Assembly (NCBI RefSeq): GCF_963921235.1
Contig: NC_086097.1
Coordinates: forward strand, 78,804,001-78,868,000
Length of the DNA stretch: 64,000 nt
DNA from: Mobula hypostoma
Lineage: Eukaryota
Reading direction: 5' to 3'
In this document: positions 1 to 64,000 of the stretch, one piece after another
How positions within the stretch are numbered: the first letter of the stretch is position 1
Layout of the letters: each line of letters opens with the position of its first letter
The notes under the pieces: model-generated
Database searches by the model: none
The model's input: the letters and a program-made list of their open reading frames with translations, nothing else
Told to the model about the DNA's origin: nothing
Translations under genes and position numbers: made by a program

Positions 1-1240
1 CAGGAGACTTCCTACCAGACTGCTCCCGGTCTACCTTATCCTTCTCACTAGTCCCCGGCTTACTTTCTGACTTTTCTGGCGGACTCTCCCCGCTGTCCTG
101 ACATCCCTTCTGGTAGCCTTTACTCGGGGAAAACTTCATTTTATGCGTCAACGCATACTCATCCGCTAACTTAGCAGTTGCGGCTAACGTGGCTGCCTCT
201 TTCTCATCCAGGTAGGATCTCATACCCTCAGGGACACAACCTTTAAACTGCTCAATCAGGATCAGTTGTAGCAGTCTGTCATAATCCCCCTCTACCCCCT
301 TCGAGGTGCACCAACGCTCACAATATGTCTGCATCTCACGGGCAAACTCTAAATACGTGCGGTCCCACTGCTTCCTCGCATTCCGGAACCTCTGCCGGTA
401 TACCTCCGGGACCAACTCATAAATCCTGAGGATGGCCTCTCTCACCACCTCATACCTCTGGGCATGTTCCGCGGACAAAGCTGAGTAAGCTTGTTGGGCT
501 TTTCCTTTCAGTACACTCTGAAGCAAAACAGCCCACTTATCCCTCAGCCAGTCCTGACTTGTAGCAACTTTTTCGAAATGGAGAAAGTACCAATCCATGT
601 TGGTATCGTCAAATGGGGGAACCAGCCTAACCTCCTGGGTCACCCGGAACCCTCCACCTTGGTTCGGCACGGGCCCCTGCTCTGCCCTTATCCTTAACTT
701 CTCCAGCTCAAATTCCCTTTCCCTCTGTTTCTCCTCTCACTCCAACTGTCTCTCTCTCTCTCTCTCCTGCCTTTCTAACTCTTTCTCTTTCTCCTGCCTT
801 TCTAACTGTTTCTCTTTCTCCCGCCTTTCTAACTCTCTCTCTTTCTCCTGCCTTTCTAGTTCTCTCTCTTTCTCCTGCCTTTCTAATTCTCTCTCTTTCT
901 CCTGCCTTTCTAACTCTCTCTCTTTCTCCCGCCTTTCTAACTGCTTCTCTTCGTGTTCTAACTGCCGTACCCGGAACTCGTGCTCGAGTCTCAGTTTTTC
1001 AAGCTGCACCTGTACCGCGTCTCCAGCAGGTTTTTCAATAGACACCACCTCCAGCTCGCCTTGGGGAAACACACCTTTTGATACATAGTGCTCTACGATA
1101 GCTCTGTGTATCTCCTCTCTCCTCATTGTCGACTTCCCCTTAGCAAGATTCAACCGTTTGGCCACAGCTACCAATTCCGATTTCCTGGCATCCTCTAATG
1201 CCTCCAAGGTCGGCGCCTTTATAATTTCTTCAGCCTCCAT
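1..1240 (-). pseudogene. gag: Gag with SCAN-like domain; premature TGA at 737-739
   Basis: ORF 737..1240 continues in frame past the stop: QLE*EEKQREREF...WAVLLQSVLKGKAQQAYSAL...YELVPEVYRQRFR...LILIEQFKGCVPE...AKLADEY. Confidence 0.85.
755..950 (-). repeat. In-frame 30-bp tandem repeat encoding (ERQEKERELE)n coiled coil in gag
   Basis: Repeated ctttctcctgcctttctaactctctct units; visible in the ORF translation. Confidence 0.85.
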
Positions 1241-1315
1241 TTCTGCTGTTTGTCTTTTCTTTCTTTCGGGAATTTTGACCCAATCAATTTACTCCGTCCC
1301 AAATTTAGCATTCAA

Positions 1316-1335
1316 AATCGCGGACGAGAACCCCA
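1316..1335 (-). promoter_or_regulatory. Primer-binding site resembling the tRNA-Pro 3' end
   Basis: Minus strand reads TGGGGTTCTCGTCCGCGATT 4 nt after the LTR end; canonical tRNA-Pro PBS is TGGGGGCTCGTCCGGGAT. Confidence 0.75.
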
Positions 1336-1339
1336 CTTA

Positions 1340-2210
1340 TGTTACGTACCCCGTAACTGGGATGCCAAACCAGCAGAAATGGATCACTCAGTTGGAGTCT
1401 GGATTACTAGAACTAAGAAAGTTTTATTAAAGAAACAGGCAACACAGTACTCTACAAAAGGATAATAAATGCAACAGTTCAGCAATGATAAACATACATG
1501 TATACAGAATTAAGATAACAGGATCAATCAAGCTCTATCGTTGTCTAGGGGTAAATGACCAGTTTCAAAGTGACGCAAAGTTCAGTTCAATTTAGTTCAG
1601 TTCAGTTCGCAGACAGTGGGGGGAAGGAGAGAGAGAGCAAAACGAATGAATATTCAAACGGCTTCCACACACAAACCTTCACAGTCAGCTTTCGGGCGAG
1701 CCCTTTGTGATGTCACCTGAGGTCACTGACCGTGACCCCTCCGTTTCCAGATACGATCGTTTCCCTGCAGTGAACCTGGCACCCAGGCAAGGGTGCACAC
1801 ACACCAGGTTCCCGCCGATCGTGCCTTTCCACCCTGTGCGTCTATGGCCTGGTCTCGCAACCGGCCTTCCAAAACTTCCCACCGACTTATGAGAGACGCA
1901 GCACTCCGGGGTCTCGTTATCTCGGGTGTTGTGTGTGTCCTGCCTTAGCGAACCTGTCCCTTTTTATCCCCCTGCTGGGGTATCGCCTGTCCATCACTTC
2001 AAACAGTTCGGGGTTCAAAGGGGGAGCCGATCTTGACAGCTCTCTCCTTCTGTTTCTCTCTCTCCCGTCCCTTCATTACACATCTCCAAATGCTGCTCGA
2101 TTGTTTTCCTTATCTCTCTCTCTCCTGAAGACAGGTGGCAGACCAACTACTGATTCCACTGGTTCCAGCACAGGACAGCTACATCTTAATCTATGTGTAT
2201 TCTTGTCACA
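1340..2210 (-). repeat. 5' LTR (about 870 bp)
   Basis: Minus-strand termini TGTGACA...GTAACA; AATAAA at 1428-1423; followed directly by the PBS. Confidence 0.8.
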
Positions 2211-2564
2211 ATGATCATCTAGTATATTAGCAAAATTACTTCTTTCTGTAGCAATCTCCTTTATTAACTTTACAACTGCCTGACATTGATTTTTAACTGA
2301 GATGCCATACTGCCTTCGGTTTAGCTATTAAATGTGCCTTTGCTCTGTCTTTAGTGGTACAGGTCATGGTGGTTTGGAGAGTGATGTTGGATTAGCATGG
2401 CCTGATTATGCACTTATTAATAATGGATATTATTTATGAAAAATTAATAAATATCCGTTAATTTTTAAAGTTCCCAATTTTTAAAAATGGTCAATCACTT
2501 CCATGGAGCTAGTTACACTTAATATGTTAGTTATTTTCAACAAAGAAAAGCTGATGACTAAACA

Positions 2565-3745
2565 AAAGAGACTCTGCAGTTGCTGAAAATCCAGAGCAAC
2601 ACACACAAAATGTTAGATGAACCCAGCAGGTCAGGCACTATCTATGGAGGGAATATACAGTTAATGTCTTGGGCTGAGACCCTTCATCAAGACTGGAAAA
2701 GAAAGGGGGAAGAATCCAGAATAACAGAGATATAGTTTCCTTTGTCCTTACCTACCACCCATCAGCCTTCATGTCCAGCACATTATGCTCTGTAACTTCT
2801 GCCATCTTTAGTGAGATCCTACCACCCTCCCCCCAGCTCCCACTCACCACTTTCCTCAGGGATTGCTCTCTACATGACTCCCTTGTCCATTTGTTCCTCC
2901 CCACTGATCCCCGCAAGTAGGGTAAGTACTTGCGGGGATCAGTGGGGAGGAACAAATGGACAAGGGAGTCATGTAGAGAGCAATCCCTGAGGATTCTTCT
3001 CCTCCCTCATCTCCTCCCTCACCACCACCATTCAGGGCCCCAAACAATCCATCCAGATGAGGCAACGCTTCATCTGCAAGTCTGTAGGGATAATCTACTG
3101 TACCTGGCACTCCCAGTGTGGCCTCCTCTACATCAGCGAGACTTGACTTAGATTGGGAGACCACTTCATCAAACACCTTCGCTCTGTCCACCACAACAGG
3201 CAGAACTTCCTGGTGGCCACCCATTTTAATTCTACTTCCCATTCCCTTTCAACATGTCACTCAATGACCTCCTCTACTGCTACAATGTGGCCTCTGTCAG
3301 GTTGGAAGATGAACACCTCATAATCCATCTCGGCAGCCTCCAACCTAACAACATGAACACCAATTGCCCTAACTTCCGGTAATTTCACCCCCCATCCCCC
3401 TTCACTCTTTTTACATTACCCATTCTGGCTCTAGGCTTACCCATTCTCTTTTCTCTTTACCTGCCCATCACCTCCCTCAGGTACCCTTCTCCTTTCCCTT
3501 TCCTCCATGGTCCACTCTCCTATCAGATTCTTTCTTCTTCAGCCCTTTACCTTTTCTACCTATCACCCCGCCCTCATCTGGTCTCATCTATCACCTGCTT
3601 ACTTATACTCCTCCCCCCCCCTCCTTATTCTGGCTTCTTCCACCTTCATTTTCAGTCCTGATGAATGATTTTGGCCTGGAACATTGATTGTTCATTCTCC
3701 TCTATAGATGCTGCCTGACCTGCTGAGTTCCTTCAGCATTTTGCA
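2565..3745 (+). mobile_element. Penelope-like element remnant: inverted 5' pseudo-LTR, GIY-YIG region, 3' pseudo-LTR
   Basis: Plus-strand sequence is homologous to the GIY-YIG region of 7905-8198. Terminal pLTR modules lie in opposite orientations with degenerate hammerhead motifs at 2658-2695 (-) and 3653-3690 (+). Confidence 0.8.
2853..2993. repeat. Perfect inverted repeat, 67-bp arms, 7-nt loop
   Basis: 2853-2919 is the exact reverse complement of 2927-2993; loop gggtaag. Confidence 0.97.
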
Positions 3746-6219
3746 ACTGGTGGTTAAATCCCTTTTAATTTTAGAGTTTTGTAAAGGAGCAGATTAATTG
3801 CCTAAAAAATTACTCATGCTAAAATGATCCCATAAAAGTCATCACTATAATATGGAAATTATTGGGAGGGAGTTCAAGCAAACATAATTTAAAAATACAA
3901 AGCTCAAGCTTTGTGCAGCTATTTGTTAAATTTTGCACATTTTCCATGGTCCATTTCCTAAACAGTGTAGCACTCTGCCTAAATGTATCTTCAGTCAGTG
4001 CAGTCCCATTGCTTATTAGAGTGCAAGCTAGCTCCCTTAAGATGACTGCACGTGCATAGTCCTTCATTCTGATTGAGGGGTTATTTACACAATAGGAGCA
4101 ATTGTGCACAATTAAAATCAGTGGCAGGTGTCACAAAAATGTCCAGTACCAATGTACTTTGTATTTCAGGTCCATGACATTAAGGAGTCACGAAACTCTG
4201 CAAGGTCTGCAGAGGAAGGGTGTAAGGGATAAGAATAATTTCAGATTCAGAGAAACACATAAAGATAATGTAGACCATTATGAGTATTCACTCAAGCTAT
4301 AGTATTGACGAGTATGATCAACGACTGCCTGCAGAAATTATTGATTTATGGTTGACACAGAGAAGTACAGGTAAGTTACAACAAGAAATAGGTCAGAAAG
4401 TGTGTGGTTGGTTTTCCAAACAGGCAAATAATTCTTTCACACCTACATGTCCTCTAAGATACTATTCTCTTTTTATTCATCTGACAGTCTTCAACATTCA
4501 TAAGCTTCTACGTCACCCACTAACCAAGTAAATTCCACATCCTTCTGCAAAATGCCACTAAATTCCAATAATCTGCACACTCAGGACTTAAATGGTGCCA
4601 GGACAGCAGATTTGCAGGATTTTTGAATTTTATTCCTAATTATTACGCACACATTTAATTCACTTTTTTTAAAGCTGTCACAGAATAATACAGTAATGTA
4701 ATATATTTTCCAATGAACCAAGTGAGTTTACAGAGAGAGAGGAAATTAATCTCTGGCAGTCTAAAAGGAGCATGGGAATCAGCATACAGTGAGCCAAATG
4801 CCAAAGCATCAGAATTCCCAAACAATTGGATAGTAGATTCTAGGTGTTTTACTAGTAGATCTCTTTCAAACCCTTCATTCTAAATCTTTTACATTTAATC
4901 TTCTGCCGAGGGCCCATCCATTATGATTCTTTAACTCAAGGCGTACAAATTTGCATTTAGTCAGCAATATAAGGAGCCCAGGTCAGTTGGCCTCTGGTGG
5001 CAATACTCGATTACGCACAAGACCCAGGGTATTATATGTGATATAATAAGCTTTACACATAAAAAATTCAGAAGGATCTCTCCTCCGCTAATTCCATCAC
5101 TGCAGTGCTAGCGGAAGATATCAGGTGACCAGTCAATTGTTTGGATGGGAGAGCTGATAGAGGACCCGCGTGTTAAGAGACTGTTGTGACAGGGTTGTTA
5201 AGGAAAGGCACAACATAGTGACAAGGGGCATGACTGAATAGAAGGGAACACTGAGAGATAAAAATAAGCTAAATAATGCCAAGGGAAGTGCATCTGGAGT
5301 CAGAAATGCAGTTAAGCTTTCTTTCAGGGAGGGGAACGTTTAGGGAGGTGGTTAGAGTTCTGAAATATGATAATGGTGCTGGGCTAGTGGGGGTGAATTA
5401 GCCAGTAATCAGAGATCCCAGAGAGATCAATAAGATGAGGGAGTGGTGGGGGGGGGTCAGCTCTGAGAACAAACACCAAATCAGGTGTTTAAAGTGGACA
5501 CCTTGGACTCCTCACTTATGACCCAGGGAAGTATGGTCCCCTTTAACTCTTGTTGTGGGACATGACTCACACGTTAACGCTCACTTTGGTATGATTGACT
5601 TGTACTGTTAAGGGCTTTGAGGTAGCAAATTAATTTTGCATTAGAAATGAAATTCAAACATCACAAAATATTTGATAATACTGCATTTGCCCAAGAATCT
5701 CTGTACTTGAGTTCACACAATGCATAGAAGAGCCAAAACTTTTTTTTAGATTATGCTATACATTGACCTAAATTATTTAGAAACTGTTTAAAATTACTTG
5801 GCATGGTGTCATTACCAAATTTGAAACAACTCCATATCATATTTTCCATAATTTAAACAAATAAGCTATACCATCACATAAGCAGCTGCAAACATAAAAT
5901 TTTAAATTTTTCTTCATGTCTGGCTAATCTAGACCAGTTGAACAACTTGGATTGGATTTCCGCAAATAAGGGTGCCGAAAGTAAACAGGTGTACGTGCTG
6001 AGCAATGAAGAGAGAGAAATGAAAAAACTGGCAAATAGAAAATGCAGTTACAAATTAGACAACAGAGGCTTTTATCCAAAGACACACACCTGAAGGAAAT
6101 GAGTTAGAATTTAAACAGTGAAACTAAAGTCAGTGTTTTGTGTTCAAAAAATAATTTATTTGTTCCACTATCAGTATTTTGTGTCTTGTGTACAAATATG
6201 TAATAGCAAACATTATAAC

Positions 6220-6652
6220 CCTTACTTTTGGCCAAAAGGTGACAAGGTGTGACTAAGAAATAAGGTGATAATTGTCAGCTAATTCCATAACTTCATATAT
6301 CTTCAGAGTTTTTGTCTGGGTGGGATAGGTTTTTGTATTGCTTATGCCTGACATGACGAATAGTGCTTTAATGTTATGCTTGGAAGCGCCTCCCTTCTTA
6401 ATTAATCAAATTGTGAGGGGGGTTAGAGGGCTGTCAGAAATATTTCTTTGACACATGACTTCATCAAGAAAAGAAAAATGCTTGCTAAGTCGAATTTGAA
6501 AAGCACAAGTGATTAATCATTTTGCAGTGTATATAATAAATCAAATGACATGTATTTCCTCCCATGAAGGGCGCATGATATTGAGAAACAGCATTTTTAA
6601 AAAAGAAATCCTACTGTTAACTAGATTGTTCACATTTTGGCCGAAAGTAAGG
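6220..6652. mobile_element. Candidate old MITE / non-autonomous DNA transposon
   Basis: ccttacttttggccaaaaggtg (6220-6241) matches the reverse complement of 6631-6652 (ccttactttcggccaaaatgtg) at 20/22; no clear TSD. Confidence 0.45.
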
Positions 6653-7477
6653 AATGTGATGTGCAACACAAGGAATATAAATCTTACCTACATCGAGCAC
6701 TGACTCCAGATGGAACCCCGTGGAGCCAGAGCAAGTATAGTAGTTATTACTGTGGTTTTACTAATAAATATTTTCCCATTTTACCTTGTCCTTCATCATT
6801 TCAACCTGAATCTAGAATTTTGTGCTTACTCCCAATCTAACCGCATTGAACTCAATCACCTTAGACCAGAACATACTGTTTACAGCAGGAATCTCACACT
6901 TGATGTTGTATTATAAAATAAGCTTTTGTGTCTTCATGTTTGTAAACTCTCTTCAAGCTATTTGCCCAGTTTTCAATTACTCAGGCATGTACACAGGTGG
7001 ATGCCAATGCTTTTTCCCAGCTGTTTCATTGGTAAGCCTTGTTCTGCACCCTATCCCTAAACATCACAAGTTACCTTACAAAGGTAGTGAGAGAAAATGC
7101 GGATAATAAACATCTAAATATCTTCAAGTTCCAAAACATTTAATCAAACAATTAAAAACTGAAAATCACCTGACACTTTGGAACATCCTCCATTGAGACT
7201 GTGAGGGGTTCCTCACATATCCTAAAGGTGTGCTGCTGAGTATTTGGTCACTGTAATTTACCCCAAACATTGGTGAGTGGCAGGGTAACAAGTAGAGAGC
7301 TGAGGGGCTTGTGAGAGGAAATAGGTTACGGAGATATGTGGGAGGAAGAGACGGGTGGAAATTGAGTGACAGCAGCATAGTATCAGAAAGAAAACAAGGT
7401 TTATTATAACTGATATATGTTGAAAATATGTTGTTTTACAGCAGCAGTACAGTGAAAAATATAAAGAATTATTATGC

Positions 7478-8498
7478 AAACAACAGGAATTCTGCAGATG
7501 CTGGAAATTCAAGCAACACACATCAAAGTTGCTGGTGAACGCAGCAGGCCAGGCAGCATCTGTAGGAAGAGGTGCAGTCGACGTTTCGGGCCGAGACCCT
7601 TCTTCAGGACTAACTGAAGGAAGACTGAGTAAGGGATTTGAAAGTTGGAGGGGGAGGAGGAGATCCAAAATGATAGGAGAAGACAGGAGGGGGAGGAATA
7701 GAGCCAAGAGCTGGACAGGTGATGGGCAAAAGGGATACGAGAGGATCATGGGACAGGAGGTCCGGGAAGAAAGACAAGGAGGGGGGGACCCAGAGGGTGG
7801 GCAAGAGGTATATTCAGAGGGACAGAGGGAGAAAAAGGACAGTGAGAAAAAGAATGTGTGCATAAAAATAAGTAACAGATGGGGTACGAGGGGGAGGTGG
7901 GGCCTTAGCGGAAGTTAGAGAAGTCGATATTCATGCCATCAGGTTGGAGGTTACCCAGATGGAATATAAGGTGTTGTTCCTCCAACCTGAGTGTGGCTTC
8001 ATCTTTACAGTAGAGGAGGCCGCGGATAGACATGTCAGAATGGGAATGGGATGTGGAATTAAAATGTGTGGCCACTGGGAGATCCTGCTTTCTCTGGCGG
8101 ACAGAGCGTAGATGTTCAGCAAAGCGGTCTCCCAGTCTGCGTCGGGTCTCGCCAATATATAAAAGGCCACATCGGGAGCACCGGACACAGTATATCACCC
8201 CAGTCGACTCACAGGTGAAGTGTTACCTCACCTGGAAGGACTGTTTGGGGCCCTGAATGGTGGTAAGGGAGGAAGTGTAAGGGCATGTGTAGCACTTGTT
8301 CCGCTTACACGGATAAGTGCCAGGAGGGAGATCAGTGGGGAGGGATGGGGGGGACGAATGGACAAGGGAGTTGCGTAGGGAGCGATCCCTGCGGAATGCA
8401 GAGGGGGGGAGGGAAAGATGTGCTTAGTGGTGGGATCCCGTTGGAGGTGGCAGAAATTACGGAGAATAATATGTTGGACCTGGAGGCTGGTGGGGTGG
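7478..8498 (-). mobile_element. Penelope-like element 3' fragment (Cys-rich linker, GIY-YIG endonuclease, pLTR)
   Basis: ORF 7905..8198: IYCVRCSRCGLLYIGETRRRLGDRFAEH...RLEEQHLIFHLGNLQPDGMN, a PLE GIY-YIG domain; hammerhead in the pLTR. Confidence 0.93.
7576..7611 (-). ncRNA. Minimal type-I hammerhead ribozyme, core intact
   Basis: AGUC-CUGAAGA-A-GGGU(CUCG)GCCC-GAAA-CG-UC-GACU: stem I AGUC/GACU, CUGANGA, stem II, GAAA, palindromic ACGU in place of helix III, GUC cleavage triplet. Confidence 0.85.
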
Positions 8499-8509
8499 TA
8501 CCTACATAT

Positions 8510-8794
8510 TATTCTCATATTGTTCACTTTCCTAAAGAGTTTACTTATTCAGAAATTCTTGAGTTTTGGGATCCATGGAAACTTGGCTTGCATGGATTCT
8601 GATTTGACTTGCCTACAGAAGGCAGAAAGCGGCAGTAGATGGAGTGCATTCCGCCTGGAAGTCAGTGACGAGTTGTGTTCTGCAGGGATCTGTTCTGAGA
8701 TCCCTGCTTGCTGCGATTTTTATAAATGACTTGGATGAGGAAGTGGTTTAGTAAGTTTGCAGAAGGTTGATGGTGTTGTGGATAGTGTAGGATG
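8510..8794 (+). mobile_element. CR1 LINE RT fragment (left part, interrupted by Gypsy)
   Basis: cagggatctgttctg...tttataaatgacttggatgagg...agtaagtttgcaga corresponds to the QGSVL / IND / SKFAD region. Confidence 0.7.
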
Positions 8795-11451
8795 GTCACA
8801 AATTAGTGGGGCAGGCCTGATTATTAAAAGGGGCCACACAGGTAATCCATATTCTGGCGAGCTAGAGTATCTAAACTCTGGGGGCTGGCACAGTCAGTTA
8901 ACAGGACACCTTCCCTACGGTTGACTCCTGGCATGATGGTGGTCATGGATGAGCATCACATCCAAGAAGTCTCTTTCCAGAACCCAGCACTGTTCCTTGG
9001 GTCCGAATCCTTCTCAGTTTATGAGGAGTTACAGAAAACCCTGGACAGTTCAAGAAAGCAGAATTCTTTTTCCAGTGAAGACCTGTTACCCATCAACACA
9101 CTTGGGTTGCAGCGGGACTGATGGTGGTGAGGCTAAAAGACTGATTTTACAGGTTTTAATTTTGAAATGTGGAAGGTGGAATTGATCTTGAGGGTCTTGG
9201 GGAGCTGCAAGGTGTTAGCCACCGGGTTTACTTTTTTGAGACCTTGAAGGGTCCAATGAACTTGGGTGCCAACTTCCTGGACTCCACCCGGAGAGGCAAA
9301 TCCTGAGTAGATAGCCAGACCTGTTGCCCAGTCTGCAAAGCTGGTCCCTGTCTTCTCTTGCAGTTAGCCTTCATTTCAGCCTTCTGGGTAGAGGCCAGCA
9401 AAATCTCCCCTGCCCTGCTCCAAATTCCTTGTAGCGTCAGACAAGATCTTCAGCCCCAGGAACCCCAACCTCAGTCTCTTGCTCAAGGAAGAATGGCAGA
9501 GAATACCCAAAATGGCATTCAAACAGGGATATCCTGTGTGCAGAATGCCATAAAGTATTGTGGCGACCTCTATCCAAATCAGATGGTCTTTCTGAGGCCA
9601 GGCACTTTAAGGTTCATTCCATATCCCAGCTCACCCGCTCTGTCTGGCAGTTGGACTGCCGGTGAAACCCGGAGGGAAAACTTGCTGTTGTTCCAGTCAG
9701 TGTACAGAATGCCCTCCAAAAACGTGATGCAAATTGAGGACTACAATCTGACAAAATTTCCACTGAAAATCCATGGATCCTGAAGACCTTGTGCAGGACA
9801 ATTTTGGCTGTCTCTGCTGCAAATGGTAGTTTGTCCAATGCAATGAGTTTGTAGGCCTTCAAAAAACAATCTACAAATACCATGATGATGGTCTTCCCCT
9901 TGGAAGCTGGAAGACCCGTGACAAAGTCCATGGAGAGGTGCGCTTATGGTCTGTCTGGAACAGGTGAAGGAGCCCTTGAGATTGGGTGCAGGGCTCCTAG
10001 CTCTGGGCGCACACCTCGCATGCCTGCACGTATTGTAGGACCTTCCCTCGCCATTCCAGGCCACCGGTATCTTCTCTCGATGAACTTGAGGGCCCTGGCT
10101 ATCTCTGGGTGAGTGGTCATTCTTGATGCGTGTCCCCATTGAAGTACCTGAGATCTGATGGAACTTGGGATGAACAGACAACCAAGAGGATTGTTTTTGG
10201 GAATCTCCCCTTGCGCCTGGGCCTTGCGAACAAGTGCATTGATGCCCCAATGAAATGGCGCTATTACCTTACCTTGGGGAAAAACGGTGGCAGGCTGCTC
10301 TTTTCTTTTGGTTTTGTCAAACTGACGGGACATGATATCTGGTTTCTGATTCTTTGACCCTGGTCAATAGGTCAGGATGAAATTGAAGTGTTTAAATAAA
10401 AGAGACCACCTGGCCTGCCTGGAATTCAGTCTTTTAGCCTTCTGAACATAAGTCAGGTTGTTGTGGTCTTGGCCCCCTCAAGCCAGTGACGCCATTCCTC
10501 CAAAGCCAGCTTGACCTCAAGCAGCTCTCTATTGCCAACGTTGTAGTTCACCGCTGGCAGGTGTTAGCCGCCTGGAGAAGAATGCACATGAATGCAGTTT
10601 ATTGTCCAAAGGTGTCCGTTGAGACAACACTACACCCACTCTGATGTCCGAGGTGTCCAACTCTACGATGAAGAGAAGTTAGGTGAAACCAAAATGGGAG
10701 CTGTTGTAAACCACTGTTTGAGTTCTGCGAAAGCACCCTCCACTTCAGTAGACCAAACCAAGGGCCCATTGATCTCTGAGTTAGTGCTGTCAGTGGAGTC
10801 ACCGCTCAGCTGAAGTTCCTGATGAACTTTCTGTAAAAGTTGGCAAATCCCAGGAATCATTGGCCTTGTTCCATATTGGATGGCTGTGGCCAGTCTTTGA
10901 CTGCTTGTGCCTTAGTGGGGTCCATCTTGAGATTGCCATGAGAGATGATAAAACCCAAAAATGAAATGATGTTTTTGTGAAATTCAGATTTCTTCAACTT
11001 GATATAAAGTCAGTGATCTAGAAGCCTCTTTAAGGTATTTCTGACGAGGACTTGAGAAGATTTGGATATTATCCGAGTAGACAAAGGCATACTTATGGAG
11101 AGCATCTGGATCACATCATTTATGAACCCTAAAAAACTGCTCTCACGTTCTCAAGGCCAAAGGGCATGACCAGGTACTCAGAGTCCCCTGTTGGTGTGTT
11201 GAATGCAGTATTCCACTCGTTGCCCTCCTTTATGAGGACCAGATTGTACACACTCCACAAGCTTCGAGAATACTCTTGCCCCTTGGAGAATCTTGGAAGC
11301 AGTGTTCATGAGTGGAAGGAGTTTAAGATTTTTGACTGTTATGCGATTCAGCCCAATATAATCAACACATGGCCACAGGCTCCTGTCCTTTTTCTATATA
11401 AAAAAGAAGCCTGCGCCAGTGAGTGAGGTGGAGGGCTGAAGAACCCCATGG

Positions 11452-12494
11452 CAAGAGCCCCCTTTACCTACTCCTCTATAGCACTTCCCCCTGGGCCTAA
11501 TCAACCCCGTGGAGGACAAGGGCCCCCTTTACGTACTCCTCTATAGCACTTCCCCCTGGGCCTAATCAACCCCGTGGAGGACAAGGGCCCCCTTTACGTA
11601 CTCCTCTATAGCACTTCCCCCTGGGCCTAGTCAACCCCACGGAGGACAAGAGCCCCCTTTACGTACTCCTCTATAGCACTTCCCCCTGGGCCTAGTCAAC
11701 CCCGCGGAGGACAAGAGCCCCCTTTACGTACTCCTCTATAGCACTTCCCCCTGGGCCTAGTCAACCCCGCGGAGGACAAGGTCCCCCTTTACCTAGTCCT
11801 CTATAGCACTTCCCCCTGGGCCTAGTCAACCCCGCGGAGGACAAGAGCCCCCTTTACGTACTCCTCTATAGCACTTCCCCCTGGGCCTAGTCAACCCCGC
11901 GGAGGACAAGAGCCCCCTTTACGTACTCCTCTATAGCACTTCCCCCTGGGCCTAGTCAACCCCGCGGAGGACAAGGTCCCCCTTTACCTAGTCCTCTATA
12001 GCACTTCCCCCTGGGCCTAGTCAACCCCGCGGAGGACAAGGGCCCCCTTTACCTACTCCTCTATAGCACTTCCCCCTGGGCCTAGTCAACCCCGCGGAGG
12101 ACAAGAGCCCCCTTTACCTACTCCTCTATAGCACTTCCCCCTGGGCCTAGTCAACCCCGCGGAGGACAAGGCCCCCTTTACCTACTCCTCTATAGCACTT
12201 CCCCCTGGGCCTAGTCAACCCCGCGGAGGACAAGAGCCCCCTTTACCTACTCCTCTATAGCACTTCCCCCTGGGCCTAGTCAACCCCGCGGAGGACAAGA
12301 GCCCCCTTTACCTACTCCTCTATAGCACTTCCCCCTGGGCCTAGTCAACCCCGCGGAGGACAAGAGCCCCCTTTACCTACTCCTCTATAGCACTTCCCCC
12401 TGGGCCTAGTCAACCCCGCGGAGGACAAGAGCCCCCTTTACCTACTCCTCTATAGCACTTCCCCCTGGGCCTAATCAACCCCGTGGAGGACAAG
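11452..12494. repeat. Tandem array, 16 copies of a 65-bp unit (one copy 64 bp)
   Basis: Unit caagagccccctttacctactcctctatagcacttccccctgggcctagtcaaccccgcggagga, head to tail with no spacers. Confidence 0.97.
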
Positions 12495-13301
12495 TACTAG
12501 GCAATAGATCTATTGTACAGTCATAGGGTTGGTGAGGTGGAGGAATCGAGGCCTTTCCCTTTTTGAAGGCCTCTTACAAATTCATGTGGATGTAAGGGAT
12601 TTTGACTGATTTGGGCATCGCATCTGCCCCCAATTCCTCAGACAACGGCATCGAGGCACTATAAATGGTCTTTATGCTCTTTGGTCTAGGTTCCAAGGGT
12701 CTACGTTTAGGAATTTTTCCCTTAGACGGGACCTGATCACTGGATCCCTAAGGTTTGGATGCCAGAGCTCCAGACTGCATAGGCTCATCCTTGGCTTGCT
12801 CCTGAGCTAGAGATTCTCTCCCTCTAGTTCCAGCGCATCCCCAACCAGACAGGGTTGGTACTCATGGTCCTGTTGGCTGGAGCCAGCTTGTCTGCCCTTG
12901 GAGGCAGGGCTGGGTCTCCCGAAAGCTCCAGGTTACCCCCAACAAAAGTCTGCCTCCTCGACAGCCACTGGTCTTGGGAGAGTCTGGGGGTTGGATCACC
13001 AAGCCGAAAACATATCCTCTTGCTATGTCTTGCTATGAATGATCCTCCCTTCCTTCCAGTTCATGGATAGGTTATACTGGGACAGCCAAGGGTGCCTGAG
13101 GATCAGTGGTATGTGAAGAGAATTAATGATATAGAAACAAATGTCCTCCACATATCTGCTGCAGAATCTGCCTGGAACCTATAGGTTGACCGTGCAGGGT
13201 TATTGCAGGCATGGGCTGGCTCAACTCTTGCAGAGGTATGTCGAGGCAATGGGCAGTCCTCAAGTCCAGAAAATTACCAGCTGCGCTAGAGTCCGCAAAG
13301 G

Positions 13302-13855
13302 CAGGGGTCCCCAACCTTTTTTGCACCGCGGACCGGTTTAATATTGACAATATACTTGTGGACCGGCTGACAGGGGGTTGGGGGGGGGGGGTTGTTCAAG
13401 TAGGGTTGCCAACTTTCTCACTCCCAAATAAGGGACAAAAGTAGCAGTCAAATACAGGACACTGTGTTTACCTCAAGAAAGACTAGCATGACGTGTCTTG
13501 TGCGCATGTGTGACAGGTGCATGCGTGTGTGTGCTGATTTATTTTTCCACAAATCGGTTTTGGCTTAATCTTCCCAATTCTGTTAAGTGAAACTACACTG
13601 TACATACATTATTTCTACTTCATATAGGCCGTGTATTTATCATATCATTCCTGCTTTTATTGTATGTTAGTGTTATTTTAGGTTATATGTGTTATTTGGT
13701 ATGATTTGGTAGGTTATTTCAAGTTCAACAGTGCGTGACAGGGAATGAGGAAAGGTGCAGCTGACTCATATCGTTTCATATCACCAAATCATATCATTTC
13801 CTTGCATGCCTTGCGGCCCAGTACCAGTCCACAGCCCGGTGGTTGGGGACCACTG
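13302..13855. mobile_element. Non-autonomous hAT DNA transposon inserted in the Gypsy protease
   Basis: TIRs CAGGGGTCCCCAACC / GGTTGGGGACCACTG; 8-bp TSD cgcaaagg (13294-13301) / cacaaagg (13856-13863). Confidence 0.9.
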
Positions 13856-14778
13856 CACAAAGGTATTCACCTCTCGTCAGTTTTCAGTCCAGGAGATCTC
13901 TGCCTTCAGTGTGTCACCAGAATCAGTAGAGTTGGGAGCAGTGGCTGCTACCGTCACAGACTTCCTAACACTGCTAACCGACTACTCTGATGCACCATCA
14001 TCAGATAGTCCGAGGCTCTGTTTACTCCGGTGGGATGATGGAACACCCTCTTCATGGTATCCATGAATTCCTCCGATTCTGAGCAAACCTTCAACCTCCA
14101 ACCTCTACTCCCAATGTGCAATGGCCCATGCCAGGGCTCTCTCGGTCAGGAGAGAGATCAAGAAGGCCATCTTTCCGGGCTGCACAGGACACTGGGACAG
14201 CTGGAGTTCAAACACCAATGAGCACTGAGTGAGAAAGCCACGGCAAGAGCCAGGGTCACTGCGAAATCTCTCCGGGGTCGTAAGATGGAGTGACTCCGTA
14301 GAGCAATCGACAGCCTCACCTGAGCGACTCTGGCTTCTTCCTTGCGAAGGTTGGCACTTGGCCCGGAGGTTGTGTATCTCCAGGTTTTGTCTAGAAATGC
14401 TCTCACTGTGGCTGGCCATAGCTGATGAGAGGCTCTGATACCTCCCTGGGTCCATGTTAGGCACAATCGTACTGTAATGAGAGACCCAGGAAAGGATGGT
14501 TTGGACCCAAGTGTTGGAGTATCTGAGACTAGAATTGAGACATGAATTGAGACTGAAAGGGTATTAAACTAGACACTAGATGAGAATCCAAAATTGAGCT
14601 GCCAATTTAGCACCGAACCTCAGTTCAGGTGCTCTTTAAATATTAATTTGTTGGCACCAAAACAAGACCACCAATTAGCAGAACAGGCCTGAATCTTAAA
14701 AGCACCAGCTACCCATATTCCAGAGAGCTAGAGCATCTAAATGCCAGAGCCAGTTGCAGTCAGGATCATGTCATAACA

Positions 14779-15345
14779 GGACTGAGTTCGAGAGTCCTGA
14801 GGCACTGTTGAAGCTCTATAAAACTGGTTAGACCACACTTGGAGTATTGTGTTCATTTCTGGTCACCTCATGAGAGGAAAGGTATGGAAGCTTTAAGAAG
14901 CATGCAAAGGAGATTTACCAAGGTTTTGCCTGGATTAGAGAACATGTCTTATGAAAATATGTTGAGCGAGTAAGGCTTTTCTCTTTGGAGTGAAGGAGGA
15001 TGAGTGGTATCTTGATAGACGTGTATAAGATTATAAGAGGCATAGATAGAGTGGATACCCAAGTGCCTTTTCCCCAGTGTGGCAGTGGCTAACACCAGAG
15101 GATCTTCTTTTAAGGTGAATGGAGGAAAGTTTAGGCGAGATATCAGAAGCAATTTTTTTTTTACACAGGGAGTGGTAGGTGTGCGGAATGCACTGCTGAG
15201 AGTGGTGGTGGAGGCTGATATATTAGGAATATTTAAGAGACTCTAGATAGGCACATGAGTGAAAGGAAAAAGGAAGGTTATGAACTATGTAGGTGGGAAG
15301 TGTTAGATTGAACTTGGATTAAAGTTAAAGGCTGGCACAACATTG
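14779..15345 (+). mobile_element. CR1 LINE 3' fragment (right part of the Gypsy-interrupted copy)
   Basis: gttagaccacacttggagtattgtgttc encodes the VRPHLEYCV motif, followed by typical CR1 3' sequence. Confidence 0.8.
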
Positions 15346-15766
15346 AGGCGTCAGTCATGTTGACTGAGGGTAGTCTGATTGGGTAGTAATTAGCTAAAGT
15401 GGACTTCTACAGTGTTTTGTGACTTGGATGCACCTGAACAGTTTACTATGTTGTTAAGTAATTGCCAAAATTATAATTTTACTGGAACAGTGCGGATGGA
15501 GGCATAGCTGGTTCAGAATCATGTGTTTTCAGTACTGCAGCTGTAAGTTGTTCAGCTGTATAGCCAGTCAGCCCATTTGCTTCTCGATATCATGTGGACT
15601 GAACTGGATGAAGGTTGGCCCTGATATGATGAAGAAATGCCAAACTATATTATCAGCGTGTGCAATGGTACACCTGGTTAAAAGTGAATGAAAGGCTTGT
15701 GCTTCCCCTTTACCACGATGTACCTGGACTCCAGCATTGTTGACATTGAAGATGCTTTTGTGGACA

Positions 15767-15769
<3 letters not shown>

Positions 15770-15804
<35 letters not shown>

Positions 15805-15815
15805 TGTGTCTGTGT
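15770..15815. repeat. (TG)n microsatellite
   Basis: Direct reading. Confidence 0.95.
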
Positions 15816-17439
15816 CAGAGTGGGGTGCATGCCTGTTTTGCCTCTGGCCCCAGTGCTTTGTAAGTAATATACCAGACTTTGCCCTCCTGCTAACAGAGCC
15901 TTTTCCTCTGTCAGCTTTGCAATTAGGAATGGAAAGTAGTCACTGGACTGTGAGTGAAGGTAAAAAGCTCCAAAACCTTTGCTTGTCTCTGCCTCAATGT
16001 GCTTTAAAGTTATTCATTCAGTCATAGTAAGTTAGGGAGGTTGTAAAACTTATGGAACTACTTTGAAACATCCACATCCAGTCCCATTATTAGAGAGAGG
16101 GACAGATTAAAGTGATGATAGATCAAACATGCAGTATTGAAGGACATGACTGAACTATCAGCACAGTGACAGTCAGTGACTGACCTTTGAGCACAATGTA
16201 TCAATATGAGACATCATTCACTGTTGCACTTTCATCAATTGCACAAATATCCCATAGAACTTGCATCAGACCTAATAAACTGTAAATAATTATGTTGAGC
16301 CATGGTATTGAGCCAGAAATGATCAGTAAAATCAAAGTTCAAGGACATTTCTATGGTAAAATTATACTTAAAAATAAAAATCAGTTAATTGCCTAAATCT
16401 AAATCATAAATAGGGCAGTGTCTTTTTAAAATCATTCAATCCCACTGTGTAAATAAATCCTTGTTCAGCTTCTCTTGTTTGCTCTCTGAGGTCAGGGTAC
16501 CTTCAGCAACTGTTACTTTATCAGAGGCCTTATCACCACAGGAATTACTGCGATTGAAATCTTTTTTTCTTTTGAAACCATGTTGTTACTAATTTGCCTA
16601 GTGGCTGAATACAACAGCCCAATACCAGATCCCAGCGGGAAATGTAAAACAGCAAATTAAGTGGGATAATAATTTCTAAATCTTCACTTCAAATTAAAGC
16701 TTGTATACTTAGCAGGAAACTATAAGCCATACCTCAGAACAACACAAAGTATTTCCAGTATATATCACTGTTTGGGTAAACCGACGGTATGCTCTAAAAG
16801 AGGACCCGACCATCTTGCATCATCTCACTCTTTCAATATATTGTTCCATTCCTTTATTCTTGGTTTACTTTTTTGTGGCTGAAATGCACTCATGGTGTTC
16901 ACTGCAATTAATATGCAAAGCATGTTCTTGCCATTCTCTGGATAAGATTTATGACACCTAATGTTCCACTACCTTGAGTTGGAAGTGTCTTTATTATCCC
17001 CACTCTTCCACCTCTTCTACTTTTTTTGCTGTGCATGTTAAGAGTGCAAAACCTACTGATTTCTCCTTAGCCTGTAGCCCTCTAGTGCAGGGGATTTTCT
17101 CATTTCAGTGTTACATGTGGTGTGAGGTCACCACAAGTATGCCTAAAGATTGGTTAAGGTGGAGTGCAAAAGCACACTACTTTCCAATCTTGCAATTAAT
17201 GAGTACCCTCCTTAGAGAAGTGGACAACTGCAGAGAGCAAACATGCTGTGGTGGTGTAACGTCACAGCAGTACAACACCAAGCACTCTACTCTAATCAGA
17301 CTACATGAATTTTACTCACAGGGCAAAAGGAAAAGTTGTAATAGGTTATCAAAAGAACACATATCAAGTTTAACACCAACCAGCCAATGGGTTTAATTTG
17401 CATTGTAGAAGGAAAATTTATGCTTGCAGAAAATAATGA

Positions 17440-18850
17440 GTAGAGTGAATTTATTTTCTCTGGAATTTAGAACACAAAAGCTGATCTGACCAAATCTTAG
17501 CATTTGTTTGAAGGGTTTTACAGAAGACTGGACATCTTTGTCTATTAGTTACTCTCAGTACAATAGGGTTAGCCATTTGGGGCTGAGACAGGAGGAAATT
17601 ATTTTTCACTTAGATGTTTTAAATCTCTGCATTAAGAGATTGAGTTATTAAATGCATGTAAGCCAAAAAAAAAGAGATTAAAACGTTTTTGAGTAGGAAA
17701 TTGGAAATGCAGATCAGTCATCATCTCATTGAAAGGAAATTGTCAAATGCAAAGATAAGCCATGTGAGTTGCTCTTGTCTTCATGAAAGATAATTGCTGC
17801 TCCAAGCTTACATCGCATGACATTTGAAGAGTGTAGGAAGCCAAAGACAAAGTAGTGGAAGTGGCATGGAGAATTGAGGTGACAGGCAACTGAAAGCTGG
17901 AGGCCTTTCTGACTACACCCAATCTGCCTTTCTTTCATTTCTCCAGTGTAGGGGAGACTGCATCATGAACACTGAGTACAGAACACTAAACTGAAAGTTC
18001 AGCCAGAAGGCCATTTATGTCTCTGGATTGTGGGACAGGAAGAGGTAAAAGGTCAGGTGTTGCATTTCCTGTGGCTGCTTAGCAAAGTTCTTGTGAAGAG
18101 GTTGTTCTTGGAGATGGAAGAAAGAAATAGAGAGTCAGACAGGAAATGGTCCCTCTGAAATGCTGGAAGGGAATGTGAAGTGTCATTTGGTGGCACTTCT
18201 TTCAAGGTGGAAGAAATTACAGAGGATGAAAAATGAAAATGAAATTAGAGGGTAGATGAGAATAAGGAGAATTCTATCCTTACTCTTGGCATAAGAAGGA
18301 GGAATGAACGTAGAGGTGGGTTTAATGTGAGGATGGTTTAAATGAGATTTAGGAGGGAAGAGTGGTAGGTGCTTCGAATGCACTGCTAGGGCGTGAGGTA
18401 GAAGTAGATACAACAGCAATGTTTATGTAGCATTTAGACAGGCAGATGAACAGGATGGGAAGAGAGGGATATAGACACAGACATGTAGGTTTAGGTTACA
18501 TAGGCATTGGGCAGCAGGGACATTGTGAAGCAATGTTGTAAAGTTCTGCTTTCCATCTGTGCAGCAAATAGAGCAAGTGAAGTTAATAGGGCTAGAAATT
18601 ATAGCAGAGGGGAAGCCATTTTTAAGAAAATAGGTCAGTGTGGAAAGTCTTATCATCAGGACAAGTAAAACAGAGGCAAAGAAACTTGGAGACAGAATAG
18701 AGTTCTTATAGGAAGCTGGCTGAGAGATGGTGTTGTCCAGAAAGCCTTGGGAATCCTTGAGATGGAAATAGAAAGAAAATTATGAAAAAGAAGGTGAATA
18801 GCCAGAAATGGACCACGTGAAAGTGAGACCTTTCGGTGACCTTCACTCAA
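17440..18850. mobile_element. Highly decayed CR1 3' pieces interleaved with an old minus-strand PLE remnant
   Basis: 17760-18300 weakly resembles the PLE GIY-YIG/linker region; 18350-18530 resembles CR1 3' ends. Confidence 0.45.
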
Positions 18851-19499
18851 AAGAAACCTCTATGGATTCGACTATACCAAAAGTTTCCTAATAATACTGA
18901 GATTTGTGTTGCCAATCTTACATCTATTTCCATTTTTAACCAAGGCAAACAGACTTGCTATAACCTTCCTGTCTTGGTGGAATGGGACAATCTATTTCTA
19001 ATTGGTCTCACACAGTGTAGTTATCTGCAGATCATCCACATAGAAAAGTCAATAGTTTTGGTGAATAATAGCTACCATATGCTATAAAATCTTATCTAAA
19101 TGAGTTGCTGGCTCTTACAAAGACAGAAGGTTAGAATTCCACATTGCCGATAAAGTCCTGTTAATAATTAGCATTTGTTTGGCAGTTTTTGCAGTCCCTG
19201 CTGTACATTACCTTTATTCTAAATGCTATCTACAATGAGCTAAACAATATCAAGTCTGATAATCTAGGTGAGATTGGTTACCTCGCTTTTGCAATGAAAC
19301 TAAAGCAATGTTTTAGGGTTGAGTGGTGATGGGGAGTTCAGTACTCTTTGTAACTGGTACCTCAATGTACCTGTTCCAGGAGGTCCCCAGTCATTGCCAC
19401 TCTTAAAACTTTCCTGATTTGCAGAATGCCGAATATGGAGATCAGAAACAAAAAGTATGCACAGAAAAATCCAGTCAGTAAAGATGATTAAAAAATACA

Positions 19500-20050
19500 A
19501 ACCTTAACATTTTAAATGGAATACATATGGCATTTGAAAAAAGATAGATGAGTTGACAGTAACTTATGAGTACATTACGGAGACATGTGGCAGGGTGACC
19601 AAGATTGCATTCCCAATATTATAGGCTATCTGATGTTCCAAAACAACAAGGCAAAAGGGAAAGGGGATGAGATAGACTTGTTAATCAAGGAAAGTATCAG
19701 AGTGGTGTCCAGTGATAATATAGGTGCAGTGGATAGTGATGTAGAATCGGTTTGGATTGAAATTATGAACAACAGGGGAAAGAACACATAGGTGAGAGGA
19801 GTCTATTGATCCCCAAAATGTGACCTCTCAATGGGATGGAGCATAAAAAGGAAATATCTAAGCCATTTTTGAAATGAACTGCATTTGTCTTGGGGATGGG
19901 GGTTAATCTACATTTTGATTGGACAAACCAAACTGGCAAGTGCATAACAAGTTGTGGATTATGCCAGGGATTGTTTCTGAGAATGGTGTGTTACAGAATC
20001 TATCCTGGAACTGGCTATTTTAGATTTGGTCTTGTGTAATGCAGAACAAT
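19500..20050 (+). mobile_element. CR1 endonuclease-domain fragment
   Basis: ETW, GY.MF..., ESVWIEI motifs in ORF 19585..19791 and flanks. Confidence 0.7.
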
Positions 20051-20079
20051 TAAGATCTTGTCCCTTGAATCAAGATCTT

Positions 20080-21180
20080 AAACCTTTCCCTATCACTCAG
20101 GTCCTCAAGTCCTGGCAACATCCTTGTAAATTTTCTTTGCACTCTTTCTTGTAAGTAGATGAACAGAATTGCACACAATAGGCCAATAGTCTAATTCATC
20201 TACTCAGTACTTTGACTTCTGAAAGCCAATGCGAAAGTTCATCTGGTCCCGGTGATTTCCCAAGCACCTTCTCCACAGTAATAGTGACTACACTAACTTC
20301 TACCCCTAACACTCTCAAATTTCTGGCATGCTGCTAGTATCTTCCACAGTGAAGACAGATGCAAATGATTTATTCAGACTGCTATTCGTTTATTCCCCAT
20401 TGTTACTTTTCCAGCATCATTTTCCATTAGCCCAATGTCTATTCTTACCTCTCTTTTACTCTTCCTATATCTGATAAAAAAACACTTTTGCCATCCTCTT
20501 TTATATTATTGACTAATTTAACTTCATCAATCATCTTTTCCCTCCTTATTGCTTTTTTTTTGTTGCCTTCTGCTGGTTTTTAAAAGTTTCCCAATCCTCT
20601 AGCTCCTCACAAATTTTTGGTATACTATATGCCTTTTGCTTTTACTGTCAGCCATGGTTGCCTCATTCTCCCTTTAGAATGCTTCATCTTTGGGATGAAC
20701 CGATCCTGCAACTTCAAAATTACTCCCAGAAAGTCTAGCTATTGTTGCTCTACCATCATCCCTGCTATTGTTGCCTTCCAACCAACTTTGTCCAGCTCCT
20801 CTCTTATGCCTTTACCCATCTTTAATACAGATACATCTGATCTTAGCTTCTCCCTTTCAAACTGCAGAGTGAATTCTATCATATTATGCTCACGGCCTTT
20901 TAAGGGTTCCTTTACCTTAAACTCCCTAATCAAACCTTGTTCATTGCATAACACCCAATCTAGAATTACCTTTTCCCAAATGGACTCGACCACAAACCTC
21001 TCTAAAAAGCCATCTCATAGGCATTCTACAAATTCATTTTCTTTGGATCCTATACCAACTTGATTTTTCCATACTGCTGTACCTGCATATTGAAATCCCC
21101 CATGACCATCATAACTTTGCCCTTTTTTATGTGTTTTCTATCTCAAGGTCTTTCATCAGGGTCTTATTATCCTTGCAATT
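20080..21180 (-). mobile_element. CR1 fragments (rearranged)
   Basis: ORF 20739..20993 ILDWVLCNEQGLIREFKVKEPL...HNMIEF, the C-terminus of the CR1 endonuclease. Confidence 0.75.
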
Positions 21181-21184
21181 CTTC

Positions 21185-21590
21185 TCCGTGGATTGTCACC
21201 TTGTCAGGGTGGAGAGGCTTGTGTGGTCCTGAGATCCCGAGAGCGATGCCATCTGGAGCTATGCTCCTGGTAGGGTCACCCACGGCGATAAGGTCGAGGG
21301 TGAGGTCCCTGACAAAGAACAATCCTACCAAGACCTCAACGGTAAAACAGGCAGATTAAGTTACTTCGAACTCAATGGCTGTGAAGGCGGATGAAGGCTG
21401 CAACAAATCCATCAGCTCCAATCATCATGGTTTCCATGCCATTGGAATCAGTTGGTTGATTTGTGAAGTATTACGTGCTTCTTGGAGTGCAACATCAAGT
21501 ACACGTTAAACAAATACACGCACAGGCGTCTTCACTCTGTGAACAGAATGAAGGCCATCATCCTCGACCTTGAGGGATAGCCATGACATC
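21185..21590 (+). mobile_element. Non-autonomous RTE-derived element (5' module plus short 3' end)
   Basis: caccttgtc..ggagaggcttg...gctatg...ggtagggtcaccca resembles RTE-clade (BovB/Expander-type) 5' UTRs from memory; no ORF. Confidence 0.5.
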
Positions 21591-22199
21591 CTTGCAATTT
21601 CTTAACTCTTCCAAGGATTCTACATCTTCTGATCCTTTGTCGCTTTCTACCAACAAAGCACCCCAACCCCTCTGCCCACCTACCTATCCTTTTGATATGA
21701 TATGTATCCTTGGATGTTAAGCTCCTTTGAACCATGACTCTGTGATGCACATAATGTCACACCCGCCAATTTCTAACTGTGCTACAAGATCACCTATTTA
21801 TTTCATACCCCTCTTTCAATTTTGAATGAAAATTGTCTAAAGTTGTCTACATGTTGTCTAAAGTTAATTCTTTAACCCTTTCAAAACTTTTTGTCTTATT
21901 CTTTGTTCTGGAGACCTCAGTAACCTCCCCTGAACCTTTCTTCCTTACTAAATTATTTTATTAGTTGTAATTTGGTATATTTTAATTAGCTATAAAGAAG
22001 CTTGAACTAAAGACTGTCTTCAGTTTAAATGAGGGTTATTATAATGGAATGATAATGGAGTTGTAGAGGAAAAAGAAGTTGAAACACAGGTTGGTAGATG
22101 ATCATCATCAGGTTATGAACCGCTGGAATGAGAAAGAGGGGCTCCATGAGAAAGAGACATAATCTGTTGTTCACAAAGAGAATCAAGGATAATGTTAAA

Positions 22200-23385
22200 T
22201 TGAAAGGTAGAGCATAAAATGGCAAGTGCTAGCAGTAGCCAGAGGGCTTGGAAATTTCTTAGATCCAATGGTGAATTGATTTTGGGGGAATACTTGTATG
22301 TAATATCAAAGCAAACAGTAAAAGTTTCTACAGATTTGAAAAAAGGAAGGCAGTGGTTATGGTTGGTGTAATACGTCTACTGAACAAGATTGGTGAATTA
22401 ATAACAGGGTCAAGGAAACAGCAGATGTGTTAATCAATATTTTGCATTAGACCTCACTGTGGAGAACATTGCAAATACTTCTAAAATAACAGATGGGCTA
22501 CTTTAAAGTAACAGGAAGAAACTTTAAAATATCTGAATTGCAAGGGGTAAAGTATTGGAGAATCTCATATGAGGCCAAAGATGACAAATTGCTAGGATCC
22601 TATGGCTTGTACCCAATGGTTTTAAAGAAAGTACTGCATATATAGTGAATCCATTGGTTGAAATTGATCAAAACTCACTGAATTCAGGGATGGGTGGAAG
22701 GTGGAAAATACCTAATGTCAATCCCTTGTTCAAAAAGAGAGGAATGCAGAAGACAGGGAATTATCGACCAGTTAATTTAAAATATCTTAGGGGTAAGATA
22801 CTAGAGTTAATAATTAAAGAGAAAATTACCAATCACATCACTAAGTCAACATGGTTTTATGGAAGGTAAATCACATTTGACATACTTACTCAACTTCTTT
22901 GAAGATGTGACAGGGAAAGTTGATAAGAGAGGAATTAGTTGATGTAATTTATTTAAATTACCAAAAGATATATACCAAAGTGCCACTTGAGAAGCAGGTG
23001 TCTAAATTACGGGCCAGAGTAGTAGAGGAATTTGCATGTATGGAAAGCTGATGTCACATAGAAAACATAGAGCTGGGGAAAATAAATTATCTTATTCAGG
23101 GTGGAGCATGTGCTGTGATTCGTGCTGTGCCCCAGGGATTGGCTCTCTGTCCTCAGTTGTTTATCATTAATGGTCATGATGAAGGGATGGAGCGAAATGT
23201 AAGATTTCCAAGTTTCCCAATGATATGAAAATAGGTGAAAGGGCATGTTGTGAGGAGGCCAAGGAGGCCACTGTGATTCTGCAGCAGGATGCAAATAGTT
23301 TAAATGATTGGGTGAAACCCTGGCAAGTAGATTTTAATGTGGTGAAGTGTGAGGTCATGAACTTTGGTAGGAGGAATCAGAGCTG
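22200..23385 (+). mobile_element. Degenerate CR1 RT fragment
   Basis: WKIPNVNPLFKKRGMQKTGNYRPVNL (22645..22869); WQVDFNVVKCEVMNFGRRN (23225..). Confidence 0.8.
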
Positions 23386-23389
23386 TCTA

Positions 23390-23885
23390 GATACACAAGC
23401 CTGGGAAGGACAATATGGAGAGCAAGCTGTTGCCCATGTAGCAAGCTCCCCCTCTCTATGCATTTGATGAACGCACAGGAACGGCAGAGACCAATACAGC
23501 TTGGTACCAGCAGTGTCACAGGAGTTGCCAGTCGGCACTGAACTCAATGTAGGACTGCCTTAGGGACTCCAGCTCCAGCATTCCCCACCCCCACAGGGTT
23601 TACTTCCGAAACCTTCCCCACAAGCGGATAGAGCCACAAGCAGCAAAGTTTTGAGATCGGATTTTTCCTTCTCCTAGATGAGCTACCAACCACGGCTGAT
23701 GAGCCCCATCTGCCGAAAGCGATTGGTCTTAAGACATCATTAACCCGCTTTTGCCCATTTTCCTGTCAGTAGTTCCACCAGGCTTAGTAGCCAAGACACA
23801 TGTGAAGGCCAGGAGCTGGACTTAGTTGTCAGAGGTTATTTGAGACACACACCATTGGGAGCATTTGATAGGTAGTGGGAGCTTG
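23390..23885 (-). mobile_element. RTE-clade 5'-UTR-derived element, split by the L1; remainder at 26860-26915
   Basis: Homologous to 60110-60290 (actccagctcc..gggtttac..ccgaa..cttcccc); continues across the L1 through the TSD. Confidence 0.6.
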
Positions 23886-26859
23886 AGACTTCCGGTAGCG
23901 CTCATGGAGTGAAGTCGCGTTCTTGACTCGCTCCATTACCTCTGAGTTTTTTTTCTCTATGGTCAGCTATACTTTAATTAACCATTAAGGCATCAACTCT
24001 TACAATACTTTGAATTAAACTGAATTCTCCGACAACTGGATGGAACTTAGATCTGCTATGTCTAAGAACGAGAAAGACGGCAAGGATGGTAAACCTCCGG
24101 TTAAACCGAAAGCTACGGATCTCCCTCCGACTGAATCACCGGTGACTTTGAAAGCGATATCGGAGTTAATTCAGAGGGAAATCTCAACCTCTGTTAGGGA
24201 GATGATTCGTGCGGAAATTGCAGGCCCTGTTAAAGACCTGATTCATACGGAAATCTCAACTAATTTCCAGAAAATTGCCGCTTTAATTGATAAGATGCAA
24301 ACATGTATTGCGGAACATCAGTCGGCTATATCTGATCTTCAAAAATTCGCGCAACAAAGTGAGCTTAAGATGGGGAAAATCGAAGAAACAATTAATGTAA
24401 TGAAGAAGAAACTTGACTTTTTGACTTTTAAAAACTCTGACTTGGAATCTAGAATGCGACGGCAGAATTTACGAATGATTGGCGTGAGGGAAGCCGCTGA
24501 AGGTAACAACCCCATGAAATATTTCTCCCAACTTTTAAAAGATGCATTCCCTACTGTATTTCCTGACCAACCACCGCTACTGGATCGTGTTCACAGAACC
24601 CCATCATACTCGTCTAGGTCAGATAGACCTCGGCATGTTATCTTACGTTTTCATTACTTTCAAGACAAGGAGAGACTGTTTCGATTCGCTCGATCTAAAG
24701 GTTTCATTGATTTTTCGGATCTTAAGTTCCGATTCGTGGAAGATTTCAGTAAACCAATCTGGGACCAACGGGTCCGTTACAGATCCGTGATGTCGGAATT
24801 CTATAAGATGGATTTAAGACCAGCGCTGCTGTACCCTGCACGTCTAAGGATTCGCATGGCAGATGGAGCCCTTCGTTTTTTTGATTCTCCATCGGATGCC
24901 CAGAGTTATCTGGATCAACTTTCATCTCCAACATCTTAATTGCTTTCTTTTTAATTTTCTCCGTCGATCGGAGGCTGTGAATTGGTTGGTTTTAACTTTT
25001 CTGTGCCCTATTTGGGCAGAAAAGTTTACTTTCGATTTCTTAATATGGCTACTAAACTTTCTTTTTAACTGCGTCATTTCTTTCTTTTCCCAGGGGATTC
25101 TGGGTGGTTACTTCCCTTTTGTCATCTTACGTATTTCCTGTGCGGCCTTAAATTTTGTAGTTTTTGTTTAAATTTTATTTTGTTTTGCTTTTTATAATCA
25201 CTTTATGTTAATAATCCTATTTTTTTTTTTGTTGCTGTGTCTATTCATGAGTTTGAGGTTTATTGTGGTTTTTTTAAATATATATTTTCCGGCTTTTGAT
25301 CTGTTCTGTGTGTATTCTAATTGAGTTAACTTTTTTTTACTTATTTTTTTACTGTTTTACAATTAGCTGATCCTTTTCATATTTATACCTTTTTTTTAGG
25401 GAGCGTATACCGGAAGTCATGGGGGTAGTTTTAGCGCTTGCTTCTTTCTGGCGGGTCTGCTTTAGATTTTGCCTTGGGGTCTTGGGCTGGGGGGTGGCGG
25501 GAGGGGCTTCACGTTTTAGTTTGTTTTTCTTTGGGCTATATACATTATTGAAGTACTGGTTGCGTCCTTTTCCCCGGTATCTTTTGTATGTTCTGTTTCC
25601 TCTCCGGGTTTGTGGGTCGCGCCTATTGTCAATCCTCCTCGTCGTGGGTTGACTTTAGGATTTATGGAGTCTATTATTAATTTTGTCTCCTGGAATACTA
25701 ATGGTCTTAATCATCCTATTAAAAGAAAAAAAGTTTTTAAAGTGTTCCGGAGACTTAAAGCACAAATTTTATTTTTACAAGAGACCCATGTACGGAGGGG
25801 GGACAGACTACGTTTTTTCAAATTCTGGAAGGGACAACAATTTCATTCGAACTCCAATGCTAAGATTCGAGGCGTCTCTATTTTTATAGATTCCTCAGTT
25901 ACTTTTATACAACAGGATATTATCTCTGATCCGAATGGTAGATTTTTATTGGTTAGTGGTTTACTATTTAATAAAAAAGTAGTTTTGGTTAATGTTTATG
26001 CTCCTAATATGGATTGTCCGGAATTTTATAAATCATTGTTTGATCAGTTTCCGAATTTGAACGAGTTTTCATTGATTTGGGGCGGAGATCTTAATACCTG
26101 TTTATCTCCAGCTTTGGACCGTTCGGCTCCTTTACGGACTTTACCTAATAAATCTGCAAATTTGATTAATTTTTTCCTTTCTGATTCTGGGTCGACGGAT
26201 ATTTGGCGTTTTCTGCATCCTCAGGAAAAAGATTTTTCCTTTTTTTCACATGTTCATCATTCCTATTCAAGAATTGATTATTTTTTTATTGATTCTCGTC
26301 TCATTCCTTCAGTGATTAAATGTGATTATGATTCTATAACCATTTCGGATCATGCTCCACTTAAGCTTTCTATTAAAATTATGGCCAATATACCAAACAA
26401 TAGACAATGGCGTTTTAATTCGCTGTTGCTTCAGGACTCGGACTTTGTTAATTTTATGAATGAACAGATTGAGCTTTTTTTTATAATTAACCATACAGAA
26501 GATATTTCGGTTAACACTCTTTGGGACACTTTTAAAGCCTATATTCAGGGTCAGATTATTTCGTATTCCGTTGCTTTGAGGAAGAAACAGAAGCAGGAGG
26601 AGATGGCAATTGTGGACAAGATTAAAGAAATTGATAAGAAATATGTTATGGCTCCTTCTGAGGAGCTATACAAACAAAGAACTGAACTTCAAATGGAACA
26701 CAGTTTACTACTCTCGTCCTCGATTGTAAACCAATTAAAGAAAACAAGAAGTGATTTTTATGTTCACAGTGATAAAATTGGCAAGCTGCTGGCTAATCAA
26801 TTGAAATCTAATTATGTTAAATCTCAAATCAATCAGATTTATAACCAAAATGATCGATT
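23886..26859 (+). mobile_element. L1-clade LINE, 5'-complete, 3'-truncated in ORF2, 15-bp TSD
   Basis: Starts AGACTTCCGG; intact ORF1, T-rich spacer, intact endonuclease; ggtagtgggagcttg at both 23871-23885 and 26860-26874. Confidence 0.95.
24040..24939 (+). CDS. L1 ORF1p (coiled coil + RRM + CTD), 299 aa, uninterrupted
   Basis: DLESRMRRQNLRMIGVRE, LDRVHR, RPRHVILRF, LLYPARLRI motifs. Confidence 0.92.
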   Translation: MELRSAMSKNEKDGKDGKPPVKPKATDLPPTESPVTLKAISELIQREISTSVREMIRAEIAGPVKDLIHTEISTNFQKIAALIDKMQTCIAEHQSAISDLQKFAQQSELKMGKIEETINVMKKKLDFLTFKNSDLESRMRRQNLRMIGVREAAEGNNPMKYFSQLLKDAFPTVFPDQPPLLDRVHRTPSYSSRSDRPRHVILRFHYFQDKERLFRFARSKGFIDFSDLKFRFVEDFSKPIWDQRVRYRSVMSEFYKMDLRPALLYPARLRIRMADGALRFFDSPSDAQSYLDQLSSPTS

Positions 26860-26899
26860 GGTAGTGGGAGCTTGTCCCCATTACCACTCCCATCTATAA
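25664..26899 (+). CDS. L1 ORF2 N-terminal part: intact APE endonuclease, no RT; reads through the TSD to a stop in the flank
   Basis: VSWNTNGL, LQETH, NVYAPN, GGDLN, YSRIDYFF, SDHAP, WRFN motifs; likely ATG at 25664. Confidence 0.88.
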   Translation: MESIINFVSWNTNGLNHPIKRKKVFKVFRRLKAQILFLQETHVRRGDRLRFFKFWKGQQFHSNSNAKIRGVSIFIDSSVTFIQQDIISDPNGRFLLVSGLLFNKKVVLVNVYAPNMDCPEFYKSLFDQFPNLNEFSLIWGGDLNTCLSPALDRSAPLRTLPNKSANLINFFLSDSGSTDIWRFLHPQEKDFSFFSHVHHSYSRIDYFFIDSRLIPSVIKCDYDSITISDHAPLKLSIKIMANIPNNRQWRFNSLLLQDSDFVNFMNEQIELFFIINHTEDISVNTLWDTFKAYIQGQIISYSVALRKKQKQEEMAIVDKIKEIDKKYVMAPSEELYKQRTELQMEHSLLLSSSIVNQLKKTRSDFYVHSDKIGKLLANQLKSNYVKSQINQIYNQNDRLVVGACPHYHSHL

Positions 26900-27166
26900 C
26901 AACCTTAAGGAACCATATCAAGGTAGTGTTAAATGACTTCGCCACACCCAAGTTTTACAAAGCCCATCCAATTTCTAATGTCATTTATGATAAAGTAGCC
27001 AGTGAGCTAGGTCACATGGATGCTGAAGGAATTCTTTCCAAGGTTGAGTAGAACCCATGCCAGTTTAATTGTCATTTGACCATTCATGAATACAGCCAAA
27101 CGAAACAGCATTACTCCAGGGCCAAAGTGAAACACACAATACCAACAGTCACACACAGCACAAAGC

Positions 27167-28522
27167 CAGTTGAAAGAAAAAGTTTGTGAACCCTTTTCAA
27201 TTAGACTTGATTGAACTTGCATATTGGCACGGAGGAATTTTAGACCATTCCTCTATATAAAACCATTTCACAGTTCATCAATATTTCTGGGATACCCTAC
27301 ATGAACAATCCTCTTCAGGTCAAGCATCTCTGTTGGGTTAAGGTCTGGACTCTGATCTGGCCATTCCAAAAGATTAATTTTCTTCTTTTTAAACCATTCC
27401 GTTGTTGATTTACTCTTGTGTTTTGGATCATTGACTTGTTGCGTCATTCAACTTCTATCAAACTTTCAGGTGATGAAACATTACCCTGACATTCCCCTGG
27501 AAGATGTCTTGATACATTTTTGAATTAATTGTTCCCTCAATGATTGTAAGCTGCCCAGGCCCTGCGGCACTGGAACAGTTCCAAACCATGATGCTCCGCC
27601 CACCATGCTTCACAGTTGGGATGAGGTTTTGGTGTTGGTGTGCAGCGGCCTTTACCCTTCAAACATAACAGTGTGCATTTCTGCCAAAAAGCTCAACTTT
27701 TGTTTCATCTGTTCACGGAACATTGCCCCAGGAGCATTGTGAAACATCCAGTTGGCCTTTTACAAACTTGAGACATGCAGCAATGTTTTTTTTTCTGGAG
27801 AGCAGTGGTTTCCTCCACGGTGTCCTGCCATGAGCACCATTGTTGTTCACTGTTTTTCTTATAGTTGTCACATGAACAGAGACTTCAGCAAGTTCTAGAG
27901 ATTTCTGCAGGTCTTTTGCTGTTACCCTTGGGTTCTTTTTCACCTCCTTCAGCATTGCACATTTTGGTCTTGGTGTGAAATAGGCAGGATGTCCGCTCCT
28001 GGGAACAATGGCAAGAGTACTGAGTTCCCTCCAATCTCTCTCACTGTGGATTAATGAACATTCAAGTCTTTAGAAATGCTTTTGTAGCCTTTCCCAGCTT
28101 CATACATCTCTACAATTCTTCTTCCTAGGTCCTCTGAAAGTTGTTTTGACTGAGGCATGGTGCACATAAACAGATCTTTCTTGAAAAGGACTGGCTCTGT
28201 CAGTAACCTGACTTTGTGTGTCCTTTTTGTAGGGCAGGACACCTCTGCAAGCCACACCTCCAATCTCATCTCATTGATTGGAACACCCGACTCCAAGTAG
28301 CTTTACCCCAGAGGTTCACATACCTTTTTGAACCCAGACTGTGATGGCTTAAATGGTGTACTCAGTATTGACAAGAAGAAGTATAATTGTTTTTGTATTA
28401 TTAGTTTAGATAAATTGTGTTAGTCCAATATTGTGATTTAGATGATTAGATCACATTTTATGAATAATTAATGCAGAGAACCAGTTGATTGCAAAGTGAT
28501 CACAAACTTTTTCCTGCATCTG
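27167..28522 (-). mobile_element. Tc1-family DNA transposon with pseudogenised transposase
   Basis: Ends CAGTTGAAAGAAAAAGTTTGTGAACCC / revcomp CAGATGCAGGAAAAAGTTTGTGATCAC; ATG at 28158 (MPQSKQLSEDL...GKGYKSISK); KNPRVTAKDL; WPDQSPDLNP motif near 27335-27365. Confidence 0.9.
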
Positions 28523-28543
28523 CACATATATCATGTATAAGAC

Positions 28544-29034
28544 TGTTGGGGCACTGAAGCAGGGACCCAATCGCAGACCAAGTACTGTGCATACTGTGAT
28601 ATTTACTGAGTAGCAAATCCAGAGGGGCAACAAAGTCGGCATCAAAGTTCAGGCTGAGATCAAAAATTCCAGAGAAATCCAAAAACCAGAATCAGGAAAC
28701 AGGCAGAGTCGATATTCAGGCAGAGAGAGTACAGATACAAATGCTGGAAAGGCTCAGGAAAACTCACTAGCACAATCTGGCAACAAACAGGTGAAAGCAC
28801 AGGACTAAAATACACTGAGCAATAAACAGAGAGGCAGATGATAGGTGGAGCACAATACGACAGAAGAGGCAGCAAAACAGGTGAGAGGCGGAGTACTCAG
28901 TAATACAGGGGCCAGAGTAGAGCCGGAGCACATGGGGTGTGAAAACAAACAAGAGTACATGGCAATACAAACCCAGAGACTGACGGCTAGGGGAAAACAC
29001 ACATAAAGATAAAGTTCAACTGGAGGTACTGACA
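28544..29034 (-). mobile_element. Solo LTR (491 bp) with 5-bp TSD
   Basis: TGT...ACA termini; AAGAC at 28539-28543 and 29035-29039; orientation inferred from an LTR-like 3' motif. Confidence 0.85.
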
Positions 29035-29654
29035 AAGACAGCAATCACATACAAGATATCAGATATACAGTCAGACAAAAAAATATAGTCCAAAACCCTG
29101 AGTCCATGAATATTGCAGAAATCCGCAGTCAAACACAATGGAGATTGTCTTCTGTCAAGATACCAGGGAGTAGCCCAAACTCCAGCTTGGATGGTGCACC
29201 ACCCCGCCTCCAGCATAGCGCAATGACTCTGATGCTTCTTTTCCTGGGTGTCTGTAAAATGGGTGGCACCACAGCTTGAGACCTAGTCCTTGCTATGAAC
29301 GAGGCCATGCATTTCCCCTGCTGTCCACCCCTGCCGTCCACCAATAAATTAGTTATCCGGACTTGCAGCATTCCACATAAACAATGGCCAACAGGGTCTT
29401 GCAATCACAAGAAAAGTGATTAAGATCACCACTCACCATTAGACTCCACACCTCTTTCATGCACTGATGCCTCCAATGCCTCCCTGGCGCACGCAGCAGC
29501 ACAATCTGCACCAAGTCCAGCTCCTTCAGTTCCTTCGCCAATGAGCAACTCACTGAGGGGGTAGACCAGCAGTACTTTAAGTCTAGAAGGGTTTTGCGAT
29601 CCTAAAAAAATACATTTAAAAAGGACAATAACTCCTTTGGTAGACCCCATAGAA

Positions 29655-30990
29655 ACCATTGCAATTGAACGTGCCACTGTCTTACCAGAAGGTAGCCAAG
29701 AAGAATGGGTCTGTCAAGATCTATGGTGATTTTAAGGACACCATGAACACAGTGATGAAAGTAGGCCAATACCCTCTACCCAGAATAGAGAACATCTTTG
29801 CAGACCTTTCGGTAGGGAAAGTGAACTTTGCTGGGGCCTAACTACAGATGGAGATGAAAGAAGAGTCCGAAGTGTTGCTCACCATAAATGATCACAAAGG
29901 ATATTATTGTTATAACAGGCTTATTTTTGGAGCAGCGTCTGCATCTGCACTCTGGCAAAGAGCTATAGACCAGGTGCTGCATAGCTGCTCAGGAACACAG
30001 TGCTACTTGCATGATATCATTGTTACCTGTGAATATGATAAGGAACATCTCCAAAACCTCAAGACAGTGTTAAAACGATGAGAAGATTAAGGGCTCAGAG
30101 CACAGTGCAGCAAGTGTGAATTCTTTAAATCAGGCATTACTTACTGTGTCACAACACTGAAGCTCAAGTATTAAGTGAGCTGAGAAAATTCAAGCAGTGG
30201 CGGATACCTCAAGGCCAAAGCACATGTCACGGCTGTGGGCCATTTTAGGATTTGTCAATTACTATAACAGGTTCCTGCCAAACCTGGCGACTGTCCTCCA
30301 CTCCTTGAACTCATTACTACGGATCAGGAAGAAATGGCAATGGACATAGCAGTGTGAGTTGGCTTTCCAAAAGGCAAAGGAAATGGTAATGTCAGACACT
30401 GTACTCACACATTACGATCTACATTGTCCAGTGAACCTTGCCTGTGATGCCTCAGTCTGGTTTGTGGTGTAAAACTTTTCAACCAGTATTTGTATGGGAG
30501 ACAGTTTACCCTCATTGCTGATCATCAGCCACTAGCGTCCATTTTCAACCTACAGAGGGCTGTTCCACTAACAGCAGCAGCACAAAGGCAGAAATGGGCT
30601 CTGTTTCTCGAAGGACACAATAACGAGAGATAAACTAATCATTGAAATGCTGACGGATTGTTCTGATTACCTTTGGAAAAGGAAATACCCGTACAATTTA
30701 CAAAAGAGGATACTTCTCTTGATGTATTCTTCCTAATGCAAAATGAAAGTCTCTTTTTTTGGCAGAGATGATCCTAAGGAAATCCAGAAAAGCTGCAGGT
30801 CTACATGGCAACCCAAAATGGCTAGAATGTACAGCAGAAATGCAAGTTCCCCTAATTTACCAGCACTGGCAAGAACTTGCCCTTGACAGGGGTTGCCTTA
30901 CATGGGGATTGAGAGCTGTTGTACCAACTAAGCTGAGAGCTAAAGAGTTGAAGGAGCTACATGCTTGTCATCTAGGCGTGGTTAAAATGA
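29655..30990 (+). mobile_element. pol: Ty3/Gypsy pol remnant (RT, RNase H, start of integrase)
   Basis: KKNGSVKIYGDFK, YPLPRIE, YNRLIFGAASA, YLHDIIV, LACDAS, DHQPL, LKELHACHLGVVKMK; many stops and deletions. Confidence 0.88.
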
Positions 30991-30994
30991 AAAA

Positions 30995-33300
30995 GAGAAG
31001 ATCTGCAGATGCTGAAAATCCAAAGCAAAATGCTGGAGGAACTGAGTAGGCCAGGCAGCATCTATGGAAAAGAGTAAACAGTCGACGACTCAGGCCAAGA
31101 CCCTTCATCAGGACTAGGGAAAAAATGAGGCGAGCAACAAGGCTGGGGGAGGGGAGAAAGATGTACAAGGTGGCGGCTGATAGGTGAAGCCGGGAGAGAG
31201 GGAGGAGTGAAGTAAAGAGCTGGGAAGCTGTTAAGTGAATCTGATAGGAGAGGGTAGAAGACCATGGAAGAAAGGGAAGGGGAAGGTAGGAGATGGGCAG
31301 ATGAGGAGATAAGGTGAGAGAGAAAAACGCCAATGAAAATGGTGAAGGGGAAGGGGAATTACCAGAAGTTTGGGAAATCGATGTTCATGCCATCAGGTTG
31401 GAGGCTACCCAAACTGAATATAAGGCGCTGTTCCTCCAATCTGAGTGTGGCCTCATCGCGGCAGTAGGGGAGGCCATGGACTGACATGTCAGAATGGGAA
31501 TAGGAGGTAGAATTGAAATGACCACCGAGAGATCCCACTTTTTCTGGCAGACGGAGAGTAGATGCTCGGCAAAGTAGTCTCCCAGTCTACGATAGGTCTC
31601 ATCAATCTACAGGAGGCCACAACAGGAGTACCGGATACAATCGATGACACCAACAGACTCACAGATGAAGTGTCATCACCTCAACTGGAAGGACCGGTTG
31701 GGGCCATGAATGGTAGTGAAGGAGGAGGTGTAGGGGCAGGCATGGCAATTGTTCAGCTTGCAAGGATAAGTGGCAGGAGGGAGATCAGTGGGGAGGGATG
31801 AATGGACAAGGGAGCTATGAAGGGAGTAGAATCTCTGTGGAAAGCAGAAGGTGGGGGATGGGCGGGGGAAGATGTATTTGGTGGTGGGATCCTATTGCAG
31901 AGGGCAGAAGTTACAGAGAATTATGTGCCGGACATGGAGGCAGATGGGGTGGTAGGTGAGGACAAGACGAACCCTATCCCTGGTGGAGTGGCAGGAGGAT
32001 GGGATGAGGGCAGACGTGTGAAATGGAAGAGATGTGAGTGAGGGCAACGTTGACGGTGGAGGAAGGAAAACCCCCTCCTTTGAAGAAAGGGGACATCTCA
32101 TTAGTTCTAGAATGGAAAGGTTGATCCTAAGAGCAGATGCAGTGAAGATGGAGGAATGAGAGAAGGGGATGGCATTTTTACAAATAACAGAGTGGGAAGA
32201 AGTATAGTCGAGAGAGCTGTAAGAATGAGTGGATTTATAAAAGAGATCAGTAGATAAACTGTCTCCAGAGACAGAAACAGAGAGATCGAGAAAGGGGAGG
32301 GAGGTGTCAGAAAAAGACCAGGTAAATTTGAGGGCAGGGTGGAAGTTGGAGGCAAAGTTGATGAAGTTAATGAGCTCAGCATGGGTGTAGAAAGCAGACT
32401 CAATGCGGTCATTGATGTAGCACAGGAAAAGCTGGGGAGTGATACTGGTGTAGTCTTAGAACATGGACTAAGACTACACCAGTATCACTCCCCAGGTATC
32501 TAGGAAGAAGCAGAGAGCTTTAAGACCCTCCTGATGGGCGTCCGTGATGAAAATGAGATGATCGAGGCCAGGGAACCTGAAGTCATTGTAGAAATCGAGA
32601 GTCCGTGAAGTGGGATATAGGTAGGAAGGGACTGACCAGGGTGGGGGGGGGGGGTGGGGGGAGGTATGCAGATACAAATCGGTGGGGCAAGAACAAGCAG
32701 AAATAATGGGTCCACCTGAACAGGCAGGTTTATGGATCTTGGGTAGGAGGTAGAAACAGGAAGTGTGAGGCAAGGGAACTATGAGGTTGCTAGCAGTGGA
32801 TGGGAGATCCCCAAAGTTAATAAGTGATGGTTCAGGTAACAATGGCCTGGTGAACCTTAGTGGGGTCATGTTCAAGGGATAATTAAGAGGAGGTGTCTGA
32901 GAGTTGTCAATTGGCCTCAGCAAGGTAGACGTCAGTCCACCAGATGACTGCAGCACCCCACTTATCTGCGAGTTCGATGGTGAGTTCAGAATTAGTGTGG
33001 AGAGAGTGGAGAGCTGAGCATTCGGAAAGAGTGAGATTAGAATTGGAGAGCAGAGTGGTAAAGTTGAGCTGGTTATGTCTCATTGGCAGTTAGCAGTGAA
33101 AAGATCCAGAGCAGGCAGAAGATCAGAGCAGAGTAATCTGAAATGAAAGTGCTTACTCAAAGCTTTGTCTGGTGGTCTGGGATAGATCAGCAGATCAAGC
33201 ATCTTGCCGTGCACTGTTTGGGATGCTAATTCATCCAGAAGATGCCAAGAGCAGTGCCTCTCCATCCCTGGGAATGGCCTCCTAAGAGTTCTTTCAATAG
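30995..33300 (-). mobile_element. Penelope-like element (RT, GIY-YIG, pLTR), degenerate
   Basis: FYLLPKIHKP...PIISACSCPT (32474..32956); RVRLVLTYHP; GIY-YIG region 31370-31700; hammerhead with mutated GAAA at 31080-31115. Confidence 0.9.
32432..32495. repeat. Perfect inverted repeat, 28-bp arms, 8-nt loop
   Basis: 32432-32459 is the exact reverse complement of 32468-32495. Confidence 0.95.
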
Positions 33301-34500
33301 TCAAAGAAAACTACAGCACAGAATCAGGCACATCTAGTCTGTACTGAACCATCTTAACTCCCTAATCAAATCATTACACAACACCCAATCCAGAATTGCC
33401 TTTTCTGTAGTGGCCTCAAACACAAGCTGCTCTAAAAAACCATCTCATAGGGATTCTACATATTCCTTCATTTGGGGTACAGCACCAACCTGATTTTTTT
33501 CAGTCTGTGTATTCAACTCCCCCAAGATCATCATAACATTGCCCTATTTACATGCCTTTTCTCCCATTGTAATTTGTACCCCATACTCTGGCTACTGTTC
33601 GGAGGCCTGTATATAAATCCCCTCAGTTTCTTTACCCATAAGGATTCTGCATCTTCCAATCCTTCTTTTGAAGGATTTGATTTCATTTTTTCCAACAGAG
33701 CCATCCCACCCTTCTGACCGCTTGCCTGCGCTTCCTATGTATCCATAGGAAGCAGTGAAAATAATATGATAGATGTCACCCTGCTAGGAGTTTAAGTCAG
33801 ATGTTTCAGCATTACAGTGGAGTAAAGGGAATTACAGAGGCCTGAGAGAGGAGCTGGCCATAGCTGATTCAAAAGAGTCACTGGGAAGGGATGAAAGCAG
33901 ATCAACATTGACTGGAGTTTCCTAGATCAATGCGGAAGTCAAAGGGTAGTTCTTCCAAAAAAAGAAGTCTTCCGAAGTCTTCCACCGTGGCTGAAAAGGC
34001 AAGTGAAAGACAGCATAAAAGCTGTATAAATATCACAAAAAAAAGTGGGAAGCTAGAGGATTGGGAAGCTTTTAAAAACCAACATCAGGCAATTAAGAAG
34101 CAATGAGAAAAGATGAAATATGAAGGTAAGCTAGCCAATAATGTAAAAGGGAATACTAAAAGATTTTACTGATATATATATATATATATAAAGAATAAAA
34201 GAGAGTCGAACGTGGATATCGGATTACTGGAAAATGATACTGGAGAGGTAGCAACTGGGGACAAAGAAATGGCAGACAGACTCATTAAGTAATTTGTGTC
34301 AGTCTTCACTGTGGAAGACACCAGCAATATGCTACAAATTGGAAAGTGCAGGGAACAGATGTAAAAGTATTCACTAATATTAAGGAGAATGTGCTTGGGA
34401 ACTGAAATGTCTGAAGTTAGGTAAGTCACCTGAACCACATGGATTAGACTTCCAGAGTACAAAGGAGGTAGAGGAAGAGATTGTGGAGACATTATAGTCA
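33300..34500. mobile_element. CR1 fragments (minus about 33300-33740, plus about 33750-34500)
   Basis: Similar to other CR1 copies in the window, e.g. gtcttcactgtggaagac (SVFTVED). Confidence 0.65.
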
Positions 34501-36800
34501 TAGAGTTATAGAAAAGTACAGCACAAAAGAAAATCCTTCAATCCACCAAATTCATGCCAAACCATTTAAACTGCCTGCTTCCTTTACGACCCTATCAACC
34601 TGTGACACCACTTTCAATGACTTATAGACCTATCTTCCCTGAGCCCTTTATTCTGCCGCACTCCTCAGTACCCTACAATTCACTGTGCAAGAGCAACCAT
34701 GGTTGGTTCTACCAAAATGCAACACCGCGCACTTGTATGCATTAAATTCCATGTGCCCATTTTTCCAGCTGGCCCAGATCCCGCTGCAAGCTATGATAGT
34801 CTTCCTCATTGTCCACTTCACCCCCAATCTTGGTGTCATCCACAGATCTGCTGATCCAGTTAGTCACATTATCATCCAGATCGTTGATATAGATGACAAA
34901 CAACAAAGGACCCAGCTTCAGTCCACGCAGCACTCCACTATTCACAGGCCTCCAGTCAGAGAGATGGCCATGTATCACCACTCTCTGGCTTCTCCCACAA
35001 AGCCAATGTCCAATCTAATTTACTACCTCATCTTGAATGACAAGCAACTGAACATTCATGACCAACCTCCTACGCGGGACCTTTTCAAATGCCTTGCTAA
35101 GGTCCATGTAGGCAACATCCACTGCCTTGCCTTCATCAACATTCCTGGTAACTTGCTCCATAAACTCCATAAGATTTGTTAGATATGAATTACCACGCAT
35201 GAAGCCACGTTGACCATCCTTAATCAGTCCATGGCAATCCAAATATTCATATACCTGGACCCTTAGAATACCTTCCAATACCTTTCCCACTGCCGGTGCC
35301 AGGATCACCGGCCTATAATTTCCTGGTTTATTTTTAGAGCCTTTCTTAAACAGTGGAACAACATTGACTATCCTGCAATCCATTGGCACCTCACCTGTCA
35401 CAAAGGATGATTTAAATATCTCTGCTAGAGCCCCGGCCATTTCTGCATTTACCTCCTGGAGTGTCCGAGGGAACACCTTGTCAGTCCCTGGGGATTTATC
35501 CCCCCTAACTTGCCTCGAGACAGACAACACCTCCTTCTCTGTAATCGGTCCAAGCAGTTGATGCCATTGTGCCTTAATTCTATGGACTCTGTGTCTGCCT
35601 CCTGAGTAAAAATGCATTTAAGATTTCCCCCATCTCTTTTGGCTCTACACATGGATTACCATTCTGATCTTCCAAAGGGAGCCTCATGCCTTCTTTTAAA
35701 CCTCCTGATTTTTTTCTTAAGTGTCCTCTTGCATTTCTTCTACTCCAGAAGCAGTTAATTTATTCCTACTTTCCTATACCTACAATGCATCTCCTTTTTT
35801 CTTAACCAGGGCCTCAATATCTCTTGAAAACCAACATTCCCTACACCTGTTATCTTTACCTTTTATTCTGACAGGCACATACAGACTTTGTACTCTCAAA
35901 ATTTCATTTTTGGAGACCTCCCACTTGCCAAGTACATCTTTGCCAGAAAACAGCTTATTCCAAACCATACCCAGCAGATCCTTTCCGATACCATCAATAT
36001 TGGCCCTTCTCCAATTTAGAATCACAACCCTTGGACTAGACCTATCTTTTTGCATATTTACTTTAAAACTATTGACATTGTGTTCACCTACACAAACGTC
36101 TGTAACCTGCCCTGTCTCATTCAAATCAAGTATCACACATTCTCTCACTGGAACTTCTGTGTACTGATTAAATAAACCTTCCTGAGCACATTTGACAAAC
36201 TCTGTCCCATCTAGTCCCTTTATAGTATGGAAGTCCCAGTCAATATGTGGAAAGTTAAAATCACCTACCATAACAATCTTATGTTTCTTGCAACAGTCTG
36301 CCATCTCTCAGCAAATTTGTTCCTCTAACTCCCTCGGACTGTTGGGTGGTCTGTAATATATCCCCATTAACCTTTCTTATTCTTCAGTTCCACCTATAAA
36401 GCCTCAATAGATGAGTTTTCCAGTCTGTCCTGACAGAGCACTGCCGTGATATTTTCCTTGACTCGTAACACCTCCCTCCTCCTTTAACCCCTCTCGTTCT
36501 GTTGTGTTTAAAACAAAGGAGACCCGGAATACTGGGCTGCCATGCCTGCCTCTCCTGCAACCAAGTCCCACTATTTGCCACAATATCATAGATCCAGGTG
36601 TTGTTCCATGCCCTGAGCTCATCTATCTTCCCTACAATACTTCCTGAGCATATATTGAAATATACACTGCTCGGGATATTAGTCACAACATGCTCAACCT
36701 TTTGACTTTGTTACAGTTCTTAACAACATCTGTCTCCACATCCTCTCCACTCTCTGTTCTGGCACTCTGTTTCCACCCTCTCTGCAACTCTTGTTTAAAC
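34500..36800 (-). mobile_element. CR1 LINE (endonuclease + RT), degenerate
   Basis: MVGDFNFPHIDW (35780..36304); PLFKKGSKNKPGNYRPV, MDLSKAFEKV (35015..35617); LGPLLFVIYINDLD...VDDTKIGG. Confidence 0.9.
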
Positions 36801-36819
36801 TAGAGTTAGTAGATCATTG

Positions 36820-38210
36820 TAGTTTGAAGATCATTAACAATATCTTTCAAGAATCACTGGACCATGGAATGGTTTTGGAAGACTGAAACATTGAAAATGT
36901 CACTCACCTCTTTCATAAGGGAGGGAAGCAAAAGACAGGAAGTTATAGGCTAGTTAGCCTGACTTCAGTGGCTGGCAAGATGTTGGAGTCCATTAGTAAG
37001 GATAAGTTTTTGGGGTACAGTACTTGGAGGGACATGATAAAATAGGCCCATGTCAGCGGTGTTTCCTTAATGGAAAAATTTACCTGACAAATCTGTTGGA
37101 ATTCTTTGAGGGATTAACCGGCTGGATAGACAAAGGAGAGCCAGTGGATGTTGTTTACTTGGATTTTCAGAAGGCCTTTGACAAGGTGCCACACATGAGG
37201 CCGCTGAACATAAGAGCCCCTGGTATTACAGGAAAGATAGTAGCCTGGATACAAAATTGGCTGATTAACAGGAGACAAAGAGTGGGAATAAAAGGGGACC
37301 TTTTCTGGTTAGCTGCTGGTGAATAATGGTGTTCCACAGGGGTTGGTATTGGGACCGCTTCGTTTCACGTTATATGTCAATGATCTGGATGACAGAATTG
37401 ATGGCTTTGTGGCCAAGTTTGTGGACAATATGAAGATAGGTGGAGGGGCAGGTAGTGTTGAGGAAGCAAAGAGTCTACTGAAGAACTTAAGACAGATTAG
37501 GAGAATGTGCAAAGAAGTGGCAGATGGAATACAGTGCAGGGAAATGTATGGTCATGCACTTTGGTAGAAGGAATATTTTCTAAACTGGGAGAAAATTTAA
37601 AAATCCGTGGTGCAAAGAGACTTGGAAGTCCACCTGCAGGATTCTCTAGAGGTTTACTTGCAGTTTGAGTCAGTAGTAACAAAGGCAAATGCAATGACAG
37701 CATTTATTTTGAGGACTAGAGTACAAAAGCAAGGATCTAATGTTGAGGCTTTATAAGGCTTTGGTCAGCCCACACTTGGAATATGGTGAGCAGCTTTGGG
37801 CTCCGTATCTGAGAAAGGATGTGCTGGCATTGGAGACTGTTCAGTGGAGATTCATGAGAATGATCCCGGAAATGAAAGGGTTAACATCTAAGGAGCATTT
37901 GACCACTCTATGCCTATACTCACTGGAGAGGATGTTTCCTATAGTGGGGGAGTCCAGGACCAGACAGCACAGCCTCAGAATACAAGCATATCCCCTTAGA
38001 ACAGAGATGAGGAGGAACTTCTTTAACCAGAGGGTGGTGAATCTGTGGAATTCATTGGTATATTTAAATAAAAGGTTGATAGATTCTTGATTAGTAACAG
38101 TGTCAAAGGTTACTGGGAGAGGCAGGAGAATGGAGTTGAGATGGATGATGATGGAATGGGAGAACAGACTCGATGGGACAAATGGCCTAATTCTACTCCT
38201 GTGCCTTACC
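36820..38210 (+). mobile_element. CR1 LINE 3' half
   Basis: VYLDFQKAFDKVPH, GVPQG..LGP, LYKALVSPHLEY motifs. Confidence 0.92.
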
Positions 38211-39007
38211 GTGTTGTGAAATTTCACCATGTACAAGCCCGCACTGCTTCATTCTTTTAAGTTATGGAAGTGGGTGGGAAGGCAAGTAAGATTTGGTTGC
38301 AAATGGTAAACAAGTATGACAGTATCAGCTGCTTTTTATGCTTCCCACAAAAGAAATAAATGTACCTAAAAGTATCACGGTGGATCTGAATGCATCAGAA
38401 TTTATCCCTGCTTGCTAATAACATGTGCAGATTGCATTCTGCTGTGGATTATTCGTAACCAAATTAAATTTGGAATGCTTTGTGGTCTGTACACATGGAA
38501 AATTCCAGGTCTATTTTCTGAAATAGAATCACTTGGCAACAAATAATATATTCCGGCTTTTTGCCACAGCAGTTTGAACTGAAAAACATTGCAGGGAACA
38601 GCAACATTGAAACATCGTGCAATGTCAATCATGGTAATTTATGAAGTACCCCACCTTGTACCTGTGAATATACATAGTATGGAATGTAGTAACCGCCAAC
38701 AGAGTAACAGCTGCTTGATCAAGACCTTTCTAGTTTGGTTCATGCAAAGAACAGATATAATTCTGTCAACTCACACAAAATGCTGGTGGAACGCTGCAGG
38801 CCAGGCAGCCTCTATAGGAAGAAGTACAGTCGAAGTTTTGGGTTGAGACCCTTCATCAGGACAAACAGAAAAAAGAAATAGTAAGAGATTTGAAAGTGGG
38901 AGGGGGAGGGGGAGACCCGAAATGATAGGAGAAGACAGGAGGGGGAGGGATGAAGCCAAGAGCTGGGAAGTTGATTGGCAAAAGGGATACAAAGCTGGAG
39001 AAGGGCG

Positions 39008-39626
39008 GGAGGAGAAGATGGTGGTGCACCTGCGTGTGTGCAGCCCTCCGGTGAAAAATGATATCGTATCTGTTAAATAGGGGCCGTGGACAATTCTGAT
39101 TTGATGGAGAATGGACGTGAAAGCACAGAGGAACATCTGGAGAAATTTCTGAAACGCCCATTCGCTGCTGTCGTTACTGTGTGGTCGGGAATCTTTCGGA
39201 GGGTAGGCCTCAAAATCCCCGGCCTTGCCTGCTTTTGGTGACCGAGAAGGAGGTCGAATCGTTCGGACAGAGATGGCACTCAGTACTCGGTGTCGGAGAG
39301 CTGATCAGAGCTCGAAGTTTTCGGATGACTCAGAGTCAGATTGTGGTCGGCATGGCAGGGAGAGTTTTTCTTCCTTCTCCCGTCTGCATGAGATGTGGGA
39401 CATTTGAGAAACTTTGAACTTTACTGTGCTCATGGACTTCTTAATCAAGTTATGTCATTGTTGTACTATTGTAACTATAAGTAATAATTATGCGGTTTTG
39501 TCAGTTTTTTCAGTCTTGGTCTGTCTTGTGTTTTGTGATATCAAACCGGAGGCAATAATGTATCATTTCTTAATGCAAGCATTACTAAGTGACAATAAAA
39601 GAGGACTACGTGTCTTCATAATCTAA
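39008..39626 (+). mobile_element. Non-coding SINE-like/non-autonomous retroelement inserted in the PLE pLTR
   Basis: Interrupts the pLTR (compare 7730-7760); CpG-rich body, AATAAA at 39594 and a short (AATCT)-type tail; no coherent ORF. Confidence 0.65.
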
Positions 39627-39763
39627 TCATAGGATGGAGGGCCTTGGAAGAAAGAATGGGGGAGGGGAGCACCAGAGGAAGATGGAGAACAGGCAAGGAG
39701 TTATTGGGAGAGGGAAAGAGAGAAAAAAAAATTAGGAATGGGGTAAGAACGGGAGGAGGGGCA

Positions 39764-40957
39764 TTAACAGAAGTTAGAGAAATCAACTTTTATGCCATCA
39801 GGTTGGAGGCTACCCAGACAGAATATAAGGTATTTTTCCTCCAACCTGAGTGTGGCTTCATCTTGACAGTAGAGGAGACAATGGATTGACATATCGGAAT
39901 GGGAATGAGACATGGGATTAAAATGTATAGCCACTGGGAGATCCTGCTTCCTCTGGCAGACAGAGCATAGGTGTTCAGCGAAGTGGCCTCCCAATCTGTG
40001 TCGGGTCTCACCAATATATAGAAGGACGCACTGGACGCAATATATCACACCAGCAGACTCACAGGTAAAGTGTCGCCTCACCTGGAAGGACTGTTTGGGG
40101 CCCTGAATGGTGCTAAGGGAGGAAGTGTAAGGGCATGTGTAGCACTTGTTCCGCTTACACGGATAAGTGCCAGGAGGGAGATCAGTGGGGAGGGATGAGG
40201 GGGACGAATGGACAAGGGAGCTGCGTAGGGAGTGATCCCTGCGGAATGCAGAGAGAGGGGGGGAGGGAAAGATGTGCTTGGTGGTGGGATCCCATTGGAG
40301 ATGGCGGAAGTTATGGAGAATTATATGTTGGACACGGAGGCTGGTGGGATGGTAGGTGAGGACAAAGGGAACCCTATTCCTAGTGGGGTGGTTGAAGGAT
40401 GGGGTGAGAGCAGACGTGCGTGAAATGGGAGAGATGCGTTTGAGGGCAGAGTTGATGGTGGAGGAAGGAAAGCCCCTTTCTTTAAAAAAGGAAGACATCT
40501 CCTTCATCCTGGAATGAAAAGCCTCATTCTGAGAGCAGATGTGGCAGAGACAGAGGAATTGAGAGAAGGGGATGGCATTTTTACAAGTAACAGGGTGGGA
40601 AGAGAAATAGTCCAGGTAGCTGTGAGAGTCCGTAGGTTTATAGTAGACATCAGTAGATAAGCTGTCTCCAGAGAAAGAGACAGAGAGATCAAGGAAGGGG
40701 AGGGAGGTGTCAGAAATGGACCAGTTAAATTTGAGGGCAGGGTGGAAGCTGGAGGCAAAGTTGATGAAGTCAACGAGATCAGCATGCGTGCAGGAAGCAG
40801 CACCAGTGCCATCCTCTTCTCTCAATTCCTCTTTCCCTCTCACAACAACTCCTTGCCTGTTCTCCATCTTCCTCTGGTACTCCCCTCCCCCTTTCTTTCT
40901 TCCAAAGCCCTCCGTCCGATGGTACTCCCCCTTCTCTAGCTTTATCCCTTTTGCCAA
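39764..40957 (-). CDS. Chimeric 397-aa ORF: inverted-pLTR-derived N-terminus fused to the PLE RT C-terminus and GIY-YIG endonuclease
   Basis: ORF track; junction near 40808; no RT catalytic YxDD motif. Confidence 0.5.
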   Translation of the reverse strand: MAKGIKLEKGEYHRTEGFGRKKGGGEYQRKMENRQGVVVRGKEELREEDGTGAASCTHADLVDFINFASSFHPALKFNWSISDTSLPFLDLSVSFSGDSLSTDVYYKPTDSHSYLDYFSSHPVTCKNAIPFSQFLCLCHICSQNEAFHSRMKEMSSFFKERGFPSSTINSALKRISPISRTSALTPSFNHPTRNRVPFVLTYHPTSLRVQHIILHNFRHLQWDPTTKHIFPSPPLSAFRRDHSLRSSLVHSSPSSLPTDLPPGTYPCKRNKCYTCPYTSSLSTIQGPKQSFQVRRHFTCESAGVIYCVQCVLLYIGETRHRLGGHFAEHLCSVCQRKQDLPVAIHFNPMSHSHSDMSIHCLLYCQDEATLRLEEKYLIFCLGSLQPDGIKVDFSNFC

Positions 40958-41068
40958 TCAACTTCCCAGCTCTTGGCTTCATCCCTCTCCCTCCTGTCTT
41001 ATCCTATCATTTTGGGTCTCCCCCTCCCCCTCCCACTTTCAAATTTCTTACTATCTCTTTTTTCCATT

Positions 41069-41104
41069 AGTCCTGATGAAGGATCTCGACCCGAAACGTC
41101 AACT
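41069..41104 (+). ncRNA. Minimal hammerhead ribozyme, core intact, stem mismatches
   Basis: AGUC-CUGAUGA-A-GGAU(CUCG)ACCC-GAAA-CG-UC-AACU. Confidence 0.7.
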
Positions 41105-41479
41105 GTACCTCTTCCTATAGATGCTGCCTGGCCTGCTGTGTTCCACCAGCATTTTGTGTGTGTTGCTTGAATTTCCAGCATCTGCAGATTTTCTCGTGTT
41201 TGAGATATAAATCTGTGTCCATTTTGTAATTTTAATGTAAAGACTCAGCTTAATGCTTTGTAATAACTATCTAAATATCAGTTGCAAGATTCATTATGTC
41301 ACAATTAGTAGGTAAACTAGACCTCAGTTTTGTTTCAAAAATTGTAAGTAAATATTGGCACAAATACCCAGCCATAACTGAACAAATAGTTTTGATTCAT
41401 TAATTGGAGGCTTCTTTAATTGAATAATCATAGATGGACTCTGTGCAGAAGTATCTAATGTACCCCATTCCTCTTTTCA

Positions 41480-41940
41480 ATGGTCCAGCCATCCTGATTC
41501 ACATTGATTGATGTCCACTTATAACACCTCTGTCTGACCTTCAAGTCACTTCGTTTAAACAATACTTCCTTTTTCTTTTTTTATTTTGTTTTCTAATCAC
41601 TCCATGGTCTTACTGTCCCTTATCTTCATAAACTCCTACAGTCCTTTAACCCAATCAGATATCAGCTCCTCCAGTTCTCTCAGCTAATTAATTCCCCCCT
41701 CCCACTGCACTAACACAGGCTGGCTTTATTTTATCTGCTTGAATTTCTGGAATTCTCTCACTGTCTTTTCAATTCTGTGGTGCTCTTTAAAACCTATGTT
41801 TTGATCAAGCCTTTGATCATCTGTCCTAATATCTTCTTATGTGCCTTAACATTTTTAAAAATTGATAGTGTCCCTGTGAAATGCTTTAGGATGATTATGC
41901 TGCAATGAAGATACTACGTATCTGGAAGTGGTTGCTGTTG
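41480..41940 (+). mobile_element. Old L2-type 3' end
   Basis: Pyrimidine-rich body ending ctgtgaaatgctttaggatg...tactacgtatctggaagtggttgctgttg, resembling L2 3' termini. Confidence 0.45.
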
Positions 41941-44900
41941 GCATTGCAACCAATTATTGAGATTTCCCTTCAAGAAAAGCTTTATGTTGATACTTCAAAA
42001 GAGTTTGTGCACTACAAGTCTTTGAAGATTTCTAAACTATTATAAAATATTGTTTTGCTCAGGACAGCTGAGTATACTAAATTCATGGCAGGATGTTAAA
42101 ACATTTTGAGGGCTATGACTTGGATCTGTAAACTATTATCTATATGGTTACTGAAGTAAGTAAGTATTTCCTTTGCTTTTCAAACGTGATGATTGGTTGA
42201 CAATTTCTCAAACTTAAAGAAAAAGATCTTGATGGATATGTACCATCCTATTTCAGAATATCAAACATCAGAATGTCAAAGTGCCAACAGACTGTTCAAA
42301 ACTAGAGTTCAAAATAAGGATAGTCTGGCTTTTGATGTTCTGAAATAGGATCAAAGGTTTGCAACTTTTATTCATGATTTGGTTTCAGCCACTGTCTGAA
42401 TATAATGACTTCTTGACACTAGATGGGCCACATTGAATGCAAATAGATGCAAGAACATGTATTATGACATAATTCATTATTCCAGGAGCTGTCCAATTTT
42501 GATTATAAGTATTATAATTTAAAATAACTTTAAAAATGATCTGGATGGAAGCCTTGCACAGACTTCAACCGAGAGGAACGGCTGGACAGATCCAATCCAC
42601 GTTTGCACTTACTATTCTAGTAAAAGACGCAGAGAACCACAAGAATGTGCTGTCTGCCAGGAGATGGTGGAAGACCTGTCAGCTAGGATAAATCAATTTG
42701 TAATGAGAATACAAGGAATCAGTGATTGAGGCCCTGCATGTTCAGTGCCAAAGGATGGTTAACGACTTCTGTTTAATGTTCCAGACTCTGCTTGCCACCA
42801 GCCACTTGCTCTGGTGCTTGTGCTGAGGAGTTTAGACACGGTTTATTGGGCAAGTTGCAGAAAGGAGAATGACAGCAAAGAAAAAGAGGACATATTTCTG
42901 TAGCTGGGGATGCTATTTGCCCTAGAGTCCAACTCGCATGGCTTGACCATCAACAGTTTATTTCAGTCCATCCCTATTTTCCCCTTCAAGTGAACGGTTT
43001 GCTAAGGGCGGGTGGAGGGTATGATTTCACATGTAGACTTAAACAGGTACGGGTAGCAGATTTTCTCCTTTGCAGGATGATAATAAACCAGAATATTAGC
43101 ATTGCAATTCAGTAATATCACACAATCATTATTATATGGAAGGTTTGTCCAGTCCAATATAGCTAGTCTATTCTTTAACACGTCCCACATAAATTAACAG
43201 TTTCCTCTACACTTCCAGAATATTAGGCACTATGCCGAACTCCTGCTTTGTGCCAATTGAGCATAAACCATTACCTAATGCGTGTGCTTCTTTCCAAGCC
43301 CAGGTTCCCATCGGGATCTTTCACACTTCTTTCACATTTGTCAAACTTCTTTCCAAAGGGAACAGCCTGTGCTTTATAAAAGCTCATTATAGTCAACATG
43401 CTGTTGCATGTTATCCTTCTCGCCATCACTATTCTCACCACTTAGCACCTTTGCAAGTTTTACCTTACATGTGAATATCCAAAATATTATTATGTATAAT
43501 CATTGAGAAAAAGCAACCTTTTTGAATTTAAATTCCTCCGCTGCTGTGATGGGATTCAAACTTACACTGTAGATCAATACTTCAGGCCTTTAGATGTTAG
43601 TACCCAAGGTTCATTGGCAGTTTATTGGATTTTATTCCCGATCTTCATATGTAGTGTTTTTCTTTTTGATTGCTCTGTTTTGCATTGCAACCAAATTAAT
43701 AAAAAAAATCTACAAAATTAACCTGTGACCTTTGATACACCTGAGTAAAATGGAATTTCAACATGGCCAGGCAGAGGTGATAGAAGTGCAGTGTCATCTA
43801 ATATGAAACTGTCTATGTACAGAAAGAGAGAAGCAAAATCCTAGATTACAGATCATCTATATGAATGTAGTAACATTATCCTCTTATGTGAGGTGCCGTG
43901 CTCAAAGCAGCTGTTTCAAATATTTGACATTTGAACTGCCAAGTTTTTGTTTGGTTCAAAGAGCTTACATCTAGTTAACTAACCTTTAAAAAGAAAATAT
44001 TCTTGTTCATAACAAATTGATTAATATAGAGAGCCTCTTTAGCTGTTTCCATCTAATTAACATTGCACATGTTCAAACCATAAAGGTAGAGTGTAATCAT
44101 ACCCTTGCCATCACCAGTATGATTTTATTTTATATGCATGAGCACATGCAGACTGATGTGTCCAAGTCTTAAGAATACATGTAGTCAGAGGGAATAATAA
44201 TGGGAACTCAAACTTCATAATCCAAAGGGTCACAACTCAAATTATCCAGCAATGTTTATAGTCACTTAAGTGATAAAAAATGCAACTCTAGACACCATCA
44301 ATCTGAAATTACAACAGAAAATATTAAAAATACTCAGCATGTCAGGCAGCATCAATAAAGATGAGATTGTGTAGAGAAATGTAGTTCTGTGCAGGATAGT
44401 TAGCTTTTCACATATAAAAGCCACCAGGTTTGAGATTCCCACATATGGACCACCAAGAGGGGGTTTCTTCACTGAACTCCAGTATGGATTTCTTGTTAAC
44501 TTTAGACCCAGTACGTGAGGTTAAAGAAATTCCCTTGCGTTTTCCCTGAAAATATGCCCCAGATTAGATTTGGCAGAGGAACAGAATCTACATAGACTTC
44601 AATGGAGAGGAAAGGCTCTTGGGTACTAGATTATCTAAATTTAGCTGAATTGGTGGAGTTTCTTAATTTTTTTCAAAGTGAGCTTTGGTTTATTTTCTCG
44701 TTTATAATTTTTTAAACTATCCAACCATTCATATTGTAATAGTTGAAAATGCTGGCTTAGCCAGGAAGTATGGTTTCATCATCTTAGGTAAATATGTACT
44801 TAAAGTACACTTTATAAACCAAAAGCTCAATAGCAGGGCTTTGTTGTAATGGAAAAAGGCCAAAGTGTCATTTATCTTTCAAAGATGTCCATCAAACGTT

Positions 44901-46369
44901 GGAGCTCAGTCAGGAAATTCACTCAAAACTTCATTACTTCTGATAAATGTCAGTTCCTTCAGATCATTCTCCTGTCTGCCACCTGGGTTTCTTAAAGACA
45001 TCATGTCGCATTCAGATATGAGAAGTTGAGGAGCAGATAACAGAACCATTACCAAATCGAAATCCCATTCCTCATTGAAAATAAGGAGAAAAAATTCAGT
45101 GTATCCTAATGAGATCCCACCAACAAGACAATTAGTCTGCAAAAAGAAACAATCCAATACTGCTGAAACTCTACCACTAAAACATTTCAAGACAAATTGA
45201 CTAAAAACTAACACCTGGCATGATAAGAACACGAGTAAAAGCCTGTAGTTTTGTTTTCCTCAGCATGGAAAGGAGATGGGTTCACTCAACTTATCATATA
45301 TTTGTACTCTTGAAGTACAGGATTTAACTATACATTTCTATCATTTCCACCTTTTAAGGCACAAGGATCAGAATTGCTAACAGGTAGAGTAAAAGAATCT
45401 GACCTGCAGAAGACTCAAAAGTAAATTGAATTGATTTCTTCTCATTTATTCCAGAGCATCCAATATGTATGAAAGAACATGAAGAACAATCTTACTTCAG
45501 GAAGATTCCATGCCAATTATCTTCATTATTATGGATGGAAACTACACACCTCAAATAGATTTAGAACATAAATCTGTGGGTCAATGGCTGTCTGTATGGT
45601 TCAAAGCTTTGTCTCACTTAGAACAGCACTCAAAACTTTAATGTTATGACCACATTTTTGTCATCATATATCTTCCCAGATGTCCAATTTTGAATGAGGT
45701 GCAATTTATACAAATTAGGACAGCCAAAGCCAATTTCATGTAAGCTTCTCCCAAACTCATTATTACCTCAGTTCATCCATGAGTGAAACTGTCAGTAATC
45801 CATGTCTATCTCCATACTCAACCACTTTTATGCTCTCTGCCTCCCACCTATTCCAAACTGTGCAGCAGTTATCACCAAGTTTGTATTCCTCTGTCATTGT
45901 CATGGTTGCTGAATGTTAGAGCTGTCATTGATCCTATATTTAATTGATAGCCCGATTTTTTAAACTGAAAGATTAGCTATCCAGTACCATACCTGAATGG
46001 AATGTTTATTTTTCCATACAATGTGCTCCTAACCTGAGTATCCAAGCTGTAAAGATTTATTCCAGATTGATCGTAAGCTGAATGACTCTGAGGTAGTATT
46101 TCCCCTAGGGTCATCCAAATATAATCACCAAAATTTGCTGGTCAGAGGCAATTACTATTGGCTCACTATAACCTCAAACTTATCTTGTAGCTTCCCTTTG
46201 CTTCACTTCAATGAAGACAGTCTTATAGGTCCTGATTCATCCCTGGCCTGTTCCCCTCAGAAGCAGACAGTGTTTACTTTAGTAAACTAACTTTCAAGTT
46301 GGTTTATATTTAGAGCCAAAGATTTGGCTTCTCATGTATCAATGCAAGGTTGCTAAAAATACGCAATTA

Positions 46370-48170
46370 AATCAGAATCAAGTTTATTATCACTAACATA
46401 TGTCATGAATTTTGTGTTTTGCTGCAGCAGTAGAGTGCAATACATAAAATATACTCTAAATTATAATGAGAAATGTGTGTGTGTGTGTGTGTGTGTGTAT
46501 GTGGGAATGTGCACGCGTGCATAAGAGAACAAACATAAGGTAAAGGTCATGAGTTCATTGTCCATCCAGAAATCTGATGGCAGGGGGTAAGAGACTGTCC
46601 TTAATACATTGAGTGTGTGTCTTCAGGTTTCTGTACCTCCTGTCTGATGGTAACAATGGGAAGACAGCATGTCCTGGGTGGTGGAGGTCCTTAATGGTTG
46701 ATGCTGTATTTTTGAGGCATCGCCTTTTGAAGATCTCCTTGATGGTAGGGAGGCTAGTGCCCATTATGTAGCTGACTGAGTTTACAACCTTCTGCAGATT
46801 TTTCTGATCCTGTATAGTGGCCCCTCCTTACCAAACGGTGATGCAGTTAGAATGGTCTCCACAGTACATCTGTAGAAATCTGCTAGAGCCTTTGGTGACA
46901 TACCAGATCTCCTCAACCTCCCAGCGAATTATAGCATCTGGCATGCCCTTTTCATAATTGCATCAATCTGTTGGACTGCGATAGGTCTTCAGAGATGTGG
47001 ACACCTAGGAACATAAAGTTGCTCACCTTCCCACTGCTGTCCCTCGATAGCAATTGGTGTGTGTTCCTTTGACTTCCCCTTCTTGAAGTCCACAATCAAC
47101 ACCTTGGTCTTACTGGCATTGAGTGCAAGGTTGTTATTGTGACAGGCATACAGGAGTGGGATGGCTGATCTAGCTCACTCCTATATGCCTCCTTGTCACT
47201 ATCTGAAGTTCCGCTGGCAACAAAGTTGTGTCACTAGCAAATTTATAGATGGCATTTTCACTGTACCAGCACACACAGTCATGAATGTAGAGAGAGTAGA
47301 ACAGTGGGCTAAGCACACGTCCTTGTTGATGTTGATTATCTGTTCTGCACTGACTGTGGTCTCCTGATGAGGAAGTCAAGGATCCAGTTGCAGAAAGGGG
47401 TACAGAGGCCCAGGTTTTGAAGTTTACTGATTAGTCCAGAGAGAATGATAGTGTTGAATGCTGAGCTGTAATCAATAAACAGCGGCCAGACAGAGATATT
47501 GTTATTGTGCAGGTGATCAAAGGCTGAGTGGAGGGTCAGTGAGTTTGCATCCGCTGTGGGCCTATTGTGGTGATAGGCAAATTGCAAAGAGTCCGAGTCC
47601 TTGCTTAGGCAGGAGTTAATTCTAGCCATGACCAACCTCTCAAAGCACCCCATCACAGTAGTTGTGAGTGCTACTGGGTGATAGTTGTTGAGGCAGCTCA
47701 CCCTGCTCTGCTGTTCTTGGGCATTTGTATGATAATCACCCTTTTGAAGCATGTGGAAACCTTTGACTGCAGCAGAGAGAGATTAGAAATGTACTTGAAG
47801 ACTCCAGTCAGCTGGTTGGCATAGGTTTACGATGCCCTACCAGGTACATGATCAATGTCTGACTCCTTGTAAGGTTCACCCACTTGAAAGAAGTCCTGAC
47901 ATTGGTCCCTGAGCCAGACTTCACAGGGTTGCCTGATGCTGCAAGGATTTGCACAGGTGCAGTTCTAAGTTCTCCTGTTCAAAGCAAGCATAAAAGGCAT
48001 TGAACTTCTTGTCGAGTATTGGATCACCAACCTTAAACACCACAGATCGAGCCCTCAGCAGACTGTGAATCTCACAGTCCATCCATGGCTTCTGATTTGG
48101 GTATGTCTGGTATGTTCTCAAAGGCATACACTAATCCAACAGGTCTTGATGAAGTCAGTGGCAACAGTAT
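46370..48170 (-). mobile_element. Rex1/Babar-type LINE, degenerate; (TG)n at 46474-46498
   Basis: CLNNYHPVALT..VMGCFERLV, LQFAY, LFIDYSSAFNTI, CNWILDFL (47336..47752); QGRVLSPLFYSLYIHDC..KFASDT. Confidence 0.88.
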
Positions 48171-49364
48171 ATTTAACAAAAGACTTATTTTAAACAATAA
48201 GCCCAAACAATAAATGTAAAAGAATAACTCATCATAACTAAACAAATGAACAGAGTTTTTAAATAAATATAGTATTTTTTAACTTACTGACTTCACAAAT
48301 CTGGAGTCTAGACTCCATACTGCCAAGTAAAGTGGAATAATTGAAACTTGCTTCTCTCAGAAGTCAGGAATGGGTAAGTGCAGCATTCTTGAAGGTGACA
48401 AACTGGAGGTCTTAGGAGTTGGTAGGGCCAAGGCTATGGAAGGATTTCAAAACAAATGTAATTTTTAAACTTTTGGATAAACAGGGTAGTAGGTTTGGAA
48501 TTCAAATGTGAACTGCAGTTTCAGTTCAATACAATCATGTCTTTATCTCATGGTCATAATAGGAACCTTTGAGGTAGGTCACATGGTAATAATCTATCAC
48601 AGAAGCACTTGCTAACTTCCATGTCTGAGACGTGGTAAATGCCGTAGTTACATTCGGCCTATTCAGAACCACAAGCCTCAAAACTCCGACTCACCAAGCA
48701 ATCTTAAAACAACAGAGTTCCTTTAAATTCTACACATGACTTTGTCAAAGACAACAATCAAATTTAGTAAAGATAAAGCCCAGTTCTCATAGGACATTCC
48801 CCAAAGAACCGAATTCACCATTCATCAAAATAACAATGAAAGAGGAAAAATTCTCGTTGAGAATTCCAGTTTTAATTAAAATATTGAGTGCCTTCCTTTC
48901 CATTACTTTCATTGAAATTTTGTTAAACCCGATCTGAGACCATTTTGTTCCCTCTTTTGCCCCTTTGGTGAAGCCAAGGGGAGGATCTGTCTATATCCAA
49001 GACTGGGTATGACTATTTCAAGTAAGGATATTAATTAGGATACAAGTTAGTTGTAAGATGGCCAGCCAGGACCATACTCTTCCCTCTAAGCTTGTAGTAA
49101 CACCCATCTGCTGATGTTTTTCTTCTAAAAGGGCATAAGCTTTTGGACAAAGCTTTTCCTAACTTCATCCTCTTGTTGAGCCCAGCTTAAGTTCTCTTTG
49201 CTTAAATGTCAAGAAAATAGCATAACGCTTAAGTCAATGAACCAGTGACACATATCCAAACTGGTTTATAAAATAAATAAAGAAATTTAGTGTCCGTAGT
49301 CATGACTCTGAAACTTCCAAACAGTGATTAAAATCTTATTCCATTACTTCACTAACGTGTTATT

Positions 49365-50260
49365 AAACATAAAACATAGAACATAGAAATCTACAGCACA
49401 TTACAAGCCCTTCAGCCCACGATGTTGTGCCGACCATGTAACCAACTCTAGAAACTGCCTAGAATTTCCCTTGCACATAGCCATCTATATTCCTAAGCTC
49501 CATGTAACTCTCTAAGAGGCTCTTAAAAGACCCTTTTGTATCTGCTTCCACCACCGCCGCTGGCAGTGCATTCCACGTACCCACCACTCTCGCTGTGAAA
49601 AACTTACCTCCTGACATCCCCTCTGTAACCTATTTACAAGCACCTTAAAACTATGCCCCCACGTGTTAGCCATTTCAGCCCTGGGAAAAAGCCTCTGGCT
49701 ATCCACACGATCAATGTCCCTCATCATCTTATAAACCTCTATCAGGTCACCTCTCATTCTCCGTCACTCCAAGGAGAAAAAGCCGAGTTCACTCAACCTA
49801 TTCTCATAAGGTATGCCCTCCAATCCAGACAACATCCTTGTAAATCTCCTCTGCACTCTCTTGATAATATTTACATTCTTCCTGTACTGAGGTGACCAGA
49901 ACTGAACACAGTACTCCAAGTGAGGTCTTAAATAGCTGTAATATTACCTCACAGCTCTTGAACTCAATCCACGGTTAATGAATGCTAACGCACCATACGC
50001 CTTCTTAACACTGTCAACCTGTGCAGCAACTTTGAGTGTCCTATGGACACGAACCCCAAGATCTCTCAGATCCTCTACACTGCCAAGTGTCTAACCATTT
50101 ATATTATATTCTGTCTTCAAATTGGACCTACAAAAATGAACCACTTCACACTTATCTGGTTGAACTCCATCTGCCACTTCTCAGCCCAGTTTTGCATCCT
50201 ATCAATGTTGTGCTGTAACCTCTGACAACCCTCCAGACTATCCACAACACTCCCAACCCC
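49365..50260 (-). mobile_element. CR1 3' fragment with short tandem tail
   Basis: MRGDLIEVYKMMR (49512..49757); catagaa repeats at 49365-49390. Confidence 0.88.
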
Positions 50261-50374
50261 CAGCCTATTGGTGATGGAGATCCATCGTCCTAGTCAACTT
50301 TAGGTAACTGTTGTTTTGTAACTGCTCACAGTAATGACCTACTGCAATAATAAGAAGCACAACTCAAATGCCTT

Positions 50375-51245
50375 TTAAAAATTTGCTGTTGACACAACTA
50401 TTGTTGACAGAATTTCAGGTGTGACGAGAAGGTGTACAGGAGTGAGATAGATCAGCTGGTTGAGTGGTGTTGCAACAGCAATCTGGCACTCAGCGTCAGG
50501 AAGACCAAGGAGTTGATTATGGACTTCGGGAAAGGAACACAATACATTCCTCATCAAGAGATCACCAGTAGAAAGGGTGAGCAATTTCAAGTTTCTGAGT
50601 GTCAACATCCCTGGAGATTTATCCTGGGCCCAATATATTGATGCAGTTACAAAGAAGGCACAACAGTGGCGATATTTCATTAGGAGTTTGAGGGGATTTG
50701 TTATGTCGTCTAAGATTCTAGTAAATTTCTATAAATGTACCAAAAAGAGCACGCTGACTGGTTGCATCCACTCTCTAGCATAGATGGCCCTCTCATAGAA
50801 TCTGAAAAAGCTGCGGGAAGTTGCAAATTCAGCCAGTTCCATCATGGGCACTAGCCTCCCCAGCATCGAGGACACCTTCAAAAGGCGATGCCTGAAAAAG
50901 CTGCCGTCCATCATTAAGGAACCCCATCAGTAAGGACATGCTGTCCTCTCATTGCTCATTGCTGCCATCAGCGAGGAGGTACAAGAGCCTAAAGACGCAC
51001 CCTTAATGCTTTAAGAACAGCTTCTTCCCCCTTGCCATCAGAATTCTGAATGAACAATGAACCCATGTACACTACCTGACTATTTTGTTTTCTCTCTCTC
51101 TTTTTGTACTACTTATATAAGTTAATTTTTTTATATCTACTTCTTATTGTAATTGATTGTTTCTTAAATTATGTATTGCACTTCTTCTGTGGCCGCAGAA
51201 CAACACATATCACAACATATATCAGAAATATTAAACTGATTCTGA
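50375..51245 (+). mobile_element. Rex1/Babar-type LINE 3' fragment
   Basis: YRSEIDQLVEWC..NLALSVRKTKELIMDF; FKFLSVNI..DLSW..KKAQQ; its 3' UTR matches 46370-46450. Confidence 0.85.
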
Positions 51246-52034
51246 TATAGCTATTTATCACGTCATCAGTAAAGGTTACTGGAATTTCAGACTCTAGAAT
51301 AATACCTATGGTATCAGATCAGACATGAACAAGGAATTCTCATGTCAAATGCCACATTGCTCCTTCCCTCAGCTGAAGAATCAGTACTCAGTGTTGAGTA
51401 CATTTGGTAGAGGTTTTGAGGGTAACAAGGGCATTGAGAAACAAGAGTGCAGAATAGGCCTGAAGCTGAGAGCAGCTCAATAATACACCATTGACAGAGC
51501 TGTCAGATTTCAGATAGTGATAGGAGTCACTTTAAGCCTGTCATAGGTTGCTAAGTGCACCAGGACAAGGGAAACGCTGTTTCTCTGTAAACCAATTCTG
51601 TCTCATATTTTCCATGGATCTTTGGTAACTTAACAAGAGTACAAATGACAACAACAGCGAGAAGTTAAGTGTTTTGGTCGTGGTTTTCTGATAAACTGTT
51701 GGAACATTTCTTGTAAAGGGCAATATTTATTTTTGTTAGATTGGATGCAGCATCAGCCTTTATTGTGAAATCAGTTATTGATTCTACTTAAATTTCCTTG
51801 TACAGAGGATGTTTTCTGAAAATGGCAAAGGTTGGCAGAGAGCTTATCAGACAAAAGGAATGGAGCTTCAGAGATCCGATAAGGTTGTCTGCTAAAAATT
51901 AATGTAATTAAAGTTCAGCAGTAGTTCACATTTTGCAGGCTTCTGGTAGCAACATGAACATTTGGCATAAGTGCTAGCAAAATTTATTGCTTTATTCATA
52001 ATCTCGTAAGGCTCTGGTACAGAGTGGCTATTCT

Positions 52035-52358
52035 TAAGCAACACACAAAATGCCAGAGGAATTCAGCATGTCAGGTCCATGGAAGTGAACTGTCAATGTT
52101 TTAGGCCAAAACCCTTCTTCAGTACTGGAAAGGAAGGGGGAAGATGCCAGAATCATTTTTAACTCCTCTGTACTCCATGACTTTTGTTAACGGAGTGAGT
52201 AAATAAAATTTTACAGAAAATCAAAGCAATTGTAGACGCTGGAAATCTAAAATAAAAACAGAAAATCCCAATCACAAGAAAGTCTGCAGATGCTGGAAAT
52301 CCAAAGCAACACATAGGAACTCAGCAGGTCAGGCAGCATCTATGGAAATGAATAAACA
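52035..52358 (-). mobile_element. PLE pLTR fragments; the last is split by a CR1 and resumes at 54208-54425
   Basis: ctgcagatgctggaaatcc...ctcagcaggtcaggcagcatctatgg modules; degenerate hammerheads at 52090-52127 and 54208-54245. Confidence 0.75.
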
Positions 52359-54211
52359 TAGAAACATAGAAACATAGAAAATAGGTGCAGGAGTAGGCCA
52401 TTTGGCCCTTCGAGCCTGCACCACCATTCAGTATGATCATGGCTGATCATCCAACTCAGAACCCTGTACCAGCCTTCCCTCCATACCCCCGATCCCTTTA
52501 GCCACAAGGGCCATATCTAACTCCCTCTTAAATATAGCCAATGAACTGGCCTCAACTGTTTCCTGTGGCAGAGAATTCCACAGATTCACCACTCTCTGTG
52601 TGAAGAAGTTTTTCCTAATCTCAGTCCTAAAAGGCTTCCCCTCTATCCTCAAACTGTGGCCCCTCGTTCTGGACTTCCCCAACATCGGGAACAATCTTCC
52701 TGCATCTAGCCTGTCCAATCCCTTTAGGATCTTATATGTTTCAATCAGATCCCCTCTCAATCTTCTAAATTCCAACGAGTACAAGCCCAGTTCATCCAGT
52801 CTTTCTTCATATGAAAGTCCTGCCATCCCAGGAATCAATCTGGTGAACCTTCTTTGTACTCCCTCTATGGCAAGGATGTCTTTCCTCAGATTAGGGGACC
52901 AAAACTGCACACAATACTCCAGGTGTGGTCTCACCAAGGCCTTGTACAACTGCAGTAGTACCTCCCTGCTCCTGTACTCGAACTCTCTTGCTATGAATGC
53001 CCGCATACCATTCGCCTTTTTCACCGCCTGCTATACCTTCATGTCCAATTTCAATGACTGGTGTATAATGACACCCAGGTCTCGTTGCACCTCCCCTTTT
53101 CCAAATCAGCCACCATTCAAATAATAATTTGTTTTCCTGTTTTTGCCACCAAAGTGGATAACTTCACATTTATCCACATTAAATAGCATCTGCCATGAAT
53201 TTGCCCACTCACCCAACCTATCCAAGTCACTCTGCATCCTCGTAGCATCCTCCTCACAGCTAACACTGCCACCCAGCTTCGTGTCATCCGCAGACTTGGA
53301 GATGCTGCATTTAATTCCCTCATCCAAGTCATTAATATATATTGTAAACAACTGGGGTCCCAGCACTGAGCCTTGCGGTACCCCACTAGTCACCGCCTGC
53401 CATTCTGAAAAGGTCCCGTTTATTACCACTCTTTGCTTCCTGTCTGCCAACCAATTTTCAATCCACATCAATACCTTACCCCCAATACTGTGTGCTTCAA
53501 GTTTGCACACTAATCTCCTGTGTGAGACCTTGTCAAAAGCCTTTTGAAAATCCAAATATACCACATCCACTGGTTCTCCCCTATCCACTCTACTAGTTAC
53601 ATCCTCAAAAAATTCTATGAGATTTGTCAGACATGATTTTCCTTTCATAAATCCATGCTGACTTTGTCCGATGATTTCACCGCTTTCCAAATGTGCTGTT
53701 ATCACATCTTTGATAACTGACTCTAGCATTTTCCCCACCACCGATGTTAGGCTAACCGGTCTATAATTCCCCGGTTTCTCTCTCCCTCCTTTTTTAAAAA
53801 GTGGGTTACATTAGCCACCCTCCAATCCTCAGGAACTAGTCCAGAATCTAACGAGTTTTGAAAAATTATCACTAATGCATCCACTATTTCTTGGGCTACT
53901 TCCTTAAGCACTCTGGGATGCAGACCATCTGGCCCTTGGGATTTATCTCCCTTCAATTTACCTAACACCACTTCCCTACTAACATGTATTTCCCTCAGTT
54001 CCTCCATCTCACTAGACCCTCTGTCCCCTACTATTTCTGGAAGATTATTTATGTCCTCCTTAGTGAAGACAGAACCAAAGTAGTTATTCAATTGGTCTGC
54101 CATGTCCTTGTTCCCCATAATCAATTCACCTGTTTCTGTCTGTAGGGGACCTACACTTGTCTTAACCAATCTTTTTCTTTTCACATATCTATAAAAGCTT
54201 TTACAGTCAGT
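52354..54211 (-). mobile_element. Young 5'-truncated CR1 LINE with (TTTCTATG)n tail
   Basis: Long ORFs 53747..54316, 53106..53741 and 52437..53024 with VYLDFQKAFDKV, GVPQGSVLGP, ADDTKL, VRPHLEYCVQFWSP; three 8-bp tail repeats. Confidence 0.95.
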
Positions 54212-55019
54212 CGACATTTTGAGCCGAGACCCTTCTGCAGGACTGAAGAAGAAAACAGAAAATGCTGGAAATATTCGAAAGATTACTACGGGTCCTACCT
54301 TAGGGTCCCAGCCCAAAACGTCAACTGTGCTTTTTTTCCATAGATGCTGCCTGACCTGCTGTGTTCCTCCAGCATTTTGTGTGTGTTGCTTGGATTTCCA
54401 GCATCTGCAGGTTTTCTCTTGTTTGTGAGAAGATTATCACTGTTCCATTTTCAATATTGTTACCAAATCTTAAAACTGATTGAGGTTATAGGCCACTTGC
54501 AAGAGTACAAATAGGCGCAGTTGGCCTCTTGTGCATTTGTGTCATTCTACCTGTGCTAATGGTATCTACCAGTTCAGGGACAAATAAAAGTCGAGCTTTA
54601 CTGAGGGTGCCCTGCATATGTGTTATCACAAGAGCAAACATTTGTACTTTAAAATATTTGCAAGGTGTTGGTATTGCAGTCAGGCTTGGGGAAGATTTTG
54701 TTCTATTGATGTGCCCATCAGTGAAGCAATAAAATAATTGTAATTCCTGGTTAAGTTTATTGTGCCATCTCAATCAGATTATTTGTTATCTGTTACTCAC
54801 TGTTTTGTAATTTTGTAACCTTGTAATGAATATGTGATATAATTGACTGAAATCTCGAGGAACCTCACTCAGATTGTGGATTTTGAATTCCAGTATATAA
54901 TATGAGACAGATCTTAAGTACTTACTCTGCAGTGAGGGAATGGTCAGCTGGTATATAGAGTTTACACACAGTCTTAAAAAACCTAACAGCAGACCTAATA
55001 ATGGTATTTATTTGACATT

Positions 55020-55390
55020 ATTCTGAAGTTCCCCTCATGTTCCCCTTAAATATTTCACGTTTCACCCTTAACCCATGATCTCTAGTTTTTGGATGGAACT
55101 ACAAGTAAAAGTTGTAGATTAAGGGTGAAAGGTGAAAATTTTAAGGGGAACACGAGGGGAAACTTCTTCACTCAGAGGGTTGAGAGAGTGTGGAATGAGC
55201 TGCCAGAGCAAGTGATGCACGCGAGCTCGGTTTCCACATTTAAGAGAAGTTTAGATACGTACATGGATGGTTGTGGTATGGAGGTCTAAGGTCCCAGTGC
55301 AAGTTGATGGAAGCAGGCAGTTCAACCGGTCTGGCATGAAGTAGATGGGCCAAAGGGCCTGTTTCTGTGCTGTACTTTTCTAAGACTCTA
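55020..55390 (+). mobile_element. CR1 3' end fragment
   Basis: RGNFFTQRVERVWNELP (55089..55289). Confidence 0.75.
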
Positions 55391-55854
55391 CAAGCATTCA
55401 AGCTGCCTCCTGACCTGACCACTACCTGAGATGTTAGGCAAGTCTATCCTTTGTCCTCTTTCTTTCTCCTCACTTCCACTTTTTAAATTCTTACTGTTTT
55501 AGTTTATTTTATTTAGAGATATGGTGTTGAATAGGTCCTTCTGGCCCTTCAAGCCACGCCACCTATCAACCCCCAATTTACGCAACACACATCAAAGTTG
55601 CTGGTGAATGCATTTACCCTTGATCTCATCACAGGACAATTTATTGTGAGTGTTTCAAGTCAGTGGAGCCATTACCAACTGTCCAAATTAAAAGTGCCAG
55701 CTCCTTGGTTTTCTCCTTGAATTCTCGAGGTGTTTCTGTCTTCATTTTTCTATGAAAGGTATCTGGGTTTCTAAATGTTTCCAACTAATCTGTTTTTATT
55801 TCATATTTCCAGCATCTATAGTTTACTTGCTTTGTGACCCATTAACTAGAACAC

Positions 55855-56640
55855 AAAATAATCTGCAGATACTGCGGTCAAAGCAACACTCACAACACGC
55901 TGGAGGAACTCAGCAGGTCGGGCAGCATCCGTGGAAAAGATCGGTCGACGTTTCGGGCCGGAACCCTTCGTCAGGACTGTAGGGGGAAGGGGTAGAGGCC
56001 CTGTAAAGAAGGTGGGGGGAGGGTGGGAAGGAGAAGGCTGGTAGGTTCCAGGTGAAAAACCAGGAACGAGAAAGATAAAGGGGTGGGAGAGGAGAGGCAG
56101 GGAGGTGATAGGCAGGAAAGGTGAAGAAAGAATAGGGGAAAACTCAATGGGTAGTAGAAGGAGGCAGAACCATGAGGGAGGTGGTAGGCATCTGGGGGAG
56201 GGGGCAGAGTGACATGAGGCTCCGCTTCATCGAGCACCTCCGCTCCGTCCACCAAAACAGACAGGATCTCCCAGTAGCCACCCACTTCAACTCTGCTTCC
56301 CATTCCCGTTCAGATATGTCCATACATGGCCTCCTCTACTGCCATGATGAGGCTAAACTCAGGTTGGAGGAGCAACACCCCATATACCGTCTAGGTAGCC
56401 TCTAGCATCTTGGTATGAACATAGAATTCTCCAACTTCCGGTAATTCCCTCCCCCTCCCTTCCTCTATCCCTATTTCACTCTGTCCCCTCCCCCAGCTGC
56501 CTATCACCTCCCTCATGGTTCCACCTCCTTCTACTACCCATTGTGTTTTCCCCTATTCTTTCTTCACCTTTCCTGCCTGTCACCTCCCTGCCTCCCCTCC
56601 CCCGCCCCTTTATCGTTCCCCTTACTGGTTTTTCACCTTG
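55855..56640. mobile_element. PLE fragment with inverted duplication (pLTR on minus, GIY-YIG C-terminus and partial pLTR on plus)
   Basis: 56050-56212 is inverted relative to 56476-56638; ORF 56172..56405 RFIEHLRSV...RLEEQH. Confidence 0.88.
55943..55979 (-). ncRNA. Minimal type-I hammerhead ribozyme, core intact
   Basis: CAGUC-CUGACGA-A-GGGU(UCCG)GCCC-GAAA-CG-UC-GACCG. Confidence 0.82.
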
Positions 56641-57059
56641 TGAGTGTTCCATTAACTATAATATTCTTTCTGATAATCTGGACTCTGAAATGGGCTAGAA
56701 TCTGCTATGGCAGGGCATTTCTTTTATCTTGGACACTCCCTCATGATCAAAGATGTCTTGTTCCATCTTAGTTCCATGGGTACTGAAGTGACTGATGAAT
56801 CCTATACTGGATCCACACTATGTGCTGGGGTGAGACAGGCACTACCCAACTGAGTGGGTATCTGGACTAACACCTCTGCAGAACTAGAATAGGTGAGATA
56901 ATAGTAGCTGAAGTAGCACAAAAAGGAGGGTATCTTCTTAACTAATCGGCTTGAAAGATTAGGAAATATACAGAGGGTGAATTCAATGTCAAATCAGGTA
57001 AAGCCTTATAATTAAAGTGAAAGAATTACTTGATTACGAGAGGGAAAAGATGGAAAGGG

Positions 57060-59405
57060 AGGGTAAATAGAGCCATAGTATCACAGGAAATGCACACATG
57101 GATTGAAGATTGGCTGATTGGCAGGATGCAAAAAAATGGGAATAAAGGGGGTCTTTTCAGGTTGGCTGCCAGTGACGAGTGGTGTTCCACTTCTTTTAAC
57201 GTTACCTGTCAATGGTTTGGATGACGGAGTTGATGGTTTTGTGGCCAAGTTTGTCGCTGATATAAAGGTAGGTGGAGGGGCAGGCAGTGTTGAAGAAGCA
57301 GGGACTCTGCAGAAGGATGGATGTAGATTAGAAGAATGGGCAAAGAAGTGGCAGATAGAATACAGTGTAAGGACTTGTATGGTCATGCACTTCAGTAGAA
57401 AGATTATAGGTATAGAATATTTTCTAAATGGGGAGCAAATTCAGAATTCAAAATGGGGTCCCAGTGCAGGACTCCTTAAAGATTAAATTGTAATTGAGTC
57501 GGTACTAAGGAAGGCAAATGCAATGTAAGCATTCATATCAAAAGAATGTGAATGTATTTCATACTGGAATACAAAAGTAAGTTAGCCAATAATATTAAAG
57601 AGGATCCCAAAAGTTTATTCAGATACTTATAGTGTAAAAGAGAGGCAAGAATGGATATTGGACCATTGGAAAACGATGCTAGAGAAGTAATAATGGAGGA
57701 TAAGGAAATGGTAGGCAAACTGAACAAGTATTTTGCATCAGTCTTCACAGTAGAAGACATTAGCTGTATGGTGGAAGTTCCAGGTACCAGGAGTCATGAA
57801 GTGTGTGAAGTTACCGTAACTAGAGAGAAGGTTCTTGGGAAACTGGAAGGTCTGAAGGTAGATAAGTCACCCGGACCAGATGGTGTACATCTCAGGATTC
57901 TGAAAGAGGTGGCTGAAGAGATTGTGGAGGCATTAGTAATGATCTTTCAAGAACCACTAGATTCTGAAAAGGTTCTGGAAGACTGGAAAATTGCAAATGT
58001 AACTCTACTCTTCAAGAAGGCAGAGAGGAAAAAGAAGGAAACTATAGGCCAGTTAGTCTGATCTCAGTGGTTTGGAAGATGGTGGAGTCGATTATTAAGG
58101 ATGAGGTCTCAGGGTACTTGGAAGTACATGATAAAATAGGCCGTGGACTTTAGGGTTTCCTCATGGGAAAATCTTGTCTGACAAATCTGTGGAATTCTTT
58201 GAAGAATTAACAAGCAGGATAGACAAAGGAGAATCAGGTGATGTTGTGTAATTTGGTTTTTCAGAAGGCCTTTGACATGGTGCCAAACATGAGGCTGCTT
58301 AACAAGCTATGGGCCTATCGTATTACAAGAAAGATCCTAATGTGGATAAAGCAGTGGCTGATTGGCAGTGAGGCAAAGAGTGGGAATAAAGGGGGCTGCC
58401 AGTGACTAGTGGTGTTTCACAGGGGCCTATGTTGGGACTGTTCTTTTTTCATTTAATATCAATAACTTGGATGATGGAATGATGGATTTAATGCAAAGTT
58501 TGCAGATGATATGAAGATAGATGGAAGGGCAGGTAGTTTTGGGGAAATAGAGAGGCTACAGAAGGATTTAGACAGACTAGGAGAATGGGCAAAGAAATGG
58601 CAGATGGAATACAGTGTTGGGAAGTGTATGGTCATGCACTTTGGTTAAAGAAATGAAAGGGTTGGCTACTTTCTAAATGGAGAGAAAATACAAAAAATTT
58701 AGGTGCAGAGGGACTTGGGAGTCCTTGTACAGAATTCTCAAAAGGTTACTTTGCAGGTTGAGTCTGTGGTGAGGAAGGCAAATGCAATGTTAGCATTCAT
58801 TTCAAGAGGACTAGAATATAAAAGCAAGGACATAATGTTGAGACTTTATAAAGCATTGGCGAGGCCTCACTTGGAGTATTGCGAGCAGGTTTAGCCCTTT
58901 ATCTTAGAAAGGATGAGCTGAAACTGGAGAGGGTTCAAAGGAGGTTCACGAAAATGATTCCAGGATTGAATGGCTTGTCAAATGAAGAGCGTTTGATAAC
59001 TCTGAAGCCTGCATTCACCAGAATTCAGAAGAATGAGAGGTGACCCCATTGAAACTATCCAATAGTGTAAGGTCTTTATAGTGTGTAAGTGGAGAGGACG
59101 TTCCCTGTATTGGTAGAGTCTAAGACCAGAGAACACAGCCTCAGAATAGAAGGATGTCCTTCTAGAATGGAGATGAGGTGGAGAGGTGAATCTGTCGAAT
59201 TCTTTGCCACAGATGGCTGGGAAGCCAAGTCACTGGATATATTTAAAGTGGAGGTTGATATGTTCTTGATTAGTCAGGGCATCAAAGGTTACAGCGATAA
59301 GGCAGGAGAATGGGGTTGAGAGGAATAATAAATCAGCCATGATGGAATGGCAGAGCAAACTTGATGGTGTAAATGAGATAATTCTGCTCCTATGCCTTAT
59401 GGTCT
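57060..59405 (+). mobile_element. Two adjacent degenerate CR1 fragments (about 57060-57540 and 57560-59405)
   Basis: WLPVTSGVP; DKSPGPDGVH..ILKE; WKIANVTLLFKK; LYKALARPHLEYC. Confidence 0.9.
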
Positions 59406-59964
59406 AATAAAGCTTGAAAATTAACATTTGACACTTTTCAAAATACTCCATGTCAATAGATTAATTGAGGAATTGATATTTCACATTCACAACAATTAAG
59501 TTTTGGTGCCAGAAAGATTGAACATTCAACTTTTCTCGGGTCTGTACACTATTCTCCTTTAGTATCTGCACCAAAGTGTATTTGTACATACCTCACCAAC
59601 TTCAGGATATTCTTTGCAAGTTAGTGGTGAGGTAGTCAGTCAGATGCTGCTTCTGTGAAGCCCACATTAGAGTGGCACAACATTGGATATCCATATTTAA
59701 AGATATGTATGCTCTTCACTGAACATGGCTTATCATTCAGTGCCAACAATAAAATGACCAGCAGTTGGAATAATAATGTACTGTGCTCTTTTATTGGGGA
59801 ACTGTTCGTCAACATTTGGCATCTGTTATCAACAGACATAAAGCACTCAACCTCACTGTTGCAAGGGGTTGATATTTATTTTAATGCTGGTGTATAGATG
59901 TTGGAATTGTGGTATACACCCCAAAACAGTGACAACAGCCTATTTATGTAACACTATTCACATA

Positions 59965-60490
59965 GTTGGTTGGTTGGTTGGCATCCGCCTGTCTTGGAGG
60001 AAAATGGGTGATCATCATCATCTCAAACCTGGGCGGAAGGTATGGAGACCCTGACATGCCCGGTCGTCAAGATCCCCCTCTTGGCCTCACCATGCAGCCC
60101 AAATGAAAGTTCATGAAGCAATACGTTTGGCACCAGCTTGGCTGACGGAAGGATGTTCAATGATGTCCAGCCTCCTTAGGGGCTCCACTCCGGATTTGCT
60201 GTCTGGGTTCACTCCCATAGCCATCGTCTCTCCTGAGGCTGCCCACAAGACAGTGAGGCTATTTACCCATAGCTGGGGATCTGGTTCACGAGTACCAGGG
60301 TGTGTCCACGCGCCAGTGGGCCTGTGCGCTATGTGAGCAGGGGCCAAACCTCCTCTCCATCCTCTGTAGTTCAGCCTGAGTCCGAAAGGAGTTTGATTTA
60401 CGTGTGTCGCCAGCAAGGAGGCACTACATGAGGCTTGCTGTTGGAGAGGTTATGTACTGGCAGGGAAAGACTTACACATTCAGCTCTTCA
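59965..60490 (-). mobile_element. RTE-derived non-autonomous element
   Basis: Homologous to 23440-23640; ends in an (AACC)n tail on the minus strand (gttggttgg at 59965-59980). Confidence 0.55.
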
Positions 60491-60494
60491 TTCA

Positions 60495-63400
60495 GCGCGG
60501 TGGAGTAGTCTTCCGGAACCTCCGCCCTCTGGCATGCGAGCCGTTGCTGGATTGTGCTGCTATCCCAGTCAAACTGATTCAGATCAACGCGAGATCCTTA
60601 TCCAATAAGACTTGTATTCTCAATGACTTTTTCACCACCCAGGGATTGGGTTTCTTACTGGTGACGGAAACCTAGCTAACTACCAGCAAGCTTGCTCCAC
60701 TTGTTGAACTCTGTCCAGATGACTGTAACTTTTTTAGCACGCCTAGACCCTCTGGACGCAGAGGGGTCTAGCTGCTGTGTTTAATAATCATTTTAATTGC
60801 CGTCTACTGAACTCTGATTATTTCCCCAACTTTGAGGTGCAATTAATTAAAGTGGGCCTGGTCAATCCCCTCTTAATTGCTCTTGTGTATCGTCCACCAA
60901 AAGTACATAAAGATTTTATTACTCAATTTTTGGACTTCCTCTCAAACACTACGCTCAACTTTGATCAAGTTCTGATTTTTGGCGATTTTAATATTCATGT
61001 TTGCTGTCCCATGAAGCCTCTCGTAAGTGATTTTATGTATCTGGTTGAGTCTTTTAATCTTGCTCTGCTTATCACCAGACCCACTCACATGCTAGGCCAT
61101 ACACTCGACCTAGTCTTATCATCTGGTTTCCCTATCTGCAATGCGGTAATAATTGAGGCTTGTCTGTCGGATCATAGCGCTGTTATGTTCAATGTATCTC
61201 TGCCTTTTTCCTCTATTAAATCTCATCTTCCTGTATGTTATTCTCACTATATTAATTCTTCAACTGCCAGTAAGTTCTCTGAGGCTGTCATAGCTGCTCC
61301 CAACACTTGCACCATTGAGGCTTCCCTTCCCATCTCAGCACTGGGGAGCTTTCTTCCTTATTTAATACCACCTGCTCTTCTATTCTGAATACTGTTGCTC
61401 CACTTAAATTGAAAATGTTTAAGCCTAAAGGTTTGCCTTGGCTTAATGACACCACCAGAGCGCTGAGGAGGGAGTGCAGAATATCTGAACGAAAGTGGAA
61501 GTGTGACAAGCTTCAAATTTCTTTTGAAATTTTGAGAAACAATCTTCACAAGTATCAGGAAGCAGTTAAAGCTGCGAGAGCAAAATACTTTTCTGACCTA
61601 ACTTCCAACAACTCTCATAATCCCAAGGTCTTATTCAGTACCATAAATTCTGTCATTTGTCCCTCCTGTATTACTTTAGATGTGTCCCCTGCTAAGTGCA
61701 AAGAATTTTTAAAATTCTTCATTAGCAAAGTTGGGGACATTAGAATGAATATTTCACTCCCCCCCCCCACCTGTGACCTAGCTGTTTCACTGGTTTGTTC
61801 ATCTAAACTGGACTGTTTCTAACCCATCACACTATCCTCCCTTACGAAAATTATTTCCACCATGAAACCTGCAACCTGCCCCCTTGATGTTGTCCCCACT
61901 GCCCTCCCGAAGGATGTCTTTGACATAGCCGGTCCCACCATCCTCTCTATTATCAACAGCTTCCTGGCCACTGTACCGTTCCAACCTGCTTCAAGCGTGC
62001 CGTGGTCCAGCCCCTCCTGAAAAAACCCAACTTAGACCCTACCTTACCTAGTAACTACAGACCTATTTCTAAACTTCCATTCCTGTCAAAGGTTCTCGAA
62101 AAGGTTATTCTTAGTCAATTGCTGCCCTACCTACACCAAAACAACATCTTGGAAAGATTTCAGTCAGGTTTTAAGGCTTATCATAGCACAGAGTCTGCCC
62201 TGCTGAAAGTGTACAATGACCTGCTCCTCTCTACCGACTCAGGTGACTCTGCCATCCTAATTCTTCTTGACCTCAGCACAGCATTCGATACTGTGGATCA
62301 TGCCATCTTAATAGACCGTCTCCAGTACAGGGTTGGTGTTGATAGCACTGCCTTGAACTGGTTTATATCCTACCTCAAAAATAGAAGTTTCTCCGTCAAC
62401 ATAGGCAAGTTCTCTTCTCGCCCAGCTAGTCTCTCCTGCGGGGTCCCACGAGGTTCTATCCTAGGTCCCATTCTTTTCTCTATATACATGCTTCCCCTCG
62501 GTCAAATCGTTCAAAAATATGACATTTCTTTCCATTGTTATGCTGACAACACACAGCTTCATCTCCCCCTGAAACCAAACGACCAGTCAAATCTACTCAG
62601 CCTCATGAACTGCCTTGAGGGCATAAAGTGTTGGATGGCACAAATCTTCCTACAGCTGAATGAAGGCAAGTCTGAAGTTGTCCTACTTGGCCCCCCTGAC
62701 TCCATCAAAGTGATTACCAACAGTCTTGGTAACTTGTCCACCCTTGTCAAACCCCATGTCAAAAACCTTGGTGTGGTATTTGATTCCACCTTTAAGTTTG
62801 ACAAGCAAGTTAATACAGTAGTAAAAGCCAGTTTTTCCAACTTTGTACTATTGCCAAAATCAAGCAGTTTATCTCTTTCAAAGATCTCGAGAAAATTATC
62901 CACACCCTTATATCCTCCTGCTTGGACTACTCCAACTCCCTGTACACTGGGATTAGTCAGTCGTCCCTGTCCCACCTGCAACTGGTCCAGAATGCCGCAG
63001 CCAGGCTCCTGACAGGTGCCCGGAAGAAGGACCATATTACTTCTATCCTGGCCTCCCTCCACTGGCTGCCAGTACAGTTCAGAATTGATTTTAAGATTCT
63101 CCTTTTTGTTTATAAAGCCCTAAATGGGCTGGCCCCCTCCTATATCGCAGACCTTTTAACCCCTTATTCTACTTCCAGGTCCCTCAGGTTGGCTGACTTG
63201 GGGCTCCTGGCTGTCCCGCGATCTAAACTTAAGCTCAGGGGTGACAGCGCCTTTGCTGTTGTAGCCCCTAGACAGTGGAACAGCATTCCCCTCCCTATCA
63301 GATCTGCCCCCTCCATTGACTCTTTTAAATCCAGGCTCAAAACTTACCTTTATTCACTAGCTTTTGAATCCTCCTGATGTGGCTGATTTTTGGCTTGTGC

Positions 63401-63542
63401 CAGGGCCTTTTTGCTGTTTCTTTTGTGCCTATAAGCTGTTTGCCTTGTTGGTTATGTCTGTGTTTCTTGTATTTGTGATTTTAGCTATTTGCTCTGATCT
63501 GTACAGCACTTCGGTCAACATGGGTTGTTTTTAAATGTGCTA
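60495..63542 (+). mobile_element. L2-clade LINE, near-complete ORF2 (APE + RT) with frameshifts
   Basis: INARSL, VTET*, VYRPP, GDFNIH, HTLDL, SDH; NYRPISKLPFLSKVLEK, QSGF, LLDLSTAFDTVDH, GVPRGSILGP, YADNTQ; 3' end gtacagcacttcggtcaac..gttgtttttaaatgtgctat. Confidence 0.93.
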
Positions 63543-64000
63543 TGGATGTTGCATATTTGGATATGCAGTGGATGTTGTATATTTGGATTTTCAGAAGATG
63601 CAGTGGATGTTGTATATTTGGATTTTCAGAAGAGCTTTGACAAGGTGCCACACATGAGGCTGTTTAACAAGATAAGAGCCGATGGAATTACCGGAAAGTT
63701 ACATACGTGGATGAGCGTTGGCTGATTGGCAGGAAACAGAGAGTGGGAATAAAGGGATCCCATTCTGGTTGGCTGCCGGTTACCAGTGGTGTTCCACAGG
63801 GGTCCGTGTTGGGGCCACTTCTTTTTACTTTGTACATCAACGATTTGGATTATGGAATAGATGGCTTTGTGGCTAAGTTTGCTGATGATACAAAGATAGG
63901 TGGAGGGGCCGGTAGTGCTAAGGAAACAGAGAGTCTGCAGAGAGACTTGGATAGATTGGGAGAATGGGCAAAGTGGCAAATGAAATACAATGTTGGAAAG
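63543..64000 (+). mobile_element. CR1 RT fragment with duplicated 5' junction; runs off the right edge
   Basis: AVDVVYLDFQKSFDKVPH, GVPQGSVLGP, KFADDTK. Confidence 0.9.

Follow-up and report, generated by a model that had tools for sequence, protein, structure and literature searches.

The window (the whole stretch of 64,000 nucleotides of Mobula hypostoma DNA that was analysed) contains, on its minus strand, the 5'-truncated copy of a Penelope-type element (PLE), which includes a hammerhead motif (Table 1). Read base by base, the motif at 7576-7611(-) is a complete minimal type-I hammerhead with every core letter kept. It is located in the terminal repeat (pLTR) and is in sense to the PLE ORF, both in the window and in long-frame copies from the genome. 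The preliminary description of this DNA had proposed, for a Penelope pLTR, a minimal type-I hammerhead that lacks helix III, and the motif indeed agrees letter for letter with the published consensus.

Table 1. Hammerhead motifs and parts of their PLE host family in the window
Feature	Position	Strand	Remark
5'-truncated PLE copy: ORF end, 3' UTR/pLTR, hammerhead, tail	7479..8500	-	95.7% identity to full-length copy L044
Optional PLE "tail"	7479..7514	-	spans +65 to +100 counted from the cut site; a 3' end cluster on either side
Helix I 5' strand	7611-7608	-	part of 7576 motif
Core CUGAAGA	7607-7601	-	part of 7576 motif
Extra A (after A9)	7600	-	part of 7576 motif
Helix II (4 bp, 4-base loop)	7599-7588	-	part of 7576 motif
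GAA	7587-7585	-	part of 7576 motif
ACGU, in place of helix III	7584-7581	-	part of 7576 motif
C17	7580	-	predicted cut between 7580 and 7579
Helix I 3' strand (4 bp)	7579-7576	-	part of 7576 motif
GIY-YIG endonuclease frame, end of PLE ORF	7905..8222	-	Pfam PF01541, 24.7 bits, cut-off 22.6
Decayed motif (C3>U, G12>A, A14>G)	2659..2694	-	
Decayed motif (A13>G, helix II broken)	3654..3689	+	head-to-head with 2659-2694
Decayed motif (A14>G, A15.1>U)	31080..31115	-	behind ORF remnants 31365-33129
Decayed motif (G12>A), 3' end of unit 38759-41200	38828..38863	-	
3' part of PLE ORF (end of RT, zinc linker, endonuclease)	39738..40809	-	87-88% identity to best genomic relatives
Motif, core letters intact, helix I and II mismatches	41069..41104	+	inverted pLTR (40946-41200) of unit 38759-41200
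Decayed motif (G12>A)	52091..52126	-	
Motif with A6>C and G12>A; position-6 C marks subfamily	54209..54244	-	
Partial copy, begins inside helix II, tail present	54302..54423	+	head-to-head with 54209-54244
Second intact motif, other subfamily (UCCG loop)	55943..55978	-	descriptor and letters

Remnants of other retroelements are also found in the window. At 9614-10363(-), an LTR retrotransposon has left remnants of its integrase (core and zinc-binding domains) in two frames. An L1-type ORF1 (Transposase_22) followed by a 459-aa endonuclease frame is encoded at 24019-26899(+), and LINE-type reverse transcriptase and endonuclease fragments are located at 35015-36307, 47336-47782, 53106-53810 and 60747-63012. 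An imperfect inverted repeat of ca. 150 bp (55020-55171) has no match to the PLE reference.

The ten motif sites that had been proposed are all present, each at or within 1-2 bases of its proposed position. A profile built from nine copies recovers all ten (E<=2.4e-15) together with two downstream-only fragments in the window, and a 25-letter core pattern has 7 window matches where 0.03 are expected (100 shuffles). The cores at 7576, 41069 and 55943 had been considered intact. This is correct for 7576 and 55943, which are the only sites in the window to pass a structure descriptor (hammerhead core letters plus helices I and II), the 8 other copies failing it. It does not hold for 41069: helix II contains an A.C mismatch, the core-adjacent pair of helix I is mismatched as well, and this copy does not pass. 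Core letters are altered in the six further full-length copies, often by CpG decay of G12, and the 54302 copy lacks the 5' core. A C that had been attributed to N7 in one of these copies (now 54209) is in fact at position 6 (A6C).

When the descriptor was applied to 1.46 Mb, it returned 41 matches, 40 of them from the PLE family of 7576, and 0 in each of 3 shuffles. The sole unrelated match (C9 block, offset ca. 104,265(-), L121 region) has an 8-bp helix II and an AUAU palindrome and perhaps belongs to another PLE family.

Covariation among the copies had been expected and is absent within this family: among nine aligned window copies, 0 of 8 pairs are changed on both sides, and the observed score was equalled or exceeded in 500 of 500 shuffles. 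Pairing of stem II is mostly kept, as had been stated, not by compensation, however, but because the stems hardly change. As they are nearly invariant, the fold is neither backed nor ruled out by this analysis. Rfam covariance models yielded 18 matches up to E=1, none of them to a hammerhead family. The microRNA-like matches among them were rejected, being long inverted repeats; near-perfect palindromes at 2855-2990 and 32425-32501, where PLE ORF fragments meet head-to-head, are the source of such spurious matches.

The host element

The GIY-YIG frame of the window ends with a stop codon ca. 295 nt ahead of the hammerhead. In a protein search of the own genome (3.48 Gb) of this cartilaginous fish, 104 matches were scored of 236,812 candidates, and 20 copies with a long open frame were taken. 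In these chosen copies, the motif is invariably found ca. 295 nt past the stop codon (20/20). Two of them (L036 and L044) have a second, direct motif before the ORF, 3,494 and 3,506 nt upstream, and seven have an inverted 5' motif. The long-frame copies have their first ATG downstream of the tail, ca. 145 nt from the cut site. A frame of 1,009 aa codes for RT followed by a C-terminal GIY-YIG domain, both of which score below the Pfam cut-offs (the window's own GIY-YIG passes), and ahead of the endonuclease is a CX4CxxC linker (residue 876 of L036). The PLE family of 7576 shows pLTRs in direct or inverted arrangement, 5' truncation and a tail of 30-40 nt, the last being described in PMC8557442 and PMC11167929. 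In copy L040 (7700-7790), a small head-to-head pair of hammerhead ends lies just beyond the tail of a long inverted PLE pair.

Judged by these sequence features, the host of the 7576 motif is an endonuclease-positive PLE with a zinc linker of the Neptune/Nematis type. According to Craig et al. 2021 (PMC8557442), a CX2-5CxxC linker marks Neptune and Nematis and is absent from Penelope/Poseidon. Elements of the two former clades share with the Mobula element a single ORF with RT followed by GIY-YIG, cysteines between the GIY and YIG parts, the linker, 5' truncation, partial tandems, inverted copies and the tail; the assignment is by the linker and does not tell the two clades apart. The Penelope/Poseidon clade was rejected because the linker zinc finger is present. 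To that clade belongs the element PAc from Anolis carolinensis (Frangieh et al. 2024, PMC11167929), in which the ORF begins inside the hammerhead, whereas the Mobula ORF has the CX4CxxC linker and its first ATG beyond the tail.

Non-LTR retrozymes have likewise type-I hammerhead units derived from PLEs and are reported in the one chondrichthyan sampled in that study (bioRxiv 10.64898/2026.07.22.740005). An assignment to this class was rejected: as described there, it consists of tandem arrays of non-coding units, whereas the Mobula copies are solo or inverted (a same-strand neighbour in 1 of 44) and are tied to ORF remnants.

Abundance and lineages

Exact 34-mers of the motif occur 45,476 times genome-wide, 6,605 with C and 38,871 with U at position 11.1, and 0 times for the controls. 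The Mobula family thus has at least 45,476 exact copies, compared with 4,000-9,000 reported for coelacanth and Xenopus (PMC4209133). A sample of seven 200-kb blocks at arbitrary round genome positions (1.4 Mb) gave 281 profile matches (reversed control: 0), of which 188 cover the motif and 158 are readable without gaps. The extra base is A in 152 of these 158, which confirms the constancy that had been noted for it. As a family-specific mark it does not stand, however, since the extra A, like the ACGU palindrome, belongs to the published architecture of PLE hammerheads in general (PMC4209133). The palindrome reads ACGU in 73 of the 158 copies, and the next two classes (29 and 28) are CpG-decay forms of it.

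Four subfamilies, defined mostly by their flanks and comprising 92 of the 158 copies, agree at 29-33 of 36 motif columns; in the flanks, agreement is limited to 4-18 columns upstream (of 24) and 4-8 downstream (of 14), these being lower bounds because the comparison is ungapped. Among young copies, core and non-core changes number 3/396 and 15/660 (p=0.085), a comparison on which no weight is placed, as the base content differs.

Two lineages have amplified with non-canonical letters. One has C at core position 6 (22 of the 158 sampled copies; 297 exact A6C copies genome-wide), and as these 22 have flanks in common, they represent an amplified lineage. In the other, which is the dominant young lineage, helix II is closed by G·U, while 7576 and 55943 have a G10.1-C11.1 pair. 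U at 11.1 is found in all 20 long-frame copies, and the youngest lineage has C7 in addition.

The motif class is already known, and the Mobula family adds to it. With the minimal hammerheads (min-HHR) described for the terminal repeats of metazoan PLEs (Cervera and De la Pena 2014, PMC4209133) it shares the type-I topology, the missing helix III loop, a CG palindrome at 15.2-16.2, one additional base between 9 and 10.1, a U-rich upstream tract and the pLTR position, as well as the prevalence of solo truncated copies and the occurrence of opposite-strand pairs. The Mobula family differs by its short helix II (4 bp), by G10.1-U11.1 instead of G-C in the dominant young lineage and by the A6C lineage. 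A term search in the text of supplement file 2 of that paper gave no shark or ray name. In the open-access literature, nothing was found on the hammerhead of the Mobula family or on 5' ends at helix I.

Ends of genomic copies

Positions are numbered from the G after the predicted cut (GUC/G), which is 0; the G that opens helix I is -31. Of the 5' ends of 61 young copies, 12 are at -33..-31 and 2 at 0/+1. The 3' ends of 66 young copies cluster at +65..70 and +95..108; as these are beyond the cut site, the inserted copies run through it.

For genome-wide counts of starts, patterns were used that demand non-native letters before a given position. Among roughly 45,000 copies, 1,693 start at -31, 1,059 at -32 (with a stricter prefix) and 291 at the control position -34, while ca. 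43,000 carry native upstream sequence. For the downstream part (84,083 copies), the cut site itself has 487 starts, compared with 157 at +2 and 82 at -2, a raw excess of 3-6 times over these neighbouring positions. Junctions were read for the first 30 (-31), 30 (0), 20 (+2) and 20 (-2) among the matches listed, which are not random draws. Host junctions were read for the -31 class; the -32 class, with unreadable flanks, is covered by counts only.

Nineteen of the 30 listed copies that start at -31 are joined to unique host DNA, and 13 of these 19 have a target-site repeat of 6-15 nt on both sides, which abuts the motif directly in 8 cases. No upstream exon common to the 19 was seen. The 3' end is at +59..108 in 29 of the 30. 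The -31 class consists of 100-135-bp insertions that contain the whole uncut ribozyme.

Starts at the cut site are of a different kind (p=1.4e-4 for -31 versus cut-site junctions). Only 4 of the 30 listed are host-joined, none of these with a target-site repeat of at least 6 nt; the rest are 20 inversion junctions, 4 deletions or point changes and 2 cases from one local tandem. In 14 of the 30, the arms of an inversion overlap in GAC/GACT, the complement of helix I. Such inversions are explained by the self-complementarity of helix I and need no cleavage. A cleavage footprint, as might be read from the raw excess at the cut site (487 versus 157 and 82), was rejected because it is mostly made up of inversion junctions. 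Upon scaling, the host-joined counts are 1,072 (742-1,356) at -31, 65 (18-150) at 0, 24 (5-59) at +2, where one of three "host" cases looks partly inverted and would lower this control, and 25 (10-45) at -2. A small real excess of host-joined starts at the cut site is possible.

Three separate insertions (L195, L196 and L197) have one junction in common, with an inverted arm to exactly -31, an extra A and a direct arm from the cut site. In four runs of uncertain type (contigs), considered for expression, ends did not pile up and the joints close to helix I are not of the GT-AG type; these runs were given no weight.

Role of the hammerhead

The isolated 37-mer of 7576 has, as its computed lowest-energy fold, the two-helix hammerhead frame with helix III absent. 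For a dimer, the double hammerhead is at -16.1 kcal/mol, 9.4 above the best dimer fold (-25.5 kcal/mol; tertiary contacts left out), and for the young form it is 18.8 kcal/mol above (again without tertiary terms), C7 pairing into the cut site. In the youngest lineage, C7 also permits a competing fold that is more stable than the hammerhead frame by 4 kcal/mol. In the natural context (112-140 nt), the pairing probability of the hammerhead helices is below 0.1, which is a weak result since nearest-neighbour folding ignores tertiary contacts. Dimers of PLE minimal hammerheads are reported to cleave weakly (PMC4209133), and the anole Poseidon hammerhead to cleave only with the element's protein (PMC11167929). 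Dimer dependence of the 7576-type hammerhead is plausible.

Few partners are available for such a dimer. Within 4 kb, 29 of 44 young copies from the sample are without a young neighbour, 14 have one on the opposite strand and a single copy has one on the same strand; as close neighbours are mostly inverted, cis dimers should be rare. Three close motif pairs of the window are head-to-head, and the motifs that neighbour 7576 and 55943 on the same strand are broken in core and palindrome alike. Cleavage at 7576 would require both a minus-strand transcript and an intact partner, and no such cis partner is present in the window. It had been suggested that any transcript crossing these sites could self-cleave. 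This is unlikely, considering that only 2 of 10 motifs are intact, that same-strand partners are scarce and dimer energies unfavourable, and that published cleavage is weak or protein-dependent.

As the best explanation, to which we assign a probability of about 0.6, the motifs are dead terminal-repeat copies of an abundant endonuclease-bearing PLE, in which the hammerhead likely forms the first 36 bases of the transcript and likely cuts rarely, either as a double hammerhead or with the help of protein. As judged from the DNA copies, transcription would start at -32/-31, with the first base(s) of helix I. This start site presumably conforms to an initiator-like YYANWYY pattern. Because thousands of copies begin at helix I and not at the cut site, the RNA of the element likely begins at the front edge of the ribozyme and is likely copied mostly uncut.

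Reverse transcription would begin internally at two sites in the tail and run through the uncut ribozyme to the 5' end of the RNA, yielding 100-135-bp inserts with target-site duplications. The tail start sites and the uncut template have a parallel in the anole element, for which internal initiation at the tail, protein-assisted cleavage and, in vitro, unprocessed RNA as the main template are described (PMC11167929). PAc has two internal RT starts that bound a tail downstream of the hammerhead (PMC11167929), as the Mobula family would, and copies of both contain the uncut ribozyme. The anole motif is dispensable for insertion in vitro, and catalytic mutants are without effect there (PMC11167929). 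As proposed in published work, two motifs would form a 4-bp helix III through the ACGU palindrome and be cleaved after GUC, by which either a leader of 31-32 nt would be lost or a tandem transcript opened. The hammerhead is likely a slow cutter that depends on a dimer or on protein, its cleavage being likely a side or regulatory step that insertion does not require. Cleaved RNA could matter in vivo and yet go uncopied.

Alternatively, the two motifs of a tandem transcript might pair and both be cut, and the ligated circle of 3.5 kb would serve as a template for longer-than-unit copies. Such a route, proposed in PMC4209133, would suit the geometry of L036 and L044 with their direct motifs ca. 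3.5 kb apart, and a re-ligated circle would also account for copies that cross the cut site. A circle has no 5' end at -31/-32, however, where the strongest boundary is found; a direct 5' pLTR motif is present in only 2 of the 20 chosen long-frame copies (an inverted one in 7), and the anole catalytic mutants insert unimpaired in vitro (PMC11167929). We consider this unlikely as the general route; it may apply to a minority of long copies.

It is equally improbable that the motif is a relic, no longer a working ribozyme but retained as a signal near the promoter or for protein binding, its hammerhead letters being coincidental. Naiad PLEs have spread without canonical hammerheads (PMC8557442), and the A6C lineage was amplified (22 of 158 sampled and 297 exact copies); a natural A6C variant had low activity (PMC3088659). 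The youngest lineage, with U11.1 (38,871 versus 6,605) and with C7, has the competing fold that is 4 kcal/mol lower. G.U and A6C weaken hammerhead activity without abolishing it, which we count against a relic. Across the subfamilies, the remaining core letters are conserved, as are the extra A and the palindrome; moreover, hammerheads of the same design but with different stems are found in separate phyla (PMC4209133), and the anole motif does cleave, being rescued by a compensatory core change (PMC11167929).

Rather than a transcription start, the boundary at -31/-32 might mark a 3' splice site or a point at which reverse transcription is blocked. In all subfamilies, a pyrimidine tract and AG are directly ahead of the motif, and an intron of Drosophila virilis ends at helix I (PMC4209133). 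We regard this as very unlikely, given that the 19 host-joined copies have no common upstream exon and that the target-site repeat abuts the motif in 8; in addition, an enzyme that copies RNA from 3' to 5' should reach helix I at +3 and not at -31. That a repeat resembles the short hammerhead consensus by mere chance is next to negligible: the motif is short and has no Rfam match, and its copies, all from one ancestor, do not count as independent support, but the descriptor had 41 matches in 1.46 Mb against 0 in 3 shuffles, and the motif is located in the pLTR of a PLE and has all four extra features of the published class (PMC4209133).

Returning to a hammerhead at the transcript's start that is mostly copied uncut, it is tempting to speculate further, although we consider this bolder version doubtful. 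The hammerhead would be the first fold of the transcript and a self-decapping switch, held off by the element's protein during copying. Lineages with a weakened switch (A6C, the G.U closing pair, C7) would have amplified freely, and the thousands of 100-135-bp inserts would map the transcription start and the two RT starts of a vertebrate Neptune-type element.

This young and very large family is a test bed for the role of PLE hammerheads. It offers a genome-wide record according to which inserted copies stem from uncut RNA that would start at the ribozyme, and it illustrates how fold-back on helix I can mimic a "cleavage footprint" at the cut site. Its natural core variants are on offer for cleavage and transposition assays.

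What the first reader, a model, noticed from the sequence alone, without database searches (positions are those of the whole stretch)
23871..26874. 5'-complete L1 cut off inside ORF2, with no poly(A) but a perfect 15-bp TSD
Seen: the element starts at its apparent 5' end (AGACTTCCGG) and stops at ...tgatcgatt, directly abutting the second ggtagtgggagcttg. The interrupted RTE-like host rejoins seamlessly across the TSD. Established: target-primed reverse transcription normally gives 3'-intact, 5'-truncated, A-tailed copies. Inference: this copy arose by internal priming on the RNA or from a broken transcript, since a later deletion would be unlikely to end exactly at the TSD. The target is G-rich, not the TTTT/AA site used by mammalian L1.
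Basis: partly seen in the sequence, partly recalled or inferred. Interest (0 to 1): 0.7.

Follow-up and report, generated by a model that had tools for sequence, protein, structure and literature searches.

The report
Tailless half-length L1 in a ray
A young jumping-gene (L1) copy in a ray-like fish genome holds only the front half of the element, has no poly(A) tail, and sits between a perfect target duplication, most likely because copying began in the middle of its RNA, a rare route already known from mammals.

Summary
An exact 15-bp duplication (23871-23885, 26860-26874) brackets 2,974 bp of L1: 5' end, open ORF1, spacer and ORF2 to codon 398 of about 1,260, with no tail. Distant fish L1s begin with a similar motif, so the 5' end looks complete. 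Other copies of the host repeat run straight across the site. The copy looks young: both frames are open and it carries letters typical of a lineage-specific expansion. Best reading: target-primed insertion started inside the L1 RNA (about 55%); rivals are a broken RNA template (22%) and a later deletion (15%). The two decisive tests could not be run: no family DNA beyond 26859 was obtained, and no read spanning the junction or orthologous empty site was displayed. The class is known: 5'-complete, 3'-truncated, TSD-flanked L1s are counted in human (90 versus 708 full-length, PMC5322556). New details: the host probably runs on the minus strand, and the duplication begins at the base of a hairpin in it (z -1.3, unproven).

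The parts
23871..23885 (+). left copy of the 15-bp target-site duplication
   Evidence: exact match to 26860-26874, only two occurrences in the window
23886..24039 (+). L1 5' UTR, starting AGACTTCCGG
   Evidence: 3 of the 5 distant fish L1 loci that had ORF1 and upstream DNA inspected (L007, L002, L001) begin with a similar motif about 130-150 nt before an ATG
24040..24939 (+). L1 ORF1, open, 299 codons from the first ATG (second ATG at 24058)
   Evidence: PF02994 E 1.7e-10; no stop
24940..25663 (+). long T-rich inter-ORF spacer; holds an inverted copy of the 5'-end motif near 25408-25418
25664..26859 (+). L1 ORF2, endonuclease domain and linker, cut in codon 399, before the reverse transcriptase; the frame runs on through the TSD to a stop at 26897-26899
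   Evidence: PF03372 E 6.3e-14; relatives continue about 865 aa
26860..26874 (+). right copy of the target-site duplication, directly after the last L1 base, no A-tail
26860..26885 (.). inverted repeat in the pre-insertion target: the stem starts at the first TSD base and the TSD ends near the end of the loop
   Evidence: DNA fold -5.6 kcal/mol, z -1.3 against 300 shuffles; only such 10-bp stem in the 546-bp host
23381..23885 (-). host short retroelement, larger piece; the family continues beyond 23381 but this copy stops there
   Evidence: loose ends before 23381 with one consensus (agreement about 0.7) in all four runs; HDV-ribozyme-like core on the minus strand by a recalled motif
26875..26915 (-). 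host short retroelement, 41-bp end piece; 26915 is a terminus shared by many copies, probably the 5' end
   Evidence: 226-248 loose ends behind 26915 with unrelated A-rich letters (agreement 0.38) in three of four runs listed

Best explanation
A full-length L1 RNA, bound to its own ORF2 protein, was reverse-transcribed at a pair of staggered nicks 15 bp apart inside an older short retroelement. [quoted passage not shown] Second-strand synthesis then gave an ordinary TSD. The product is a dead, tailless, 5'-complete half element. Shown: structure, TSD, open frames, L1 identity. Inferred: priming inside an intact RNA, the microhomology, the source of the nicks.
For: Exact TSD flush with both L1 ends; 15 bp lies in the commonest range, 13-15 bp, for mammalian and zebrafish L1 and above the 10-12 bp mode of RTE (PMC6007223 passage citing Ichiyanagi and Okada 2008). 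No extra or A bases at the 3' junction. Young copy, so little time for a second event: no stops in 299 + 398 codons; at 9 of the 26 displayed variant rows inside the L1 the window letter is the majority in organism A and absent from three or more contigs of relative B, whose flank differs by only 13 of 805 bases. Weak hint of microhomology: the break splits a Leu codon that the first TSD base completes, and the TSD reads V in register with L-T-V-[D/N] in the 4 closest relatives (63-73% identity); 2.6% of host positions would do this by chance. Class precedent: 90 5'-complete 3'-truncated TSD-flanked L1 against 708 full-length in human under relaxed screening (PMC5322556); human ORF2p extends 5-nt primers and tolerates mismatches (PMC10830420 passages).
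Against: The family's DNA past 26859 was not obtained, so microhomology is unproven; among all 123 homologues aligned at the break only 10 have V at that position and the test was chosen after seeing the data. Described internal priming is mostly at A-rich RNA sites (PMC4859970, PMC5322556 passages); this site is G-rich. No contig spanning the 26859/26860 junction was displayed. The age argument is weakened because contigs drop rare letters: even organism A shows none of the window letter at 24503 and 24599, and relative B keeps single-copy-like depth (51.5) of the window letter at 26587 and 26589. Microhomology would also fit a later deletion.
Confidence: 0.55

Rival explanations
1. The template was an already broken or cut L1 RNA ending at 26859, joined to the nicked target by end-to-end template capture, in cis after cleavage inside the particle or in trans by another LINE's protein. 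Same final structure, no pairing needed.
For: Clean junction with at most a short overlap; ORF2p performs template jumping in vitro (PMC10830420 passages); G-rich site unlike described A-rich internal priming.
Against: Noll et al. looked for cut-RNA intermediates of tailless 5S and U2 copies and found none, preferring internal priming (PMC5322556 section 16). The in-register Leu/Val match hints at pairing.
Confidence: 0.22
2. A normal full-length, A-tailed L1 inserted first; a later deletion of about 3 kb removed the rest of ORF2, the 3' UTR and the tail, ending at or a few bases into the right TSD, perhaps guided by microhomology.
For: The duplication extends to 18 of 19 bases, so the original TSD may have been longer and the end point need not be exact. 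The family is very abundant (summed contig depth about 10,000-20,000 times the single-copy depth; not a copy number), so rare events will be seen. The host copy itself seems to have lost one end without a TSD. PMC12350158 (passage) notes that non-canonical insertions may be later structural variants.
Against: The end point must fall within a few bases at the tail/TSD border out of kilobases (my rough estimate: a few in 1,000 per such deletion); the copy appears young; both TSD copies are identical.
Confidence: 0.15
3. The copy descends from a non-autonomous half-L1 master that always ends at 26859 (a HAL1-like family with the endonuclease but no reverse transcriptase).
For: L1 depth stays high up to the last bin before the break; HAL1 elements exist in mammals (PMC5322556 passage).
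Against: HAL1 copies carry a poly(A) tail and encode ORF1 only (same passage); this has no tail and breaks in mid-codon; table 6 lists no place where many molecules end (contigs, weak).
Confidence: 0.04
4. Assembly error: a full-length copy was collapsed or mis-joined.
For: No displayed contig bridges the junction.
Against: L1 interior and TSD share no long sequence that an assembler could confuse; the join restores the host exactly; earlier notes place this window more than 77 Mb into one piece, which suggests a long-read assembly (inference).
Confidence: 0.04

Closest known systems
Internally primed (IP) L1 and Alu insertions of hominins (Srikanta et al. 2009, Gene 448:233; not held, seen only as cited in PMC5402677 and PMC4859970)
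   Same: 3'-truncated, no poly(A), flanked by a TSD, canonical endonuclease site may be absent.
   Different: Here in a cartilaginous fish; priming site is G-rich, whereas PMC4859970 describes pairing with internal A-rich RNA.
Tailless retropseudogenes, including 5'-complete 3'-truncated L1 (Noll et al. 2015, PMC5322556; abstract, sections 16 and 19 and passages read)
   Same: 5'-complete, 3'-truncated, tailless, TSD of 8-35 nt; this copy meets their structural filter as described in the methods passage.
   Different: Their vertebrate survey used 5S and U2 copies and found them only in therians and the anole; their consensus target is A-rich. I did not see the species list of their figure 6 or their supplements, so I do not know whether a cartilaginous fish was screened.
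Endonuclease-independent / non-classical L1 insertions (Morrish 2002, Sen 2007; as described in PMC4859970 and PMC5402677 passages)
   Same: No tail, atypical target.
   Different: Those are typically truncated at both ends and lack a TSD; this one is 5'-complete with an exact TSD.
Fish-type L1 families with a long inter-ORF spacer (PMC5381506 passages)
   Same: ORF1 with PF02994, long spacer, endonuclease-first ORF2; 40-50% identity to teleost-like L1 ORF2 and 70-73% to L1-derived stretches in Hypanus sabinus proteins.
   Different: Those end in AATAAA plus poly(A); this copy lacks the whole 3' half.
HAL1 (half-L1)
   Same: Front half of an L1 between TSDs.
   Different: HAL1 is a family with ORF1 only and a poly(A) tail; this has part of ORF2, no tail, and no evidence of being a family.

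Membership tests
L1 clade LINE | ORF1 with L1 RNA-binding domain | tested here: met
   PF02994, 41.5 bits against cut-off 22.4
L1 clade LINE | ORF2 starting with an APE-type endonuclease, homologous to EN-RT proteins of about 1,260 aa | tested here: met
   PF03372; 46 longer homologues, nearly all with PF00078
L1 clade LINE | reverse transcriptase, 3' UTR and poly(A) tail | tested here: not met
   absent from this copy; this is the truncation itself, so the copy is an L1-derived fragment, not an intact element
Tailless / internally primed insertion | 3' truncation without A-tail | tested here: met
Tailless / internally primed insertion | flanking TSD | tested here: met
   exact 15 bp
Tailless / internally primed insertion | complementarity between target and the RNA at the end point | tested here: inconclusive
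   only a protein-level hint; family DNA not obtained
Tailless / internally primed insertion | clean empty site in an allele or orthologue, no full-length allele | tested here: inconclusive
   paralogous host copies are uninterrupted; the orthologous contig of organism B ends 24 bases into the host, short of the site
Endonuclease-independent (non-classical) L1 insertion | no TSD, truncated at both ends | tested here: not met
   TSD present, 5' end apparently complete
HAL1 | ORF1 only, poly(A) tail | tested here: not met
   398 codons of ORF2 present, no tail
HAL1 | many copies with the same 3' end | not testable with these tools
   no genome held
RTE-derived short element (host) | 3' end shared with an RTE LINE | not testable with these tools
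   that end is missing from this copy; no coding remnant in six frames; no Rfam match
RTE-derived short element (host) | T-rich stretch upstream of insertion sites | tested here: inconclusive
   flanks beyond 26915 are A-rich on +, so T-rich on -, in line with PMC6007223 (abstract); could also be read as a tail

The most novel reading that the evidence does not exclude
This ray L1 family primes inside its own RNA at GC-rich, structure-selected targets as a regular route: the nicks fall at the stem base and loop end of a hairpin in the host element, no poly(A) pairing is needed, and tailless TSD-flanked half copies form a sizeable class. That would extend relaxed, tail-independent L1 priming to cartilaginous fish and point to hairpin-guided nicking by a non-mammalian L1 endonuclease.
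Probability: 0.12. Interest if true: 0.5.

Novelty: new member of a known kind. Interest (0 to 1): 0.22.

Why it matters
As a single copy it matters little: it is one dead insertion of a kind already counted in human. It would matter if a genome-wide count showed that tailless, TSD-flanked copies are common in this very abundant, young L1 family, because tail-independent priming has been documented mainly in therian mammals and a lizard, and a large young family would allow priming rules and target structure to be measured directly. Three literature searches that bore on this listed no paper on internally primed L1 in cartilaginous fish, but the library lacks most subscription journals, including the Ichiyanagi and Okada papers on fish L1 junctions.

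Tried and rejected
No whole genome was held, so other copies could not be counted. No second copy of the L1 or of the host lies in the window. Searches for close family members: three protein searches gave at best 73% identity (nothing), the representative search gave the same best hit among 427, metagenome contigs gave 39 loci at 26-58% identity over their best segments, prokaryote genomes only short endonuclease matches, viral contigs nothing; the window's own ORF1 and ORF2 sequences are not in the protein collection. A TSD search around 4 near-full-length fish relatives gave only short matches that do not flank the elements, so target preference of relatives was not measured. Laying contigs used loose settings (85% likeness, 1% share); the abundant host repeat filled the tables, and the loose ends at 26859, which would have given the family's continuation, were among the 6,518 rows not shown. 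The lack of a displayed junction contig is therefore no evidence either way. Rfam found nothing above chance in 23300-27100. Premature polyadenylation was rejected: no A-run at the junction. A mobile L1-head/host-end chimera was rejected: the left flank is the matching continuation of the same host with a 15-bp overlap. A 16- or 19-bp TSD with a purine-step nick was considered; it needs one later base change in a young copy, so 15 bp is preferred. Srikanta 2009 could not be read. No supplementary files were read; those of PMC5322556 may list species screened and L1 end points.

Full report
Observation. The 15-mer GGTAGTGGGAGCTTG occurs twice in the window, at 23871-23885 and 26860-26874, and extends by no exact base on either side; allowing one mismatch it reaches 19 bp. 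The 2,974 bp between the copies are an L1: a 154-bp leader starting AGACTTCCGG, ORF1 (24040-24939, PF02994), a 724-bp spacer and ORF2 from 25664 (PF03372). Neither frame has a stop before the break. ORF2 is cut in codon 399; most full-length homologues have about 860-870 further residues, which hold the reverse transcriptase. The last L1 base abuts the second TSD copy with no A-run.

Is the 5' end complete? Of the 21 longer-matching metagenome loci examined (21 of 39), I inspected DNA upstream of ORF1 in five; three (L007, L002, L001) start with a motif like the window's about 130-150 nt before an ATG, while L003 and L004 showed no clear match. With the motif directly after the left TSD, a complete 5' end is well supported, though not shown against the family's own consensus.

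Organism and family. The closest named homologues are L1-derived stretches in Hypanus sabinus proteins (70-73%), and earlier notes on this genome call it a ray; the taxon is an inference. Contigs of four public runs were laid on 22600-27900. In organism A single-copy flank depth is about 11, while summed depth over the L1 is about 10,000 times (5' half) to 20,000 times (ORF2) that value. The tool warns that this is no copy number; it does show a very abundant family with many copies reaching the 5' half.

Host. The interrupted repeat spans 23381-23885 plus 26875-26915. Contigs of paralogous copies in all four runs pass from 23884-23885 to about 26889-26894 with host letters between, so the uninterrupted form is the family norm. 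Many copies share a terminus at 26915 followed by unrelated A-rich flanks, while the family continues past 23381 where this copy stops. With an HDV-ribozyme-like core on the minus strand (recalled motif; no Rfam hit), an earlier unchecked note on a short element with such a ribozyme in its first 190 bases (e1-7813318), and the T-rich upstream signature of RTE-mobilised elements (PMC6007223, abstract), I read the host as a minus-strand RTE-type short element with its 5' end at 26915. The L1 then lies antisense, about 40-55 bp inside the host's 5' end. This is inference; RTE membership was not shown.

Age. Organism B has an orthologous left flank differing at 13 of 805 bases (record 17). Of 26 displayed variant rows inside the L1 (40 of 1,090 rows were shown in all, chosen by the tool), 25 are covered in B; at 14 B shows none of the window letter, at 12 of these the window letter is the majority in A, and 9 rest on three or more B contigs. 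The copy thus belongs to a subfamily that expanded in A, probably after the split. Against this: contigs drop rare letters (A itself shows none of the window letter at 24503 and 24599), the rows are selected, and B retains single-copy-like depth of the window letter at 26587 and 26589. B's contig ends 24 bases into the host, so the orthologous site was not seen.

Mechanism. In target-primed reverse transcription the start of the right TSD is the primer's complement, so internal priming predicts that the L1 RNA after 26859 resembles GGTAG.... I could not get that DNA: protein, metagenome, viral and prokaryote searches gave only distant relatives, and the relevant loose ends were not displayed. 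At protein level the four closest relatives read L-T-V-[D/N] where the read-through reads L-V-V-G: the first TSD base completes the split Leu codon and the Val is in register; 2.6% of host positions would fit by chance, but only 10 of 123 aligned homologues have that Val and the test is post hoc. This is a weak hint of imperfect pairing, and it fits a microhomology-guided deletion equally well. What favours insertion as is: an exact TSD flush with both ends, a length in the L1 mode of 13-15 bp (PMC6007223 passage), a young copy, and precedent for the class. Human ORF2p extends primers of 5 nt, tolerates mismatches and jumps templates (PMC10830420 passages), which allows both internal priming and capture of a broken RNA. 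I put internal priming at 0.55, broken RNA at 0.22, later deletion at 0.15, a half-L1 master at 0.04 and assembly error at 0.04.

Target. The site is not TT/AAAA. In the pre-insertion form the top strand folds into a 9-10-bp hairpin whose stem starts at the first TSD base, and the TSD ends near the end of the loop; it is the only such stem in the 546-bp host and among the strongest 1-2% of 30-mers in host and window, but z is only -1.3 against shuffles. The hairpin probably exists because the host encodes a structured RNA. Structure-guided nicking, or staggered breaks made by another nuclease, is a lead from one site only. A non-canonical site is reported for internally primed insertions (PMC5402677 passage). 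That fish L1 endonucleases are less strict than mammalian ones is my recollection of Ichiyanagi et al.; I could not read those papers, and one search shows only that they form separate groups.

Comparison with what is known. Noll et al. 2015 (PMC5322556; abstract, sections 16 and 19, passages) count 708 full-length, 90 3'-truncated and 5,593 doubly truncated TSD-flanked L1 in human under relaxed screening and favour internal priming; tailless 5S and U2 copies were found only in therians and anole. Internal priming of L1 and Alu is reviewed in PMC4859970 (passages). Among polymorphic human insertions 5,523 of about 35,000 are non-canonical, 1,901 of them 3'-truncated, and the authors allow later structural change as a cause (PMC12350158 passage). 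Tailless copies show short 3' microhomologies (PMC2912911 passages). The copy meets the structural definition of this class, fails that of endonuclease-independent insertions (it has a TSD and a 5' end) and fails that of HAL1. Papers not named here were seen as search listings only; PMC3747384, PMC5381506, PMC6765202 and PMC9237045 as passages. Look-ups in the scan's own notes by sequence and by words found no earlier report of this feature.

Verdict. A real and clean example of a tailless, 5'-complete L1 insertion in a cartilaginous fish: a new member of a known kind, probably made by priming inside the RNA, with the decisive checks still open. Interest 0.22; up to 0.5 if a genome-wide count shows a regular, hairpin-guided route.

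Noticed in passing
window 25396-25424 versus 23886-23910: The inter-ORF spacer holds an inverted copy of the L1 5'-end motif (11 bp exact, about 17 with one small indel); it could be an antisense promoter-like site or a long-range RNA pairing. None of 21 distant fish loci showed the motif in the spacer.
   Followed up: partly
The L1 insertion splits the leader.
   Followed up: partly
window 23381: The host copy stops here while its family continues, with no TSD around the host; organism C's orthologous contig leaves the window sequence at 23383 into 368 unlike letters. Looks like an older deletion or a host insertion with loss of target DNA.
   Followed up: no
window 23249-23257: In run X1 a single-copy contig follows the window to 23257 and then goes on for 1,179 letters with no further piece listed; in X2 the contig ends at 23249. 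Possibly a second haplotype with an insertion or deletion here.
   Followed up: no
window 25664-26899: The cut ORF2 reads through the TSD to a stop after 411 codons, so the copy could still encode ORF1 and an endonuclease-only protein.
   Followed up: no
window about 27200-28300, minus strand: Tc1/mariner-type transposon remnant (PF01498; Sleeping Beauty HTH below cut-off).
   Followed up: no
window 11442-12494: Tandem array of a 65-bp unit, about 16 copies, 94-97% alike.
   Followed up: no
proteins P0033 and P0047: Two Hypanus sabinus RefSeq proteins named IQCB1 and E3D isoforms consist of L1 ORF2 sequence over the stretches aligned, probably gene models that absorbed an L1.
   Followed up: no
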